Below the pieces are notes generated by a model. The model saw nothing but the letters and a program-made list of their open reading frames with translations, was not told the DNA's origin and did no database searches. A DNA stretch of 43,791 bases from Candidatus Heimdallarchaeota archaeon (lineage in GTDB: Archaea > Asgardarchaeota > Heimdallarchaeia > JABLTI01). The DNA lies in contig JAHLVW010000072.1 in the NCBI GenBank assembly GCA_019058275.1, positions 1-43,791 of the forward strand, read 5' to 3'. The translations under genes were made by a program, and so were the position numbers. Shown one piece after another: positions 1 through 43,791 of the stretch; the stretch's first letter is position 1, and each line of letters begins with the position of its first letter.

Positions 1-1056
1 GTAAGGTTTCTAGACAGAAATGGTTTCCAAGCTTCCGAAAAAATTTGGGAGGAAAACTACCATTTCCAAAGGAAATATTTAGAAGCTGGAAAAAATGAAC
101 TTTCAAAATTTAGAGCTAAAAAGGGTACTGCAATTAATTGTGGACCTGGTGTTGATGCTTTAGGCAAACTCGAGACTTTAGAAGGTGAGGGATTAACTTT
201 ATCTGAGATTGTAGGCAGATTGATGAAAGATTATGAATCCTTCAGGAACAAAAGTGGTGAAGCTGTAGTTATTAATGCTGCTTCTACAGAGCCTCATATA
301 ACTCTCACTGAAGAGCATAATACGCTTGATGGATTTGAAGGATTAATAGATGAGAATAAAGTAGAGAAAGTAACTGCAAGTATGCTTTACGCCTATGCAG
401 CGATAAAACAAAAAATCCCTTATGGTAATTTCACACCATCACATGGAGCAACTGTTCCAGCAATAAGAGAATTAGCTGTCAGAGAACAAGTCCCTTACAT
501 GGGTGATGATGGAAAAACTGGTGAGACACTAATGAAAACTACTCTTGCACCTATGTTCAAGATGAGGAATCTTAAGATCTTAGGGTGGGCAGGATTCAAT
601 ATCCTTGGAGATGACGATGGTTTAACTTTGAGCAAGGATGAGAATAAAGAAAGCAAAATTGAAAGCAAAGACAAAGCAATAAGCAGCAGTATTGGTTATT
701 CACCATTCTCAATTACAGAAATAAAGTACTTCCCTCCATTGGTAGATCATAAGGTAGCTTGGGATTATATTTCATATAGAGGATTTTTAGGAACAAAAAT
801 GGCACTACAATTTACATGGCATGGAATTGATTCTATTCTAGCTGCTCCTATAGCAATTGATATTGCAAGAAGCTTATTGTTTGCTAAGTCTAGAGGTGAA
901 TTTGGTGCTGTCCATGAGCTTGCATTCTTCTTTAAACATCCAATCGATGATATTATTGGAAATACTTTCATCCAATACGAAATCTTCATGGATTGGGTTA
1001 ATGAAGGGAAGAAAGTTGAACTAGAAAAGATGCAAGCTAAGATTGTATCCAAATAA
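1..1056 (+). CDS. ino1: myo-inositol-1-phosphate synthase (5'-truncated by window edge)
   Basis: Frame is open from position 1 (VRFLDRNGFQASEKIWEEN...), so the 220 start is internal. MIPS motifs: INAASTE, ASMLYAYAA, NFTPS, GDDGKTGETLMKT, NILGDDDG, SKIESK, DHKVAWD, DSILAAP, FFFKHP. Confidence 0.92.
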   Translation, partial: VRFLDRNGFQASEKIWEENYHFQRKYLEAGKNELSKFRAKKGTAINCGPGVDALGKLETLEGEGLTLSEIVGRLMKDYESFRNKSGEAVVINAASTEPHITLTEEHNTLDGFEGLIDENKVEKVTASMLYAYAAIKQKIPYGNFTPSHGATVPAIRELAVREQVPYMGDDGKTGETLMKTTLAPMFKMRNLKILGWAGFNILGDDDGLTLSKDENKESKIESKDKAISSSIGYSPFSITEIKYFPPLVDHKVAWDYISYRGFLGTKMALQFTWHGIDSILAAPIAIDIARSLLFAKSRGEFGAVHELAFFFKHPIDDIIGNTFIQYEIFMDWVNEGKKVELEKMQAKIVSK

Positions 1057-1073
1057 TGAAATAATACAACACT

Positions 1074-1106
1074 AATGGGGATTCTTTCCCCGTTCATTTA
1101 TTTTTC
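1074..1106 (+). terminator. hairpin + T-rich tract after ino1
   Basis: AATGGGGA-ttctt-TCCCCGTT stem (one G-U pair) followed by CATTTATTTTTC, 17 nt after the ino1 stop. Confidence 0.5.
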
Positions 1107-1161
1107 ATCACAACTCATAGAATCGGGAATCGTTAATATTGGAAAGTGTGGGTGTAATCAA

Positions 1162-2211
1162 TTGGTTATCAACAAGAATAACAAACTAACGGATCTACAA
1201 ACACTACTAGAGAGATTAAAATCCAATTCTAGTAATAATCGATTTGATGCAGTAATACAACTTGGGAAGTCAAGCTTTCAAGAAACTAACGATATTCTGA
1301 AGCAATTGATTATATCTGATCCTGAAACGATTATTCGTGAACTAGCATTAATTACTCTAACTGAAAAGATAAAACCAGAAGTTTTAGATATTGCTAAGAA
1401 AATTTTCTATAATCCATCTGAACAACCAATTATGAGGGCAAGAGCTACATGGGTTTTTAGTCAAATACAATCAAAACAAGCATTCGACTTAGCTAAAGAA
1501 GCGTTAAATGATAGAAACGAAGAAGTGGTTTATTGGGCACTAATTGGAATTATGACATTTGAAAATGCTTCAGATGCAATACCTGAAATTAGAAAACTCG
1601 CAGTTAAAAGTCGTCATTCAATTATTCGGCAAACTGCCGTTTGGACAATAGGAATGTTAGGTGATATTGAGTCCAGAGAATTATTAGAAGATAGGATGCT
1701 TATAGATACCGTTCCAATAGTTAGATTGTTATCAACTTGGGCTTTAAGAAAGATTGACTGCTTGGAATCAATTCCTAATCTTAGTAATGCTTTATCCAAG
1801 GATACTAATAAATTAACTCGAAGAGAAATTGCCTCTACAATAGGTAAAATACTGGATTTTGAAAAGCAATATGAAAGTAGTCAAGAACAGCAATCACTTT
1901 TCAGAGAAATGCAAGATATTGCTGCAAGAGTACTCATAAGAGCATTATTAGGAGATACTTCTTACGTAGTGAGAAGAACATGTGCAGAATCTTTAGGGAA
2001 AATAAGGTACAAAGGAATTCTGGAAAAACTGATAGAAGCTCTAACAACTGAAACAAATCTGTTTGTAAGAAAGGAAATAGTAAATACTCTTGGAACTATT
2101 AGTGATCCTAAAGCATTAGATATTTTGAAGAAAGCTATTAGAAGTCATTACAAAACAATTGTAGAAGCAGCAAAAGAAGCTATTAAAAAAATAAAGAAAA
2201 GTAATGAATGA
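1162..2211 (+). CDS. HEAT/PBS-lyase repeat protein
   Basis: Repeated ~31-aa units (D..VR..A...LG): NRFDAVIQLG, IIRQTAVWTIG, VVRRTCAESLG, VRKEIVNTLG. In-frame TTG at 1162 follows GGTG. The ORF-track ATG at 1075 lies inside the upstream terminator hairpin. Confidence 0.85.
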   Translation: MVINKNNKLTDLQTLLERLKSNSSNNRFDAVIQLGKSSFQETNDILKQLIISDPETIIRELALITLTEKIKPEVLDIAKKIFYNPSEQPIMRARATWVFSQIQSKQAFDLAKEALNDRNEEVVYWALIGIMTFENASDAIPEIRKLAVKSRHSIIRQTAVWTIGMLGDIESRELLEDRMLIDTVPIVRLLSTWALRKIDCLESIPNLSNALSKDTNKLTRREIASTIGKILDFEKQYESSQEQQSLFREMQDIAARVLIRALLGDTSYVVRRTCAESLGKIRYKGILEKLIEALTTETNLFVRKEIVNTLGTISDPKALDILKKAIRSHYKTIVEAAKEAIKKIKKSNE

Positions 2212-2315
2212 AATTGAAACGTTCATTTTACTTTGAATTCTTAACTAAATCAAAACAGTTTTATTACCAGAGGAGTTTAGTTGCTAGAATTAAATAAGTT
2301 AAGAGAAGATTCAAT

Positions 2316-4130
2316 ATGCATCCAATTCTGAGAGTTTTTGGCTTCATGAAAAGAAAAACATGGTTTGCATTTTCTGTTGTAATTTTCTCAGCTATTCTGG
2401 ATTCGTGTTTCACCTTATTTACTCCTTGGATTGCCCGTGAGTTAATCAATAGAGTATTTTATGATTTGGATGCAACTGCCTTGAAATTATGGTTACCAAT
2501 CTATGTTGCTACTGGATTTTTCGCAGCTATTTTTAGATTCCTTCAAAGATACATTAATGAGTATGTTTCTCAATCTTTGATTTTTGATTTAAGAAATACA
2601 CTTTATTCAAGAATTCAGAAACAATCAATTGATTTCTTTGATAGAATGGAAACAGGACAATTAATATCTCGAGGAACAAGTGATATCGAAGCGATAAGAC
2701 GATTACTTAGTATTGGTATAAGAATTTTCTTGAGAGCAATCTGGTTATATTCAGGTATCTTTATTCTTATTGGAATCATGGATTGGCAATTGATGCTGGT
2801 AGTTCTTGCATTAGCTCCTGTCATGTTTGTAATAATGTTCTCCTATGCTAAAAGAGCTAGACCACTTATGCGAGATATTCAAAATAAATTTGGAGATATG
2901 AATTCAGTTCTTGCTGAAAATGTCTATGGTTCCAGAGTTGTAAGAGCATTTGCTGCTGAAGGGTTTGAAACTGAAAAATTTGAGCAAGAAAATAAGTTAT
3001 ATTTAGATCTAAACATGAGAATGGCAAAGTTGAGAGCTTACTTAACAACTCTTTTTCCATTAATTCTTAGTATAGGATCATTCCTGTTAATTTATTTTGG
3101 CGGTAGAGGAGTAGTTACCGGTACTCTTGGAGTGGGAGACCTTATCGCAATTAATGGTTATCTTATTTTGTTACAAATGCCTACAAGGTTTTTGTCTTTT
3201 GCAATATTACATTATCAAGAAGGAACTGCTTCTCTTAATAGAATATTTGAAGTTGTAGACATGAAGAAGAAAATTAAGGAAAAAGAAAATGCAATTGAAA
3301 TGCCAAAAATCAATGGAAATATTTCCTTTGAGAATGTTACTTTTGCTTATTCAGCTGATGCTCCACCGGTTTTGAAAAATATTAATCTCGATATTCCGTC
3401 TGGTGAAACAGTAGCATTTCTTGGAACAACAGGTTCAGGGAAAAGTACAATTGTTAGTTTGGTACCGAGATTTTACGATCCAAATGAGGGTACTGTAAAA
3501 ATAGATGGGATAGATATAAGGGATGTTCAAGTAGATTCATTACGTAAACAAATTGCTATTGTTCAACAAGAAGCATTCCTATTTGCTAAAACCATTAAGG
3601 AAAACATTGCATTTGGGAAACCAGATGCTACAGAAGATGAGATCAGAAGAGTTTCAGAAATCGCTCAAGCTCATGAGTTTATTACTGAATTTCCTAATGG
3701 TTATGATACAATTGTTGGTGAACGTGGTGTGACACTATCTGGAGGTCAAAAACAAAGATTGACCATTGCTCGAGCACTATTATTGAATAATCCACTACTT
3801 ATTATGGATGATTCTTCGAGCGCTTTAGATTTTGAAACAGAGCACCAATTCCAAAATGCTATTGACGAATTGATAAAGAATCGCACAACACTAATCATTA
3901 CACAAAGACTTTCCACAATAAAATTTGCTACACGAATTGTTGTTATGGATAAAGGACAAATCGTTGAATCTGGAATGCATGAAGATTTAATGGAGCAAGG
4001 TGGTTTATACAAACACCTTTATGAAACTCAACTTTTAGAGCAAGAATTTCTACCAATTGAGAATCAAACTGAAATCGAACGCAACCTAGCAAATTCATAT
4101 ATGAAACAAACAGAAGGAGGAACTAAATAG
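2316..4130 (+). CDS. ABC exporter half-transporter (TMD+NBD), subunit with degenerate Walker B and H-switch
   Basis: 6-TM N-terminal domain; Walker A GTTGSGKS; signature LSGGQ; Walker B LLIMDD (D replaces catalytic E); switch ITQR (Q replaces H). Confidence 0.93.
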   Translation: MHPILRVFGFMKRKTWFAFSVVIFSAILDSCFTLFTPWIARELINRVFYDLDATALKLWLPIYVATGFFAAIFRFLQRYINEYVSQSLIFDLRNTLYSRIQKQSIDFFDRMETGQLISRGTSDIEAIRRLLSIGIRIFLRAIWLYSGIFILIGIMDWQLMLVVLALAPVMFVIMFSYAKRARPLMRDIQNKFGDMNSVLAENVYGSRVVRAFAAEGFETEKFEQENKLYLDLNMRMAKLRAYLTTLFPLILSIGSFLLIYFGGRGVVTGTLGVGDLIAINGYLILLQMPTRFLSFAILHYQEGTASLNRIFEVVDMKKKIKEKENAIEMPKINGNISFENVTFAYSADAPPVLKNINLDIPSGETVAFLGTTGSGKSTIVSLVPRFYDPNEGTVKIDGIDIRDVQVDSLRKQIAIVQQEAFLFAKTIKENIAFGKPDATEDEIRRVSEIAQAHEFITEFPNGYDTIVGERGVTLSGGQKQRLTIARALLLNNPLLIMDDSSSALDFETEHQFQNAIDELIKNRTTLIITQRLSTIKFATRIVVMDKGQIVESGMHEDLMEQGGLYKHLYETQLLEQEFLPIENQTEIERNLANSYMKQTEGGTK

Positions 4131-4132
4131 AG

Positions 4133-6004
4133 ATGGGCTGGAGACGAAGTGGGCATTTTGCCTCTTTAACTGAAGACGAAGAGAAGAAGGAAAGACCAAA
4201 AGTTGCTTCTGATTGGACACTAGCAAAATGGATAATGAAATATTTGTTTAAAGATTTCAGATCACTAGCCATAATTACTTTAGTCTTGGTAGGTCTAGGT
4301 TCAGTTCTAGCTTTAGCATCTCCAAAAATAATGCAAGTTATCATTGATGATGTTTTTAACACTGAATTTATTAAATCCATAGATGAGAGATTTAACCTCC
4401 TGCTAATTATGACATTAATCTTATTATCTGTTGCAATTATTACTGCAGTTATTAGTATTTTCAGAACGGTTTTATTATACAAAATTGGATATAATACAGT
4501 TAAGAAAATCAGAACAGACACATTTACTCATTTACAAAAATTATCACTCAAATTTTTTGATACCCAAGAGTCAGGCAGATTAATATCAAAAGTCACAAAT
4601 GATTGTGACAAAATTAATGAATTAATGAGTGGAGGAATAATAACTTCGTTAATTGATTTCCTAACGTTAATTGGAATTTCAATAATGCTTCTAGTTATGA
4701 ATTGGCAGTTAGCATTATGGTGCTTCTTATTTTCAATACCACCCACATTACTTATCAGTTATTTCTTCAAAAGAAGAGCTCGTAAAGCTTATCGCAAAAC
4801 GCGAAAAACTATTGCCAATGTTACTGCTAATTTGTCTGAAAGCATTTCTGGTGTAAAAGTCTCAAAATCATTTACTAGAGAAAAAAGAAACATCCAAGAG
4901 TTTCGTACTGTTAATCAAGAAAATAGAGAAGCGAATATGAAGGCAGTTGCTGTTTTTGCAACAACATTTCCCTTATTCAATTTCATAGCATCTGCTGTTG
5001 TAGGTTTCGTATACTTTTATGGTGGATGGACTCTGATTTTTGGTTCTACAGCGATTTTAAAAGCTGTAACAATAGGTGAGGCAATTGCATTCACTCAATA
5101 TGTTAGTAACTTCTTTAGACCTATTCTGAATTTAACAATGTTCTATAATACATTCCAATCTACAATGGCAGCTACAGAAAGAGTGTATGACTTAAATCAT
5201 TCTACATCAGATGTAGTTGAGAAAACAGATGCTTATATTTTACCTGAAATAAAGGGTCATGTTAAATTTGAGGATATTGTTTTTGGGTATAAGGAAAACG
5301 AATTAGTTCTAAGCAAATTCAATCTAGAAGTCTCACCAGGAGAAGCAATAGCCATAGTTGGGCCAACTGGTTCAGGGAAAACTACGATAGTAAATCTTCT
5401 GGGCAGATTTTACGAAATACTTGAAGGCAATATACTAATTGATGACCACAATATCCAAGATGTTACTTTGAATTCATTGCATAGCCAAATGGGAATAGTA
5501 CTTCAAGATCCATACTTGTTTAGTGGAACAATTGCTGAGAATATTGTTTACAATCAAAAAGATGTGCCATTTGATGATATACAAGTAGCAGCTGATTCAG
5601 TAAATGCACATGAATTTATTGAGCGAATGTCTAAAGGTTATGACACAGAGGTAGGTGAACGAGGGAGTAAACTGTCTCTAGGTCAAAGACAACTTATCTC
5701 ATTTGCTAGAGCGTTGTTACCTAATCCAAAAATACTAATCTTAGATGAAGCTACTTCTTCTGTGGATCCATACACTGAGTTATTAATCAAGAAGGCTCTT
5801 GACAAGCTTCTTTCAGGTAGAACTTCATTTATTATCGCTCACAGGTTATCAACAGTTAGAAATGCTGACAGAATTATTGTAATAAAAGATGGAGCTATTA
5901 TCGAGGAAGGAACCAATGAAGATTTACTAGCAAAGAAGGGCGAATACTATAGATTATACCAATTACAATTTAAGGATCAAGAAAATGGATCTAACGGTCA
6001 TTGA
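4133..6004 (+). CDS. ABC exporter half-transporter (TMD+NBD), partner subunit of heterodimer
   Basis: TMD; Walker A GPTGSGKT; non-canonical signature LSLGQ; canonical ILILDEATS and IAHRLST. Starts 2 nt after the partner stop, with GGAGG upstream. Confidence 0.93.
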   Translation: MGWRRSGHFASLTEDEEKKERPKVASDWTLAKWIMKYLFKDFRSLAIITLVLVGLGSVLALASPKIMQVIIDDVFNTEFIKSIDERFNLLLIMTLILLSVAIITAVISIFRTVLLYKIGYNTVKKIRTDTFTHLQKLSLKFFDTQESGRLISKVTNDCDKINELMSGGIITSLIDFLTLIGISIMLLVMNWQLALWCFLFSIPPTLLISYFFKRRARKAYRKTRKTIANVTANLSESISGVKVSKSFTREKRNIQEFRTVNQENREANMKAVAVFATTFPLFNFIASAVVGFVYFYGGWTLIFGSTAILKAVTIGEAIAFTQYVSNFFRPILNLTMFYNTFQSTMAATERVYDLNHSTSDVVEKTDAYILPEIKGHVKFEDIVFGYKENELVLSKFNLEVSPGEAIAIVGPTGSGKTTIVNLLGRFYEILEGNILIDDHNIQDVTLNSLHSQMGIVLQDPYLFSGTIAENIVYNQKDVPFDDIQVAADSVNAHEFIERMSKGYDTEVGERGSKLSLGQRQLISFARALLPNPKILILDEATSSVDPYTELLIKKALDKLLSGRTSFIIAHRLSTVRNADRIIVIKDGAIIEEGTNEDLLAKKGEYYRLYQLQFKDQENGSNGH

Positions 6005-6059
6005 AGAATTCTGATAAAATCTAACCATAAACACAATTGAGATTAGTAATAAAACAAAG

Positions 6060-7463
6060 GTGAAAAAAATGGAAGATGAAAGTAATAGAACATTTCGAGA
6101 ATTACTGCCACCTTTGAATTTATTACCTTTGCTAACATCTTATACCATGGATCATGTTGCTGTTTCAACTTATTGGATATTCTTTGGCATATTCCTAAGC
6201 GAAGAAGTTACTGATTCATATCTAGATATAGCGGTTGTTTTAGCAGTGCCTGCAATTATTTCAATTATTGGTACAACAATACTTAGCTCCTTTTCTGATA
6301 AAACAGGTCGTCGTAAAGAGCTTATTTTATTCGCAAAAATTGCTTTAATGACTCAATACATCCTATTGCTATTCTTTCGTGGATCCATTTGGAGTATCCT
6401 AGCAATTTTAGGAATCTTTGGGATTTTCACTCAGATCTATTATAGTCAACACAGTGCATTGATTACTACTATTTGTCCACCAGATAGAAAAGGACAAGTT
6501 TCTAGCTATCAAGTTTTTTTTGCAAGTGCTGGTTGGATGATAGGAAGTGCTTTATCAGATATTATTTATGATTGGCAAGGCATTACAGGCAGTTTAGGAT
6601 TTGCTGCTGGATTTGCTTTGTTAGCTGGTATTGTTGCTATGGTTTCAACTTCAAAACCTTATAGTCAAAGAGAAGAATTAATTGATGATTCCATACTTAA
6701 TGAAAGCAAAATTAGTGATGTAGTAATTAAGAACCAGACGATGCGTACTGCTGAGTCAATAAAATCAACTGAAAGTACTGCTTCCTATTTTGAGATATTT
6801 AAAAGAAAAAAAGTTATTTCATTGTTAATCGCATTAGCAATTTTAGATTTCGGATTTGGACCGTTTAATGTGATTACATCAGTATATTTCAAAAGAGTCT
6901 ATATGTTAAATTTCAATGATTCAGAACTAGCAAATACTTTGATTGCTAAATCAAATACTATTGCTACAGCAATTGGAATGGTAATTCTTCTAGTTAGTGG
7001 TTCAATTCTTGATAGAACAGGTCGTAAACCAATTTTCATATTATCAATTGTTGCTTATCCTATTTTATATACCTTGATGTTTACATTATCTGAACATCCT
7101 TGGGCGTTGTTTTGCATTTATTTGTATCCATTATATGCGGTGAAAGTACCTACAGCAAATACAGTAATGGCAGATTTAACAGCTGAGAATGAACGTGGAA
7201 GGGGTATGAGTTTAATAAATATTGAGCAAATTGTATTCGGTAATCTTGGAGCGATTTTTGGATGTTATATTGCTGATGTTTTTCCAGGAGATATTATACC
7301 AAGATTCGTTCCTGAGGGGATATATATTATACCCATCTTTCCAATGATATTTGGAATAATTGCATTAATATTGGGAATATTGTTAGTAAAAGAAACCAAT
7401 CCAAGGGTTCTAGCGAAGTTGGATGCTAAAGAAAAAATGGCAAGTGGTTTAAAGAACCTATAA
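6060..7463 (+). CDS. MFS transporter
   Basis: About 12 hydrophobic segments in two halves; motif A in both halves (SDKTGRRK, GSILDRTGRK); ERGRGMS. True start may be ATG 6069. Confidence 0.88.
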   Translation: MKKMEDESNRTFRELLPPLNLLPLLTSYTMDHVAVSTYWIFFGIFLSEEVTDSYLDIAVVLAVPAIISIIGTTILSSFSDKTGRRKELILFAKIALMTQYILLLFFRGSIWSILAILGIFGIFTQIYYSQHSALITTICPPDRKGQVSSYQVFFASAGWMIGSALSDIIYDWQGITGSLGFAAGFALLAGIVAMVSTSKPYSQREELIDDSILNESKISDVVIKNQTMRTAESIKSTESTASYFEIFKRKKVISLLIALAILDFGFGPFNVITSVYFKRVYMLNFNDSELANTLIAKSNTIATAIGMVILLVSGSILDRTGRKPIFILSIVAYPILYTLMFTLSEHPWALFCIYLYPLYAVKVPTANTVMADLTAENERGRGMSLINIEQIVFGNLGAIFGCYIADVFPGDIIPRFVPEGIYIIPIFPMIFGIIALILGILLVKETNPRVLAKLDAKEKMASGLKNL

Positions 7464-10400
7464 AGTGACAGCATTCTCGACTACTTCTTCGCAAGAAATC
7501 TCTCGAAGTACTTCCTTGATGATATCAGGAGGGATACGCATTTCATTTGCAACTTGCATTGGATCGAATATTGAAGCCTTCTTTCTTTCACGATTTAGTA
7601 TCAAAGAAATTTCTGCTTTCAGTCTATCAAATGAATAGAATATTTTTTGTTCATTATCTAGTATTGCCATATAGAGAACTGAAAGGAATTCTCGACGAAC
7701 TATTGAAACTGTATCGTTGTGCTGTATTCCAAACTCATTTGCAACAGTTTCCAATTCGATTCTACCCCAAAGATCATATTCTGAATAAAGATAAGAACGT
7801 ATAGCTTGGATTTTATGTAACGAGATAAAAACATCCTTGTTGATTGGTTGTCCTTCTATTCTTCTAGCAATTTGCAAACTTTCTAAAAGGAAATCAGATA
7901 ATGGTAAAGATCTGTCTGTAGTAGAGAAGATTGTTCTATCGAAAGTGCCTTTATTGGTTAATTCATAGACAATTCTATACTTTGTATGTTCGATGATTTT
8001 TCGGATTCTTCCATGTGAAATGTATGGTAATGATGCTAGCACATCCCAAGCAGCTCCCACTTTTGTTGAGTTTATTAATTTCAAAACTCTAGCAAATGTT
8101 TTCGTGGGTTTTGATTTCTTCATTTCAGCAAGTTCCATAACTCGCAGATAAATTGTCTCGAGTGAATCCATATCACAACTTGCCATTCTATTTACAGCTG
8201 CTTTTGTTAGAAGTTCAATTATGACAGATTCTATATTCTTTCTTGTTTTCATTATTCGAATATATTTCAAAATTGCATTGTCATAAGCATTTGCTGCATC
8301 CTTTGTGGTACCAATATCTTCCAGTATCTTTCCAGCCAATGTAATGAATTTATTGGTCAAATTTATTGGAATTCTTGGTTGATCTATAAAAGCAATTCCG
8401 CGGTTAAAGCACTTTCTTGCAATTTCGTTTGCTTTTTGATAATTCTTAATTCTTATTGCTGAATCAGAGGCTATTTTATAACATTGATAGGCAATTGTTA
8501 CATCTGCATCCCATTCTCGTGTTTGGAAGATTCTATTTACCAAACGATTAGAACTTTCATCATCATTTGCTAGGTCAAATGCTTCAACAGCAATATCATA
8601 GAATATCATTGATTCAAGGATTTTTCCTTCATTAACTAATCTATCACCAGCACTTAGAGCAAACAATCCAATATTCTTCAATTCAGTTTGCATTGATAGT
8701 TTTGTGTTCAATTTAAGTGATGTATCAAGAAAACTTATTGAATCATTGTATTTCTTTTTCTCAAGTAATTCTTGAGCAGTATGGAATGAGCTTTCAGCAA
8801 TTTCATTTGCTATGTTGGAGTTTCGTAAATCGATCATAAGAGTTGCTGTATGTCTTAAGCGGAAAGCTGATTCTCTGTTTCCACGTTTTATTAATTTCTG
8901 TAAGTTTTTCTGAGCTTCTGTAATATCTTTTTCAATTTCAACTTGATTCTTAGATAAGGCTAAAATCCTCATACAAGCTTCAACAATCTTTTGGCCTAAA
9001 CTATAATTTTGATCAGATTTACTTACTTTCTCACCAAATGCTGTTAATGCTTTAATATAATCTTTGATTAGTTCATACTCGATTGTTGCTCTATTAGAAT
9101 TAGGGACTTCATATGCTTCCAAACCACTAGTTATATCATCTAATGTTGAAATAGTTGTTCTAGCATTATTAATAGATGATTGCTTGGCGAAATCAAGCAT
9201 AGCTAAAACAACTGTTGAGATTAAATTATCGCTTTGTGTTTGTATTGCAATATCTCTTGCTGTTAATAGTGCTTCATACCCTCTTAGTGATTGCATGTTA
9301 TTAACCAAATCTTTAGAACCGAGCTTTATGAATTCCTTTCCTATTTTCTCGATATAATCCATGTTTTGGATTTCTTGAAACATCTGATAGCAATAACCTA
9401 GAAGTCTATAGTTTATCTCTAAATCCGCTTCAAGGTCTAATATTTGTAGTTGTTCAAATGTTTCTTTTCCAATTAATGTCAACAAGTCGATATTCTCAGC
9501 TTCTTTAGCCAATCTGATAGCGTAATCTAAAAAGAAGAATCCCAACTGTGGCTTATTTAGCATAATATCAGCATTAGCCCTTCTTGTTAACACTAGTATC
9601 ATTTGTGAAATGTTTTCATCTTGGTTTGTTGCTTTGTAGAATCTTAATGCATCTCTACTAATTTTGCCTATCATGTTCCATTCAACATCTAGGGTTATTT
9701 TCAGAGCCTCAATGAGTGTTTCACTAACTAAAGGTAATAAAGCTTGTTTTGAAATTTCTTGATTTGTGACAATCTCAAGAACTTTAGCACCTGCAATAGA
9801 ATTCTTCTTCCGAATAATATCTAAAGCTAACTTCAAGACTAAATCAATAATTTGTTTAATTTCTTCAGGATCTGGACTGCTTTTCGCCAATTCAAATGAT
9901 CTATTTAAGAAGAAGATTCCAATTGCTGATTTTCGATTTGGTAAATTCTGACTGGCTGCGGAAAGATAAATGTTTATTATCAAAGATAGCAAATCAAATC
10001 TAGAAATTTTTTCTACTAACAATCTTGCTTTCTCGAGAATATGAACTGCTTTTGTTAATTCATTTTCTTCCATAAATCTTCTCGCTGAATCGATAGTTTG
10101 TTTGGTGATTGTTACTGCAAGATCGATATTTTTATCTTTTAAGTAGTAATCTACAGCTTTAATTGCAAAGATTATTGATTCATCAGCTTTTCCAACATTT
10201 AAGTGGTTTGCAGAAATTACTGAACAAGTTTTCCCAGCTTTAGTATAAGATTCAGCACACTCGAAGATCTTTATTGCTAAAGTATATATTTCATTAGATT
10301 TTTCTAAATCACTCTGAGCTAATTCCTGAGCTTTTTGGATTGTTATTTCTCCAAGTTCTATACAACCAGAGATGTTTTTTGTTTGCATTTCAATATCAAT

Positions 10401-13400
10401 TGCTTTATCAATTGCTAGTTTTCCGCTATTCAAGTATCCTGTTTCTGCTAAAATGAATCCTGAATATAGATAGATTTTAGCTGCTTCATGAGCTCCTTGC
10501 ATTTCATTGGCAATGTTTGCTGCTTGATCTATCAATTCAATACCATTAGTTTCATCACCATTTTGAATGAAACTTTCACTTAAGTTTAAACAAAGATTCT
10601 TTGCCTTTTCTTGATTAGCGGATTTTTTATAATATTCAATTGCAGTAAAAATGAAATTCTTTGTTAATTCAAACTCATTTTTTTCAAACAATTCATTAGC
10701 TATACTTGCTATTCGATCTCCTTGTTCAAGGAGTATTTCTGGATCGCTTTCCAGTAAAGGTAATATTTGCTTAAATGCGTTATTTGTTGAATTATACATA
10801 CCAGCATTCATGAGATTAGCGATTCTTAGGTTATTGATTTCAATAGCAAATTCAATGCTCGTTGAAATACTATAATTAGCTACTTGCTCCCACAGCTGTT
10901 CTCCTTCCATTATTTTTCCATTATTAATTACCTCTTGAGCTTTAACAACTAAAACATGAATAGCTTTCTTTTGTTCCTCTATATTACCCGTTTTCTGATG
11001 AACAGTAACAATTTGACCAGTTACAATAGAAGCATTTTGATAATCCTTCATTTCATACAGAAGGTCAGCTATTTCCACAAGTATTTTTACAGCTGCTTCA
11101 AATTCATTGGCAACCATTAATGTGTCAGAAGCTAATAAAACTAGTTTTATACCCTTAACTACTCGATTCAGCTTTAGCAATGCATTACATGATTTCATAT
11201 AGATTTCAGAAGCGCTTATGGGTTTACCTAGTCGTAGATGTATTCCTGTTGCTAGGTCTATCAAATGCAATCCTAGTTCTATTTCACTTTCTTGTATGAA
11301 AACAATCGCATGATTTGATAGTTCATCAGCAACATTTGGTGATTTTGTCTTTTTATCTTGCTGCTCAAGTTCATTTACTGCTTGTAAGAAGACATTGTAT
11401 GCTGTTTGATAATCTTTTGTAGTTGCAAAAGTTCTAGCTTCTTTCATAAAAATATCTACTACAATTTCTGTTAGATTTGAATGTTTAGCTAAATCTATTG
11501 CAGCATCAAAACATGATAGTGCAAATTTACGATATTCTTCAGGATTATGAGTAAGTGCTTGTGAACCAATTTCAGCTGTTTTTAAAGATGAAACTGCTAA
11601 TTTTTCAAGATTTTTTGATTCCGCATATGATTTGTTTGCTAATTCTATTTGTCGATAAGCATCTTGCCAATGTTCTCTACGAATATTTACTTCAGCCAAT
11701 GCTTGGAAAGCATCTCCTGATCTTTCTATATCATTAATTTGTAAAAAGATTTGAGCAGCAGTTTCAATTAATTCTTCACCATAAATGAAATTTGCTTTAT
11801 CCAAAAAGAGATAACCTTGTGCTAAAGCAGCTTCACCTGCTTCATCAAGATTCCCTACTTGGTTTAGAATTTTAATTCCTGATCTTATAAACTCTGATGC
11901 TTCATCAAACATTTCTTTACTGTCTCGTAAACTACCACCTTGAACAATGATTAGTCGACCCAATTTTGCTAAATAATCCTTTTCCCCTTCTAGGTTGTTT
12001 TTTGCATAATCATGAAATTCTTTAACCGAATATAGATCGCCAATGTCAAGAAACATGTTAGATGCTTCAGAAATAATCAGATCTTGGATTTCAAGGTTAA
12101 CTGGAGAGCTGAATTCCATTGCAGCTATATAAAGATGTTTTCCAAAAATCACCTCTTCATTTCTAATAGCTGTTTTAGCATTTTCAGAACAATAATATGC
12201 TAATTCTATGATAGGATCAGTCATTCCTAAGCTAAAATATGCTCCAACAGCTTTTCTAAGTAAATCAATTCCTTCTTCTATAAAATTATAAGAAATTAAT
12301 ATTTTTGATGCTAGAGAGAGTTTCTCTGCAAAGATATCAGGACTTGTATCGCCAGTCAGAATTTTAGTTATTTGCATTAATAATTCTTTAGCTAAATCAT
12401 TTTGATTATTATCAAATAACAACTGACTGTTATCTATCAAAATCTGTGAGGCTTCTACATTTTCGCTAATATTTGTAAGAGCTAATACTCCTTGCTCGAG
12501 ATAATCCCTACCTAAACTGAAATTATGATCAGAAATCACCAACATTTTTCCAATTGATGAAAGCTTATTAGCTATCCTCTTTGTCTCTTCAGGATAACTT
12601 CTTCCAAGTGTCTTGGTTGCATAAACAAGATACTCTAAAGCAAGCTCTTTTTGATTTATATAAACAGCATAGTCAACAAAATCATGTATAATATTAACTT
12701 CTGTCAATGAATCCTTTTGTTGAGCGCATAGAATAGCGTCAGATAATAACTGTTTAGCTAATTCAATATTTTTATCGCCCAATTTATTTTTAGCAGCGAT
12801 TATTAATGGTGTAATTGTACTAATAATTTCATCTTCCTTTTGAACATTTTTGTATAATTTCGCAGCTTCAACTAAGTGAAATGATGCTCCATCAAAATGC
12901 TCTAAACCTATTAGTGATTCACCAAATGCTTTGTGTGAATTTGCAGCTCCTAAAACACTACCAGCTTTTAGAAGATTCTCAACGGCTTTAATTGAATAAG
13001 TTTCTACTTCCTTAATTTGATTTACTTTCATAAATTCGATGGTTATATTCGTAAGATTTGTACCAATTTGTTCATATGCCTGAACACCTTCCAGAATCTC
13101 TAATACACTTTCAATGAACAACAAACTTACTTCTTGTTCTGCAGAAGAAACAAGTTTTAAGGTTCTTTTAAACATTATATTAGTAATTTCAGTAAATTTC
13201 TCATTCAATTTTCCAAATAGATATGCTTTTGAAGAACTTTTGTAATCTTCTAATGCAAGCTTAGTCTTGTTTATTGAATATAGATACTCAGCTTTTTCTT
13301 TGTAAAAGTCACCCACGAAATCTAAATCAACCTTTTCTATTTGATGAACAACTGAGAAGAATTCTAATCCTATCTCAAATTTATCATTTATTTTAACTAA

Positions 13401-14372
13401 CGCATAGGCTTTTTCAATTATTTTTTCAGCTAAAGTTTTTGCAGTATCTTTACTTTCAATACTTATTGCAAGCTGAAGTGATTTATCATAATAAATTTTA
13501 GATGAAGAGTATTTTTTCTTTTCATACATTAATTCAGCATAATCAGAAAGTATAGATGCAGCTTCAACCATCAATTCAGGTATTTGCATTTCTTTTGCTT
13601 TTGTAATACCATGTTCTATTAATTCTCCTCCAGGATCAGTTTCACTTAGAGTTTCTTTCAGTGCTTTGATTAATTTCTTGTTACCTTTACCAGATAGAAT
13701 TTCATGTGAATAAAGAAAAATCTTTTTTGTTGCTATTGAAGCTTCGTGTATTAGATCATTTTTCTTGCAAAAGTCAATGACATTATCAAATACTTCTAAA
13801 CCCTCATTGACAAATCCTGCTTCTAATAATGAAGTAAATGCTTCTATATTTCTCTCAACTAATTCTTCGAATCTATTTATTTCTATAAAAAGATCTGAGG
13901 CTTGAGCTAAGTATTCTTCACCTAACTTTCTACTTTCAGCTTTTTTGTTAGTGATTAATGAAAATGCATAGGTAAATAGATAGTTCCCTTTTTCTAACAA
14001 AGCATTTTCAACGCCTTGCTCTAAGATTTTTGTTACCATTATTTTTTTATCAATAATCTCTATGAGATTTTGATATTGTTTTTTCGAGCTAGCAACTTCA
14101 ATTAGATGATCTAAAGGTTTTATTGCTTTTGAAAAAATAGTTTTTCGTTCATCACCAGTTGATATGTTCTCAAATACGAAAACAATATCAATTATTAGTG
14201 ATTCAATGTTGCCTTTTTCTGCAGTCTCTAAAGCCTTAAGAAGTGGCGCTTTTGCTGAATCTGTATCACCCACTTCTAGTAATTCTTTGGCAATGAGTAA
14301 GTAATTATCTGCAGCATTTTTCCATTTTCCTTTTTCTTCAAAAGCTTTTGCTTTATCCATTAGCTGGGACAT
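7458..14372 (-). CDS. giant SNAP/TPR-like alpha-solenoid protein (2304 aa) with C-terminal tandem winged-helix/PCI-like domains
   Basis: Uninterrupted 6.9-kb ORF with ATG preceded by GAGGT. Helical-hairpin repeats with small-residue motifs (AADNY, AANSH..G, EAGEA, EAAKIY, AANAYDNA, A..LY/F); no TM or signal peptide. C-terminus GRIELETVANEFGI and FDPMQVANEMRIP resemble HTH/WH. Confidence 0.75.
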   Translation of the reverse strand: MSQLMDKAKAFEEKGKWKNAADNYLLIAKELLEVGDTDSAKAPLLKALETAEKGNIESLIIDIVFVFENISTGDERKTIFSKAIKPLDHLIEVASSKKQYQNLIEIIDKKIMVTKILEQGVENALLEKGNYLFTYAFSLITNKKAESRKLGEEYLAQASDLFIEINRFEELVERNIEAFTSLLEAGFVNEGLEVFDNVIDFCKKNDLIHEASIATKKIFLYSHEILSGKGNKKLIKALKETLSETDPGGELIEHGITKAKEMQIPELMVEAASILSDYAELMYEKKKYSSSKIYYDKSLQLAISIESKDTAKTLAEKIIEKAYALVKINDKFEIGLEFFSVVHQIEKVDLDFVGDFYKEKAEYLYSINKTKLALEDYKSSSKAYLFGKLNEKFTEITNIMFKRTLKLVSSAEQEVSLLFIESVLEILEGVQAYEQIGTNLTNITIEFMKVNQIKEVETYSIKAVENLLKAGSVLGAANSHKAFGESLIGLEHFDGASFHLVEAAKLYKNVQKEDEIISTITPLIIAAKNKLGDKNIELAKQLLSDAILCAQQKDSLTEVNIIHDFVDYAVYINQKELALEYLVYATKTLGRSYPEETKRIANKLSSIGKMLVISDHNFSLGRDYLEQGVLALTNISENVEASQILIDNSQLLFDNNQNDLAKELLMQITKILTGDTSPDIFAEKLSLASKILISYNFIEEGIDLLRKAVGAYFSLGMTDPIIELAYYCSENAKTAIRNEEVIFGKHLYIAAMEFSSPVNLEIQDLIISEASNMFLDIGDLYSVKEFHDYAKNNLEGEKDYLAKLGRLIIVQGGSLRDSKEMFDEASEFIRSGIKILNQVGNLDEAGEAALAQGYLFLDKANFIYGEELIETAAQIFLQINDIERSGDAFQALAEVNIRREHWQDAYRQIELANKSYAESKNLEKLAVSSLKTAEIGSQALTHNPEEYRKFALSCFDAAIDLAKHSNLTEIVVDIFMKEARTFATTKDYQTAYNVFLQAVNELEQQDKKTKSPNVADELSNHAIVFIQESEIELGLHLIDLATGIHLRLGKPISASEIYMKSCNALLKLNRVVKGIKLVLLASDTLMVANEFEAAVKILVEIADLLYEMKDYQNASIVTGQIVTVHQKTGNIEEQKKAIHVLVVKAQEVINNGKIMEGEQLWEQVANYSISTSIEFAIEINNLRIANLMNAGMYNSTNNAFKQILPLLESDPEILLEQGDRIASIANELFEKNEFELTKNFIFTAIEYYKKSANQEKAKNLCLNLSESFIQNGDETNGIELIDQAANIANEMQGAHEAAKIYLYSGFILAETGYLNSGKLAIDKAIDIEMQTKNISGCIELGEITIQKAQELAQSDLEKSNEIYTLAIKIFECAESYTKAGKTCSVISANHLNVGKADESIIFAIKAVDYYLKDKNIDLAVTITKQTIDSARRFMEENELTKAVHILEKARLLVEKISRFDLLSLIINIYLSAASQNLPNRKSAIGIFFLNRSFELAKSSPDPEEIKQIIDLVLKLALDIIRKKNSIAGAKVLEIVTNQEISKQALLPLVSETLIEALKITLDVEWNMIGKISRDALRFYKATNQDENISQMILVLTRRANADIMLNKPQLGFFFLDYAIRLAKEAENIDLLTLIGKETFEQLQILDLEADLEINYRLLGYCYQMFQEIQNMDYIEKIGKEFIKLGSKDLVNNMQSLRGYEALLTARDIAIQTQSDNLISTVVLAMLDFAKQSSINNARTTISTLDDITSGLEAYEVPNSNRATIEYELIKDYIKALTAFGEKVSKSDQNYSLGQKIVEACMRILALSKNQVEIEKDITEAQKNLQKLIKRGNRESAFRLRHTATLMIDLRNSNIANEIAESSFHTAQELLEKKKYNDSISFLDTSLKLNTKLSMQTELKNIGLFALSAGDRLVNEGKILESMIFYDIAVEAFDLANDDESSNRLVNRIFQTREWDADVTIAYQCYKIASDSAIRIKNYQKANEIARKCFNRGIAFIDQPRIPINLTNKFITLAGKILEDIGTTKDAANAYDNAILKYIRIMKTRKNIESVIIELLTKAAVNRMASCDMDSLETIYLRVMELAEMKKSKPTKTFARVLKLINSTKVGAAWDVLASLPYISHGRIRKIIEHTKYRIVYELTNKGTFDRTIFSTTDRSLPLSDFLLESLQIARRIEGQPINKDVFISLHKIQAIRSYLYSEYDLWGRIELETVANEFGIQHNDTVSIVRREFLSVLYMAILDNEQKIFYSFDRLKAEISLILNRERKKASIFDPMQVANEMRIPPDIIKEVLREISCEEVVENAVTL

Positions 14373-14503
14373 CTTTAAACCTCAAATGTTCTATCTACAT
14401 GTCCTAATTTATACGTATATAATTCTAAAGATAGCACAATTTTTATTATGAATATGTGAAAACGACTCATAAGTTTTTAGTAGGAGGAAAATTTGGTTAA
14501 TCT

Positions 14504-16654
14504 CTATATATTATTTTCCGGAGGAGGTGGTAAGGGGATTAACATTCCATTTTCTAAGTATTTGATTAATACTATTAAAACATCTTCTTTTGACACATTG
14601 ATTTCTTCATTTTTAAAAACAACATCAATCAATTCTGTAACATAGAAGACTTCATCATCCGTTTGATTTAGAAATTCAGTATAAGCTTTAGTTAATTTCT
14701 TCTCATTTTGGGTGATTGCTGTTAAACGCATTCTCTTTAGATCTAGTTTTAATGGATATAGATATTCAAGTCTCAAATGCTTTTCTAATAAATCAGTTGC
14801 TCCAGTAAAAGTAGATATAAAACCACTAAAATCAGCAAGATCAGTTTTGTATTTTGCTTCAAATTCATTCATGAAAATCTTGATGCGTTTCTTAAGATGT
14901 GTACTTAATTTTTCAGTAACGAGTAATGCTGTTTTTGATTGTTCTCCCTCGTAAATAATTATCCAGAAACCTTCTCTGCCAATTTCACTGAAAATTCCTA
15001 CTCGTTTCTCTGTTTCACCAGACATTTCTTCAGTAAAAGTACCAACAGCACTTAGAAATCCACTGGTTAAGGAGACATCTATATCCTTACCAAAGCCTTG
15101 ACTGAATAATGGAACTCCTGAATGTGAGTGGATTAAGATTACATGCCTAATTTTGAGTATATCATTGAAAAATTCAACACCAACATCAGGATCAGCTTCT
15201 AGATCCATCGGTAGGAAGTAATTGGCTTCCTGCTCCACATCAGGTTCTTGTTCTTTATCCTCTTGCCATTCTATTTCTTTATCTTCAGCAATTCCTGCAA
15301 GTTTGGTTTCTACTTTGGATTTAACTTTATCAATACCAGTTAGTTTTGGTTGACCAGCTGTTAATGAATCATATGGTTGATAAGGAGCATAAGGAGAATC
15401 AACAGAATAGGGGCTACCATGCGATTGAGCATCAATTTGCTTTGGTCTGGTTATACCTTCTTGCTTACTTATAGGAGCTACATATTGCCAACAGCTATAG
15501 CAGTACCATCTACGATATTGTTCAATGAATCTGACCTGTGATTGGCAATTTGGACAGAAAGCATTTGTTGTATCTGGTGCATGTACAGCAGCTCCTCCTT
15601 GTTGTGATGCACCATCACTACTCTGAAATGGTATTAAATCAGCATTAGGTTTCTCATTTGTTTTGTCCCGTGTGAAGCTAAAAGCAACTATTCTTCTTTT
15701 ATCTATTGAGAAGATTAAATCATTTGATCTGTTTCCGGTTAGATCACCTATTCTTAAATCATTTATTGCGCTATAACCTTCACAGGTCTCTATTGTATTT
15801 TGTCTTAGAATATTTATTGTCCCATTCGCTGTTCCCACAACTACTTCTAGTTGACGATCATTATCAATATCACCAACTGTCCCGCAAGTAATTGCACCAT
15901 CTAATTTGTGTATTGACATCAATCGATTTCTCTTAAAGATGCTGAGTCTACCAGAATACTCGCCAACCATCACTTCTGATATTCCATCTCGATCGATATC
16001 TCCACTAAAGCAAAAACTGGGTTTGGTTTCTATCTTAAATTCACCAATAAGATCAAATTTCTGTAATTGGGGTCTGAATTCAATTTCCTTAAACAATCCA
16101 CCCTTTGATCCAGCTATAAAGCCCATTTGACCATTCCCATTATAATCTCCAGTAGTTATATGACTAACTGGATGCTGGAATATTTTTCCGAGTGAGAAAC
16201 CCCTGATTTTATCCCATCGATGTTTTCTACCAGGGATTCTTTCAATCATAACAACTTCGCCATTTCCACAGCCAACAATAATTTCTGAGAGTTTATTTCC
16301 ATTTAAATCTCCAGGAGCTGTAGCTAAAACAGCGGATGGTAACCTTATGCCATCTTTAATATCCTTACTAAAGAAAGGTTTGCCATTTCTAGAATTAACT
16401 CGAACTACTCCTTTAATATCGCCAGTTACTAACTCAAAACCTCTATCTAGGCTTGTTCTAGCAACACACATGGCATTTATTTTTTCATTTATCTTTACTG
16501 CATAGTTAGACATATGCTTTGGGTGAACAATAGTGATGTCAGTTCCACTCTTTTCCAATCTAGCAACCATTATTTCTGAAATACCATCTACATTGAAATC
16601 ATGAGTTAATAACGAATGAAAGCTTTGAGTTGCTTCCTCAAGAGTTTGTTGCAA
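14504..16654 (-). CDS. FG-GAP/VCBS beta-propeller + Zn ribbon + longin-like + winged-helix-like multidomain protein
   Basis: Repeats DFNVDGISEI, GDLNGNKLSEIIVG, GDYNGNGQMGFIAG, GDIDRDGISEVMVG, GDIDNDRQLEVVVG, GDLTGNRSNDLI; CPNC-x17-CYSC with QYRRWYC; HVILIHSHSGVPLF...LTSGFLSAVGTFTEEM...FEAKY longin-type pattern. TTG start; no signal peptide. Confidence 0.8.
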   Translation of the reverse strand: MQQTLEEATQSFHSLLTHDFNVDGISEIMVARLEKSGTDITIVHPKHMSNYAVKINEKINAMCVARTSLDRGFELVTGDIKGVVRVNSRNGKPFFSKDIKDGIRLPSAVLATAPGDLNGNKLSEIIVGCGNGEVVMIERIPGRKHRWDKIRGFSLGKIFQHPVSHITTGDYNGNGQMGFIAGSKGGLFKEIEFRPQLQKFDLIGEFKIETKPSFCFSGDIDRDGISEVMVGEYSGRLSIFKRNRLMSIHKLDGAITCGTVGDIDNDRQLEVVVGTANGTINILRQNTIETCEGYSAINDLRIGDLTGNRSNDLIFSIDKRRIVAFSFTRDKTNEKPNADLIPFQSSDGASQQGGAAVHAPDTTNAFCPNCQSQVRFIEQYRRWYCYSCWQYVAPISKQEGITRPKQIDAQSHGSPYSVDSPYAPYQPYDSLTAGQPKLTGIDKVKSKVETKLAGIAEDKEIEWQEDKEQEPDVEQEANYFLPMDLEADPDVGVEFFNDILKIRHVILIHSHSGVPLFSQGFGKDIDVSLTSGFLSAVGTFTEEMSGETEKRVGIFSEIGREGFWIIIYEGEQSKTALLVTEKLSTHLKKRIKIFMNEFEAKYKTDLADFSGFISTFTGATDLLEKHLRLEYLYPLKLDLKRMRLTAITQNEKKLTKAYTEFLNQTDDEVFYVTELIDVVFKNEEINVSKEDVLIVLIKYLENGMLIPLPPPPENNI

Positions 16655-16690
16655 TGATACATACGACCATATTAGTGATTGAGTTTACTA

Positions 16691-16704
16691 TTTTATAAGC
16701 TCAG
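16691..16704 (-). promoter_or_regulatory. candidate TATA box for the propeller-longin gene
   Basis: Minus-strand CTGAGCTTATAAAA, about 37 nt upstream of the TTG at 16654. Confidence 0.35.
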
Positions 16705-16964
16705 TTCTACTTCACTAATCTCATTTTAATTAATGTATAAATTCCTTTTGATTTGTAACTTTTTCAACAACATCTGACTCAAACTTTCATGAAAAAAGTT
16801 TAATTGCTAATTTTGTGTTGTAAAACTAATAGTATATTAGAAATTTATGATTGAATTTAAAACAAAGAAAAGAGTTTGGAGAAAATATCTTAAGAAAATA
16901 ACTCAGTATTGTTTTAAAAAATGAAGTGTTTTGTAAGAGTAGAAAATCCCAGGAGTAATTTACT

Positions 16965-17639
16965 ATGTCAGCTTTAATAGATGAAAGTGTCAAACAAATG
17001 GTAAAACAACGTTTTATGGATCTGAAAGAACCTGTGACAATTAAAGTTTTCTCTACTAAAGATCATTGTCTTTTTTGTAATGAAATGATCTCATTAGTTA
17101 ACGGTGTAACAGAACTTTCAGATAAAATAAAAGTTGAAGTTTGTGATTGTAATGAAGAAGATCCAATGGCTAAGAAATATGGAATTGAAAGACATCCAGC
17201 CTTAGCTATTGTAGGAGATGAAGACTACGGTGTTCGTTTCTTTGGTGTTCCTGCAGGAAAAGAATTTACTACATTAATTGAGTCAATTATGCTTGTATCT
17301 AATCGAGAACCTGTTCTTTCTCCGGAAGCCAAGGATTTATTGAAGAAGATTATTAAAAAAGTGAACCTCAAGGTTTTTGTCACCTTAGAATGTCCATATT
17401 GTCCTGCTATGGTTATAAGAGCACATAAATTAGCATTAGCTAGTGACAATATAACTGCTGAAATGATTGAATCTTCTCAATTTGCCAAGTTAGCATCAGA
17501 TTTTGATATCTTTGGTGTTCCCAATACAGTCATCAATAACAGTAAAGGTAGTGTGGAAGGTTTGGTTACTGAAGAAATACTTCTACAACAAATACTTCAT
17601 GCACTGGAAATATCTGGGGAAACAACCCCTTTCACATAA
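16965..17639 (+). CDS. protein disulfide oxidoreductase (PDO; two thioredoxin folds, AhpF-N-like)
   Basis: Two CXXC motifs (CLFC, CPYC); RFFGVPAGKEF; cis-Pro GVP; AGGAG RBS. Confidence 0.9.
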   Translation: MSALIDESVKQMVKQRFMDLKEPVTIKVFSTKDHCLFCNEMISLVNGVTELSDKIKVEVCDCNEEDPMAKKYGIERHPALAIVGDEDYGVRFFGVPAGKEFTTLIESIMLVSNREPVLSPEAKDLLKKIIKKVNLKVFVTLECPYCPAMVIRAHKLALASDNITAEMIESSQFAKLASDFDIFGVPNTVINNSKGSVEGLVTEEILLQQILHALEISGETTPFT

Positions 17640-17661
17640 AAATAAATTAAAAATTTCTTTC

Positions 17662-17710
17662 GGTTGTAAGAAAATTCATTTTTTTACAACCAGTTTTGAT
17701 TTTTTTTCTT
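17662..17710 (+). terminator. 13-bp hairpin + T tract after PDO (alternatively an operator upstream of fprA)
   Basis: GGTTGTAAGAAAA-ttca-TTTTTTTACAACC (one G-U pair), then AGTTTTGATTTTTTTTCTT. Confidence 0.55.
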
Positions 17711-17718
17711 AGAAAATA

Positions 17719-17735
17719 AGAAACCTTTTATAAAA
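17719..17735 (+). promoter_or_regulatory. BRE/TATA promoter of fprA
   Basis: AGAAACC-TTTTATAAAA, purine-rich BRE-like element followed by a TATA box, about 70 nt upstream of the ATG. Confidence 0.55.
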
Positions 17736-17802
17736 TAGTTTACTTTTTTGTGTGATAGACTTTTCAAGAGATATTAAATAATTTATTAGATGAGGATAAA
17801 AA

Positions 17803-18990
17803 ATGGCTATTCATGAATTAAAACCAAATATCTACTATGTTGGAGCCAAAGATTATGATCGACAGCTTTTTGACGAGTTGATACCTTTACCAGATGGTAC
17901 GACTTATAATTCCTACCTTGTTATTGGTAGTAAAAAAACAGCATTAGTAGACACTGTTGATGGGACTAAATTTTATGAGCTAGTTGCTAACATTAAGAAG
18001 ACTCCATGTAAAAAAATTGACTATTTAGTATCTAATCATGCTGAACAAGATCATTCCGAAAGTTTGGTTAAACTCTTAGATATCTACCCAGATGCTAAAG
18101 TTGTTACCAATGCTAAAGGAAAAGAGCATTTAATGGTTCATTTACACATTCCAGAAGATAGATTCATTGCAAAGAATGATGGAGAAGAGCTATCATTGGG
18201 AGACAAAACCCTCGTATTTATTGAAGCGCCCTGGGTTCATTGGCCTGAAACAATGTTCACTTTAGCTAAGGAAGACAAAATTATCTTTACTTGTGATTTT
18301 TTTGGCACACATTTATCTCAAAGCCAACCTTTTGTAACTGATGAAGCAAAAACCTATGAATCAGCAAAAAGATATTATGCAGAAATTATGATGCCATTTA
18401 GAAAATTAATTGTGCGTCATTTGAAGAAACTTGAGAATTATGACTTTGATATGATAGCTCCAAGTCATGGTCCTATTCATCAAAAACCTGACATCATCAT
18501 TAATGCTTACAAAGATTGGATTTCAGACAATGTTAAGAACGAAGTAATCATTCCATATGTTTCGATGCATCATTCTGTTAAGGAAATGGTCGAATACTTT
18601 ACTACTGCACTAATAGAACGTGGGATTGTTGTTAAACCGTTTAATTTAACTGTTACAGATATAGGAGAATTAGCTATGGCTCTGGTTGATGCTGCTACTC
18701 TTGTTGTTGGAACACCAGCAGTTTTAACAGGTGCTCATCCAACAGTTGTAAGTGCTGTTTATTTAGCAAATGCTATTCGTCCCAAAACAAAATTTGCTAC
18801 AATTATCGGTTCTTACGGATGGAAATGTCAATTACCTGATCAACTTGTTGATATGCTTACAAGAATCAGACCTGAGCTAATTGATCCTGTTATAGTTCGT
18901 GGAAAAGTAACTGAAGAAGGATTAACAAAACTTGATGAGCTTGCAAATAAGATTCAAGCTAAACACAAAGAACTTGGTATTCTAAAATAA
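17803..18990 (+). CDS. fprA: class A flavodiiron protein (O2/NO reductase)
   Basis: GTTYNSYL; di-iron ligands in HAEQDH, HWPE, CDFFG, PSHG; C-terminal flavodoxin domain with GSYGW. Confidence 0.93.
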   Translation: MAIHELKPNIYYVGAKDYDRQLFDELIPLPDGTTYNSYLVIGSKKTALVDTVDGTKFYELVANIKKTPCKKIDYLVSNHAEQDHSESLVKLLDIYPDAKVVTNAKGKEHLMVHLHIPEDRFIAKNDGEELSLGDKTLVFIEAPWVHWPETMFTLAKEDKIIFTCDFFGTHLSQSQPFVTDEAKTYESAKRYYAEIMMPFRKLIVRHLKKLENYDFDMIAPSHGPIHQKPDIIINAYKDWISDNVKNEVIIPYVSMHHSVKEMVEYFTTALIERGIVVKPFNLTVTDIGELAMALVDAATLVVGTPAVLTGAHPTVVSAVYLANAIRPKTKFATIIGSYGWKCQLPDQLVDMLTRIRPELIDPVIVRGKVTEEGLTKLDELANKIQAKHKELGILK

Positions 18991-19121
18991 TTGCTGGGAT
19001 TTATATCGCAATTTCTTTCTTTTCTCGATTTATTTCTATTTAAAAGATTAGCACTTTAATAATTGAAGGAAAAATTATTAAGAGAATGCTAATTCTAATT
19101 TTGTTACACGGTGATCTCATT

Positions 19122-19514
19122 ATGGCTGAAAAATTACAAATCTATAAATGCGAGAAATGTGGTAACATCGTAGAGGTTTTGCATGGGGGTCCAGGTACAC
19201 TCGTTTGTTGCGGTGAACCAATGATCCTAATGGAAGAACAAACTGCTGACTGGAAAAATGAAAAACATGTTCCAGTTATCAAAGAAAAGAAAGATGATGA
19301 TGGCAAGTTGAAAGGTATTAAAGTCATTGTTGGTAGCACTCTTCACCCAATGGAAGAAGATCATTACATTGAGTGGATTGAAGTTATCAAAGATGGTAAA
19401 GCCTACCGAAAATTCTTGAAACCCGGCGATGATCCAAAAGCTAAATTCAAAATGAAATCCGAAGGCGTTATTGCTCGAGAATATTGCAATAAACATGGTC
19501 TATGGAAAAGCTAA
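19122..19514 (+). CDS. dfx: desulfoferrodoxin (2Fe superoxide reductase)
   Basis: Desulforedoxin centre CEKC...CC; SOR centre EKHVP, HPM..DHYI, CNKHGLW. ATG 19122 follows GGTGA, so the track start at 19086 is probably too early. Confidence 0.95.
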
Positions 19515-19530
19515 TCGAGTGGATGTATAA

Positions 19531-20106
19531 ATGAGTAAATCAATCAAAGGAACAGAAACAGAGAAGAATCTTCTCAAAGCATTTGCTGGAGAATCTCAAG
19601 CTAGAGGTAGATATACAATGTATGCAAAAGTAGCTAATAAAGAAGGCTACAAGCAAATTGCAGAAATCTTTGAAGAAACTGCTTACAATGAATATCAACA
19701 TGCTAAACAATTCTTTAGTTTCCTTGAAGGTGGAATGGTAGAATTTACAGCTGCCTATCCAACAGATATTGGAGCAACTGCAGAAAACTTGAAATTCGCA
19801 GCAATGGGAGAAAATGAAGAACATACAAAACTTTATCCCGGATTTGCAAAAGTAGCTGAAGACGAAAGGTTCTCAGATGTTGCTTTGAAATTTAAGAATA
19901 TTGCAAAAGTAGAAGTTGCACACGAGAAAAGATATCTTGCTTTACTTGAACAAGTAAAAGCAGGAACTGTTTTCAAGAAATCCGAAAAAGTTACCTGGAA
20001 ATGTCGTGTTTGTGGTTTCCATCACGAAGGTGATGCTCCACCCAAGATTTGTCCAGTTTGTGGACATTCTCATGAGCATTACGAACTACTTTGTGAAGAA
20101 TATTAA
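19531..20106 (+). CDS. rbr: rubrerythrin
   Basis: NLLKAFAGESQA, EYQHA, GENEE, EVAHE di-iron four-helix bundle; C-terminal rubredoxin CRVC...CPVC. Confidence 0.95.
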   Translation: MSKSIKGTETEKNLLKAFAGESQARGRYTMYAKVANKEGYKQIAEIFEETAYNEYQHAKQFFSFLEGGMVEFTAAYPTDIGATAENLKFAAMGENEEHTKLYPGFAKVAEDERFSDVALKFKNIAKVEVAHEKRYLALLEQVKAGTVFKKSEKVTWKCRVCGFHHEGDAPPKICPVCGHSHEHYELLCEEY

Positions 20107-20129
20107 ACCAATTGAATTTGGAAATAGTT

Positions 20130-20167
20130 AGCAGTAATACTTTTACTGCTTTACTACTCTTTTTTTT
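20130..20167 (+). terminator. hairpin + T tract after rbr
   Basis: Perfect 8-bp stem AGCAGTAA-tactt-TTACTGCT followed by TTACTACTC and an 8-T run. Confidence 0.6.
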
Positions 20168-20183
20168 CAAAACCTTAGCTTGT

Positions 20184-20199
20184 GAAAAGGAATATATAT
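20184..20199 (+). promoter_or_regulatory. BRE/TATA-like promoter for the Zn-ribbon membrane protein gene
   Basis: GAAAAGG-AATATATAT about 45 nt upstream of ATG 20243. Confidence 0.4.
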
Positions 20200-20242
20200 C
20201 GTGAAATCTTAATAATTATTATCACTTGTTTATGGGAGAATA

Positions 20243-20635
20243 ATGGACAACAAAAAAATTCAATGCCCTAACTGTGGGAAAAAAATCGATAGCTGGTTTG
20301 TCTATTGCGAATATTGTGGAAACGCACTTCAACCTGAATCAATAAAGAAGCAAATACCCAGTTCCACCATAAAATCAAATGTTGAAATTAGGAAGATACC
20401 TGCAACTGAAACAACTGAAGCAAAGCAAGTTATTATTATTCCAACTCAAAAAGAAAAAAAACATAAGTGGTATACACCACCTAAAAGGAAAAGACCTGGA
20501 TATCACCCACTAGAGTGGTTCTTTTGGATAGGTTGGGGAATATACGTAGCATTTCGTTTTCTTATTATTGCATTTTTTAATTACATAAAATGGTGCTGTT
20601 GGTGGGGACCTCCAAAAGGTAAGAATGATTTATAA
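20243..20635 (+). CDS. zinc-ribbon protein with C-terminal membrane segment
   Basis: CPNCG-x9-CEYCG at the N-terminus; low-complexity linker; Trp-rich hydrophobic segment FFWIGWGIYVAFRFLIIAFF; GGGAG RBS. Confidence 0.7.
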   Translation: MDNKKIQCPNCGKKIDSWFVYCEYCGNALQPESIKKQIPSSTIKSNVEIRKIPATETTEAKQVIIIPTQKEKKHKWYTPPKRKRPGYHPLEWFFWIGWGIYVAFRFLIIAFFNYIKWCCWWGPPKGKNDL

Positions 20636-20678
20636 AAAAGAAAATGATCTTGGAAGACCATTTTACAAAATAAATTTG

Positions 20679-21929
20679 TTAAGTGAATAGCACTTTTTCT
20701 CTTTCGATTGCTTTTCTTGCTAAAAATAGCATTGCAGCAAACAGTCCAACAATCAGAGCTAGGTATATTCCATCTACCCATGTAAATGATAGATCTACCA
20801 TAGATAGAAATAAATGATATATCCAGTAGAATGGATTGATGACTGCATAAGGTGCTGAAGTTGTTGGATCGAATGCTACTGTAAAGTAGAAAAGAAAACC
20901 AAAACCCATAACAACTGTGATACCTACTCTTTCTGCAACTGTTTTTGAGAACATTGTATCGACTGTCATTAAAGCCAGCATTGTAATAACAAGAGCTATT
21001 GCTAATCCAATCAGTAAAACTACACCTTTGATAGAAAGCAAATCGCTAATGGACAAAGCAAGTATGCCCTCTACACCAACGTTTTCACCAGGATCACCTA
21101 TAACACTTAAACTTATAAGACCAGCAAATGCAGATCCTGCGAAATAAGCAACAATGCTTAGTGTTGAGGCTATTAATCCAACTATAAGTTTAGAGAAAAC
21201 CAAATGGGATCTATTTTTGGTAATAGAAAGCATGATTTCAAAAGTACCATCTTCCTTTTCTTTACCAAAACCAATAGTTCTTCCCATATTACCTACTAAT
21301 GCTATTAGAATGAACATTGCATAAGCAAAAGGTGAAGCTAATTGTAATGTAGATTGTGACCACCCAGAATCTGGTTCTCCAACTGGAGGTGTGTAAAGTA
21401 TTTCTTCAATTTGAGGGATATTATCTTGAGTGATATTATTCAAGTTTAGAAAGGCACTAAATGCTGTTTCATGTATTTTGTTTACAACTTGATCAAAATA
21501 TACTCCTTGGATGGAAATATCACTAGAAGATTTATGGAATTCCAAACTTGATTTTCCATCAAATGTTGCTTCCGAAAAGTTCGCAGGAATATATATTCCA
21601 TTTGATGCATTCAATGCTTCTACTCTAGTATCGACTATTTTTATTTCAATATTTGAAATATTTTCGACAAAAAACTGAATATTCTCAATTGAATCATCTC
21701 CAAGATTAATATTAATTGTTGTACTATTATATAGTTCATCTGAACCAATATCATCAGAACATATTGTAATAGTAGTTTGTTGAGCTCCGATAAAGATTGT
21801 TGGCAAACTTATGATTAGAAACATCATGATAAAAGGAACACCAACTGTGACAAGAATTGTCTTCCAAGTGAAAACTAATTTCAAATCCTTCTTGAGAATA
21901 GCAGTAAATTGATCTCTTTTTCTAACCAT
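20679..21929 (-). CDS. ABC-2 type exporter permease (NatB-like)
   Basis: AILKKDLK N-terminus; TM1, large external loop, then KEKEDGTFEIML and 5 further TMs; NPF near the end. ATG 21929 follows GGAGG and lies 1 nt from the ATPase stop. Confidence 0.85.
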   Translation of the reverse strand: MVRKRDQFTAILKKDLKLVFTWKTILVTVGVPFIMMFLIISLPTIFIGAQQTTITICSDDIGSDELYNSTTININLGDDSIENIQFFVENISNIEIKIVDTRVEALNASNGIYIPANFSEATFDGKSSLEFHKSSSDISIQGVYFDQVVNKIHETAFSAFLNLNNITQDNIPQIEEILYTPPVGEPDSGWSQSTLQLASPFAYAMFILIALVGNMGRTIGFGKEKEDGTFEIMLSITKNRSHLVFSKLIVGLIASTLSIVAYFAGSAFAGLISLSVIGDPGENVGVEGILALSISDLLSIKGVVLLIGLAIALVITMLALMTVDTMFSKTVAERVGITVVMGFGFLFYFTVAFDPTTSAPYAVINPFYWIYHLFLSMVDLSFTWVDGIYLALIVGLFAAMLFLARKAIEREKVLFT

Positions 21930-21930
21930 T

Positions 21931-22764
21931 TTAATTTCCTCCGTTTTCACTTACATCGCTACTTGACTCTTCGTAAAAACTCTCTATTTCAGTAAATGTT
22001 TCTCCCAATGGTTTTGGGAAATCACGACCATTTTCAAATGCACTAATAATAGCAACTTCAAAATCACCATCAGAAGCATATTTTTCAATAACCTCTTTTT
22101 TGGTTCCTTCAAAAACTAGCTCTCCTTCCTTCAAAATACCTGTATGAGTAGCTAAATCTTCAAGATCAGAAGTTATATGTGAAGACATTAAGACAGTTTT
22201 GCCATCCATTTTAACAAGTGAATGTATAATATCTCTCACTTTTTTCGCTCGAGCAATATCCAAACCAGTGGTTGGTTCATCAAGGATAATTAACTCACCA
22301 CTTGATATAATTGTTCTAACTAAATTGATTACTCTCTTCTCTCCCCCAGATAATTTACCAAAATTCTGATCTAATTTATCGAGCATATCTAAATCTGAAA
22401 GAAGCTTCATCATTTTCTGATTAGCTTCATCCCTATCAACACCTACAATAGATGTGAAAAGTAAGATATTATCTCGAGTTTTAAAATCCTTATAACCTGC
22501 ACTTAGTTGTGAAAGAATTCCAATTTCAGCTCTGATTTCTTCAGGATTTTTCTTGACATCAACCCCTAGCACATAAACATCTCCAGAAGTTGGTTTCAAA
22601 ATTCCTGTCAAGATTCTAATGGTAGTTGTCTTTCCAGCACCATTTGGTCCTAAAAGAGCATAAATGCTACCTTTTGGAACATGTAATGATATTCCTTTTA
22701 GAATCTCCTTGTTTCCAAAACTTTTACGTAGTTCTTTCGTTTCTATTATAAATTCATCATACAT
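21931..22764 (-). CDS. ABC-2 type exporter ATP-binding protein
   Basis: GPNGAGKTT, LSGGE, ILDEPTTGLD, SSH. Confidence 0.93.
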   Translation of the reverse strand: MYDEFIIETKELRKSFGNKEILKGISLHVPKGSIYALLGPNGAGKTTTIRILTGILKPTSGDVYVLGVDVKKNPEEIRAEIGILSQLSAGYKDFKTRDNILLFTSIVGVDRDEANQKMMKLLSDLDMLDKLDQNFGKLSGGEKRVINLVRTIISSGELIILDEPTTGLDIARAKKVRDIIHSLVKMDGKTVLMSSHITSDLEDLATHTGILKEGELVFEGTKKEVIEKYASDGDFEVAIISAFENGRDFPKPLGETFTEIESFYEESSSDVSENGGN

Positions 22765-22918
22765 GTTTTACCAACACACAATAGAAATTGTCAATCTTGG
22801 AAATTAATTAAGATGGATTGATTATTTCGACATTAGAAATTGGAATTAATAACTATAAAAACAAATTCATAAAATCTAGAAAAAAAAGTAAGCAGTTAAC
22901 CAACTAAAATAAAATCAC

Positions 22919-23977
22919 TCATTTACTATAGAACTTATATCTAGGTGTTTCTTTGATTCCTCCTTCCCATACATACTCCAGTTTTCTAACTACTCTTTTT
23001 TCTTTCCCCATTTCTAACAAGTACTTGTAAATTAATGGACTGAATGTGTATCCATTGATTGAGGAAAGTTGTTCAAATTCATCAGGTGATAATCCTATAT
23101 CTTTACTATTATTTTGAATGAAAACCCAAATACTTGCTATATCATTGTGATTGTTCTTCATTGCATTGAGAATTACTTCTTTGAATTCTGTTTCATTTGG
23201 AGTAAATTCTGGAGGTTCACGATGATTTAGTAAGCGTTCTATTAATATATCTCCTTCTGATAAGGTAATCAGCACATTGTGTGGTGGTTGGCATTTGTAT
23301 GTCAAAATTTTCTCAATGCCAGAGAAACCAATTTCAAAAGAGCTGAAGAACGTCGATTCTTCAGAATAACCAAGATACATAGGTTGCATCCAATTTGCAA
23401 GGAATATTTGTTCAGGATATTTTGGATGGAGAACTACAAAAGCAAAATGCCCTTGGAAGTCTTTACATGAATTTTTAATAACTTTTCTAATGTCAGTGGT
23501 CTTTTTTAGTTCTTCTTCCAGTAAATAGCTGAAAATCTCACTATCACAATAATCAACAACTTCTTGATTCAAATTTTTATCAAAGAATTTAGATTTAGAT
23601 CTAAATTTGTCGCCCTTTTCCTCTAGATCACTAACAAATTGCTTGTAGTTTGTAAGTGTTCCATTATGCATTGTCACAAACAATTCATTACTGTTCCAAA
23701 ATGGATGAGCTTTTGCTTGAGTATTTGTTTCAGTAAGTCTGACATTCTTTATAGCATATCTTGTATGGCCAATTCCTATAGTAGGTTCATTTTTTAATTG
23801 ATGTAGTTCTCTAAACCTTTTTACTGGACCAATATATTTCTCCATGTAAACGTTGTGATTTTCAATGAAGGCTAAACCTGTTGCTTGTGCACCAATAATC
23901 GATTCTTGAATTTCCAATGAATCAAGTAATAATGGAATGCAATTTTCTTTTCCAATATACCCAGCCAAATGACACAT
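22919..23977 (-). CDS. stand-alone class II glutamine amidotransferase (Ntn-hydrolase) with C-terminal extension
   Basis: N-terminal MC nucleophile, GIGHTRYA, AHPF, HNG, DSE. No SIS or PRTase domain follows. Confidence 0.8.
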   Translation of the reverse strand: MCHLAGYIGKENCIPLLLDSLEIQESIIGAQATGLAFIENHNVYMEKYIGPVKRFRELHQLKNEPTIGIGHTRYAIKNVRLTETNTQAKAHPFWNSNELFVTMHNGTLTNYKQFVSDLEEKGDKFRSKSKFFDKNLNQEVVDYCDSEIFSYLLEEELKKTTDIRKVIKNSCKDFQGHFAFVVLHPKYPEQIFLANWMQPMYLGYSEESTFFSSFEIGFSGIEKILTYKCQPPHNVLITLSEGDILIERLLNHREPPEFTPNETEFKEVILNAMKNNHNDIASIWVFIQNNSKDIGLSPDEFEQLSSINGYTFSPLIYKYLLEMGKEKRVVRKLEYVWEGGIKETPRYKFYSK

Positions 23978-24009
23978 TAGTTTTACATCCGAAATTTATC
24001 ATGAAAGAT

Positions 24010-24981
24010 TTACAATGGAATTTTCACTTTTTGGTTTATTAAAAATTGGTTTAATTCTTCTCGAGTAGGTAATGAAGTCATTGCTCCTTTCTTTTGTATA
24101 GCCAAAGCTCCTACAGCACAACCAAGTATGCCAGCTTCTTCTAAGCTTTTACCGTCAAGTAAACCGAATACAAATCCAGCATTAAATCCATCTCCAGCAC
24201 CTGTAGTATCAATTACGGGAACCTCAAAAGATGGTATTGCTGAAAAGAAACCATCTCTTTGCTTTACTAAACATCCTTCATTTCCTTTTTTCAATGCAAT
24301 AATATTAATTGGATATTTTTCAAAAACCTCATCTACTGCTTTCTGTTCATCAATCTCCTCATCATCAAGTATAAATTGTAGTTCTTCAGTTGATGGATAA
24401 AAAATATCTGTGCTCAATAATGCCTGATCTAGCATGTTTCTCAGTTCATTTTTATCAACCCATAAATCTAATCTTATATTGGGATCCAAACAAACTTTAC
24501 CCTTTGTCTTACGACATTCCTCTATTGCCTTGAATGTTGCACTCCTACATGGTTCATCTGTTAATGAAACGGTACCAAAGTTAAGGAATTGTGCCTTTTT
24601 TACTGCTTCAAGATTAACTTCTTCTGGTTCAAGTTTCATATCAGCAGCATCCTTCCTATAAAACAGAAAATCTCTTTCACTGTCTTGATCAAGAGATACA
24701 AATGCTAATGTGGTTCTTTCATTGGATTTCGCTTTTACCATAAATTCAACATTAACCCCTTCTTCTTTCAAAATATTGAGAAGATAATCCCCAAAAAAAT
24801 CATTTGCAACTTTACCAATAAATCCTGTATTAATCCCCAGCCTTGCTAACCCTACAATGAAATTTGCTGGTGCTCCACCAGGGCATTTTTGAAACGAATT
24901 TACTTTATCTAAAGTGCCAATTTCATCGGAAATGAAGTCAATTAGAATTTCACCAATTGATAATACTTCAGGAAAAGACAA
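24010..24981 (-). CDS. PfkB-family sugar kinase (fructokinase/KDG kinase-like)
   Basis: IGEILID, PGGAPAN, LARLG, DPNIR, DTTGAGDGFNAG. TTG start. Confidence 0.93.
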   Translation of the reverse strand: MSFPEVLSIGEILIDFISDEIGTLDKVNSFQKCPGGAPANFIVGLARLGINTGFIGKVANDFFGDYLLNILKEEGVNVEFMVKAKSNERTTLAFVSLDQDSERDFLFYRKDAADMKLEPEEVNLEAVKKAQFLNFGTVSLTDEPCRSATFKAIEECRKTKGKVCLDPNIRLDLWVDKNELRNMLDQALLSTDIFYPSTEELQFILDDEEIDEQKAVDEVFEKYPINIIALKKGNEGCLVKQRDGFFSAIPSFEVPVIDTTGAGDGFNAGFVFGLLDGKSLEEAGILGCAVGALAIQKKGAMTSLPTREELNQFLINQKVKIPL

Positions 24982-25122
24982 AGTTATTCACGAGTCAATT
25001 AAATTAGTTACTATTTGAAAAGAATTTTCCTTCATTTTGCTATTAGAATTAGTACCTTGTAATTTAAAGGAAATCAAGTTTAAAAATCTCTAAAGTTAAC
25101 CTTATTAAAGGATAATTACTTT

Positions 25123-25704
25123 ATGATAGATAAGTTAAACAATAGTTTAAACTTCACTATTGAAATGTGGAGAAATTCAAAATTGAGTGATATATACCTT
25201 GATTGTGACTCACCTTGCATAAGCTGTCCATATGGACGAATCTTTAAGATTAACAACTATAATGGAAGAAATCTTAGAGGTTCATATTATTGTGTTAATG
25301 ATGGTATACTTTACTTATGTAAAAGAGGAGTAGGGTTTAGAATGGTTAGGGGACAACTTAGACCCTTCTGTCCAAGATGTGATCGTCAATTGGGACAAAT
25401 AGTTTTAAGTTATAATCAAGGTAAAGATTTCAGACCATTTGAAGATGACATACTTCTAGTTGTTCGAATACCTCTTCAATCCAGATTTGACATTACAAAA
25501 GTCCTAAGAGGTTCGTATTTCAAAGATCTTTCAGAGGTTTTACTTTATATTTACTTCAATGAAGGAGAAGGTGAATATAATATTGTCAGATATAGAAAAG
25601 CTGACAATCAATATTCAGTTATTTTTTCCGGAAGAATCGCTACAAGTGATATTGAAATCGAAATTGTAAAGACAGAACTGATTGAACCACCAATATTAAG
25701 ATAA
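25123..25704 (+). CDS. hypothetical Cys-rich protein
   Basis: 193-aa ORF filling an intergenic gap; CDSPCISC, YYC, LC and CPRC suggest metal binding. Family not recognised. Confidence 0.6.
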   Translation: MIDKLNNSLNFTIEMWRNSKLSDIYLDCDSPCISCPYGRIFKINNYNGRNLRGSYYCVNDGILYLCKRGVGFRMVRGQLRPFCPRCDRQLGQIVLSYNQGKDFRPFEDDILLVVRIPLQSRFDITKVLRGSYFKDLSEVLLYIYFNEGEGEYNIVRYRKADNQYSVIFSGRIATSDIEIEIVKTELIEPPILR

Positions 25705-25770
25705 GGTGATTTTACCATTACCTTTGAAAATCTTTTTATTATTTCTAAATGATGTAGGATTTGTGATTCA

Positions 25771-26007
25771 ATGTCTCAAACAAATAAATTGTTTCATATC
25801 TGTCATGTAATGTTTTCTAATGGCATTACAAAACCCGAAGTATCTCGAACACTTACGGAAATACAAGAAATAATTGAACCTGCAGAAGATTACGACATTC
25901 CTAAAATAATGCTTGATCTTGTGAATCAAGGATATGTTGGTCAATTTGAAGGGAAATATTTCCTTTTAGGAAAAGGTATCATAGCAGTAGCTGCTATATT
26001 TACTTGA
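25771..26007 (+). CDS. small hypothetical protein, possible winged helix
   Basis: 78 aa; preceded by GAAAATCTTTTTATT promoter-like element and GTGA. TLTEIQE...IPKIMLDLVNQGYV...GKYFLLGKG is the helix-helix-wing pattern of wHTH proteins. Confidence 0.6.
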   Translation: MSQTNKLFHICHVMFSNGITKPEVSRTLTEIQEIIEPAEDYDIPKIMLDLVNQGYVGQFEGKYFLLGKGIIAVAAIFT

Positions 26008-26139
26008 AGCCCATTGTTTAAGTGTTCAGCTGGAAAAGTAGATGCAATAACCTTTTAGACAACAAAATAGCAAGTTATTAGTTATCCTATAACTAGAGAG
26101 TATTTGAATCATAAAATTGAGTGTCGATTGGTGAAAGGA

Positions 26140-26784
26140 ATGGTTAAGAAGAATTCCATAAATGGAGTAATTCTTGTCTCTTTTGAATATCCACCTAGAC
26201 GACTTTCTAAGGTTAGTGATATTGTCTCTAAACATGCAGCTAACCTTGTAAAAAATGGTATAAAAACGTGGGTAGTTACATTTGATGATTGGCGTTCAGA
26301 TATAGAAATCGAAAAAAGCAAAGTTGTTGTAAACAGAATTCCTAATCACATTCCTAATAATATTTCATTCTTTTCAACAATCATGAATCTTAAATCAGCT
26401 TATCAAAGTGCAATTGCTTCGATTTTGAACCAAGAAAAAATTGATTTAATACATTTCTTTGAATGGCAAACCATACCATTGTTAATACCTTGGGGAGACA
26501 CTTTAGAAGTGAAGAAGGTGTATTCCACTTCTTCAATACAACGCACCCGTGATCCACCAAAATCACTATATTCTAATGGTATGATGAAATTAGAAGATAT
26601 ATGTTTAAACAAGTTAGATTTAATCTTTGTAAATTCTGAGAAACTTTCAAAATCAATTAGTAAAGATTACAATATTGAATCTGAGAGCATAGAGGTTTTA
26701 CCCTATGCTGACAAGAAGTATTCAATCAAATCTCTTGAACAATATCAAAATCTATTGAATAATCCAGCAAAAAGAAAATCATAA
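26140..26784 (+). CDS. GT4 glycosyltransferase N-terminal-domain-only protein
   Basis: VSFEYPP...L..NG....VVT...IDLIHFFEW parallels LSWEFPP...HIVT...IDVLHAHDW of the downstream gene; no C-terminal Rossmann domain or EPFG motif. Start uncertain (26104/26131/26140). Confidence 0.72.
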   Translation: MVKKNSINGVILVSFEYPPRRLSKVSDIVSKHAANLVKNGIKTWVVTFDDWRSDIEIEKSKVVVNRIPNHIPNNISFFSTIMNLKSAYQSAIASILNQEKIDLIHFFEWQTIPLLIPWGDTLEVKKVYSTSSIQRTRDPPKSLYSNGMMKLEDICLNKLDLIFVNSEKLSKSISKDYNIESESIEVLPYADKKYSIKSLEQYQNLLNNPAKRKS

Positions 26785-26796
26785 GGAAGCTATCAA

Positions 26797-28038
26797 ATGA
26801 CATTAAGTGTGCTAATGCTTAGTTGGGAATTTCCACCATTTAAAGTAGGTGGACTTGCAGCACACGTCTATGACTTATCTAAGATGCTGGTTAAAAAGGG
26901 ATTTGAAATTCACATTGTTACTTGTAGCTTTCCTGGTACTAAGGATTATGAATTAGTTGATGGAGTTCATGTTCATCGTTTTGATGCTTATGAAATCCCA
27001 GCTCCAGAATTTCTTCAATGGGATTTGAATATGAATGTCCTAATGGAAAGGAAAGCAATTGAAATCATAAAGAAATATAATATTGATGTTCTTCATGCTC
27101 ATGATTGGCTTGTAGCTTTAGCAGCAATTGGTTTAAAGCATCTGTATAGAAAACCTCTGCTCGTAACTATTCATTCATTAGAAAGAGGTAGAAGAAATGG
27201 CTTGTTTAATGATGGCCAACATATGATTGACCAGATAGAAAATCAGCTTATCCAAGAAGCATGGCATAACATTGTTTGTAGTCAATATATGCAATCACTA
27301 TGTCATTTCTCTTTCACTTTTCCCAATGATAAAATGACGATTATTCCAAATGGTGTCCGTTATAATGATTTCTCAATAGAATTATCAACAAAGGAAAAGA
27401 AAGAGCATCATAAAAAATATGCAGCAGAAAATGAGAAGATAATTGCTTATATTGGAAGACTGGTTCCTGAAAAGGGTGTCAATATCTTACTAAACGCAGT
27501 AAAACTTGTTCTCAAAAAACTACCTAACACCAAATTTGTTGTTGCTGGTGAAGGATGGCATCGAAATGAATTAGAGAGGATTGCAAGAGAACTGAAAATA
27601 GAAGAAAAAGTCCTCTTTACAGGATACTTACCGGAAGAAGATTTTCTTCCATATTTCAATGTTGCAGACATACTTGTTGTTCCATCAACATATGAGCCAT
27701 TTGGAATTGTAGCATTGGAAGGAATGGCAACAAAAACACCAATTATTGTTTCAGATGTAGGTGGATTGTCAGAAATTGTAGATCATCGTTGGACAGGAAT
27801 GAAAGTTCCAGCTGATAATTCAGACGCAATGGCTGATTCAATTATTGAATTATTGACTGATGATTCATTAAGAAAAAGTATAGTTTCAAATGCTGTTGAG
27901 AAACTTATACATGTTTATGATTGGTCGATAATTGCTGATCACACAATTAAGGTTTACAATAAAGTGTTTAAGGATTGGAAAAAACACACCTGGAAAACAA
28001 AAGAAGCTTTGAAGAAAAGGAAACCGAAGAAAAAATAA
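26797..28038 (+). CDS. GT4 glycosyltransferase (glycogen/alpha-glucan synthase-like)
   Basis: WEFPPFKVGGL, HAHDW, TIHSLE, IPNG, GRLVPEKG, PSTYEPFGIVALE, DVGGL. Confidence 0.9.
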   Translation: MTLSVLMLSWEFPPFKVGGLAAHVYDLSKMLVKKGFEIHIVTCSFPGTKDYELVDGVHVHRFDAYEIPAPEFLQWDLNMNVLMERKAIEIIKKYNIDVLHAHDWLVALAAIGLKHLYRKPLLVTIHSLERGRRNGLFNDGQHMIDQIENQLIQEAWHNIVCSQYMQSLCHFSFTFPNDKMTIIPNGVRYNDFSIELSTKEKKEHHKKYAAENEKIIAYIGRLVPEKGVNILLNAVKLVLKKLPNTKFVVAGEGWHRNELERIARELKIEEKVLFTGYLPEEDFLPYFNVADILVVPSTYEPFGIVALEGMATKTPIIVSDVGGLSEIVDHRWTGMKVPADNSDAMADSIIELLTDDSLRKSIVSNAVEKLIHVYDWSIIADHTIKVYNKVFKDWKKHTWKTKEALKKRKPKKK

Positions 28039-28044
28039 CTACCC

Positions 28045-29274
28045 TTAAACTGAAAGGTAAATTTCTTTTTGAGCTTCAAAGATTTCATTGAAAATTTTCA
28101 ACGATTCATCTTTTATATAACCATTAGAGCTATTCCATAATATAACTTTAAGAGCTTCTGAAGAAGCAAGTATTAGTTGATTTAATCCTTTGAGAATCAT
28201 TTCAGAAGAATACCAAGGTTTTCCTGATGCCCACCACAGTTGACAACTATGTAATCCCTTATCTAACCAAGCTCGAGCATTTTTGAAACGTCTTTTGATA
28301 TCCTCAGAATTTTCATTGTCATTATTATTATTCTGATATTTCTGAGCTAGACCCACTAAATACAAGGTATGATTCATTACTGTTAATTGTAAATTGTGAA
28401 TTCTATTTTCAGGATCAGACCATAATGGGAAAGGAACACCTTTTCGCAAATCTTCTTCACTAGTTGACCATGAACTTGGCAAGGGACTAATCTTTTTCTT
28501 TTCTTGGAATATTGTAGAAATTTCATTGATTTTTATTAACTTTATATTAGGATCTTGTTTGATTTTCATTAATAATGGTTGTAGAAAATTCTCTATTAAT
28601 CCCTTAACATGATGTCCGTATGTTTCACCATCCATTGCAAGTATAACGTAGTAATCATCCTTTTCTGGATCATTTTCACCAATAAGTTCTGTATAAAATT
28701 CATCTACTGTTGGATTCTTGAATGAAATTAAGTTAGATAATAAATCATTTCTGAAAAAGATGGTGAAATCAGGATTCACATATGGAATATAGTTATCTGG
28801 TAATTCTTTATCTGGAGATGCAACACTTGAGATAACAGTCCATTTGTAGTTTGCATTAAATAAAGGGTCGATTACTCTATATTCATAAGCCATTTCAGGT
28901 AACCAGAATCCTTTAGGATTAAATAGCTCTTCACCCAAAACTTCTCTATGGATTTGCTCATTTAGTTCCATTTGTCTTATCATTTCTTCTTTTGGAATTA
29001 ATGGTAATATTGCATGATAGCAACTTGATCCTACAAGATCTATTTGATTTCTTCTTAGTAATTCCTTAATGTTTGATAGCAGCTCACTTTCTTGATAAAA
29101 TTCTAATAATTCGAGTAAGGAACCATTTATGTTGAAAGTCATTTTTGATGATTCATTTAATTTTAGTAAATTGATGAGTGGTTTGTAGGATTCTTTTATA
29201 ATTTGCTTAAGTACTGTTGGAGATTGCGTTGGTGGTTGATAGATATGAAGTAAAAATGAAACGTATAATGTCAT
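28045..29274 (-). CDS. GH57 glycoside hydrolase (amylase/4-alpha-glucanotransferase-type)
   Basis: HIYQP, ESY, HAILPL, GFWLPE (nucleophile), FRN, AMDGETYGHH (acid/base), SSW. Confidence 0.9.
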   Translation of the reverse strand: MTLYVSFLLHIYQPPTQSPTVLKQIIKESYKPLINLLKLNESSKMTFNINGSLLELLEFYQESELLSNIKELLRRNQIDLVGSSCYHAILPLIPKEEMIRQMELNEQIHREVLGEELFNPKGFWLPEMAYEYRVIDPLFNANYKWTVISSVASPDKELPDNYIPYVNPDFTIFFRNDLLSNLISFKNPTVDEFYTELIGENDPEKDDYYVILAMDGETYGHHVKGLIENFLQPLLMKIKQDPNIKLIKINEISTIFQEKKKISPLPSSWSTSEEDLRKGVPFPLWSDPENRIHNLQLTVMNHTLYLVGLAQKYQNNNNDNENSEDIKRRFKNARAWLDKGLHSCQLWWASGKPWYSSEMILKGLNQLILASSEALKVILWNSSNGYIKDESLKIFNEIFEAQKEIYLSV

Positions 29275-29420
29275 AAAATTTCCATTCCATTCATTTCTTT
29301 AATTTGCTATTGTTTTAGATTAACACAATAAAAGAATTTAGTTTGTCATAAATAAAGTGTAAGTATAGCTTCCATTATTTTCTAATATACCTCACTTCAT
29401 CCAACTTTATGGTTTTAACA

Positions 29421-29437
29421 GAAAGATTCTTTAAATA
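29421..29437 (+). promoter_or_regulatory. BRE/TATA promoter of pfdB
   Basis: GAAAGATTC-TTTAAATA about 45 nt upstream of the ATG; GAGGAG RBS follows. Confidence 0.55.
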
Positions 29438-29481
29438 ATCACTGAGATGTTGTAAATAATCCGAACCAGAGGAGAATTAAA

Positions 29482-29838
29482 ATGGCTAAAGGTTTAAGTC
29501 CACAATTAGAAGACAAAATTAAAAGATATCAGACAATTCAACAACAAATGTCTGCTTTACAACAACAAATTCAAGCATTGAAACTTGAACAAATTGACAT
29601 TGATAAGGCTATAAAGGAAATTGAAGAACTTCCAGATGATGAAATTTGTTATAGAAGTATTGGGAGATTAATGGTAAAAAGCACAATAAAAGATACAAAA
29701 GTCAAGCTTAAGGATCAAAAAGAACTTGCTGATACTCGAACTAAGCTCTCTGAGAAAAGTTTAGAAAAATTTAAGAAACAATTCGATGGTCTCGAGAAAG
29801 AAATTAAAGCTGCTCTTGAAGGTAGCAGTGAGAAATAG
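29482..29838 (+). CDS. pfdB: prefoldin beta subunit
   Basis: 118 aa; two coiled coils flanking the hairpin CYRSIGRLMVK; Q-rich N-terminal helix. Confidence 0.92.
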   Translation: MAKGLSPQLEDKIKRYQTIQQQMSALQQQIQALKLEQIDIDKAIKEIEELPDDEICYRSIGRLMVKSTIKDTKVKLKDQKELADTRTKLSEKSLEKFKKQFDGLEKEIKAALEGSSEK

Positions 29839-29870
29839 AATAATTAGCTGATGTTATTTGGTTGATTTAA

Positions 29871-30188
29871 TTGAAAAGTGATGATTCTACCAATATATCT
29901 ATTGTTGGTTTAAGAAAGCTCTCAGAAGAAGATATTGAGTTTATATCCAAGGAATTATACGACCTTGTTAGAAAATTCATCGGTAAAAGAATTCAAAATC
30001 GCAATATTGATACATATGACATTTCAATTGACATTGATAATTCACAAGATGATCTTAGGATTGAGATTGATATTAGTTTAAACCTTCCCCCGAGATTGAG
30101 TTTAGATGAAGAGAAGATAATTAACGATACTCTTGAAGAAACTTTTGCAGAAGTTGATAAATTGCTTAAGGAGAAATTTTCTAATTGA
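29871..30188 (+). CDS. DUF3194-like archaeal protein
   Basis: IVGLRKLSEEDIE N-terminus, acidic alpha/beta body; position between pfdB and a DHH gene matches the known archaeal arrangement. TTG start. Confidence 0.7.
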   Translation: MKSDDSTNISIVGLRKLSEEDIEFISKELYDLVRKFIGKRIQNRNIDTYDISIDIDNSQDDLRIEIDISLNLPPRLSLDEEKIINDTLEETFAEVDKLLKEKFSN

Positions 30189-31186
30189 ATATTAAAGAGA
30201 AACTAATCGAGAGAATAAAGCAAGGAAATTACAAGAAAGTTGCAATATTTGGTCATATTAGTGCAGACCCTGATTCATTAGCTTCTGTTTTTGGAATGGA
30301 GTTTATAATTAAGCAATTACATCCTGAAGTTACTGTCGATGTTTTAGTTGATGGAATTAGTAAACATGCAACTGAACTTGCTAATTATTACGATTATCCT
30401 TTGAAAACTGAAACTGAAGGAACTTATGATTTAATAATTATTATCGATGTCAATGTTTTACATCAAATGGGAAACTTCCAAGAATTGATTTTAAAGCATG
30501 ATAAACAAGCTATAATTCTTATTGACCATCATACAACAACAAATTTTTCTGTAAATGGTACATCTATAGCTTATATTGATGAAGAAAGAACCTCTGCAGC
30601 AGAAATAATTCTTGAGATAATGTTTAAATTATCTTTAGTGCCACCAAAACCTCTACTTAACATACTATTATCAGGGATTATCTACGATAGCAGACGTTTC
30701 TATTCTCTTAATGAAAGAATGTTGAAATTGCTGGAAAAAATGTTTGACCTAGAAGTGGATTATGATTTAGCAGTAAGTCTAATACAGAAAAGTCCAGAAA
30801 AATCTGAACGTATTGCTAGATTAAAGAGTGCGTCAAGATTAAAATACGAGAAGATAAATGATTGGATTATTGCTTGGAGCAATGTAGGTTCACATGAAGG
30901 TTCTGCAGCTCGGTCGCTTTTGGACATAGGGGCAGATGTTGCTTTTATTTACTCACAAAGAAAAGGTGAAACACGACTCAGTGTTAGAGCTACTACAAAT
31001 TTCCATCAGAGCACTAATGTTCATTTTGGCAGAGATATTATGAAAGAATTAAGTGAAAAATTTGAGGGAGATGGTGGTGGGCATTCAACTGCAGCTGCTT
31101 TAAATATACCAGAAGCGATTAAAGAAGAAACATTGATGAAATCAACTTTTATTATTTTAAAGAAGAACATGGGAAACAGTCAATGA
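30185..31186 (+). CDS. DHH/DHHA1 phosphoesterase (NrnA-like)
   Basis: GHISADPDSLAS, IIDV, IDHH, GIIYDS, RLSVR, GGGHSTAA. 4-nt TTGA overlap with the previous gene. Confidence 0.9.
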   Translation: MNIKEKLIERIKQGNYKKVAIFGHISADPDSLASVFGMEFIIKQLHPEVTVDVLVDGISKHATELANYYDYPLKTETEGTYDLIIIIDVNVLHQMGNFQELILKHDKQAIILIDHHTTTNFSVNGTSIAYIDEERTSAAEIILEIMFKLSLVPPKPLLNILLSGIIYDSRRFYSLNERMLKLLEKMFDLEVDYDLAVSLIQKSPEKSERIARLKSASRLKYEKINDWIIAWSNVGSHEGSAARSLLDIGADVAFIYSQRKGETRLSVRATTNFHQSTNVHFGRDIMKELSEKFEGDGGGHSTAAALNIPEAIKEETLMKSTFIILKKNMGNSQ

Positions 31187-31224
31187 GTCTTAATTAATTG
31201 AGTTCATGATGAGGTTAAATATTC

Positions 31225-32115
31225 TTGTCAAAAAAAGCAGTTTCATTGAAACAAGTGACTTTCAAATATAAAAATGGCACAAAATTTGCTGTAACAAATG
31301 CTTCTTTGGATATTAATGTCGATGACTTTCTATTACTAGTTGGATATAGTGGTTCAGGCAAATCAACTCTATTGAAGACAATAAATGGCTTAATACCCAA
31401 CTTCTATGCAGGAACTTTTGGTGGATCAATTAAAATCAATGGGGAGGATATTGTAGATAAAAATCCAGCACAATTGGCTAAACAAGTTGGATTTGTTTTC
31501 CAGAACCCAGAAAATCAGATTTCAAATCTTACTGTTGAAAAAGAAATTGCTTTTCCACTAGAAAATTTTGGTGTTCCTCGAGATGAAATTATAACTAGAA
31601 TTGATGAGATTGTTGAGTTATTAGGAATTGAGAGGATTAAATACAAGTCACCCTTTTCAATATCAGGTGGAGAACAACAATTGACAGCAATAGCTGCTGC
31701 TCTTGCTTTAGATCCACCTATTTTAATATTAGATGAAGTGACAGCTCATTTATCTCCAAACAGTGCAAATAATTTACTGAAAATTTTATTCAAGCTAAAT
31801 CAAGAACATGGCAAAACAATCATTCTTTCTGAGCACAGATTAGATAGATGTCTGAATTATGTAAATAAAGTAGCTTATATAGAGCAAGGTAAACTGAAGA
31901 TATCTGGCTCACTAAAGGAAGTCTTATCGAGCAAAGAATATCCTGAAAGCCTTTTGCCTAAGGTTCCACGACTTTTTTATGAGCTTGCTAGGAAATCTAA
32001 TAATTTTAACAATTTTTCAAGTAAATTTAGGAAATCTTTCAATGTTGAAAATCTACCAATAACCATTTCTGATTTCAAGAAATTAATGCAAATTGAAGGT
32101 GAATATCATTATTGA
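31225..32115 (+). CDS. ecfA1: ECF transporter ATPase EcfA1
   Basis: GYSGSGKST, VFQNPENQI, ISGGEQQ, ILDE, SEHRL. TTG after GAGGT. Confidence 0.88.
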   Translation: MSKKAVSLKQVTFKYKNGTKFAVTNASLDINVDDFLLLVGYSGSGKSTLLKTINGLIPNFYAGTFGGSIKINGEDIVDKNPAQLAKQVGFVFQNPENQISNLTVEKEIAFPLENFGVPRDEIITRIDEIVELLGIERIKYKSPFSISGGEQQLTAIAAALALDPPILILDEVTAHLSPNSANNLLKILFKLNQEHGKTIILSEHRLDRCLNYVNKVAYIEQGKLKISGSLKEVLSSKEYPESLLPKVPRLFYELARKSNNFNNFSSKFRKSFNVENLPITISDFKKLMQIEGEYHY

Positions 32116-32956
32116 ATTTGAGAATGTTTCTTTTACATACAATAAGAAGGATGAGCTTGTTCTTCGTAACGTGACATTCTCTGTTAAGAAAGGTGAACTT
32201 ATTGCATTTGTAGGTAGAAATGGTGCTGGAAAAACGACTTTAATTAAACATATTAATGGATTACTTAAACCAGCTGAAGGAGAAGTAAGAGTAAACACTG
32301 AGAACATCATAAAAAAGCCAATCTCCGAAATGGCTAAGATTGTAGGACTTGCTTTTCAAAATCCAAATCATCAGCTCTTTGCTGAGACTGTTAAAAAGGA
32401 GTTAGAATTTGGTCCTAAGAATTTGGGAATTGATAAAGAAGAACGAGAAAAAATTGTTCAAGATGTTGTTAAGCAATTCAACATTACACATTTGCTTGAA
32501 AGAAGTCCATTAGAACTATCAGGAGGAGAAAGGAGACTTGTCTCAATTGCTTCAGTTCTAACTATGAATCAACAGATTTTGGTTTTGGACGAACCATCTT
32601 TTGGACAAGATTATCGTCAAAAAGAAATGCTTGGAAATTATTTGAAAGAATTGTCTGATAATGGAATGACCATTATCGTTGTTTCTCACGATATTGACTT
32701 TATATTAGAATATATACCAAGAGTTATTGTTCTCCTACAAGGAGAAATTATTGCTGATGGAGCTACTGTAGATATTTTGAGTGATGATGATTTAATAAGG
32801 AAATCAGATTTAGATAGACCTATTCTTCTAGATTTAGTAGATAGTATCAAATCAAAGTATCCCGAATTTCAGCCCTTTTTGAAGGAAACCATGATTGCTG
32901 ATAATCTTCTCACTATTCTTACTCGAGAAAAAACAATGAAAGGGGTGTCAATGTGA
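32093..32956 (+). CDS. ecfA2: ECF transporter ATPase EcfA2
   Basis: GRNGAGKTT, FQNPNHQLF, LSGGERR, LDEPSFGQD, SHD. Exact start uncertain. Confidence 0.88.
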   Translation: MKVNIIIEFENVSFTYNKKDELVLRNVTFSVKKGELIAFVGRNGAGKTTLIKHINGLLKPAEGEVRVNTENIIKKPISEMAKIVGLAFQNPNHQLFAETVKKELEFGPKNLGIDKEEREKIVQDVVKQFNITHLLERSPLELSGGERRLVSIASVLTMNQQILVLDEPSFGQDYRQKEMLGNYLKELSDNGMTIIVVSHDIDFILEYIPRVIVLLQGEIIADGATVDILSDDDLIRKSDLDRPILLDLVDSIKSKYPEFQPFLKETMIADNLLTILTREKTMKGVSM

Positions 32957-33795
32957 GTTTTAAAATTCTAGAATATTTTGATTACGAATCAGATAAATCG
33001 ATAATGCATCAAGTGGACCCTCGAGGTAAAGCTCTATTTGTTGTCGTCACTACTTGCTTAACTATTCTTTTCCGAGAACTTGTTCCACTCTTACTTATTT
33101 TGTGTGCGATAATTCCCCTAACATTTCTTGCTCATTTCTTTAAGAAATGGATGAGAACAATACTAATGCTCCTACCTCTCATTTTGCTTATAATAATCAT
33201 TAATGCACTTCTTTTAAAAGTAGAATATCCTACAACGGTTGGAATTACAATGGCTCTAAGATTGATCATATTAACTGCTGTTTATGGATTGTTTTTCCAA
33301 ACAGTTTCTCCTGATGATATTTCACAAATGCTAATAAAATTCAGATTCCCATTTACATTTGCTTGGGCAATAAGTACAGCATATCGTTTTATTCCAACTT
33401 TAGCTAATGAAACAAATATTATCATGGCTGCTCAAAAGTCTCGAGGATTACAAATAGATCGTGGGAATATTTTCAAACGAGCAAGAAACATGGTACCATT
33501 ACTAATACCGATATTTGCTTCAGCGATGAGACGTTCATGGCAATTAGCAGAAGCTATTGAATCTAGGGGTTGGAATGCTACAAAAAATAGAACATACCTT
33601 TACTCATTAAAGATGAAATGGTGGGATTATCTAGTAATTTTAGTTTGCTTAGCAATTTTTGGTTTGTTTTTATTTCTTGTAATCACACAAGTTGATCTTC
33701 CAATTTGGATGCAATTGTACATACCTTCAAAATGTGAATTAAAAGACCTCTTTAAAGTTGCATGGGATTGGATAAAAGGTCTATTTACTAAATAA
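32953..33795 (+). CDS. ecfT: ECF transporter transmembrane component EcfT
   Basis: VDPRGK, AYRFIPTL, coupling motifs AQKSRG and AIESRG. GTGA overlap with ecfA2. Confidence 0.9.
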   Translation: MSFKILEYFDYESDKSIMHQVDPRGKALFVVVTTCLTILFRELVPLLLILCAIIPLTFLAHFFKKWMRTILMLLPLILLIIIINALLLKVEYPTTVGITMALRLIILTAVYGLFFQTVSPDDISQMLIKFRFPFTFAWAISTAYRFIPTLANETNIIMAAQKSRGLQIDRGNIFKRARNMVPLLIPIFASAMRRSWQLAEAIESRGWNATKNRTYLYSLKMKWWDYLVILVCLAIFGLFLFLVITQVDLPIWMQLYIPSKCELKDLFKVAWDWIKGLFTK

Positions 33796-33885
33796 AAAAC
33801 ACTAAGAATTCTTTTTAATGGTGATGTTCAGATTTCTAAAGTAGATATTTTGATATTGGAATTTAGTCTAAAGGTGTGCTAATAT

Positions 33886-34806
33886 TTGTCACAATTAACG
33901 GATGAAGCTCTAGAAAAGTATCGCGAAGCTGGTAAGATCACTGCTTCGGTTATGAGAAAAGCGAAGAAGCTAGTATCTAAAGGTAGAAAACTAATTACTA
34001 TTTGTGATTCATTAGAAAAGGAAATAAGAAATGCTGGAGCTCAACCTGCATTTCCAGTTAATGTTTCTGTAAATCAAATAGCAGCACATTATACTTCACC
34101 TTTTGGTGATGATTTGAAGATCCCAGAAAGAGCTATTGTTAAAATTGACCTTGGTGCTCATGTTGATGGTTATATTTCAGACCAAGCTAAGACTTTCCTT
34201 GTAGGCGGTACTAAGAAATACCAATTATTGAGACAAACATCAGAATTGGCTCTTGAGAATGCTATTTCTTTTATTAAACCAGGTATACGTCCTGGTGATA
34301 TTGGCGAAGTTATTGAAAAGACTATTCGTAAAGAAGGGTTAGTACCAATAACTGATCTAACTGGTCATGTGATCGATAGATGGAAATTACACACAGGTAC
34401 AAGCATACCAAATTACAAACCAAAGTTCAATTTTCTAGAACCAAAATTAAAAGTAGGACAAGTTTTAGCTGTTGAACCTTTTGTTACTACTGAAGATGGA
34501 TCAGAGAAAATCTATGATGAATCATATAGTTTTATTTTCTCACAAATAGGTGATAAAGCTAAATCTGCTGACAGTAAAATCCTCTTAAATGAAATTAAAA
34601 AATACTATAGATTACCATTTGCTATAAGGTGGTTAGAAGAGAGTTTACCAGAAACGAAATTATATGAAGCACTTAAAGAACTTATTTCATTTAAAACCAT
34701 TAATCGCTATCCAATGCTCGTCAGTAAAAGTCAAACACCTATTGCACAATCAGAACACACTGTCATAATAACTGAACATGGATGTGAAGTTATTACTAGA
34801 ATCTAA
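33886..34806 (+). CDS. map: methionine aminopeptidase type II
   Basis: AFPVNVS, AAHYT, KIDLGAHVDGYISD, LTGH, LAVEPF, insertion with LPFA.RWL, YPML, AQSEHT. Confidence 0.95.
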   Translation: MSQLTDEALEKYREAGKITASVMRKAKKLVSKGRKLITICDSLEKEIRNAGAQPAFPVNVSVNQIAAHYTSPFGDDLKIPERAIVKIDLGAHVDGYISDQAKTFLVGGTKKYQLLRQTSELALENAISFIKPGIRPGDIGEVIEKTIRKEGLVPITDLTGHVIDRWKLHTGTSIPNYKPKFNFLEPKLKVGQVLAVEPFVTTEDGSEKIYDESYSFIFSQIGDKAKSADSKILLNEIKKYYRLPFAIRWLEESLPETKLYEALKELISFKTINRYPMLVSKSQTPIAQSEHTVIITEHGCEVITRI

Positions 34807-34889
34807 ATGTTCTTAATATAGATGATTGATACATAAATCAAAACCTACAAAAGGAGAAGCTAATAAAATTCTTTCAGAGGTTAACTTAT

Positions 34890-35705
34890 TTGCCAAGATT
34901 GTACCAACGAAAAATTGTCTTACTTGGAGACCCAGGAGTAGGTAAAACAAGTCTTGTTCAAAGGTACATTTATGATACATTCCAGAAGAACTATATGACA
35001 ACACTTGGTCTCAATTTTTATGTCAGAACATTCGAATATCCAGATGCACAAGTTAAACTTCTTATTTGGGACATTGCAGGACAAAAGAGCAGAAGAAAAA
35101 TTGGTCTTAGGTATCTACAGGGAGCATCTGGTGCTTTATTGGCTTATGATTTAACTGACCCAATAAGTTTTGACAATCTAGCTGGATGGTATGAGGATCT
35201 TAAAAATGCCAATAACGGAAAGGATGTTCCTGTTATCATTGTAGGAACAAAATTAGATCTTGCACAAACAAATCATCTCCCCTTAGCATATAATGTTAAA
35301 AAGCTAGGAGATACTCCTGCTGCTAAGGCTAATTTAATATTCACTAGTGCAAAAACAGATACTAATGTAGATGCAGCATTTAACTTGATGATTCAAGAAA
35401 TTGTAAGTGGATTACTTCCAATTCCTGATATCTCTCCTAAAATAAGAAAGGAGATTGCTACTAAAATTTTGTTCTTTGTGAAAAAAGGTGATGCTTGGTC
35501 GAAAGTAGCATTTAATCATTTAGAAAAAGTTGGAAAGAAATACGCTCTTAGTGTTGAAACTATTGATGCTGAAGAAGATCCAAGCATAGCTGAAGCTTAT
35601 GGTGTAACAGCATTACCAACAATCCTAGTTGGTGGAAGACATCTAGTAGGGATAATACAAATTGCTCACTTAGAAGATATAATTAAGCAAATGTTAGAAT
35701 CTTAA
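34890..35705 (+). CDS. Rab-like small GTPase fused to a C-terminal thioredoxin-fold domain
   Basis: G1 GDPGVGKT, G2 YMTTLG, G3 WDIAGQ, G4 GTKLD, G5 TSAK. C-terminal about 80 aa KILFF...VETIDAEEDPSIAEAYGVTALPTILVGG...LVG is thioredoxin-like. Confidence 0.88.
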   Translation: MPRLYQRKIVLLGDPGVGKTSLVQRYIYDTFQKNYMTTLGLNFYVRTFEYPDAQVKLLIWDIAGQKSRRKIGLRYLQGASGALLAYDLTDPISFDNLAGWYEDLKNANNGKDVPVIIVGTKLDLAQTNHLPLAYNVKKLGDTPAAKANLIFTSAKTDTNVDAAFNLMIQEIVSGLLPIPDISPKIRKEIATKILFFVKKGDAWSKVAFNHLEKVGKKYALSVETIDAEEDPSIAEAYGVTALPTILVGGRHLVGIIQIAHLEDIIKQMLES

Positions 35706-35710
35706 CACTT

Positions 35711-36484
35711 TTATTTTCTTTTTTGGATTTTACCATCAGGACTGTATCCTTCACGCATTCTATGTCCAGCAATATATTGAAAGATTTTACCTTGACAAGC
35801 AGTCAATTTCTGTTGGATTTCAAATTCATTTGTAAAATTAATAAATTCATCAATCCTATTTGCTAAGTCGTTCAATTCGTCATGTGTTAAACGATTTCCA
35901 GCAGTATTGATACATTGTAATAATCCATCTGAAACTTGAGTGAGTATTTCCTTTCCGGGATAAAAAGTTACTATACCCACAATTTCCCATAAAATGTTGT
36001 TAATTATGTCTTTATCTCCTTTCTCTGCGAAATACTCCGCTACTTGTGATAAAGCCATAGCATAATTAAATTGTACAAAAGGATTGTTTTGATGTTTAGA
36101 AGCAAAGTTACCTAATTTGGTTAAAGTTTTGTGAATATCCTTATCCATTTCATTCATAATGTAATGGTAAACTAAAGCACTCAAAGCCTCACTATAAGTT
36201 TCTTGAATATCTTCTGAATATCCTTGTGTTCTTAGCAAACCTTCGATTTTACCAAGCATTTGTTCAGAATCTCTGAATTTTTTGGCAACTCCAAAAGGTT
36301 CTAAGGCATGTCTATAAGCTTCTGCCATAATAACTTGAATTTTGGGATCATTTCTAAAGTGCTTAACTTCCTTATCAAAATCATTTAGTGTTTGAACTAC
36401 GGATCTCATATTACCTGTTTTACCATGGGAAATAATCGCATTTATTATTGCTTTTAGATTACTTATTGATGGTCTTGCAGGCAT
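35711..36484 (-). CDS. hypothetical all-alpha (helical-repeat-like) protein
   Basis: 257-aa ORF with GGAG RBS; recurring ~44-aa units (IQVIMAEAY, IQETYSEAL, VQFNYAMAL, ILTQVSDGL). Confidence 0.7.
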   Translation of the reverse strand: MPARPSISNLKAIINAIISHGKTGNMRSVVQTLNDFDKEVKHFRNDPKIQVIMAEAYRHALEPFGVAKKFRDSEQMLGKIEGLLRTQGYSEDIQETYSEALSALVYHYIMNEMDKDIHKTLTKLGNFASKHQNNPFVQFNYAMALSQVAEYFAEKGDKDIINNILWEIVGIVTFYPGKEILTQVSDGLLQCINTAGNRLTHDELNDLANRIDEFINFTNEFEIQQKLTACQGKIFQYIAGHRMREGYSPDGKIQKRK

Positions 36485-36636
36485 TTGCTAATTACGCTCC
36501 TTTTATATAGGAATAAATAGTAAATTGATTTCACTCAAAGATTATTAGGTTATAACTTTAATAAAGTTAGAGGTTTTTACTTTTTATTGATAGATTCTTA
36601 TTATATCAAAAAATTATCTTTTAATAAAGTAATTGT

Positions 36637-37242
36637 TTAGGAATTGCTTTTGGATTTTTGGCTGGATTTGGTTTTGGGTCTTTTGATAACCTCATCTATT
36701 GTGTCAATTGCTTCTTTTTGTTTCTTCTCCATAGTGGAATCAATGATTACATTAGCTATTGATTGGAATACATCAGCTACTCCATCACCTGTTGCAGAGG
36801 ATGTTTCAAGATATTTAACAAAATTATATTTGTCATTTAAATCTTCAAAAGAAGATAATTCAAATGAAACTCCATGAGCAAGATCCTTTTTTCCACCTAC
36901 TAAAATTAATTTGGTTTTACTTGAGTTAAGAGCTAAATCAGCCCATTCCGGAATGCTATTCAATGTATTTAGTCTTGTAAGATCAAACATGATAACAGTA
37001 ACGGTTGCACCTTTGAAATATTTATCAAAGATCCCCATTTTCTTGAACTGTTCTTGTCCACCCAAATCCCAAATCTGAACTAAAACAGAATGTTCACCAG
37101 TTTGAATTTCATGTGTATGAAATGCTGCACCTATAGTCAATTTTGTGGAATCAATAAAACTATTCGTAATATACCTATGAATTAATGTGGTTTTTCCAAC
37201 TCCACCATCTCCTGCTAAAACTACCTTTGCTAGTAATCTCAC
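36637..37242 (-). CDS. Rab-like small GTPase
   Basis: G1 GDGGVGKT, G2 LTIG, G3 IWDLGGQEQF, YFKGA, G4 GGKKD, G5 ETSSA; K/S-rich tail. GTG start after GGTG. Confidence 0.9.
   Translation of the reverse strand: MRLLAKVVLAGDGGVGKTTLIHRYITNSFIDSTKLTIGAAFHTHEIQTGEHSVLVQIWDLGGQEQFKKMGIFDKYFKGATVTVIMFDLTRLNTLNSIPEWADLALNSSKTKLILVGGKKDLAHGVSFELSSFEDLNDKYNFVKYLETSSATGDGVADVFQSIANVIIDSTMEKKQKEAIDTIDEVIKRPKTKSSQKSKSNS

Positions 37243-43791: not shown

What the first reader, a model, noticed from the sequence alone, without database searches (positions are those of the whole stretch)
7458..16654. Candidate proto-coat/tether module: beta-propeller-longin gene followed by a giant alpha-solenoid gene
Seen: two co-oriented minus-strand genes 131 nt apart, both lacking signal peptides and TMs. 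Together they encode an FG-GAP propeller, a Zn ribbon, a longin-like domain, winged-helix-like domains and more than 2000 aa of helical repeats. Two Rab-like GTPases and a second longin gene lie in the same window. Established: propeller + solenoid + longin + small GTPase is the parts list of eukaryotic coats and GTPase-regulating scaffolds (COPI/AP, BBSome with BBS2/7 propellers and BBS4/8 TPRs, KICSTOR-GATOR1). Inference: the pair may form an undescribed archaeal membrane-trafficking or nutrient-signalling scaffold.
Basis: inference. Interest (0 to 1): 0.85.

Follow-up and report, generated by a model that had tools for sequence, protein, structure and literature searches.

The report
Propeller-roadblock protein beside giant solenoid
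One small family of Heimdall-type Asgard archaea keeps two neighbouring genes for large soluble scaffold proteins, a seven-bladed propeller ending in a roadblock/winged-helix docking module and a 2,304-residue helical-repeat protein; the parts look eukaryote-like, but nothing ties them to vesicle coats or nutrient-signalling complexes, and the evidence that they bind each other is weak.

Summary
Both genes are real: 14504-16654(-) encodes 716 aa and 7458-14372(-) encodes 2304 aa, 131 nt apart, with no signal peptide or TM helix. Gene A has an FG-GAP propeller, a four-Cys zinc ribbon and a C-terminal alpha-bb-alpha-bbb-alpha domain plus winged helix. That domain is roadblock/LC7-type rather than classical longin. 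Gene B is a SNAP/TPR-like hairpin solenoid with a conserved winged-helix end laid out like a PCI protein.

The two Ras-family GTPases lie 18-20 kb away behind unrelated genes. I found no second longin gene. The propeller's best structural matches are ITFG2 and BBS2, but only just above generic WD40 propellers. The solenoid matches only generic TPR proteins.

Both genes occur in one taxonomic family out of 400 Asgard genomes. Their adjacency is conserved, but so is the whole neighbourhood. Gene A's tail belongs to a large unnamed Asgard family (710 cluster representatives). That family mostly forms the cytoplasmic end of single-pass surface proteins and is occasionally fused to Ras-like GTPases.

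A predicted tail/C-terminus interface got weak support only. Each genome also has a second ~2310-aa paralogue with no propeller gene beside it.

Verdict: a lineage-specific adaptor-plus-platform pair, not a demonstrable proto-coat. Orthologous loci were examined earlier in this scan with the same outcome.

The parts
14504..16654 (-). Gene A: 716-aa soluble protein with propeller, zinc ribbon, roadblock-like domain and winged helix.
   Evidence: ORF. 29 homologue clusters at 55-100% identity, all Asgard/Heimdall MAGs. AF2 model.
15665..16627 (-). FG-GAP beta-propeller, about aa 10-330. Seven D/N-x-D/N-x-D/N-G motifs; six blades are modelled confidently and the seventh lies in a low-pLDDT stretch.
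15467..15571 (-). Four-cysteine zinc ribbon (aa 362-396), flanked by disordered linkers at 293-361 and 397-479; the second linker is P/Y/Q-rich.
   Evidence: C367, C370, C385 and C388 invariant in 24 orthologues. Short beta-strands with pLDDT 67-70. Zn_ribbon_19 at E 0.055.
14834..15190 (-). Roadblock/LC7-superfamily ('longin-like') domain, aa 489-607. This is the most conserved part of gene A. It carries an invariant S-G-x-P loop between strands b1 and b2.
   Evidence: AF2 topology alpha-bb-alpha-bbb-alpha. hhalign of the family profile against the genome's Robl_LC7 proteins gives Prob 80.7%, E 1.3e-5. Conservation 0.93.
14534..14800 (-). Winged-helix-like domain (aa 619-707), followed by an invariant PPPP C-terminus.
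   Evidence: AF2. Paralogue L016 has Pfam HTH_45 right after its roadblock-like domain. Invariant P709-P712.
14373..14503 (-). A-B intergenic region: 131 nt here and 125-144 nt in relatives. It has a conserved ~20-nt block (CTACTAAAAACTTATGAGT) followed by a T-run just after gene A's stop. AT-rich, TATA-like sequence and a GAGGT lie before gene B's ATG.
   Evidence: Sequence. Alignment of 10 orthologous spacers. Whether this is one or two transcription units is undetermined.
7458..14372 (-). Gene B: 2304-aa soluble alpha-solenoid.
   Evidence: ORF. 23 homologue clusters at 40-100% identity, full-length members 2302-2306 aa. Found only in family f1 among 400 Asgard genomes.
8613..13796 (-). Body of diverged SNAP/TPR-like helical-hairpin repeats, about aa 193-1920.
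   Evidence: hhalign between 192-aa segments gives up to 94% probability. Pfam SNAP 28.8 bits at aa 820-970. AF2 hairpin solenoid for aa 1450-2115. Atlas feature hits to archaeal SNAP/TPR clusters at 0.85, which is weak.
7461..8612 (-). Unique and most conserved C-terminal region (aa 1921-2304): last hairpins plus winged-helix-like domains from about aa 2120. The layout is PCI-like.
   Evidence: Conservation 0.78-0.81. No internal-repeat similarity. AF2 pLDDT about 85-95. Atlas shape hits to Rpn6/PSMD11 PCI proteins with TM-by-row 0.46-0.47, below 0.5.

Best explanation
These are two lineage-restricted cytosolic scaffold proteins of one Heimdall-type family.

Gene A is a soluble member of a large, unnamed, Asgard-wide family defined by a ~215-aa roadblock-plus-winged-helix tail. 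In most members the tail sits about 20 residues inside the membrane, at the cytoplasmic end of single-pass surface proteins. In a few members it is fused to a Ras-like GTPase or a HerA ATPase.

By analogy with MglB and LAMTOR roadblock platforms, I infer that the tail dimerises and docks a small GTPase or another roadblock protein. In gene A it is coupled to a propeller and a zinc ribbon, which offer further protein-binding surfaces.

Gene B is a very long SNAP/TPR-like hairpin solenoid ending in a conserved winged-helix region, a PCI-like layout. It most likely acts as an assembly platform.

The most likely working model is an adaptor (A) that docks through its tail on the conserved C-terminal region of the platform (B). 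It is a local invention built from common folds. It is not a coat and not an ancestor of KICSTOR, the BBSome or COPI.

Shown: gene structure, domains, distribution and the family context of the tail. Inferred: dimerisation, GTPase docking and A-B binding.
For: - Domains.
- Tail family: 710 cluster representatives at E<=1e-3 among 1.84 billion proteins. Of the 149 scanned top representatives, 109 have a TM helix ending a median of 19 aa before the tail.
- Full-length members carry extracellular-type domains (Big_1, MG2/MG4, TSP3, SBP_bac_5) plus signal-peptide-like N-termini. Two of 149 are Ras-GTPase fusions and two of 38 are HerA fusions.
- The tail matches nothing in Pfam, NCBIfam or PDB sequences. 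Its nearest Atlas clusters are unnamed Asgard proteins.
- A Robl_LC7 gene lies directly upstream of a tail paralogue in this genome.
- Co-restriction: full-length gene A was found only in genus g1, in all 11 genomes counting the window's own. Gene B was found only in family f1, in all 12 genomes counting the window's own, with 0 of 388 elsewhere apart from one marginal hit.
- A and B are adjacent in every contig that holds both: plus where one glyoxalase gene is inserted between them.
- The most conserved stretches are gene A's roadblock domain and gene B's C-terminus.
- Complex prediction, B 1850-2304 with A 480-716: verdict 'weak support'. Score 0.54 (runs 0.48-0.59), best of 3 controls 0.00. 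The mark was reached by 58 of 80 solved complexes and 2 of 110 mismatched pairs, but at 0.60 or under by only 7 of those 80 and by both mismatches that passed. The runs agree in at least 85% of contacts and the partner's pLDDT is at least 82. My own alignments were used, so the counts hold only roughly.
Against: - No experiment or expression data exist.
- The complex score falls in the band that the tool calls more often wrong than right unless the guess was likely beforehand.
- Adjacency is uninformative because the flanking genes are conserved as well.
- The 125-144-nt spacer has a T-run after gene A and TATA-like sequence before gene B, which fits separate transcription.
- The tail family is pan-Asgard while gene B is confined to one family, so gene B cannot be the tail's general partner.
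- The second giant paralogue has no propeller-tail gene beside it.
- The roadblock assignment rests on one profile-profile match (Prob 80.7%) and on topology. The tail was not folded and fold-searched on its own.
Confidence: 0.45

Rival explanations
1. The two genes are unrelated neighbours. Each is a lineage-specific scaffold with its own partners, and they sit together only because the whole chromosomal block is syntenic within this family.
For: - The thioredoxin, MFS and ABC-exporter flanks are conserved along with the pair.
- A glyoxalase gene sits between A and B in the most divergent locus.
- The spacer is long and has terminator-like and promoter-like features.
- The paralogous giant stands alone among housekeeping genes.
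- In genus g2 (G091, 75% complete) gene B was found but no gene A orthologue was found with this query.
Against: - The two genes have an identical, narrow phyletic range.
- They keep the same strand and order in every contig that holds both.
- The predicted interface got a weak pass against zero-scoring controls.
Confidence: 0.3
2. One reading: the pair is an archaeal proto-coat, tether or GTPase-regulating scaffold, homologous or analogous to COPI/AP, the BBSome or KICSTOR-GATOR1, and works with the Rab-like GTPases of the window.
For: - Propeller, solenoid and roadblock/longin folds are all present.
- Foldseek's six best propeller hits are KICSTOR chains, followed by BBS2, BBS1, BBS9 and BBS7. 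BBS2 is the top VIA-align hit.
- Rare Ras-GTPase fusions of the tail exist.
- The genome encodes many Rag/Gtr1-like GTPases.
Against: - Itfg2 and BBS2_Mid Pfam hits are below cut-off in gene A. They are stronger in other FG-GAP proteins of this genome, one of which carries extracellular-type TSP3 repeats, so they reflect generic blades.
- The solenoid has no specific match to any coat, tether or SZT2-like protein.
- The GTPases are 18-20 kb away, and they are absent from the 10-kb flanks of orthologous loci.
- The pair is confined to one family, so it cannot be ancestral to eukaryotic complexes.
Confidence: 0.1
3. Gene B is a PCI-type platform for a proteostasis or regulatory assembly (lid-, CSN-, eIF3- or UFL1-like), and gene A is one of its winged-helix-bearing subunits. 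Membranes and GTPases are not involved.
For: - Gene B has a solenoid followed by a winged helix. Atlas shape hits go to Rpn6/PSMD11 (TM-by-row 0.46-0.47) and to an Asgard DDRGK/UFL1/PCI cluster.
- Both proteins end in winged-helix-like domains.
- The weakly supported interface involves those regions.
Against: - All TM scores are below 0.5.
- No Pfam PCI hit was found.
- At 2304 aa, gene B is far longer than any PCI subunit.
- The family context of the tail points to membrane-proximal roles.
Confidence: 0.1

Closest known systems
Roadblock/LC7/MglB-LAMTOR platforms and the multidomain Asgard roadblock/longin proteins, including GTPase-roadblock fusions (Tran et al. 2024, PMC10933270)
   Same: Same alpha-bb-alpha-bbb(-alpha) topology. 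The b1-b2 loop has G-x-P, as in the 'GlPI' motif of Robl_LC7. There is a profile-profile match to this genome's Robl_LC7 proteins. Rare fusions to Ras-like GTPases exist.
   Different: No Pfam Robl_LC7 hit. The domain is always followed by a winged helix. In 109 of the 149 scanned top members it sits just inside a TM helix, an architecture I did not find described in the papers read. Neither dimerisation nor GTPase binding has been tested.
ITFG2 (KICSTOR; PDB 9v6e, 9o5a) and BBS2/BBS7 (BBSome; PDB 6vbu) propellers
   Same: Cytosolic seven-bladed propeller with FG-GAP-like blades. These are the top Foldseek and VIA-align matches. Sub-threshold Pfam hits to BBS2_Mid, Beta-prop_BBS7 and Itfg2.
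   Different: 12-15% identity, with margins over generic WD40 that are small. No KPTN, KICS2, SZT2 or BBS partner was identified. The Pfam signal is generic to FG-GAP blades. The C-terminal architecture is different.
Protocoatomer proteins (clathrin/COPI/COPII/NPC/IFT-A/HOPS type)
   Same: A beta-propeller and an alpha-solenoid are encoded next to each other.
   Different: Two separate genes, with a zinc ribbon, roadblock domain and winged helix after the propeller. The solenoid matches IFT-A TPR subunits only as one among many generic TPR hits with TM<0.2. No membrane-binding element was found.
SNAP/TPR-like archaeal repeat proteins and PCI-domain scaffolds (Rpn6/PSMD11)
   Same: Helical-hairpin repeats with a SNAP Pfam hit. 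The C-terminal end is a solenoid followed by a winged helix.
   Different: 2304 aa with a strikingly fixed length (2302-2306). There is a full-length colinear paralogue at 18% identity. No PCI Pfam hit, and TM<0.5.

Membership tests
FG-GAP repeat propeller (Pfam PF13517/PF01839) | FG-GAP repeats over the curated cut-off that fold into a propeller | tested here: met
   FG-GAP_3 at 41.7 bits (cut-off 26.9) and FG-GAP at 36.3 bits (cut-off 22.1). AF2 beta-blades at 10-292. Seven Ca-loop-like motifs in the sequence.
ITFG2 / KICSTOR | Membership of Pfam Itfg2 (PF15907) over cut-off | tested here: not met
   13.9 bits, E 0.033, against a cut-off of 27. The genome-wide best Itfg2 hit is a different FG-GAP protein.
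ITFG2 / KICSTOR | Propeller structurally closest to ITFG2, clearly above other propellers | tested here: inconclusive
ITFG2 / KICSTOR | Partner subunits: an SZT2-like giant, KPTN, KICS2, and GATOR1 (NPRL2) | tested here: inconclusive
   Gene B's C-terminal 855 aa match only generic solenoids. The Pfam NPR2 search of the genome found nothing, but its control rang nowhere either. KPTN and KICS2 were not searched.
BBSome (BBS2/BBS7) | BBS2_Mid or Beta-prop_BBS7 over cut-off, together with the BBS2-type platform and coiled-coil architecture | tested here: not met
   23.8 and 22.2 bits against a cut-off of 27. The downstream architecture is zinc ribbon, roadblock and winged helix. BBS2_Mid scores higher in other FG-GAP proteins of the genome, one of which carries TSP3 repeats.
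Protocoatomer | N-terminal beta-propeller followed by an alpha-solenoid in one polypeptide | tested here: not met
   Propeller and solenoid are in separate ORFs 131 nt apart. In one relative a gene is inserted between them.
Protocoatomer | Specific structural similarity of the solenoid to coat, NPC or tether subunits | tested here: inconclusive
   The best Foldseek hits are CTR9, IFT-A TPR subunits, Ski3, OGT and karyopherins, with TM 0.08-0.25. Only residues 1450-2304 were modelled.
Roadblock/LC7 (longin-roadblock superfamily) | alpha-bb-alpha-bbb topology and homology to Robl_LC7 | tested here: met
   AF2 topology at 489-607. hhalign of the 45-member tail profile against 7 Robl_LC7 proteins of this genome gives Prob 80.7%, E 1.3e-5 over 81 columns. 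No direct Pfam hit, and the domain was not fold-searched alone.
Roadblock/LC7 (longin-roadblock superfamily) | Dimeric platform that binds a small GTPase | not testable with these tools
   The only indirect evidence is 2 Ras-GTPase fusions among 149 family representatives.
Classical longin domain (bb-alpha-bbb-alpha-alpha) | No N-terminal helix and two C-terminal helices | tested here: not met
   The model has an N-terminal helix (489-500) before b1, as in roadblock domains. One paralogue gives a sub-threshold Fuz_longin_1 hit at E 0.014.
PCI-domain scaffolds | Helical repeats capped by a winged helix, recognised by Pfam PCI | tested here: inconclusive
   The layout is present. Atlas shape hits to Rpn6/PSMD11 have TM-by-row 0.46-0.47. 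No Pfam PCI hit.

The most novel reading that the evidence does not exclude
The roadblock-plus-winged-helix tail is an Asgard-wide, undescribed receptor-to-switch docking module. On this reading, gene A is a soluble adaptor in this family. It would pair through the tail with the cytoplasmic ends of surface receptors, or with a Ras- or Rag-like GTPase, and recruit the giant platform B to the membrane. That would make a Ragulator/KICSTOR-like membrane-proximal signalling scaffold invented independently in archaea.
Probability: 0.12. Interest if true: 0.8.

Novelty: new variant of a known kind. Interest (0 to 1): 0.45.

Why it matters
If A and B do form a complex, this would be one of very few archaeal cases where a roadblock-type docking module, a propeller and a giant solenoid act together. 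It would give a tractable system for asking how Asgard cells wire surface proteins and small GTPases to large cytosolic platforms.

The wider tail family may be the more valuable lead. It is unnamed, Asgard-only and mostly sits just inside the membrane on single-pass surface proteins.

For eukaryogenesis the pair itself says little. It is confined to one family, and its similarity to KICSTOR, BBSome or coat subunits is at the level of common folds.

Tried and rejected
- Profile of 45 tails against all PDB chain sequences: nothing (best E 0.83).
- NCBIfam for A, B and the paralogue: nothing meaningful.
- VIA-align wide search with the whole gene A model: the list was filled by propellers, so the tail was not tested.
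- Second longin or roadblock gene in the window: not found with Pfam or with my tail and Robl_LC7 HMMs.
- Is the 659-aa protein near the giant paralogue a gene A analogue? No similarity.
- A TPR-plus-tail protein of the same genome (L020) as a Rosetta stone for B plus tail: its TPR part is unrelated to gene B.
- G091 (genus g2): the contig ends inside the giant gene, and no gene A orthologue was found with this query in a genome that is 75% complete. This is uninformative.
- L023: the contig starts inside gene B, so the upstream gene is unknown.
- Pfam NPR2 in the genome: no hit, but the control genomes rang nowhere either, so this says nothing about absence.
- Expression: no RNA holder was listed for this stretch.
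- Propeller similarity to the receptor-type member P0059 is repeat-level only (BLASTP 1e-7 in several registers). A direct origin of gene A from a receptor by loss of the signal peptide and TM helix remains a guess.
Full report
**The observation.**
Gene A is 14504-16654(-), 716 aa, with a TTG start that matches the MQQTLE start of its orthologues. Gene B is 7458-14372(-), 2304 aa. The gap between them is 131 nt. Neither protein has a signal-peptide-like N-terminus, and neither has a 19-residue window reaching Kyte-Doolittle 1.7.

**Gene A.**
- Pfam gives FG-GAP_3 (1.8e-10) and FG-GAP (5e-9) over cut-off. BBS2_Mid, Beta-prop_BBS7 and Itfg2 are all below cut-off.
- An alignment of 24 orthologues (57-81% identity to gene A) shows four invariant cysteines (C367, C370, C385, C388) and an invariant PPPP C-terminus.
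- The AF2 model has mean pLDDT 64, with folded parts at 70-90. It shows beta-blades over 10-292, a disordered linker, a small zinc ribbon (362-396) and a second disordered, P/Y/Q-rich linker. Then comes an alpha-bb-alpha-bbb-alpha domain (489-607) and a winged-helix-like domain (619-707).
- Seven D/N-x-D/N-x-D/N-G motifs imply seven blades. The last blade falls in a poorly modelled stretch.
- The 489-607 domain has the roadblock topology, with an N-terminal helix, rather than the classical longin order. A 45-member profile of the tail aligns to this genome's own Robl_LC7 proteins with hhalign Prob 80.7%, E 1.3e-5 over 81 columns. The alignment includes the G-x-P loop between b1 and b2.

**The propeller's look-alikes.**

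The genome's best Itfg2 and BBS2_Mid Pfam hits belong to other FG-GAP proteins, not to gene A. One of these carries bacterial TSP3 repeats. A same-genus receptor-type paralogue of the tail family also gets a BBS2_Mid hit; it has a signal-peptide-like N-terminus and a TM helix. So the 'ITFG2/BBS2-like' signal reflects generic FG-GAP blades. It is a fold-level resemblance, not family membership.

**The tail is the informative part.**
- Across 400 Asgard genomes, full-length gene A occurs only in the window's own genus (11 of 11 genomes). Residues ~494-708 alone match in 391 of 400 genomes, inside open frames of 250-1960 aa.
- An exhaustive search of 1.84 billion cluster representatives finds 710 proteins at E<=1e-3 and 177 at E<=1e-10. 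The tail is nearly always C-terminal.
- Of the 149 top representatives scanned, 109 have a TM helix ending a median of 19 residues before the tail.
- Full-length members carry signal-peptide-like N-termini and extracellular-type domains (Big_1, MG2/MG4, TSP3, SBP_bac_5, LVIVD, FG-GAP). A minority are soluble: standalone ~250-aa forms, two Ras-GTPase fusions and HerA fusions.
- The tail has no Pfam, NCBIfam or PDB-sequence match. Its nearest ESM-Atlas clusters are unnamed Asgard proteins.
- In this genome, one tail paralogue lies directly downstream of a Robl_LC7 gene and carries a Pfam HTH_45 winged helix after its roadblock-like part.

Gene A is therefore a soluble member of a family that mostly forms the inner end of single-pass surface proteins. 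I did not find this architecture described in the papers I read on Asgard roadblock/longin proteins.

**Gene B.**
- There are 23 homologue clusters, all from Heimdall-type MAGs, at 40-100% identity. Full-length members have a strikingly fixed length of 2302-2306 aa.
- AF2 on residues 1450-2304 gave a confident model (pLDDT 89.7, pTM 0.82). It has about 32 helices in a hairpin solenoid, followed from about residue 2120 by winged-helix-like units.
- Segment-against-segment hhalign shows diverged internal repeats from about 193 to 1920. The first ~190 and last ~380 residues are unique.
- The C-terminal 400 residues are the most conserved part.
- Scanned alone, residues 820-970 pass the Pfam SNAP cut-off.
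- Foldseek finds only generic solenoids (CTR9, IFT-A TPR subunits, Ski3, OGT, karyopherins, TTC7) at TM 0.08-0.25.
- The Atlas shape search adds PCI-type proteins (Rpn6/PSMD11, TM-by-row 0.46-0.47) and an Asgard DDRGK/UFL1/PCI cluster, all below 0.5.

So gene B is a SNAP/TPR-like platform with a PCI-like end. No specific link to coats, tethers or SZT2 was found.

**Distribution and linkage.**
- The C-terminal region of gene B, used as a single sequence and as a profile that includes its paralogue, is found only in the window's taxonomic family: all 12 genomes, counting the window's own. Elsewhere there is one marginal hit among 388 genomes.
- Each of those genomes also carries a second, colinear paralogue of 2308-2319 aa at 17-20% identity. 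Here it is G000:C115, 2311 aa, BLASTP 2e-27. It lies among housekeeping genes with no propeller-tail gene beside it.
- A and B are adjacent and co-oriented wherever both lie on one contig. In the most divergent locus a glyoxalase gene sits between them.
- The flanking thioredoxin, MFS and ABC-exporter genes are conserved as well, so adjacency does not discriminate between linkage and plain synteny.
- The spacer is 125-144 nt. It has a conserved ~20-nt block and a T-run after gene A's stop, and AT-rich, TATA-like sequence before gene B. Separate transcription is at least as likely as an operon.
- No RNA data set holds the region.
- The two Ras-family GTPases are real, but they are 18-20 kb away behind more than 15 unrelated genes. 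They are absent from the 10-kb flanks of orthologous loci.
- The genome has many Rag/Gtr1-like GTPases, all elsewhere.

**Direct test of binding.**
The verdict was 'weak support'.
- Score 0.54 (runs 0.48, 0.54, 0.59); best of three controls 0.00.
- The mark was reached by 58 of 80 solved complexes and 2 of 110 mismatched pairs. At 0.60 or under it was reached by only 7 of those 80 and by both mismatches that passed.
- The runs agree in at least 85% of contacts, and the partner's pLDDT is at least 82.
- My own alignments were used, so the counts hold only roughly.

This raises my odds that A and B bind from perhaps 0.2 to about 0.35. It does not establish binding.

**Mechanism.**
Most likely (0.45), gene A is a soluble adaptor. 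Its roadblock-plus-winged-helix tail would dimerise or dock on a partner, as roadblock platforms do (established for MglB and LAMTOR; inferred here). Gene B would be a long assembly platform whose conserved winged-helix end receives the tail.

Because the tail family is pan-Asgard and gene B is not, the tail's general partner must be something else. Plausible candidates are a small GTPase or another roadblock protein.

Rivals:
- unlinked neighbours (0.3);
- a PCI-type proteostasis or regulatory assembly (0.1).

**Novelty and verdict.**
The folds are known, and multidomain roadblock/longin proteins and solenoids are known to be abundant in Asgard archaea (PMC10933270; bioRxiv 10.64898/2026.10.28.762692). 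New here are three things:
- the soluble propeller, zinc ribbon, roadblock and winged-helix architecture;
- the fixed-length 2304-aa solenoid with a twin paralogue;
- the membrane-proximal context of the tail family.

This is a new variant of known kinds. It is lineage-restricted and is not an ancestor of eukaryotic complexes.

Orthologous loci in other genomes were examined earlier in this scan with the same outcome: observation confirmed, interpretation partly supported. My analysis reached the tail-family result before I read those notes. It adds the paralogous giant, the repeat map, the spacer comparison and the weakly supported interface.

Noticed in passing
G000:C115 (locus L028:6609-13544, + strand): A second giant solenoid of 2311 aa, colinear with gene B at 18% identity. 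Every genome of the family has one at nearly the same length (2308-2319 aa). It is flanked by Beta-CASP RNase, GHMP kinase and Alg9-like glycosyltransferase genes. Why two such divergent paralogues keep the same length is unexplained.
   Followed up: partly
G000:C105:1370-1618 and 1768-3039 (loci L047/L016): A Robl_LC7 gene lies directly upstream of a 424-aa protein that carries the same roadblock-like tail followed by a Pfam HTH_45 winged helix. This may be a roadblock heterodimer pair.
   Followed up: no
window 14440-14490 (minus strand, just after gene A's stop): A ~20-nt block (CTACTAAAAACTTATGAGT) followed by a T-run is conserved in the A-B spacer of 10 related genomes, while the rest of the spacer varies. 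It could be a terminator or a regulatory element.
   Followed up: partly
window 14504-14533 and 15215-15466 (gene A): Gene A has an invariant C-terminal PPPP run and a P/Y/Q-rich disordered linker (SPY...PYQPY). Both could be short linear binding motifs, for example for profilin-, SH3- or WW-like readers.
   Followed up: no
Proteins P0060 and P0066 (metagenomic, 452-458 aa): An N-terminal Ras-family GTPase is fused to the roadblock-plus-winged-helix tail. These are the only 2 such fusions among 149 family representatives, and they make natural candidates for testing whether the tail regulates a GTPase.
   Followed up: partly
window 35711-36484 (-): A 257-aa helical protein with no Pfam family lies between the two Ras-family GTPase genes. 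It is not a roadblock or longin domain by my profiles.
   Followed up: partly
window 1075-6004 and locus L023: The block of a HEAT-repeat protein plus two ABC exporter genes stays downstream of gene B across the relatives whose loci reach that far, which is part of why adjacency is uninformative. The MFS gene at 6060-7463 is missing in one relative.
   Followed up: no
G000:C85:3-2120 and G000:C1:99881-102067 (loci L055, L056): Two further FG-GAP propeller proteins of about 700-730 aa score higher on BBS2_Mid and Itfg2 than gene A does. One of them carries TSP3 repeats, so it is probably extracellular.
   Followed up: partly

What the first reader, a model, noticed from the sequence alone, without database searches (positions are those of the whole stretch)
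34890..35705. Rab-like GTPase fused to a thioredoxin fold that has lost its CXXC
Seen: all five G motifs (G4 TKLD) are followed by a PIPDISP linker and a Trx/glutaredoxin-like domain (~35457-35705). DAWS sits where CxxC is expected (FFVKKGDAWSKVA), while the IDAEEDP..AEAYGV and cis-Pro ALPT elements remain. The whole protein has no Cys. Established: Asgard genomes have expanded Rab-like families, and redox-inactive Trx folds act as interaction modules (e.g. phosducin-like proteins). I do not recall a described Rab-Trx fusion. Inference: a GTP-switched adaptor; relatives retaining CXXC would imply redox-gated GTPase signalling.
Basis: partly seen in the sequence, partly recalled or inferred. 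Interest (0 to 1): 0.72.

Follow-up and report, generated by a model that had tools for sequence, protein, structure and literature searches.

The report
Rab-like GTPase fused to cysteine-free thioredoxin
One family of Heimdall-type Asgard archaea has a gene that joins a Rab-like GTP switch to a small thioredoxin-shaped domain that lost both catalytic cysteines yet is very strongly conserved, and each of its genomes also carries a sister gene with the cysteines intact; no paper found describes the pairing, and its function is untested.

Summary
ORF 34890-35705 (+, 271 aa, TTG start) has an intact Ras-family G domain (Pfam Ras E 3e-40; closest solved folds are all Rabs), a conserved proline-rich linker, and a C-terminal minimal thioredoxin fold. 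In that fold D-A-W-S sits exactly where CxxC belongs, and the cis-Pro-Thr loop is kept.

It is not an assembly artefact. There are 27 protein clusters from independent assemblies, and it occurs in 12 of 12 genomes of one GTDB family-level lineage of Heimdallarchaeia. It was not found in 71 other genomes of the class or in about 290 other Asgard genomes.

Each of the 12 genomes also has a paralogue (about 280 aa) with the same architecture and an invariant C-x-W-C. The two G domains are sisters on a tree (100/98), which implies one fusion, then a duplication, then loss of both cysteines.

The cysteine-free domain is under strong purifying selection (dN/dS about 0.07) and is more conserved than its CxWC sister. 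The most likely reading is a GTP switch carrying a non-catalytic, thioredoxin-derived binding module, but this is untested.

I found no published description. This scan has already noted the same family on other DNA.

The parts
34890..35705 (+). Whole gene: 271-aa Rab-like GTPase fused to a cysteine-free Trx fold (TTG start, stop included)
   Evidence: ORF list and translation. 27 homologous clusters of 269-277 aa, plus one truncated at 244 aa. Orthologues in L001-L011 lie in conserved synteny.
34890..35414 (+). Ras-superfamily G domain, Rab-like (residues 1-175)
34926..34949 (+). G1 / P-loop, GDPGVGKT (residues 13-20)
   Evidence: Invariant in 27 family members.
34998..35003 (+). G2 / switch I threonines, T37-T38
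   Evidence: Invariant.
35070..35084 (+). G3 / switch II, DIAGQ (residues 61-65), with the catalytic Gln kept
   Evidence: D61, A63, G64 and Q65 are invariant.
35247..35258 (+). G4, TKLD (residues 120-123)
   Evidence: Invariant. The paralogue family has NKID here.
35346..35354 (+). G5, SAK (residues 153-155)
   Evidence: S153 and K155 are invariant.
35418..35438 (+). Conserved proline-rich linker, PIPDISP (residues 177-183)
   Evidence: P179, D180 and P183 are invariant in the family. dN/dS of the linker is 0.07.
35463..35702 (+). Minimal thioredoxin fold (residues 192-271): b1 192-197, a1 202-217, b2 221-226, a2 231-236, b3 244-247, b4 250-253, a3 258-270
   Evidence: AF2 model built with a 41-sequence alignment, pLDDT 83. 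The domain profile against PDB matched eight chains, nearly all named thioredoxins, best E 5e-5, with 1fo5 (MJ0307 Trx) at 1.5e-4. hhalign to the paralogue's Trx domain gave 97.8%, E 7e-13.
35490..35501 (+). DAWS (residues 201-204) at the N-terminus of helix a1, in the columns of CxxC
   Evidence: D is 26/26 and S is 26/26 in this family, against C 13/13 and C 13/13 in the paralogue family; W is shared by both.
35616..35621 (+). cis-Pro loop, P243-T244
   Evidence: Invariant across both fusion families and two free relatives.
35646..35651 (+). V253-G254, the third loop of the thioredoxin substrate groove
   Evidence: G254 is invariant across all 41 sequences and V253 is nearly so.

Best explanation
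The gene encodes a soluble two-domain signalling protein. An intact Rab-like GTP/GDP switch is joined through a short conserved proline-rich linker to a minimal (MJ0307/glutaredoxin-like) thioredoxin fold. In that fold the two redox cysteines have become Asp and Ser.

Shown here:
- The domain architecture.
- Its conservation.
- Its origin by duplication of a Rab-Trx(CxWC) fusion gene that the same genomes still keep.
- Loss of both cysteines in every member.
- Purifying selection on the cysteine-free domain as strong as on the G domain.

Inferred:
- Without cysteines the domain cannot exchange disulfides.
- It does keep the three loops that form the thioredoxin peptide-binding groove: the DxWS loop with its Trp, the cis-Pro-Thr loop and the Val-Gly loop.
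- It therefore most likely acts as a non-catalytic 'pseudo-thioredoxin' that holds a partner protein.
- The nucleotide state of the attached G domain would control that binding, or the binding would be reported to the G domain.
- The likeliest partners are clients or components of the pathway served by the redox-active sister protein.
For: - Architecture.
- Conservation: 27 clusters at 62-96% identity. Present in 12/12 genomes of one family-level lineage in conserved synteny.
- Paralogue: invariant CxWC in the same columns, and its Trx domain passes Pfam Thioredoxin at 35.0 bits against 23.5.
- Homology of the two Trx domains: hhalign 97.8%, E 7e-13.
- G domains are sisters: 87/98 on the first tree, 100/98 starred once the three most distant sequences were left out.
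- Selection: median pairwise dN/dS is 0.073 (G domain), 0.069 (linker) and 0.068 (Trx).
- Relative conservation: against each related genome listed in both searches, the cysteine-free domain is more conserved than the CxWC domain, apart from the nearest genome, where they are 96% and 95%. Examples are 78% against 44% and 65% against 50% identity to this genome's copies.
- Groove loops: invariant.
- Lineage context: this lineage uses the same mini-Trx as an add-on in other signalling proteins, PAS-Trx-PAS-histidine kinase and Trx-V4R. In other Asgard families the closest free Trx is encoded next to a Rab-like GTPase and a roadblock protein.
Against: - No partner, activity or expression is shown; no RNA run holding the gene was listed.
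- dS is saturated (about 1.5-1.8), so the dN/dS values are approximate.
- The inter-domain packing rests on one AF2 model (pTM 0.83; the five models ranged from pLDDT 63 to 83), and its coordinates could not be inspected.
- Asp and Ser are common helix N-cap residues, so the replacement may be purely structural.
- The GTPases next to free Trx genes in other families are not the closest relatives of the fused G domains. That neighbourhood link therefore holds only at the level of domain families.
Confidence: 0.5

Rival explanations
1. Obligate pair with the sister protein. The cysteine-free and the CxWC Rab-Trx proteins would heterodimerise, perhaps through their Trx domains, in the way RagA/B-RagC/D GTPases pair through their C-terminal roadblock domains. 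That would give an enzyme/pseudo-enzyme GTPase dimer that couples thiol redox state to GTP signalling.
For: Both paralogues are present in 12 of 12 genomes of the lineage and nowhere else among the genomes searched. They share one origin and one architecture. The two have diverged in different ways, including an extra conserved Cys before strand b1 in the CxWC family only.
Against: The two genes are on different contigs and are not neighbours (C67 and C28). The co-occurrence is within a single lineage, so it counts as one evolutionary observation. No complex prediction could be run. Thioredoxin folds are usually monomeric.
Confidence: 0.15
2. Intramolecular regulator. The Trx-like domain packs on the G domain and tunes its own nucleotide cycle, acting as a built-in GDI-, GAP- or GEF-like element rather than binding an external partner.
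For: The best AF2 model has a high pTM (0.83), and the linker is short, conserved and proline-rich; together these suggest a fixed domain arrangement. The linker is under the same constraint as the domains.
Against: The five AF2 models differ widely in confidence (pLDDT 63-83). The interface could not be inspected. No known GAP, GEF or GDI uses a thioredoxin fold (from general knowledge, not tested here).
Confidence: 0.2
3. Decaying relic. After the duplication the Trx domain of this copy lost its function and is simply carried along by a working GTPase.
For: Both catalytic cysteines are lost and the domain scores below the Pfam cut-off.
Against: dN/dS of the domain is about 0.07, the same as the G domain. 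33 of its 80 residues are invariant across 27 clusters. Apart from a near-tie with the nearest genome, it is more conserved than the redox-active sister domain. No member has it truncated, apart from contig-end fragments.
Confidence: 0.03
4. Artefact. An assembly chimera or a frameshift has joined two separate genes.
For: None found.
Against: The same single open frame occurs in 27 clusters from NCBI, JGI, ENA and Logan assemblies, and in 12 genomes. Sediment metagenome runs from several studies hold the DNA.
Confidence: 0.01

Closest known systems
Asgard Rab-like small GTPases and their multidomain forms (Thor-Rab, PDB 7EZB; GTPases of the cultured Lokiarchaeon strain MKD1; Tran et al. 2024, PMC10933270)
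   Same: A Rab-like G domain with all G motifs and no C-terminal prenylation cysteines. Asgard GTPases are known to occur fused to other domains: roadblock, longin, and 'various domains of unknown function'.
   Different: That paper and Liu et al. 2020 do not mention a thioredoxin partner domain. Here the partner is a Trx fold, and it occurs as a CxWC / DxWS paralogue pair confined to one Heimdallarchaeial family.
The paralogous Rab-Trx(CxWC) protein of the same genome (G000 contig C28, 1295-2146, minus strand; 283 aa)
   Same: Same two-domain architecture, sister G domain, homologous Trx domain with the same Trp and cis-Pro-Thr.
   Different: It keeps both cysteines plus a third conserved Cys before strand b1. 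Its G4 motif is NKID rather than TKLD, and its linker is longer. Its Trx domain passes Pfam and evolves faster.
MJ0307-type archaeal mini-thioredoxins (PDB 1fo5; TIGR00411; Pfam Thioredoxin_3)
   Same: Size and secondary-structure order b-a-b-a-b-b-a, the cis-Pro loop, and a weak but specific sequence match.
   Different: Those are free-standing redox proteins with CxxC. This domain is fused, has no cysteine, and scores below the family cut-offs.
Redox-inactive thioredoxin folds used as binding modules (phosducin-like proteins, KaiB, Dim1/TXNL4A)
   Same: A thioredoxin fold without catalytic cysteines used for protein binding. Phosducins bind a G-protein subunit. This comparison is from general knowledge.
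   Different: No sequence relationship was detected (KaiB only 13.4 bits against a cut-off of 27; no phosducin match listed). None of them is fused to a small GTPase. This is an analogy of principle only.
DNAJC27/Rbj (Rab-like G domain with a C-terminal J domain; PDB 6jmg)
   Different: The C-terminal domain is a J domain, not a Trx fold. It is eukaryotic and unrelated in origin.

Membership tests
Ras superfamily small GTPase (Pfam PF00071) | Score above the curated cut-off, with G1-G5 motifs present | tested here: met
   137.8 bits against 21.6. The motifs GDPGVGKT, T38, DIAGQ, TKLD and SAK are invariant in the family.
Ras superfamily small GTPase (Pfam PF00071) | Small-GTPase fold | tested here: met
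Rab family in the strict (eukaryotic) sense | C-terminal prenylatable cysteine(s) | tested here: not met
   The protein has no cysteine, and the C-terminus is a Trx fold.
Rab family in the strict (eukaryotic) sense | Placement inside eukaryotic Rabs on a tree; RabF motifs | not tested
   Only a similarity ranking was made (the listed top Foldseek hits are all Rabs). No tree with eukaryotic Rab, Ras, Rho and Ran was built. 'Rab-like' is therefore a description, not a membership claim.
Thioredoxin-fold superfamily | b-a-b-a-b-b-a core with a cis-Pro loop before strand b3 | tested here: met
   The AF2 secondary-structure order fits. P243-T244 are invariant. The profile against PDB matched eight chains, nearly all named thioredoxins. 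hhalign to the paralogue's Pfam-positive Trx domain gave 97.8%.
Thioredoxin-fold superfamily | 3-D match of the isolated domain to solved thioredoxin folds | tested here: inconclusive
   The whole-model searches were filled by the G domain (residues 1-177).
Thioredoxin / glutaredoxin oxidoreductases (Pfam PF00085, PF13192; TIGR00411) | CxxC active site | tested here: not met
   D201 and S204 occupy the two Cys columns in 26 of 26 members.
Thioredoxin / glutaredoxin oxidoreductases (Pfam PF00085, PF13192; TIGR00411) | Score above the curated cut-off | tested here: not met
   PF00085 16.1 bits against 23.5; TIGR01068 20.5 against 96.8; TIGR00411 18.0 against 92.75.
KaiB | Pfam PF07689 above cut-off | tested here: not met
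   13.4 bits against 27.
Phosducin-like proteins | Phosducin-family sequence match, with an N-terminal helical domain plus a Trx-like domain | tested here: inconclusive
   No phosducin family appears among the 25 Pfam rows shown, out of 28 found at E <= 1. The N-terminal domain here is a GTPase, not the phosducin helical domain.

The most novel reading that the evidence does not exclude
The cysteine-free and the CxWC Rab-Trx proteins work as one unit: a Rag-like pair, or a sensor/decoy pair. The redox-active member would read the thiol redox state. The redox-dead member would bind the same clients without turning them over. Together they would convert redox state into a GTPase output, giving a redox-gated small-GTPase switch in the archaeal group closest to eukaryotes.
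Probability: 0.12. Interest if true: 0.75.

Novelty: new variant of a known kind. Interest (0 to 1): 0.5.

Why it matters
Asgard archaea carry many eukaryote-like small GTPases, but almost none has a known partner or input. Here a GTP switch is covalently tied to a thioredoxin-derived module, and the module occurs as a matched active/inactive pair. This gives a concrete hypothesis to test, that thiol redox state or a thioredoxin client is wired to a GTPase, and it comes with a natural control (CxWC against DxWS). It is also a clear example of a pseudo-enzyme domain that is more constrained than its catalytic sister. Its reach is limited, because the architecture was found in only one family-level lineage and has no eukaryotic counterpart.

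Tried and rejected
- Single-sequence AF2 gave an unusable model (pLDDT 40). The alignment-based model was used instead.
- The PDB structure searches with the whole model (Foldseek, and VIA-align over about 48,000 representative chains) returned only GTPases. They do not test the C-terminal fold, and they listed no solved structure with this two-domain architecture.
- An exhaustive phmmer of the C-terminal domain against 1.84 billion representatives gave only 9 hits. None was a free-standing DxWS domain, and the only other GTPase fusion belonged to the CxWC paralogue family.
- The ESM Atlas could not read this protein. A homologue returned only generic Rab-like clusters at low scores.
- I tested whether the fused G domains are orthologues of the GTPases encoded next to free Trx genes in other Asgard families. 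They are not their nearest relatives on the tree.
- Five paper searches found no description of a small GTPase-thioredoxin fusion. The library lacks most subscription journals.
- The GDP/GTP-dependent interface and the A/B heterodimer could not be modelled, because no complex prediction was available and no model coordinates were accessible.

Full report
**The gene.** The window has about 32% G+C throughout. An open frame runs from 34890 to 35705 on the + strand (271 aa, TTG start). A GAGGT lies 9-13 nt upstream of the start. Orthologues start at the same codon position with ATG or TTG.

**G domain.**
- Pfam places residues 8-171 in the Ras family (137.8 bits, cut-off 21.6), and NCBIfam in small_GTP.
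- All five G motifs are present and invariant in the family: GDPGVGKT, T38, DIAGQ, TKLD and SAK.
- With a 41-sequence alignment, AlphaFold2 gives a model of mean pLDDT 83 and pTM 0.83.
- The listed top Foldseek hits in the PDB are all Rab GTPases (27-37% identity, E about 1e-15).
- 'Rab-like' is therefore a fair description. Membership of eukaryotic Rabs was not tested by phylogeny, and the protein has no prenylatable C-terminal cysteine.

**C-terminal domain.** After a conserved linker (PIPDISP; P179, D180 and P183 invariant), the model shows b1 192-197, a1 202-217, b2 221-226, a2 231-236, b3 244-247, b4 250-253 and a3 258-270. This is the order of a minimal glutaredoxin/MJ0307-type thioredoxin fold.

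On its own the domain is below the curated cut-offs (Thioredoxin 16.1 against 23.5 bits; TIGR00411 18.0 bits). The evidence that it is nonetheless a Trx fold:
- phmmer against all PDB sequences returns almost only thioredoxins and related oxidoreductases.
- A profile of eight family members matches eight chains at E <= 0.01, nearly all named thioredoxins or designed Trx variants (best 5e-5; MJ0307 thioredoxin 1fo5 at 1.5e-4). D201 and S204 align to the two cysteines.
- P243-T244 (the cis-Pro loop) and G254 are the only columns invariant across all 41 aligned fusion and free sequences.

**Not an artefact; narrow distribution.**
- A word-indexed search of 5.8 billion proteins found 27 clusters, 26 of 269-277 aa and one truncated at 244 aa, at 62-96% identity. 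They come from NCBI, JGI, ENA and Logan assemblies. Nearly all that carry names are Heimdallarchaeota or 'Asgard group'.
- Eleven species-representative genomes carry the full-length gene, in fully conserved synteny. The gene order is ECF transporter A/A'/T, an M24 methionine-aminopeptidase-type peptidase, this gene, a convergent 257-aa helical protein, and a second Ras-like GTPase.
- In whole-genome searches the gene is in 12 of 12 genomes of one GTDB family-level group (two genera) and in none of 71 other genomes of the class.
- No frame of this size carrying the domain was seen in about 290 further Asgard genomes sampled across the phylum.
- Sediment, subsurface and cold-seep metagenome runs hold the DNA or parts of it. 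No RNA holder was listed.

**The sister gene.**
- The same genome encodes, on contig C28, a 283-aa protein with the same architecture whose Trx domain reads C-T-W-C where this one reads D-A-W-S.
- That family has 13 clusters, and frames of about 280-296 aa occur in all 12 genomes of the lineage (one cut at a contig end).
- It has invariant C-x-W-C, plus a third Cys before strand b1 in 12 of 13 members. This gene's family has D in 26/26 and S in 26/26 at the CxxC columns, and no conserved cysteine anywhere.
- The sister's Trx domain passes Pfam Thioredoxin (35.0 bits).
- Profiles of the two C-terminal domains match at 97.8% probability, E 7e-13.
- On maximum-likelihood trees of the Ras-superfamily domains of this genome plus members of both families, the two fused G domains are sisters. 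Support is 87/98 on the first tree, and 100/98 after the three most distant sequences were left out.
- Both sit on long stems, so the tree alone could mislead. The shared architecture is independent support.
- The simplest history is one fusion, one duplication, and then loss of both cysteines in this copy. Free relatives and the sister all have CxxC.

**Selection.**
- Pairwise Nei-Gojobori estimates over 11 orthologues give median dN/dS of 0.073 (G domain), 0.069 (linker) and 0.068 (Trx-like domain). dS is saturated at about 1.5-1.8, so these values are approximate.
- Against each related genome listed in both searches, the cysteine-free domain is more similar to this genome's copy than the CxWC domain is to its own. 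The exception is the nearest genome, where the values are 96% and 95%. Elsewhere they are, for example, 83/54, 78/44 and 65/50%.
- The domain is therefore not decaying. It is more constrained than its catalytic sister.

**Context in the lineage and beyond.**
- In this genome, every relative of the mini-thioredoxin found among ORFs of at least 70 aa is part of a larger protein. These are a PAS-Trx(CVYC)-PAS-histidine kinase, a Trx(CYAC)-2xV4R protein with a KaiC-like gene 1.5 kb away, a two-unit protein disulfide oxidoreductase in the window (16965-17639), and the two GTPase fusions.
- In other Asgard families the closest free Trx (107-135 aa frames, CAFC or CPFC) lies in a cluster of Rab-like GTPase, roadblock/LC7 protein, Trx, two KaiC-like ATPases and a TPR protein. 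This was seen in seven loci that I read, six of them with a GTPase within about 1.5 kb.
- Those GTPases are not the nearest relatives of the fused G domains. The neighbourhood therefore supports a general GTPase-thioredoxin association in Asgard archaea, not a direct gene-to-fusion descent.
- Earlier notes of this scan describe a Lokiarchaeal GTPase-Trx-V4R operon. I did not see V4R in the loci I read, but the Trx-V4R fusion in this genome fits that picture.

**Mechanism.** The architecture, origin, cysteine loss and constraint are shown. The function is inferred. The domain cannot do thiol-disulfide exchange. It does retain the three loops of the thioredoxin peptide groove, so I favour a non-catalytic binding module attached to a working GTP switch (confidence about 0.5 for the whole statement). 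The rivals are:
- an obligate pair with the CxWC sister (0.15);
- an intramolecular regulator of the G domain (0.2);
- a relic (0.03);
- an artefact (0.01).

**Novelty.** Multidomain Asgard GTPases are known (PMC10933270). None of the searched papers mentions a thioredoxin partner. Public records call these proteins only 'GTP-binding protein'. This scan has already reported the same family on other genomes and the sister gene in this genome. The finding is a further member of something the scan has already seen, not a first sighting.

Noticed in passing
G000 contig C115:18420-20378 (minus strand); L041 295-2253: A 652-aa sensor histidine kinase with a CVYC mini-thioredoxin domain inserted between two PAS domains (PAS-Trx-PAS-HATPase_c). 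Frames of about 560-700 aa holding this domain occur in the related genomes of the family.
   Followed up: partly
G000 contig C89:45538-47031 (+); L042 1381-2874: A 497-aa protein with an N-terminal CYAC mini-thioredoxin followed by two V4R domains. A KaiC-like gene lies 1.5 kb downstream (C89:48604-49386).
   Followed up: partly
L055-L061 (other Asgard families, coded f11 and f28): The closest free-standing relatives of the Trx domain (107-135 aa frames, CAFC/CPFC) lie in a recurring cluster: Rab-like GTPase, roadblock/LC7 protein, Trx, two KaiC-like ATPases, TPR protein. 66 of 76 sampled genomes of family f11 have such a Trx.
   Followed up: partly
G009:C37:10399-10653, G008:C17:17049-17321, G031:C61:6258-6533 and similar places in genus g8: Thioredoxin-like frames of about 86-99 aa with one or two in-frame TGA codons, in several genomes of one Heimdallarchaeial genus. 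These may be selenocysteine-containing mini-thioredoxins.
   Followed up: no
G010-G015, G027, G030 (genus g8): Frames of about 565-581 aa (400 aa in G030) holding a Trx-like stretch with one in-frame TAG. They recur across several genomes. They may be two adjacent genes in one frame, or a read-through; not examined.
   Followed up: no
window 35711-36484 (-) and 36637-37242 (-): A 257-aa all-helical protein with no Pfam family lies convergent with this gene (5-nt gap), followed by a second Ras-family GTPase (201 aa, Pfam Ras E 7e-36). Both are syntenic in all related genomes, and that GTPase is 78-98% identical across them.
   Followed up: partly
window 16965-17639 (+): An ordinary archaeal two-unit protein disulfide oxidoreductase (CLFC and CPYC; Thioredoxin_3 E 2e-18).
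   Followed up: yes
G000 contig C28:1295-2146 (-), the CxWC paralogue family: This family has a third conserved cysteine immediately before strand b1 of the G domain (12 of 13 members). It is absent from the cysteine-free family and could be a partner for the CxWC site.
   Followed up: partly
P0035 (77 aa, from the representative search): A free-standing, cysteine-free Trx-like protein 39% identical to the C-terminal domain.
   Followed up: no
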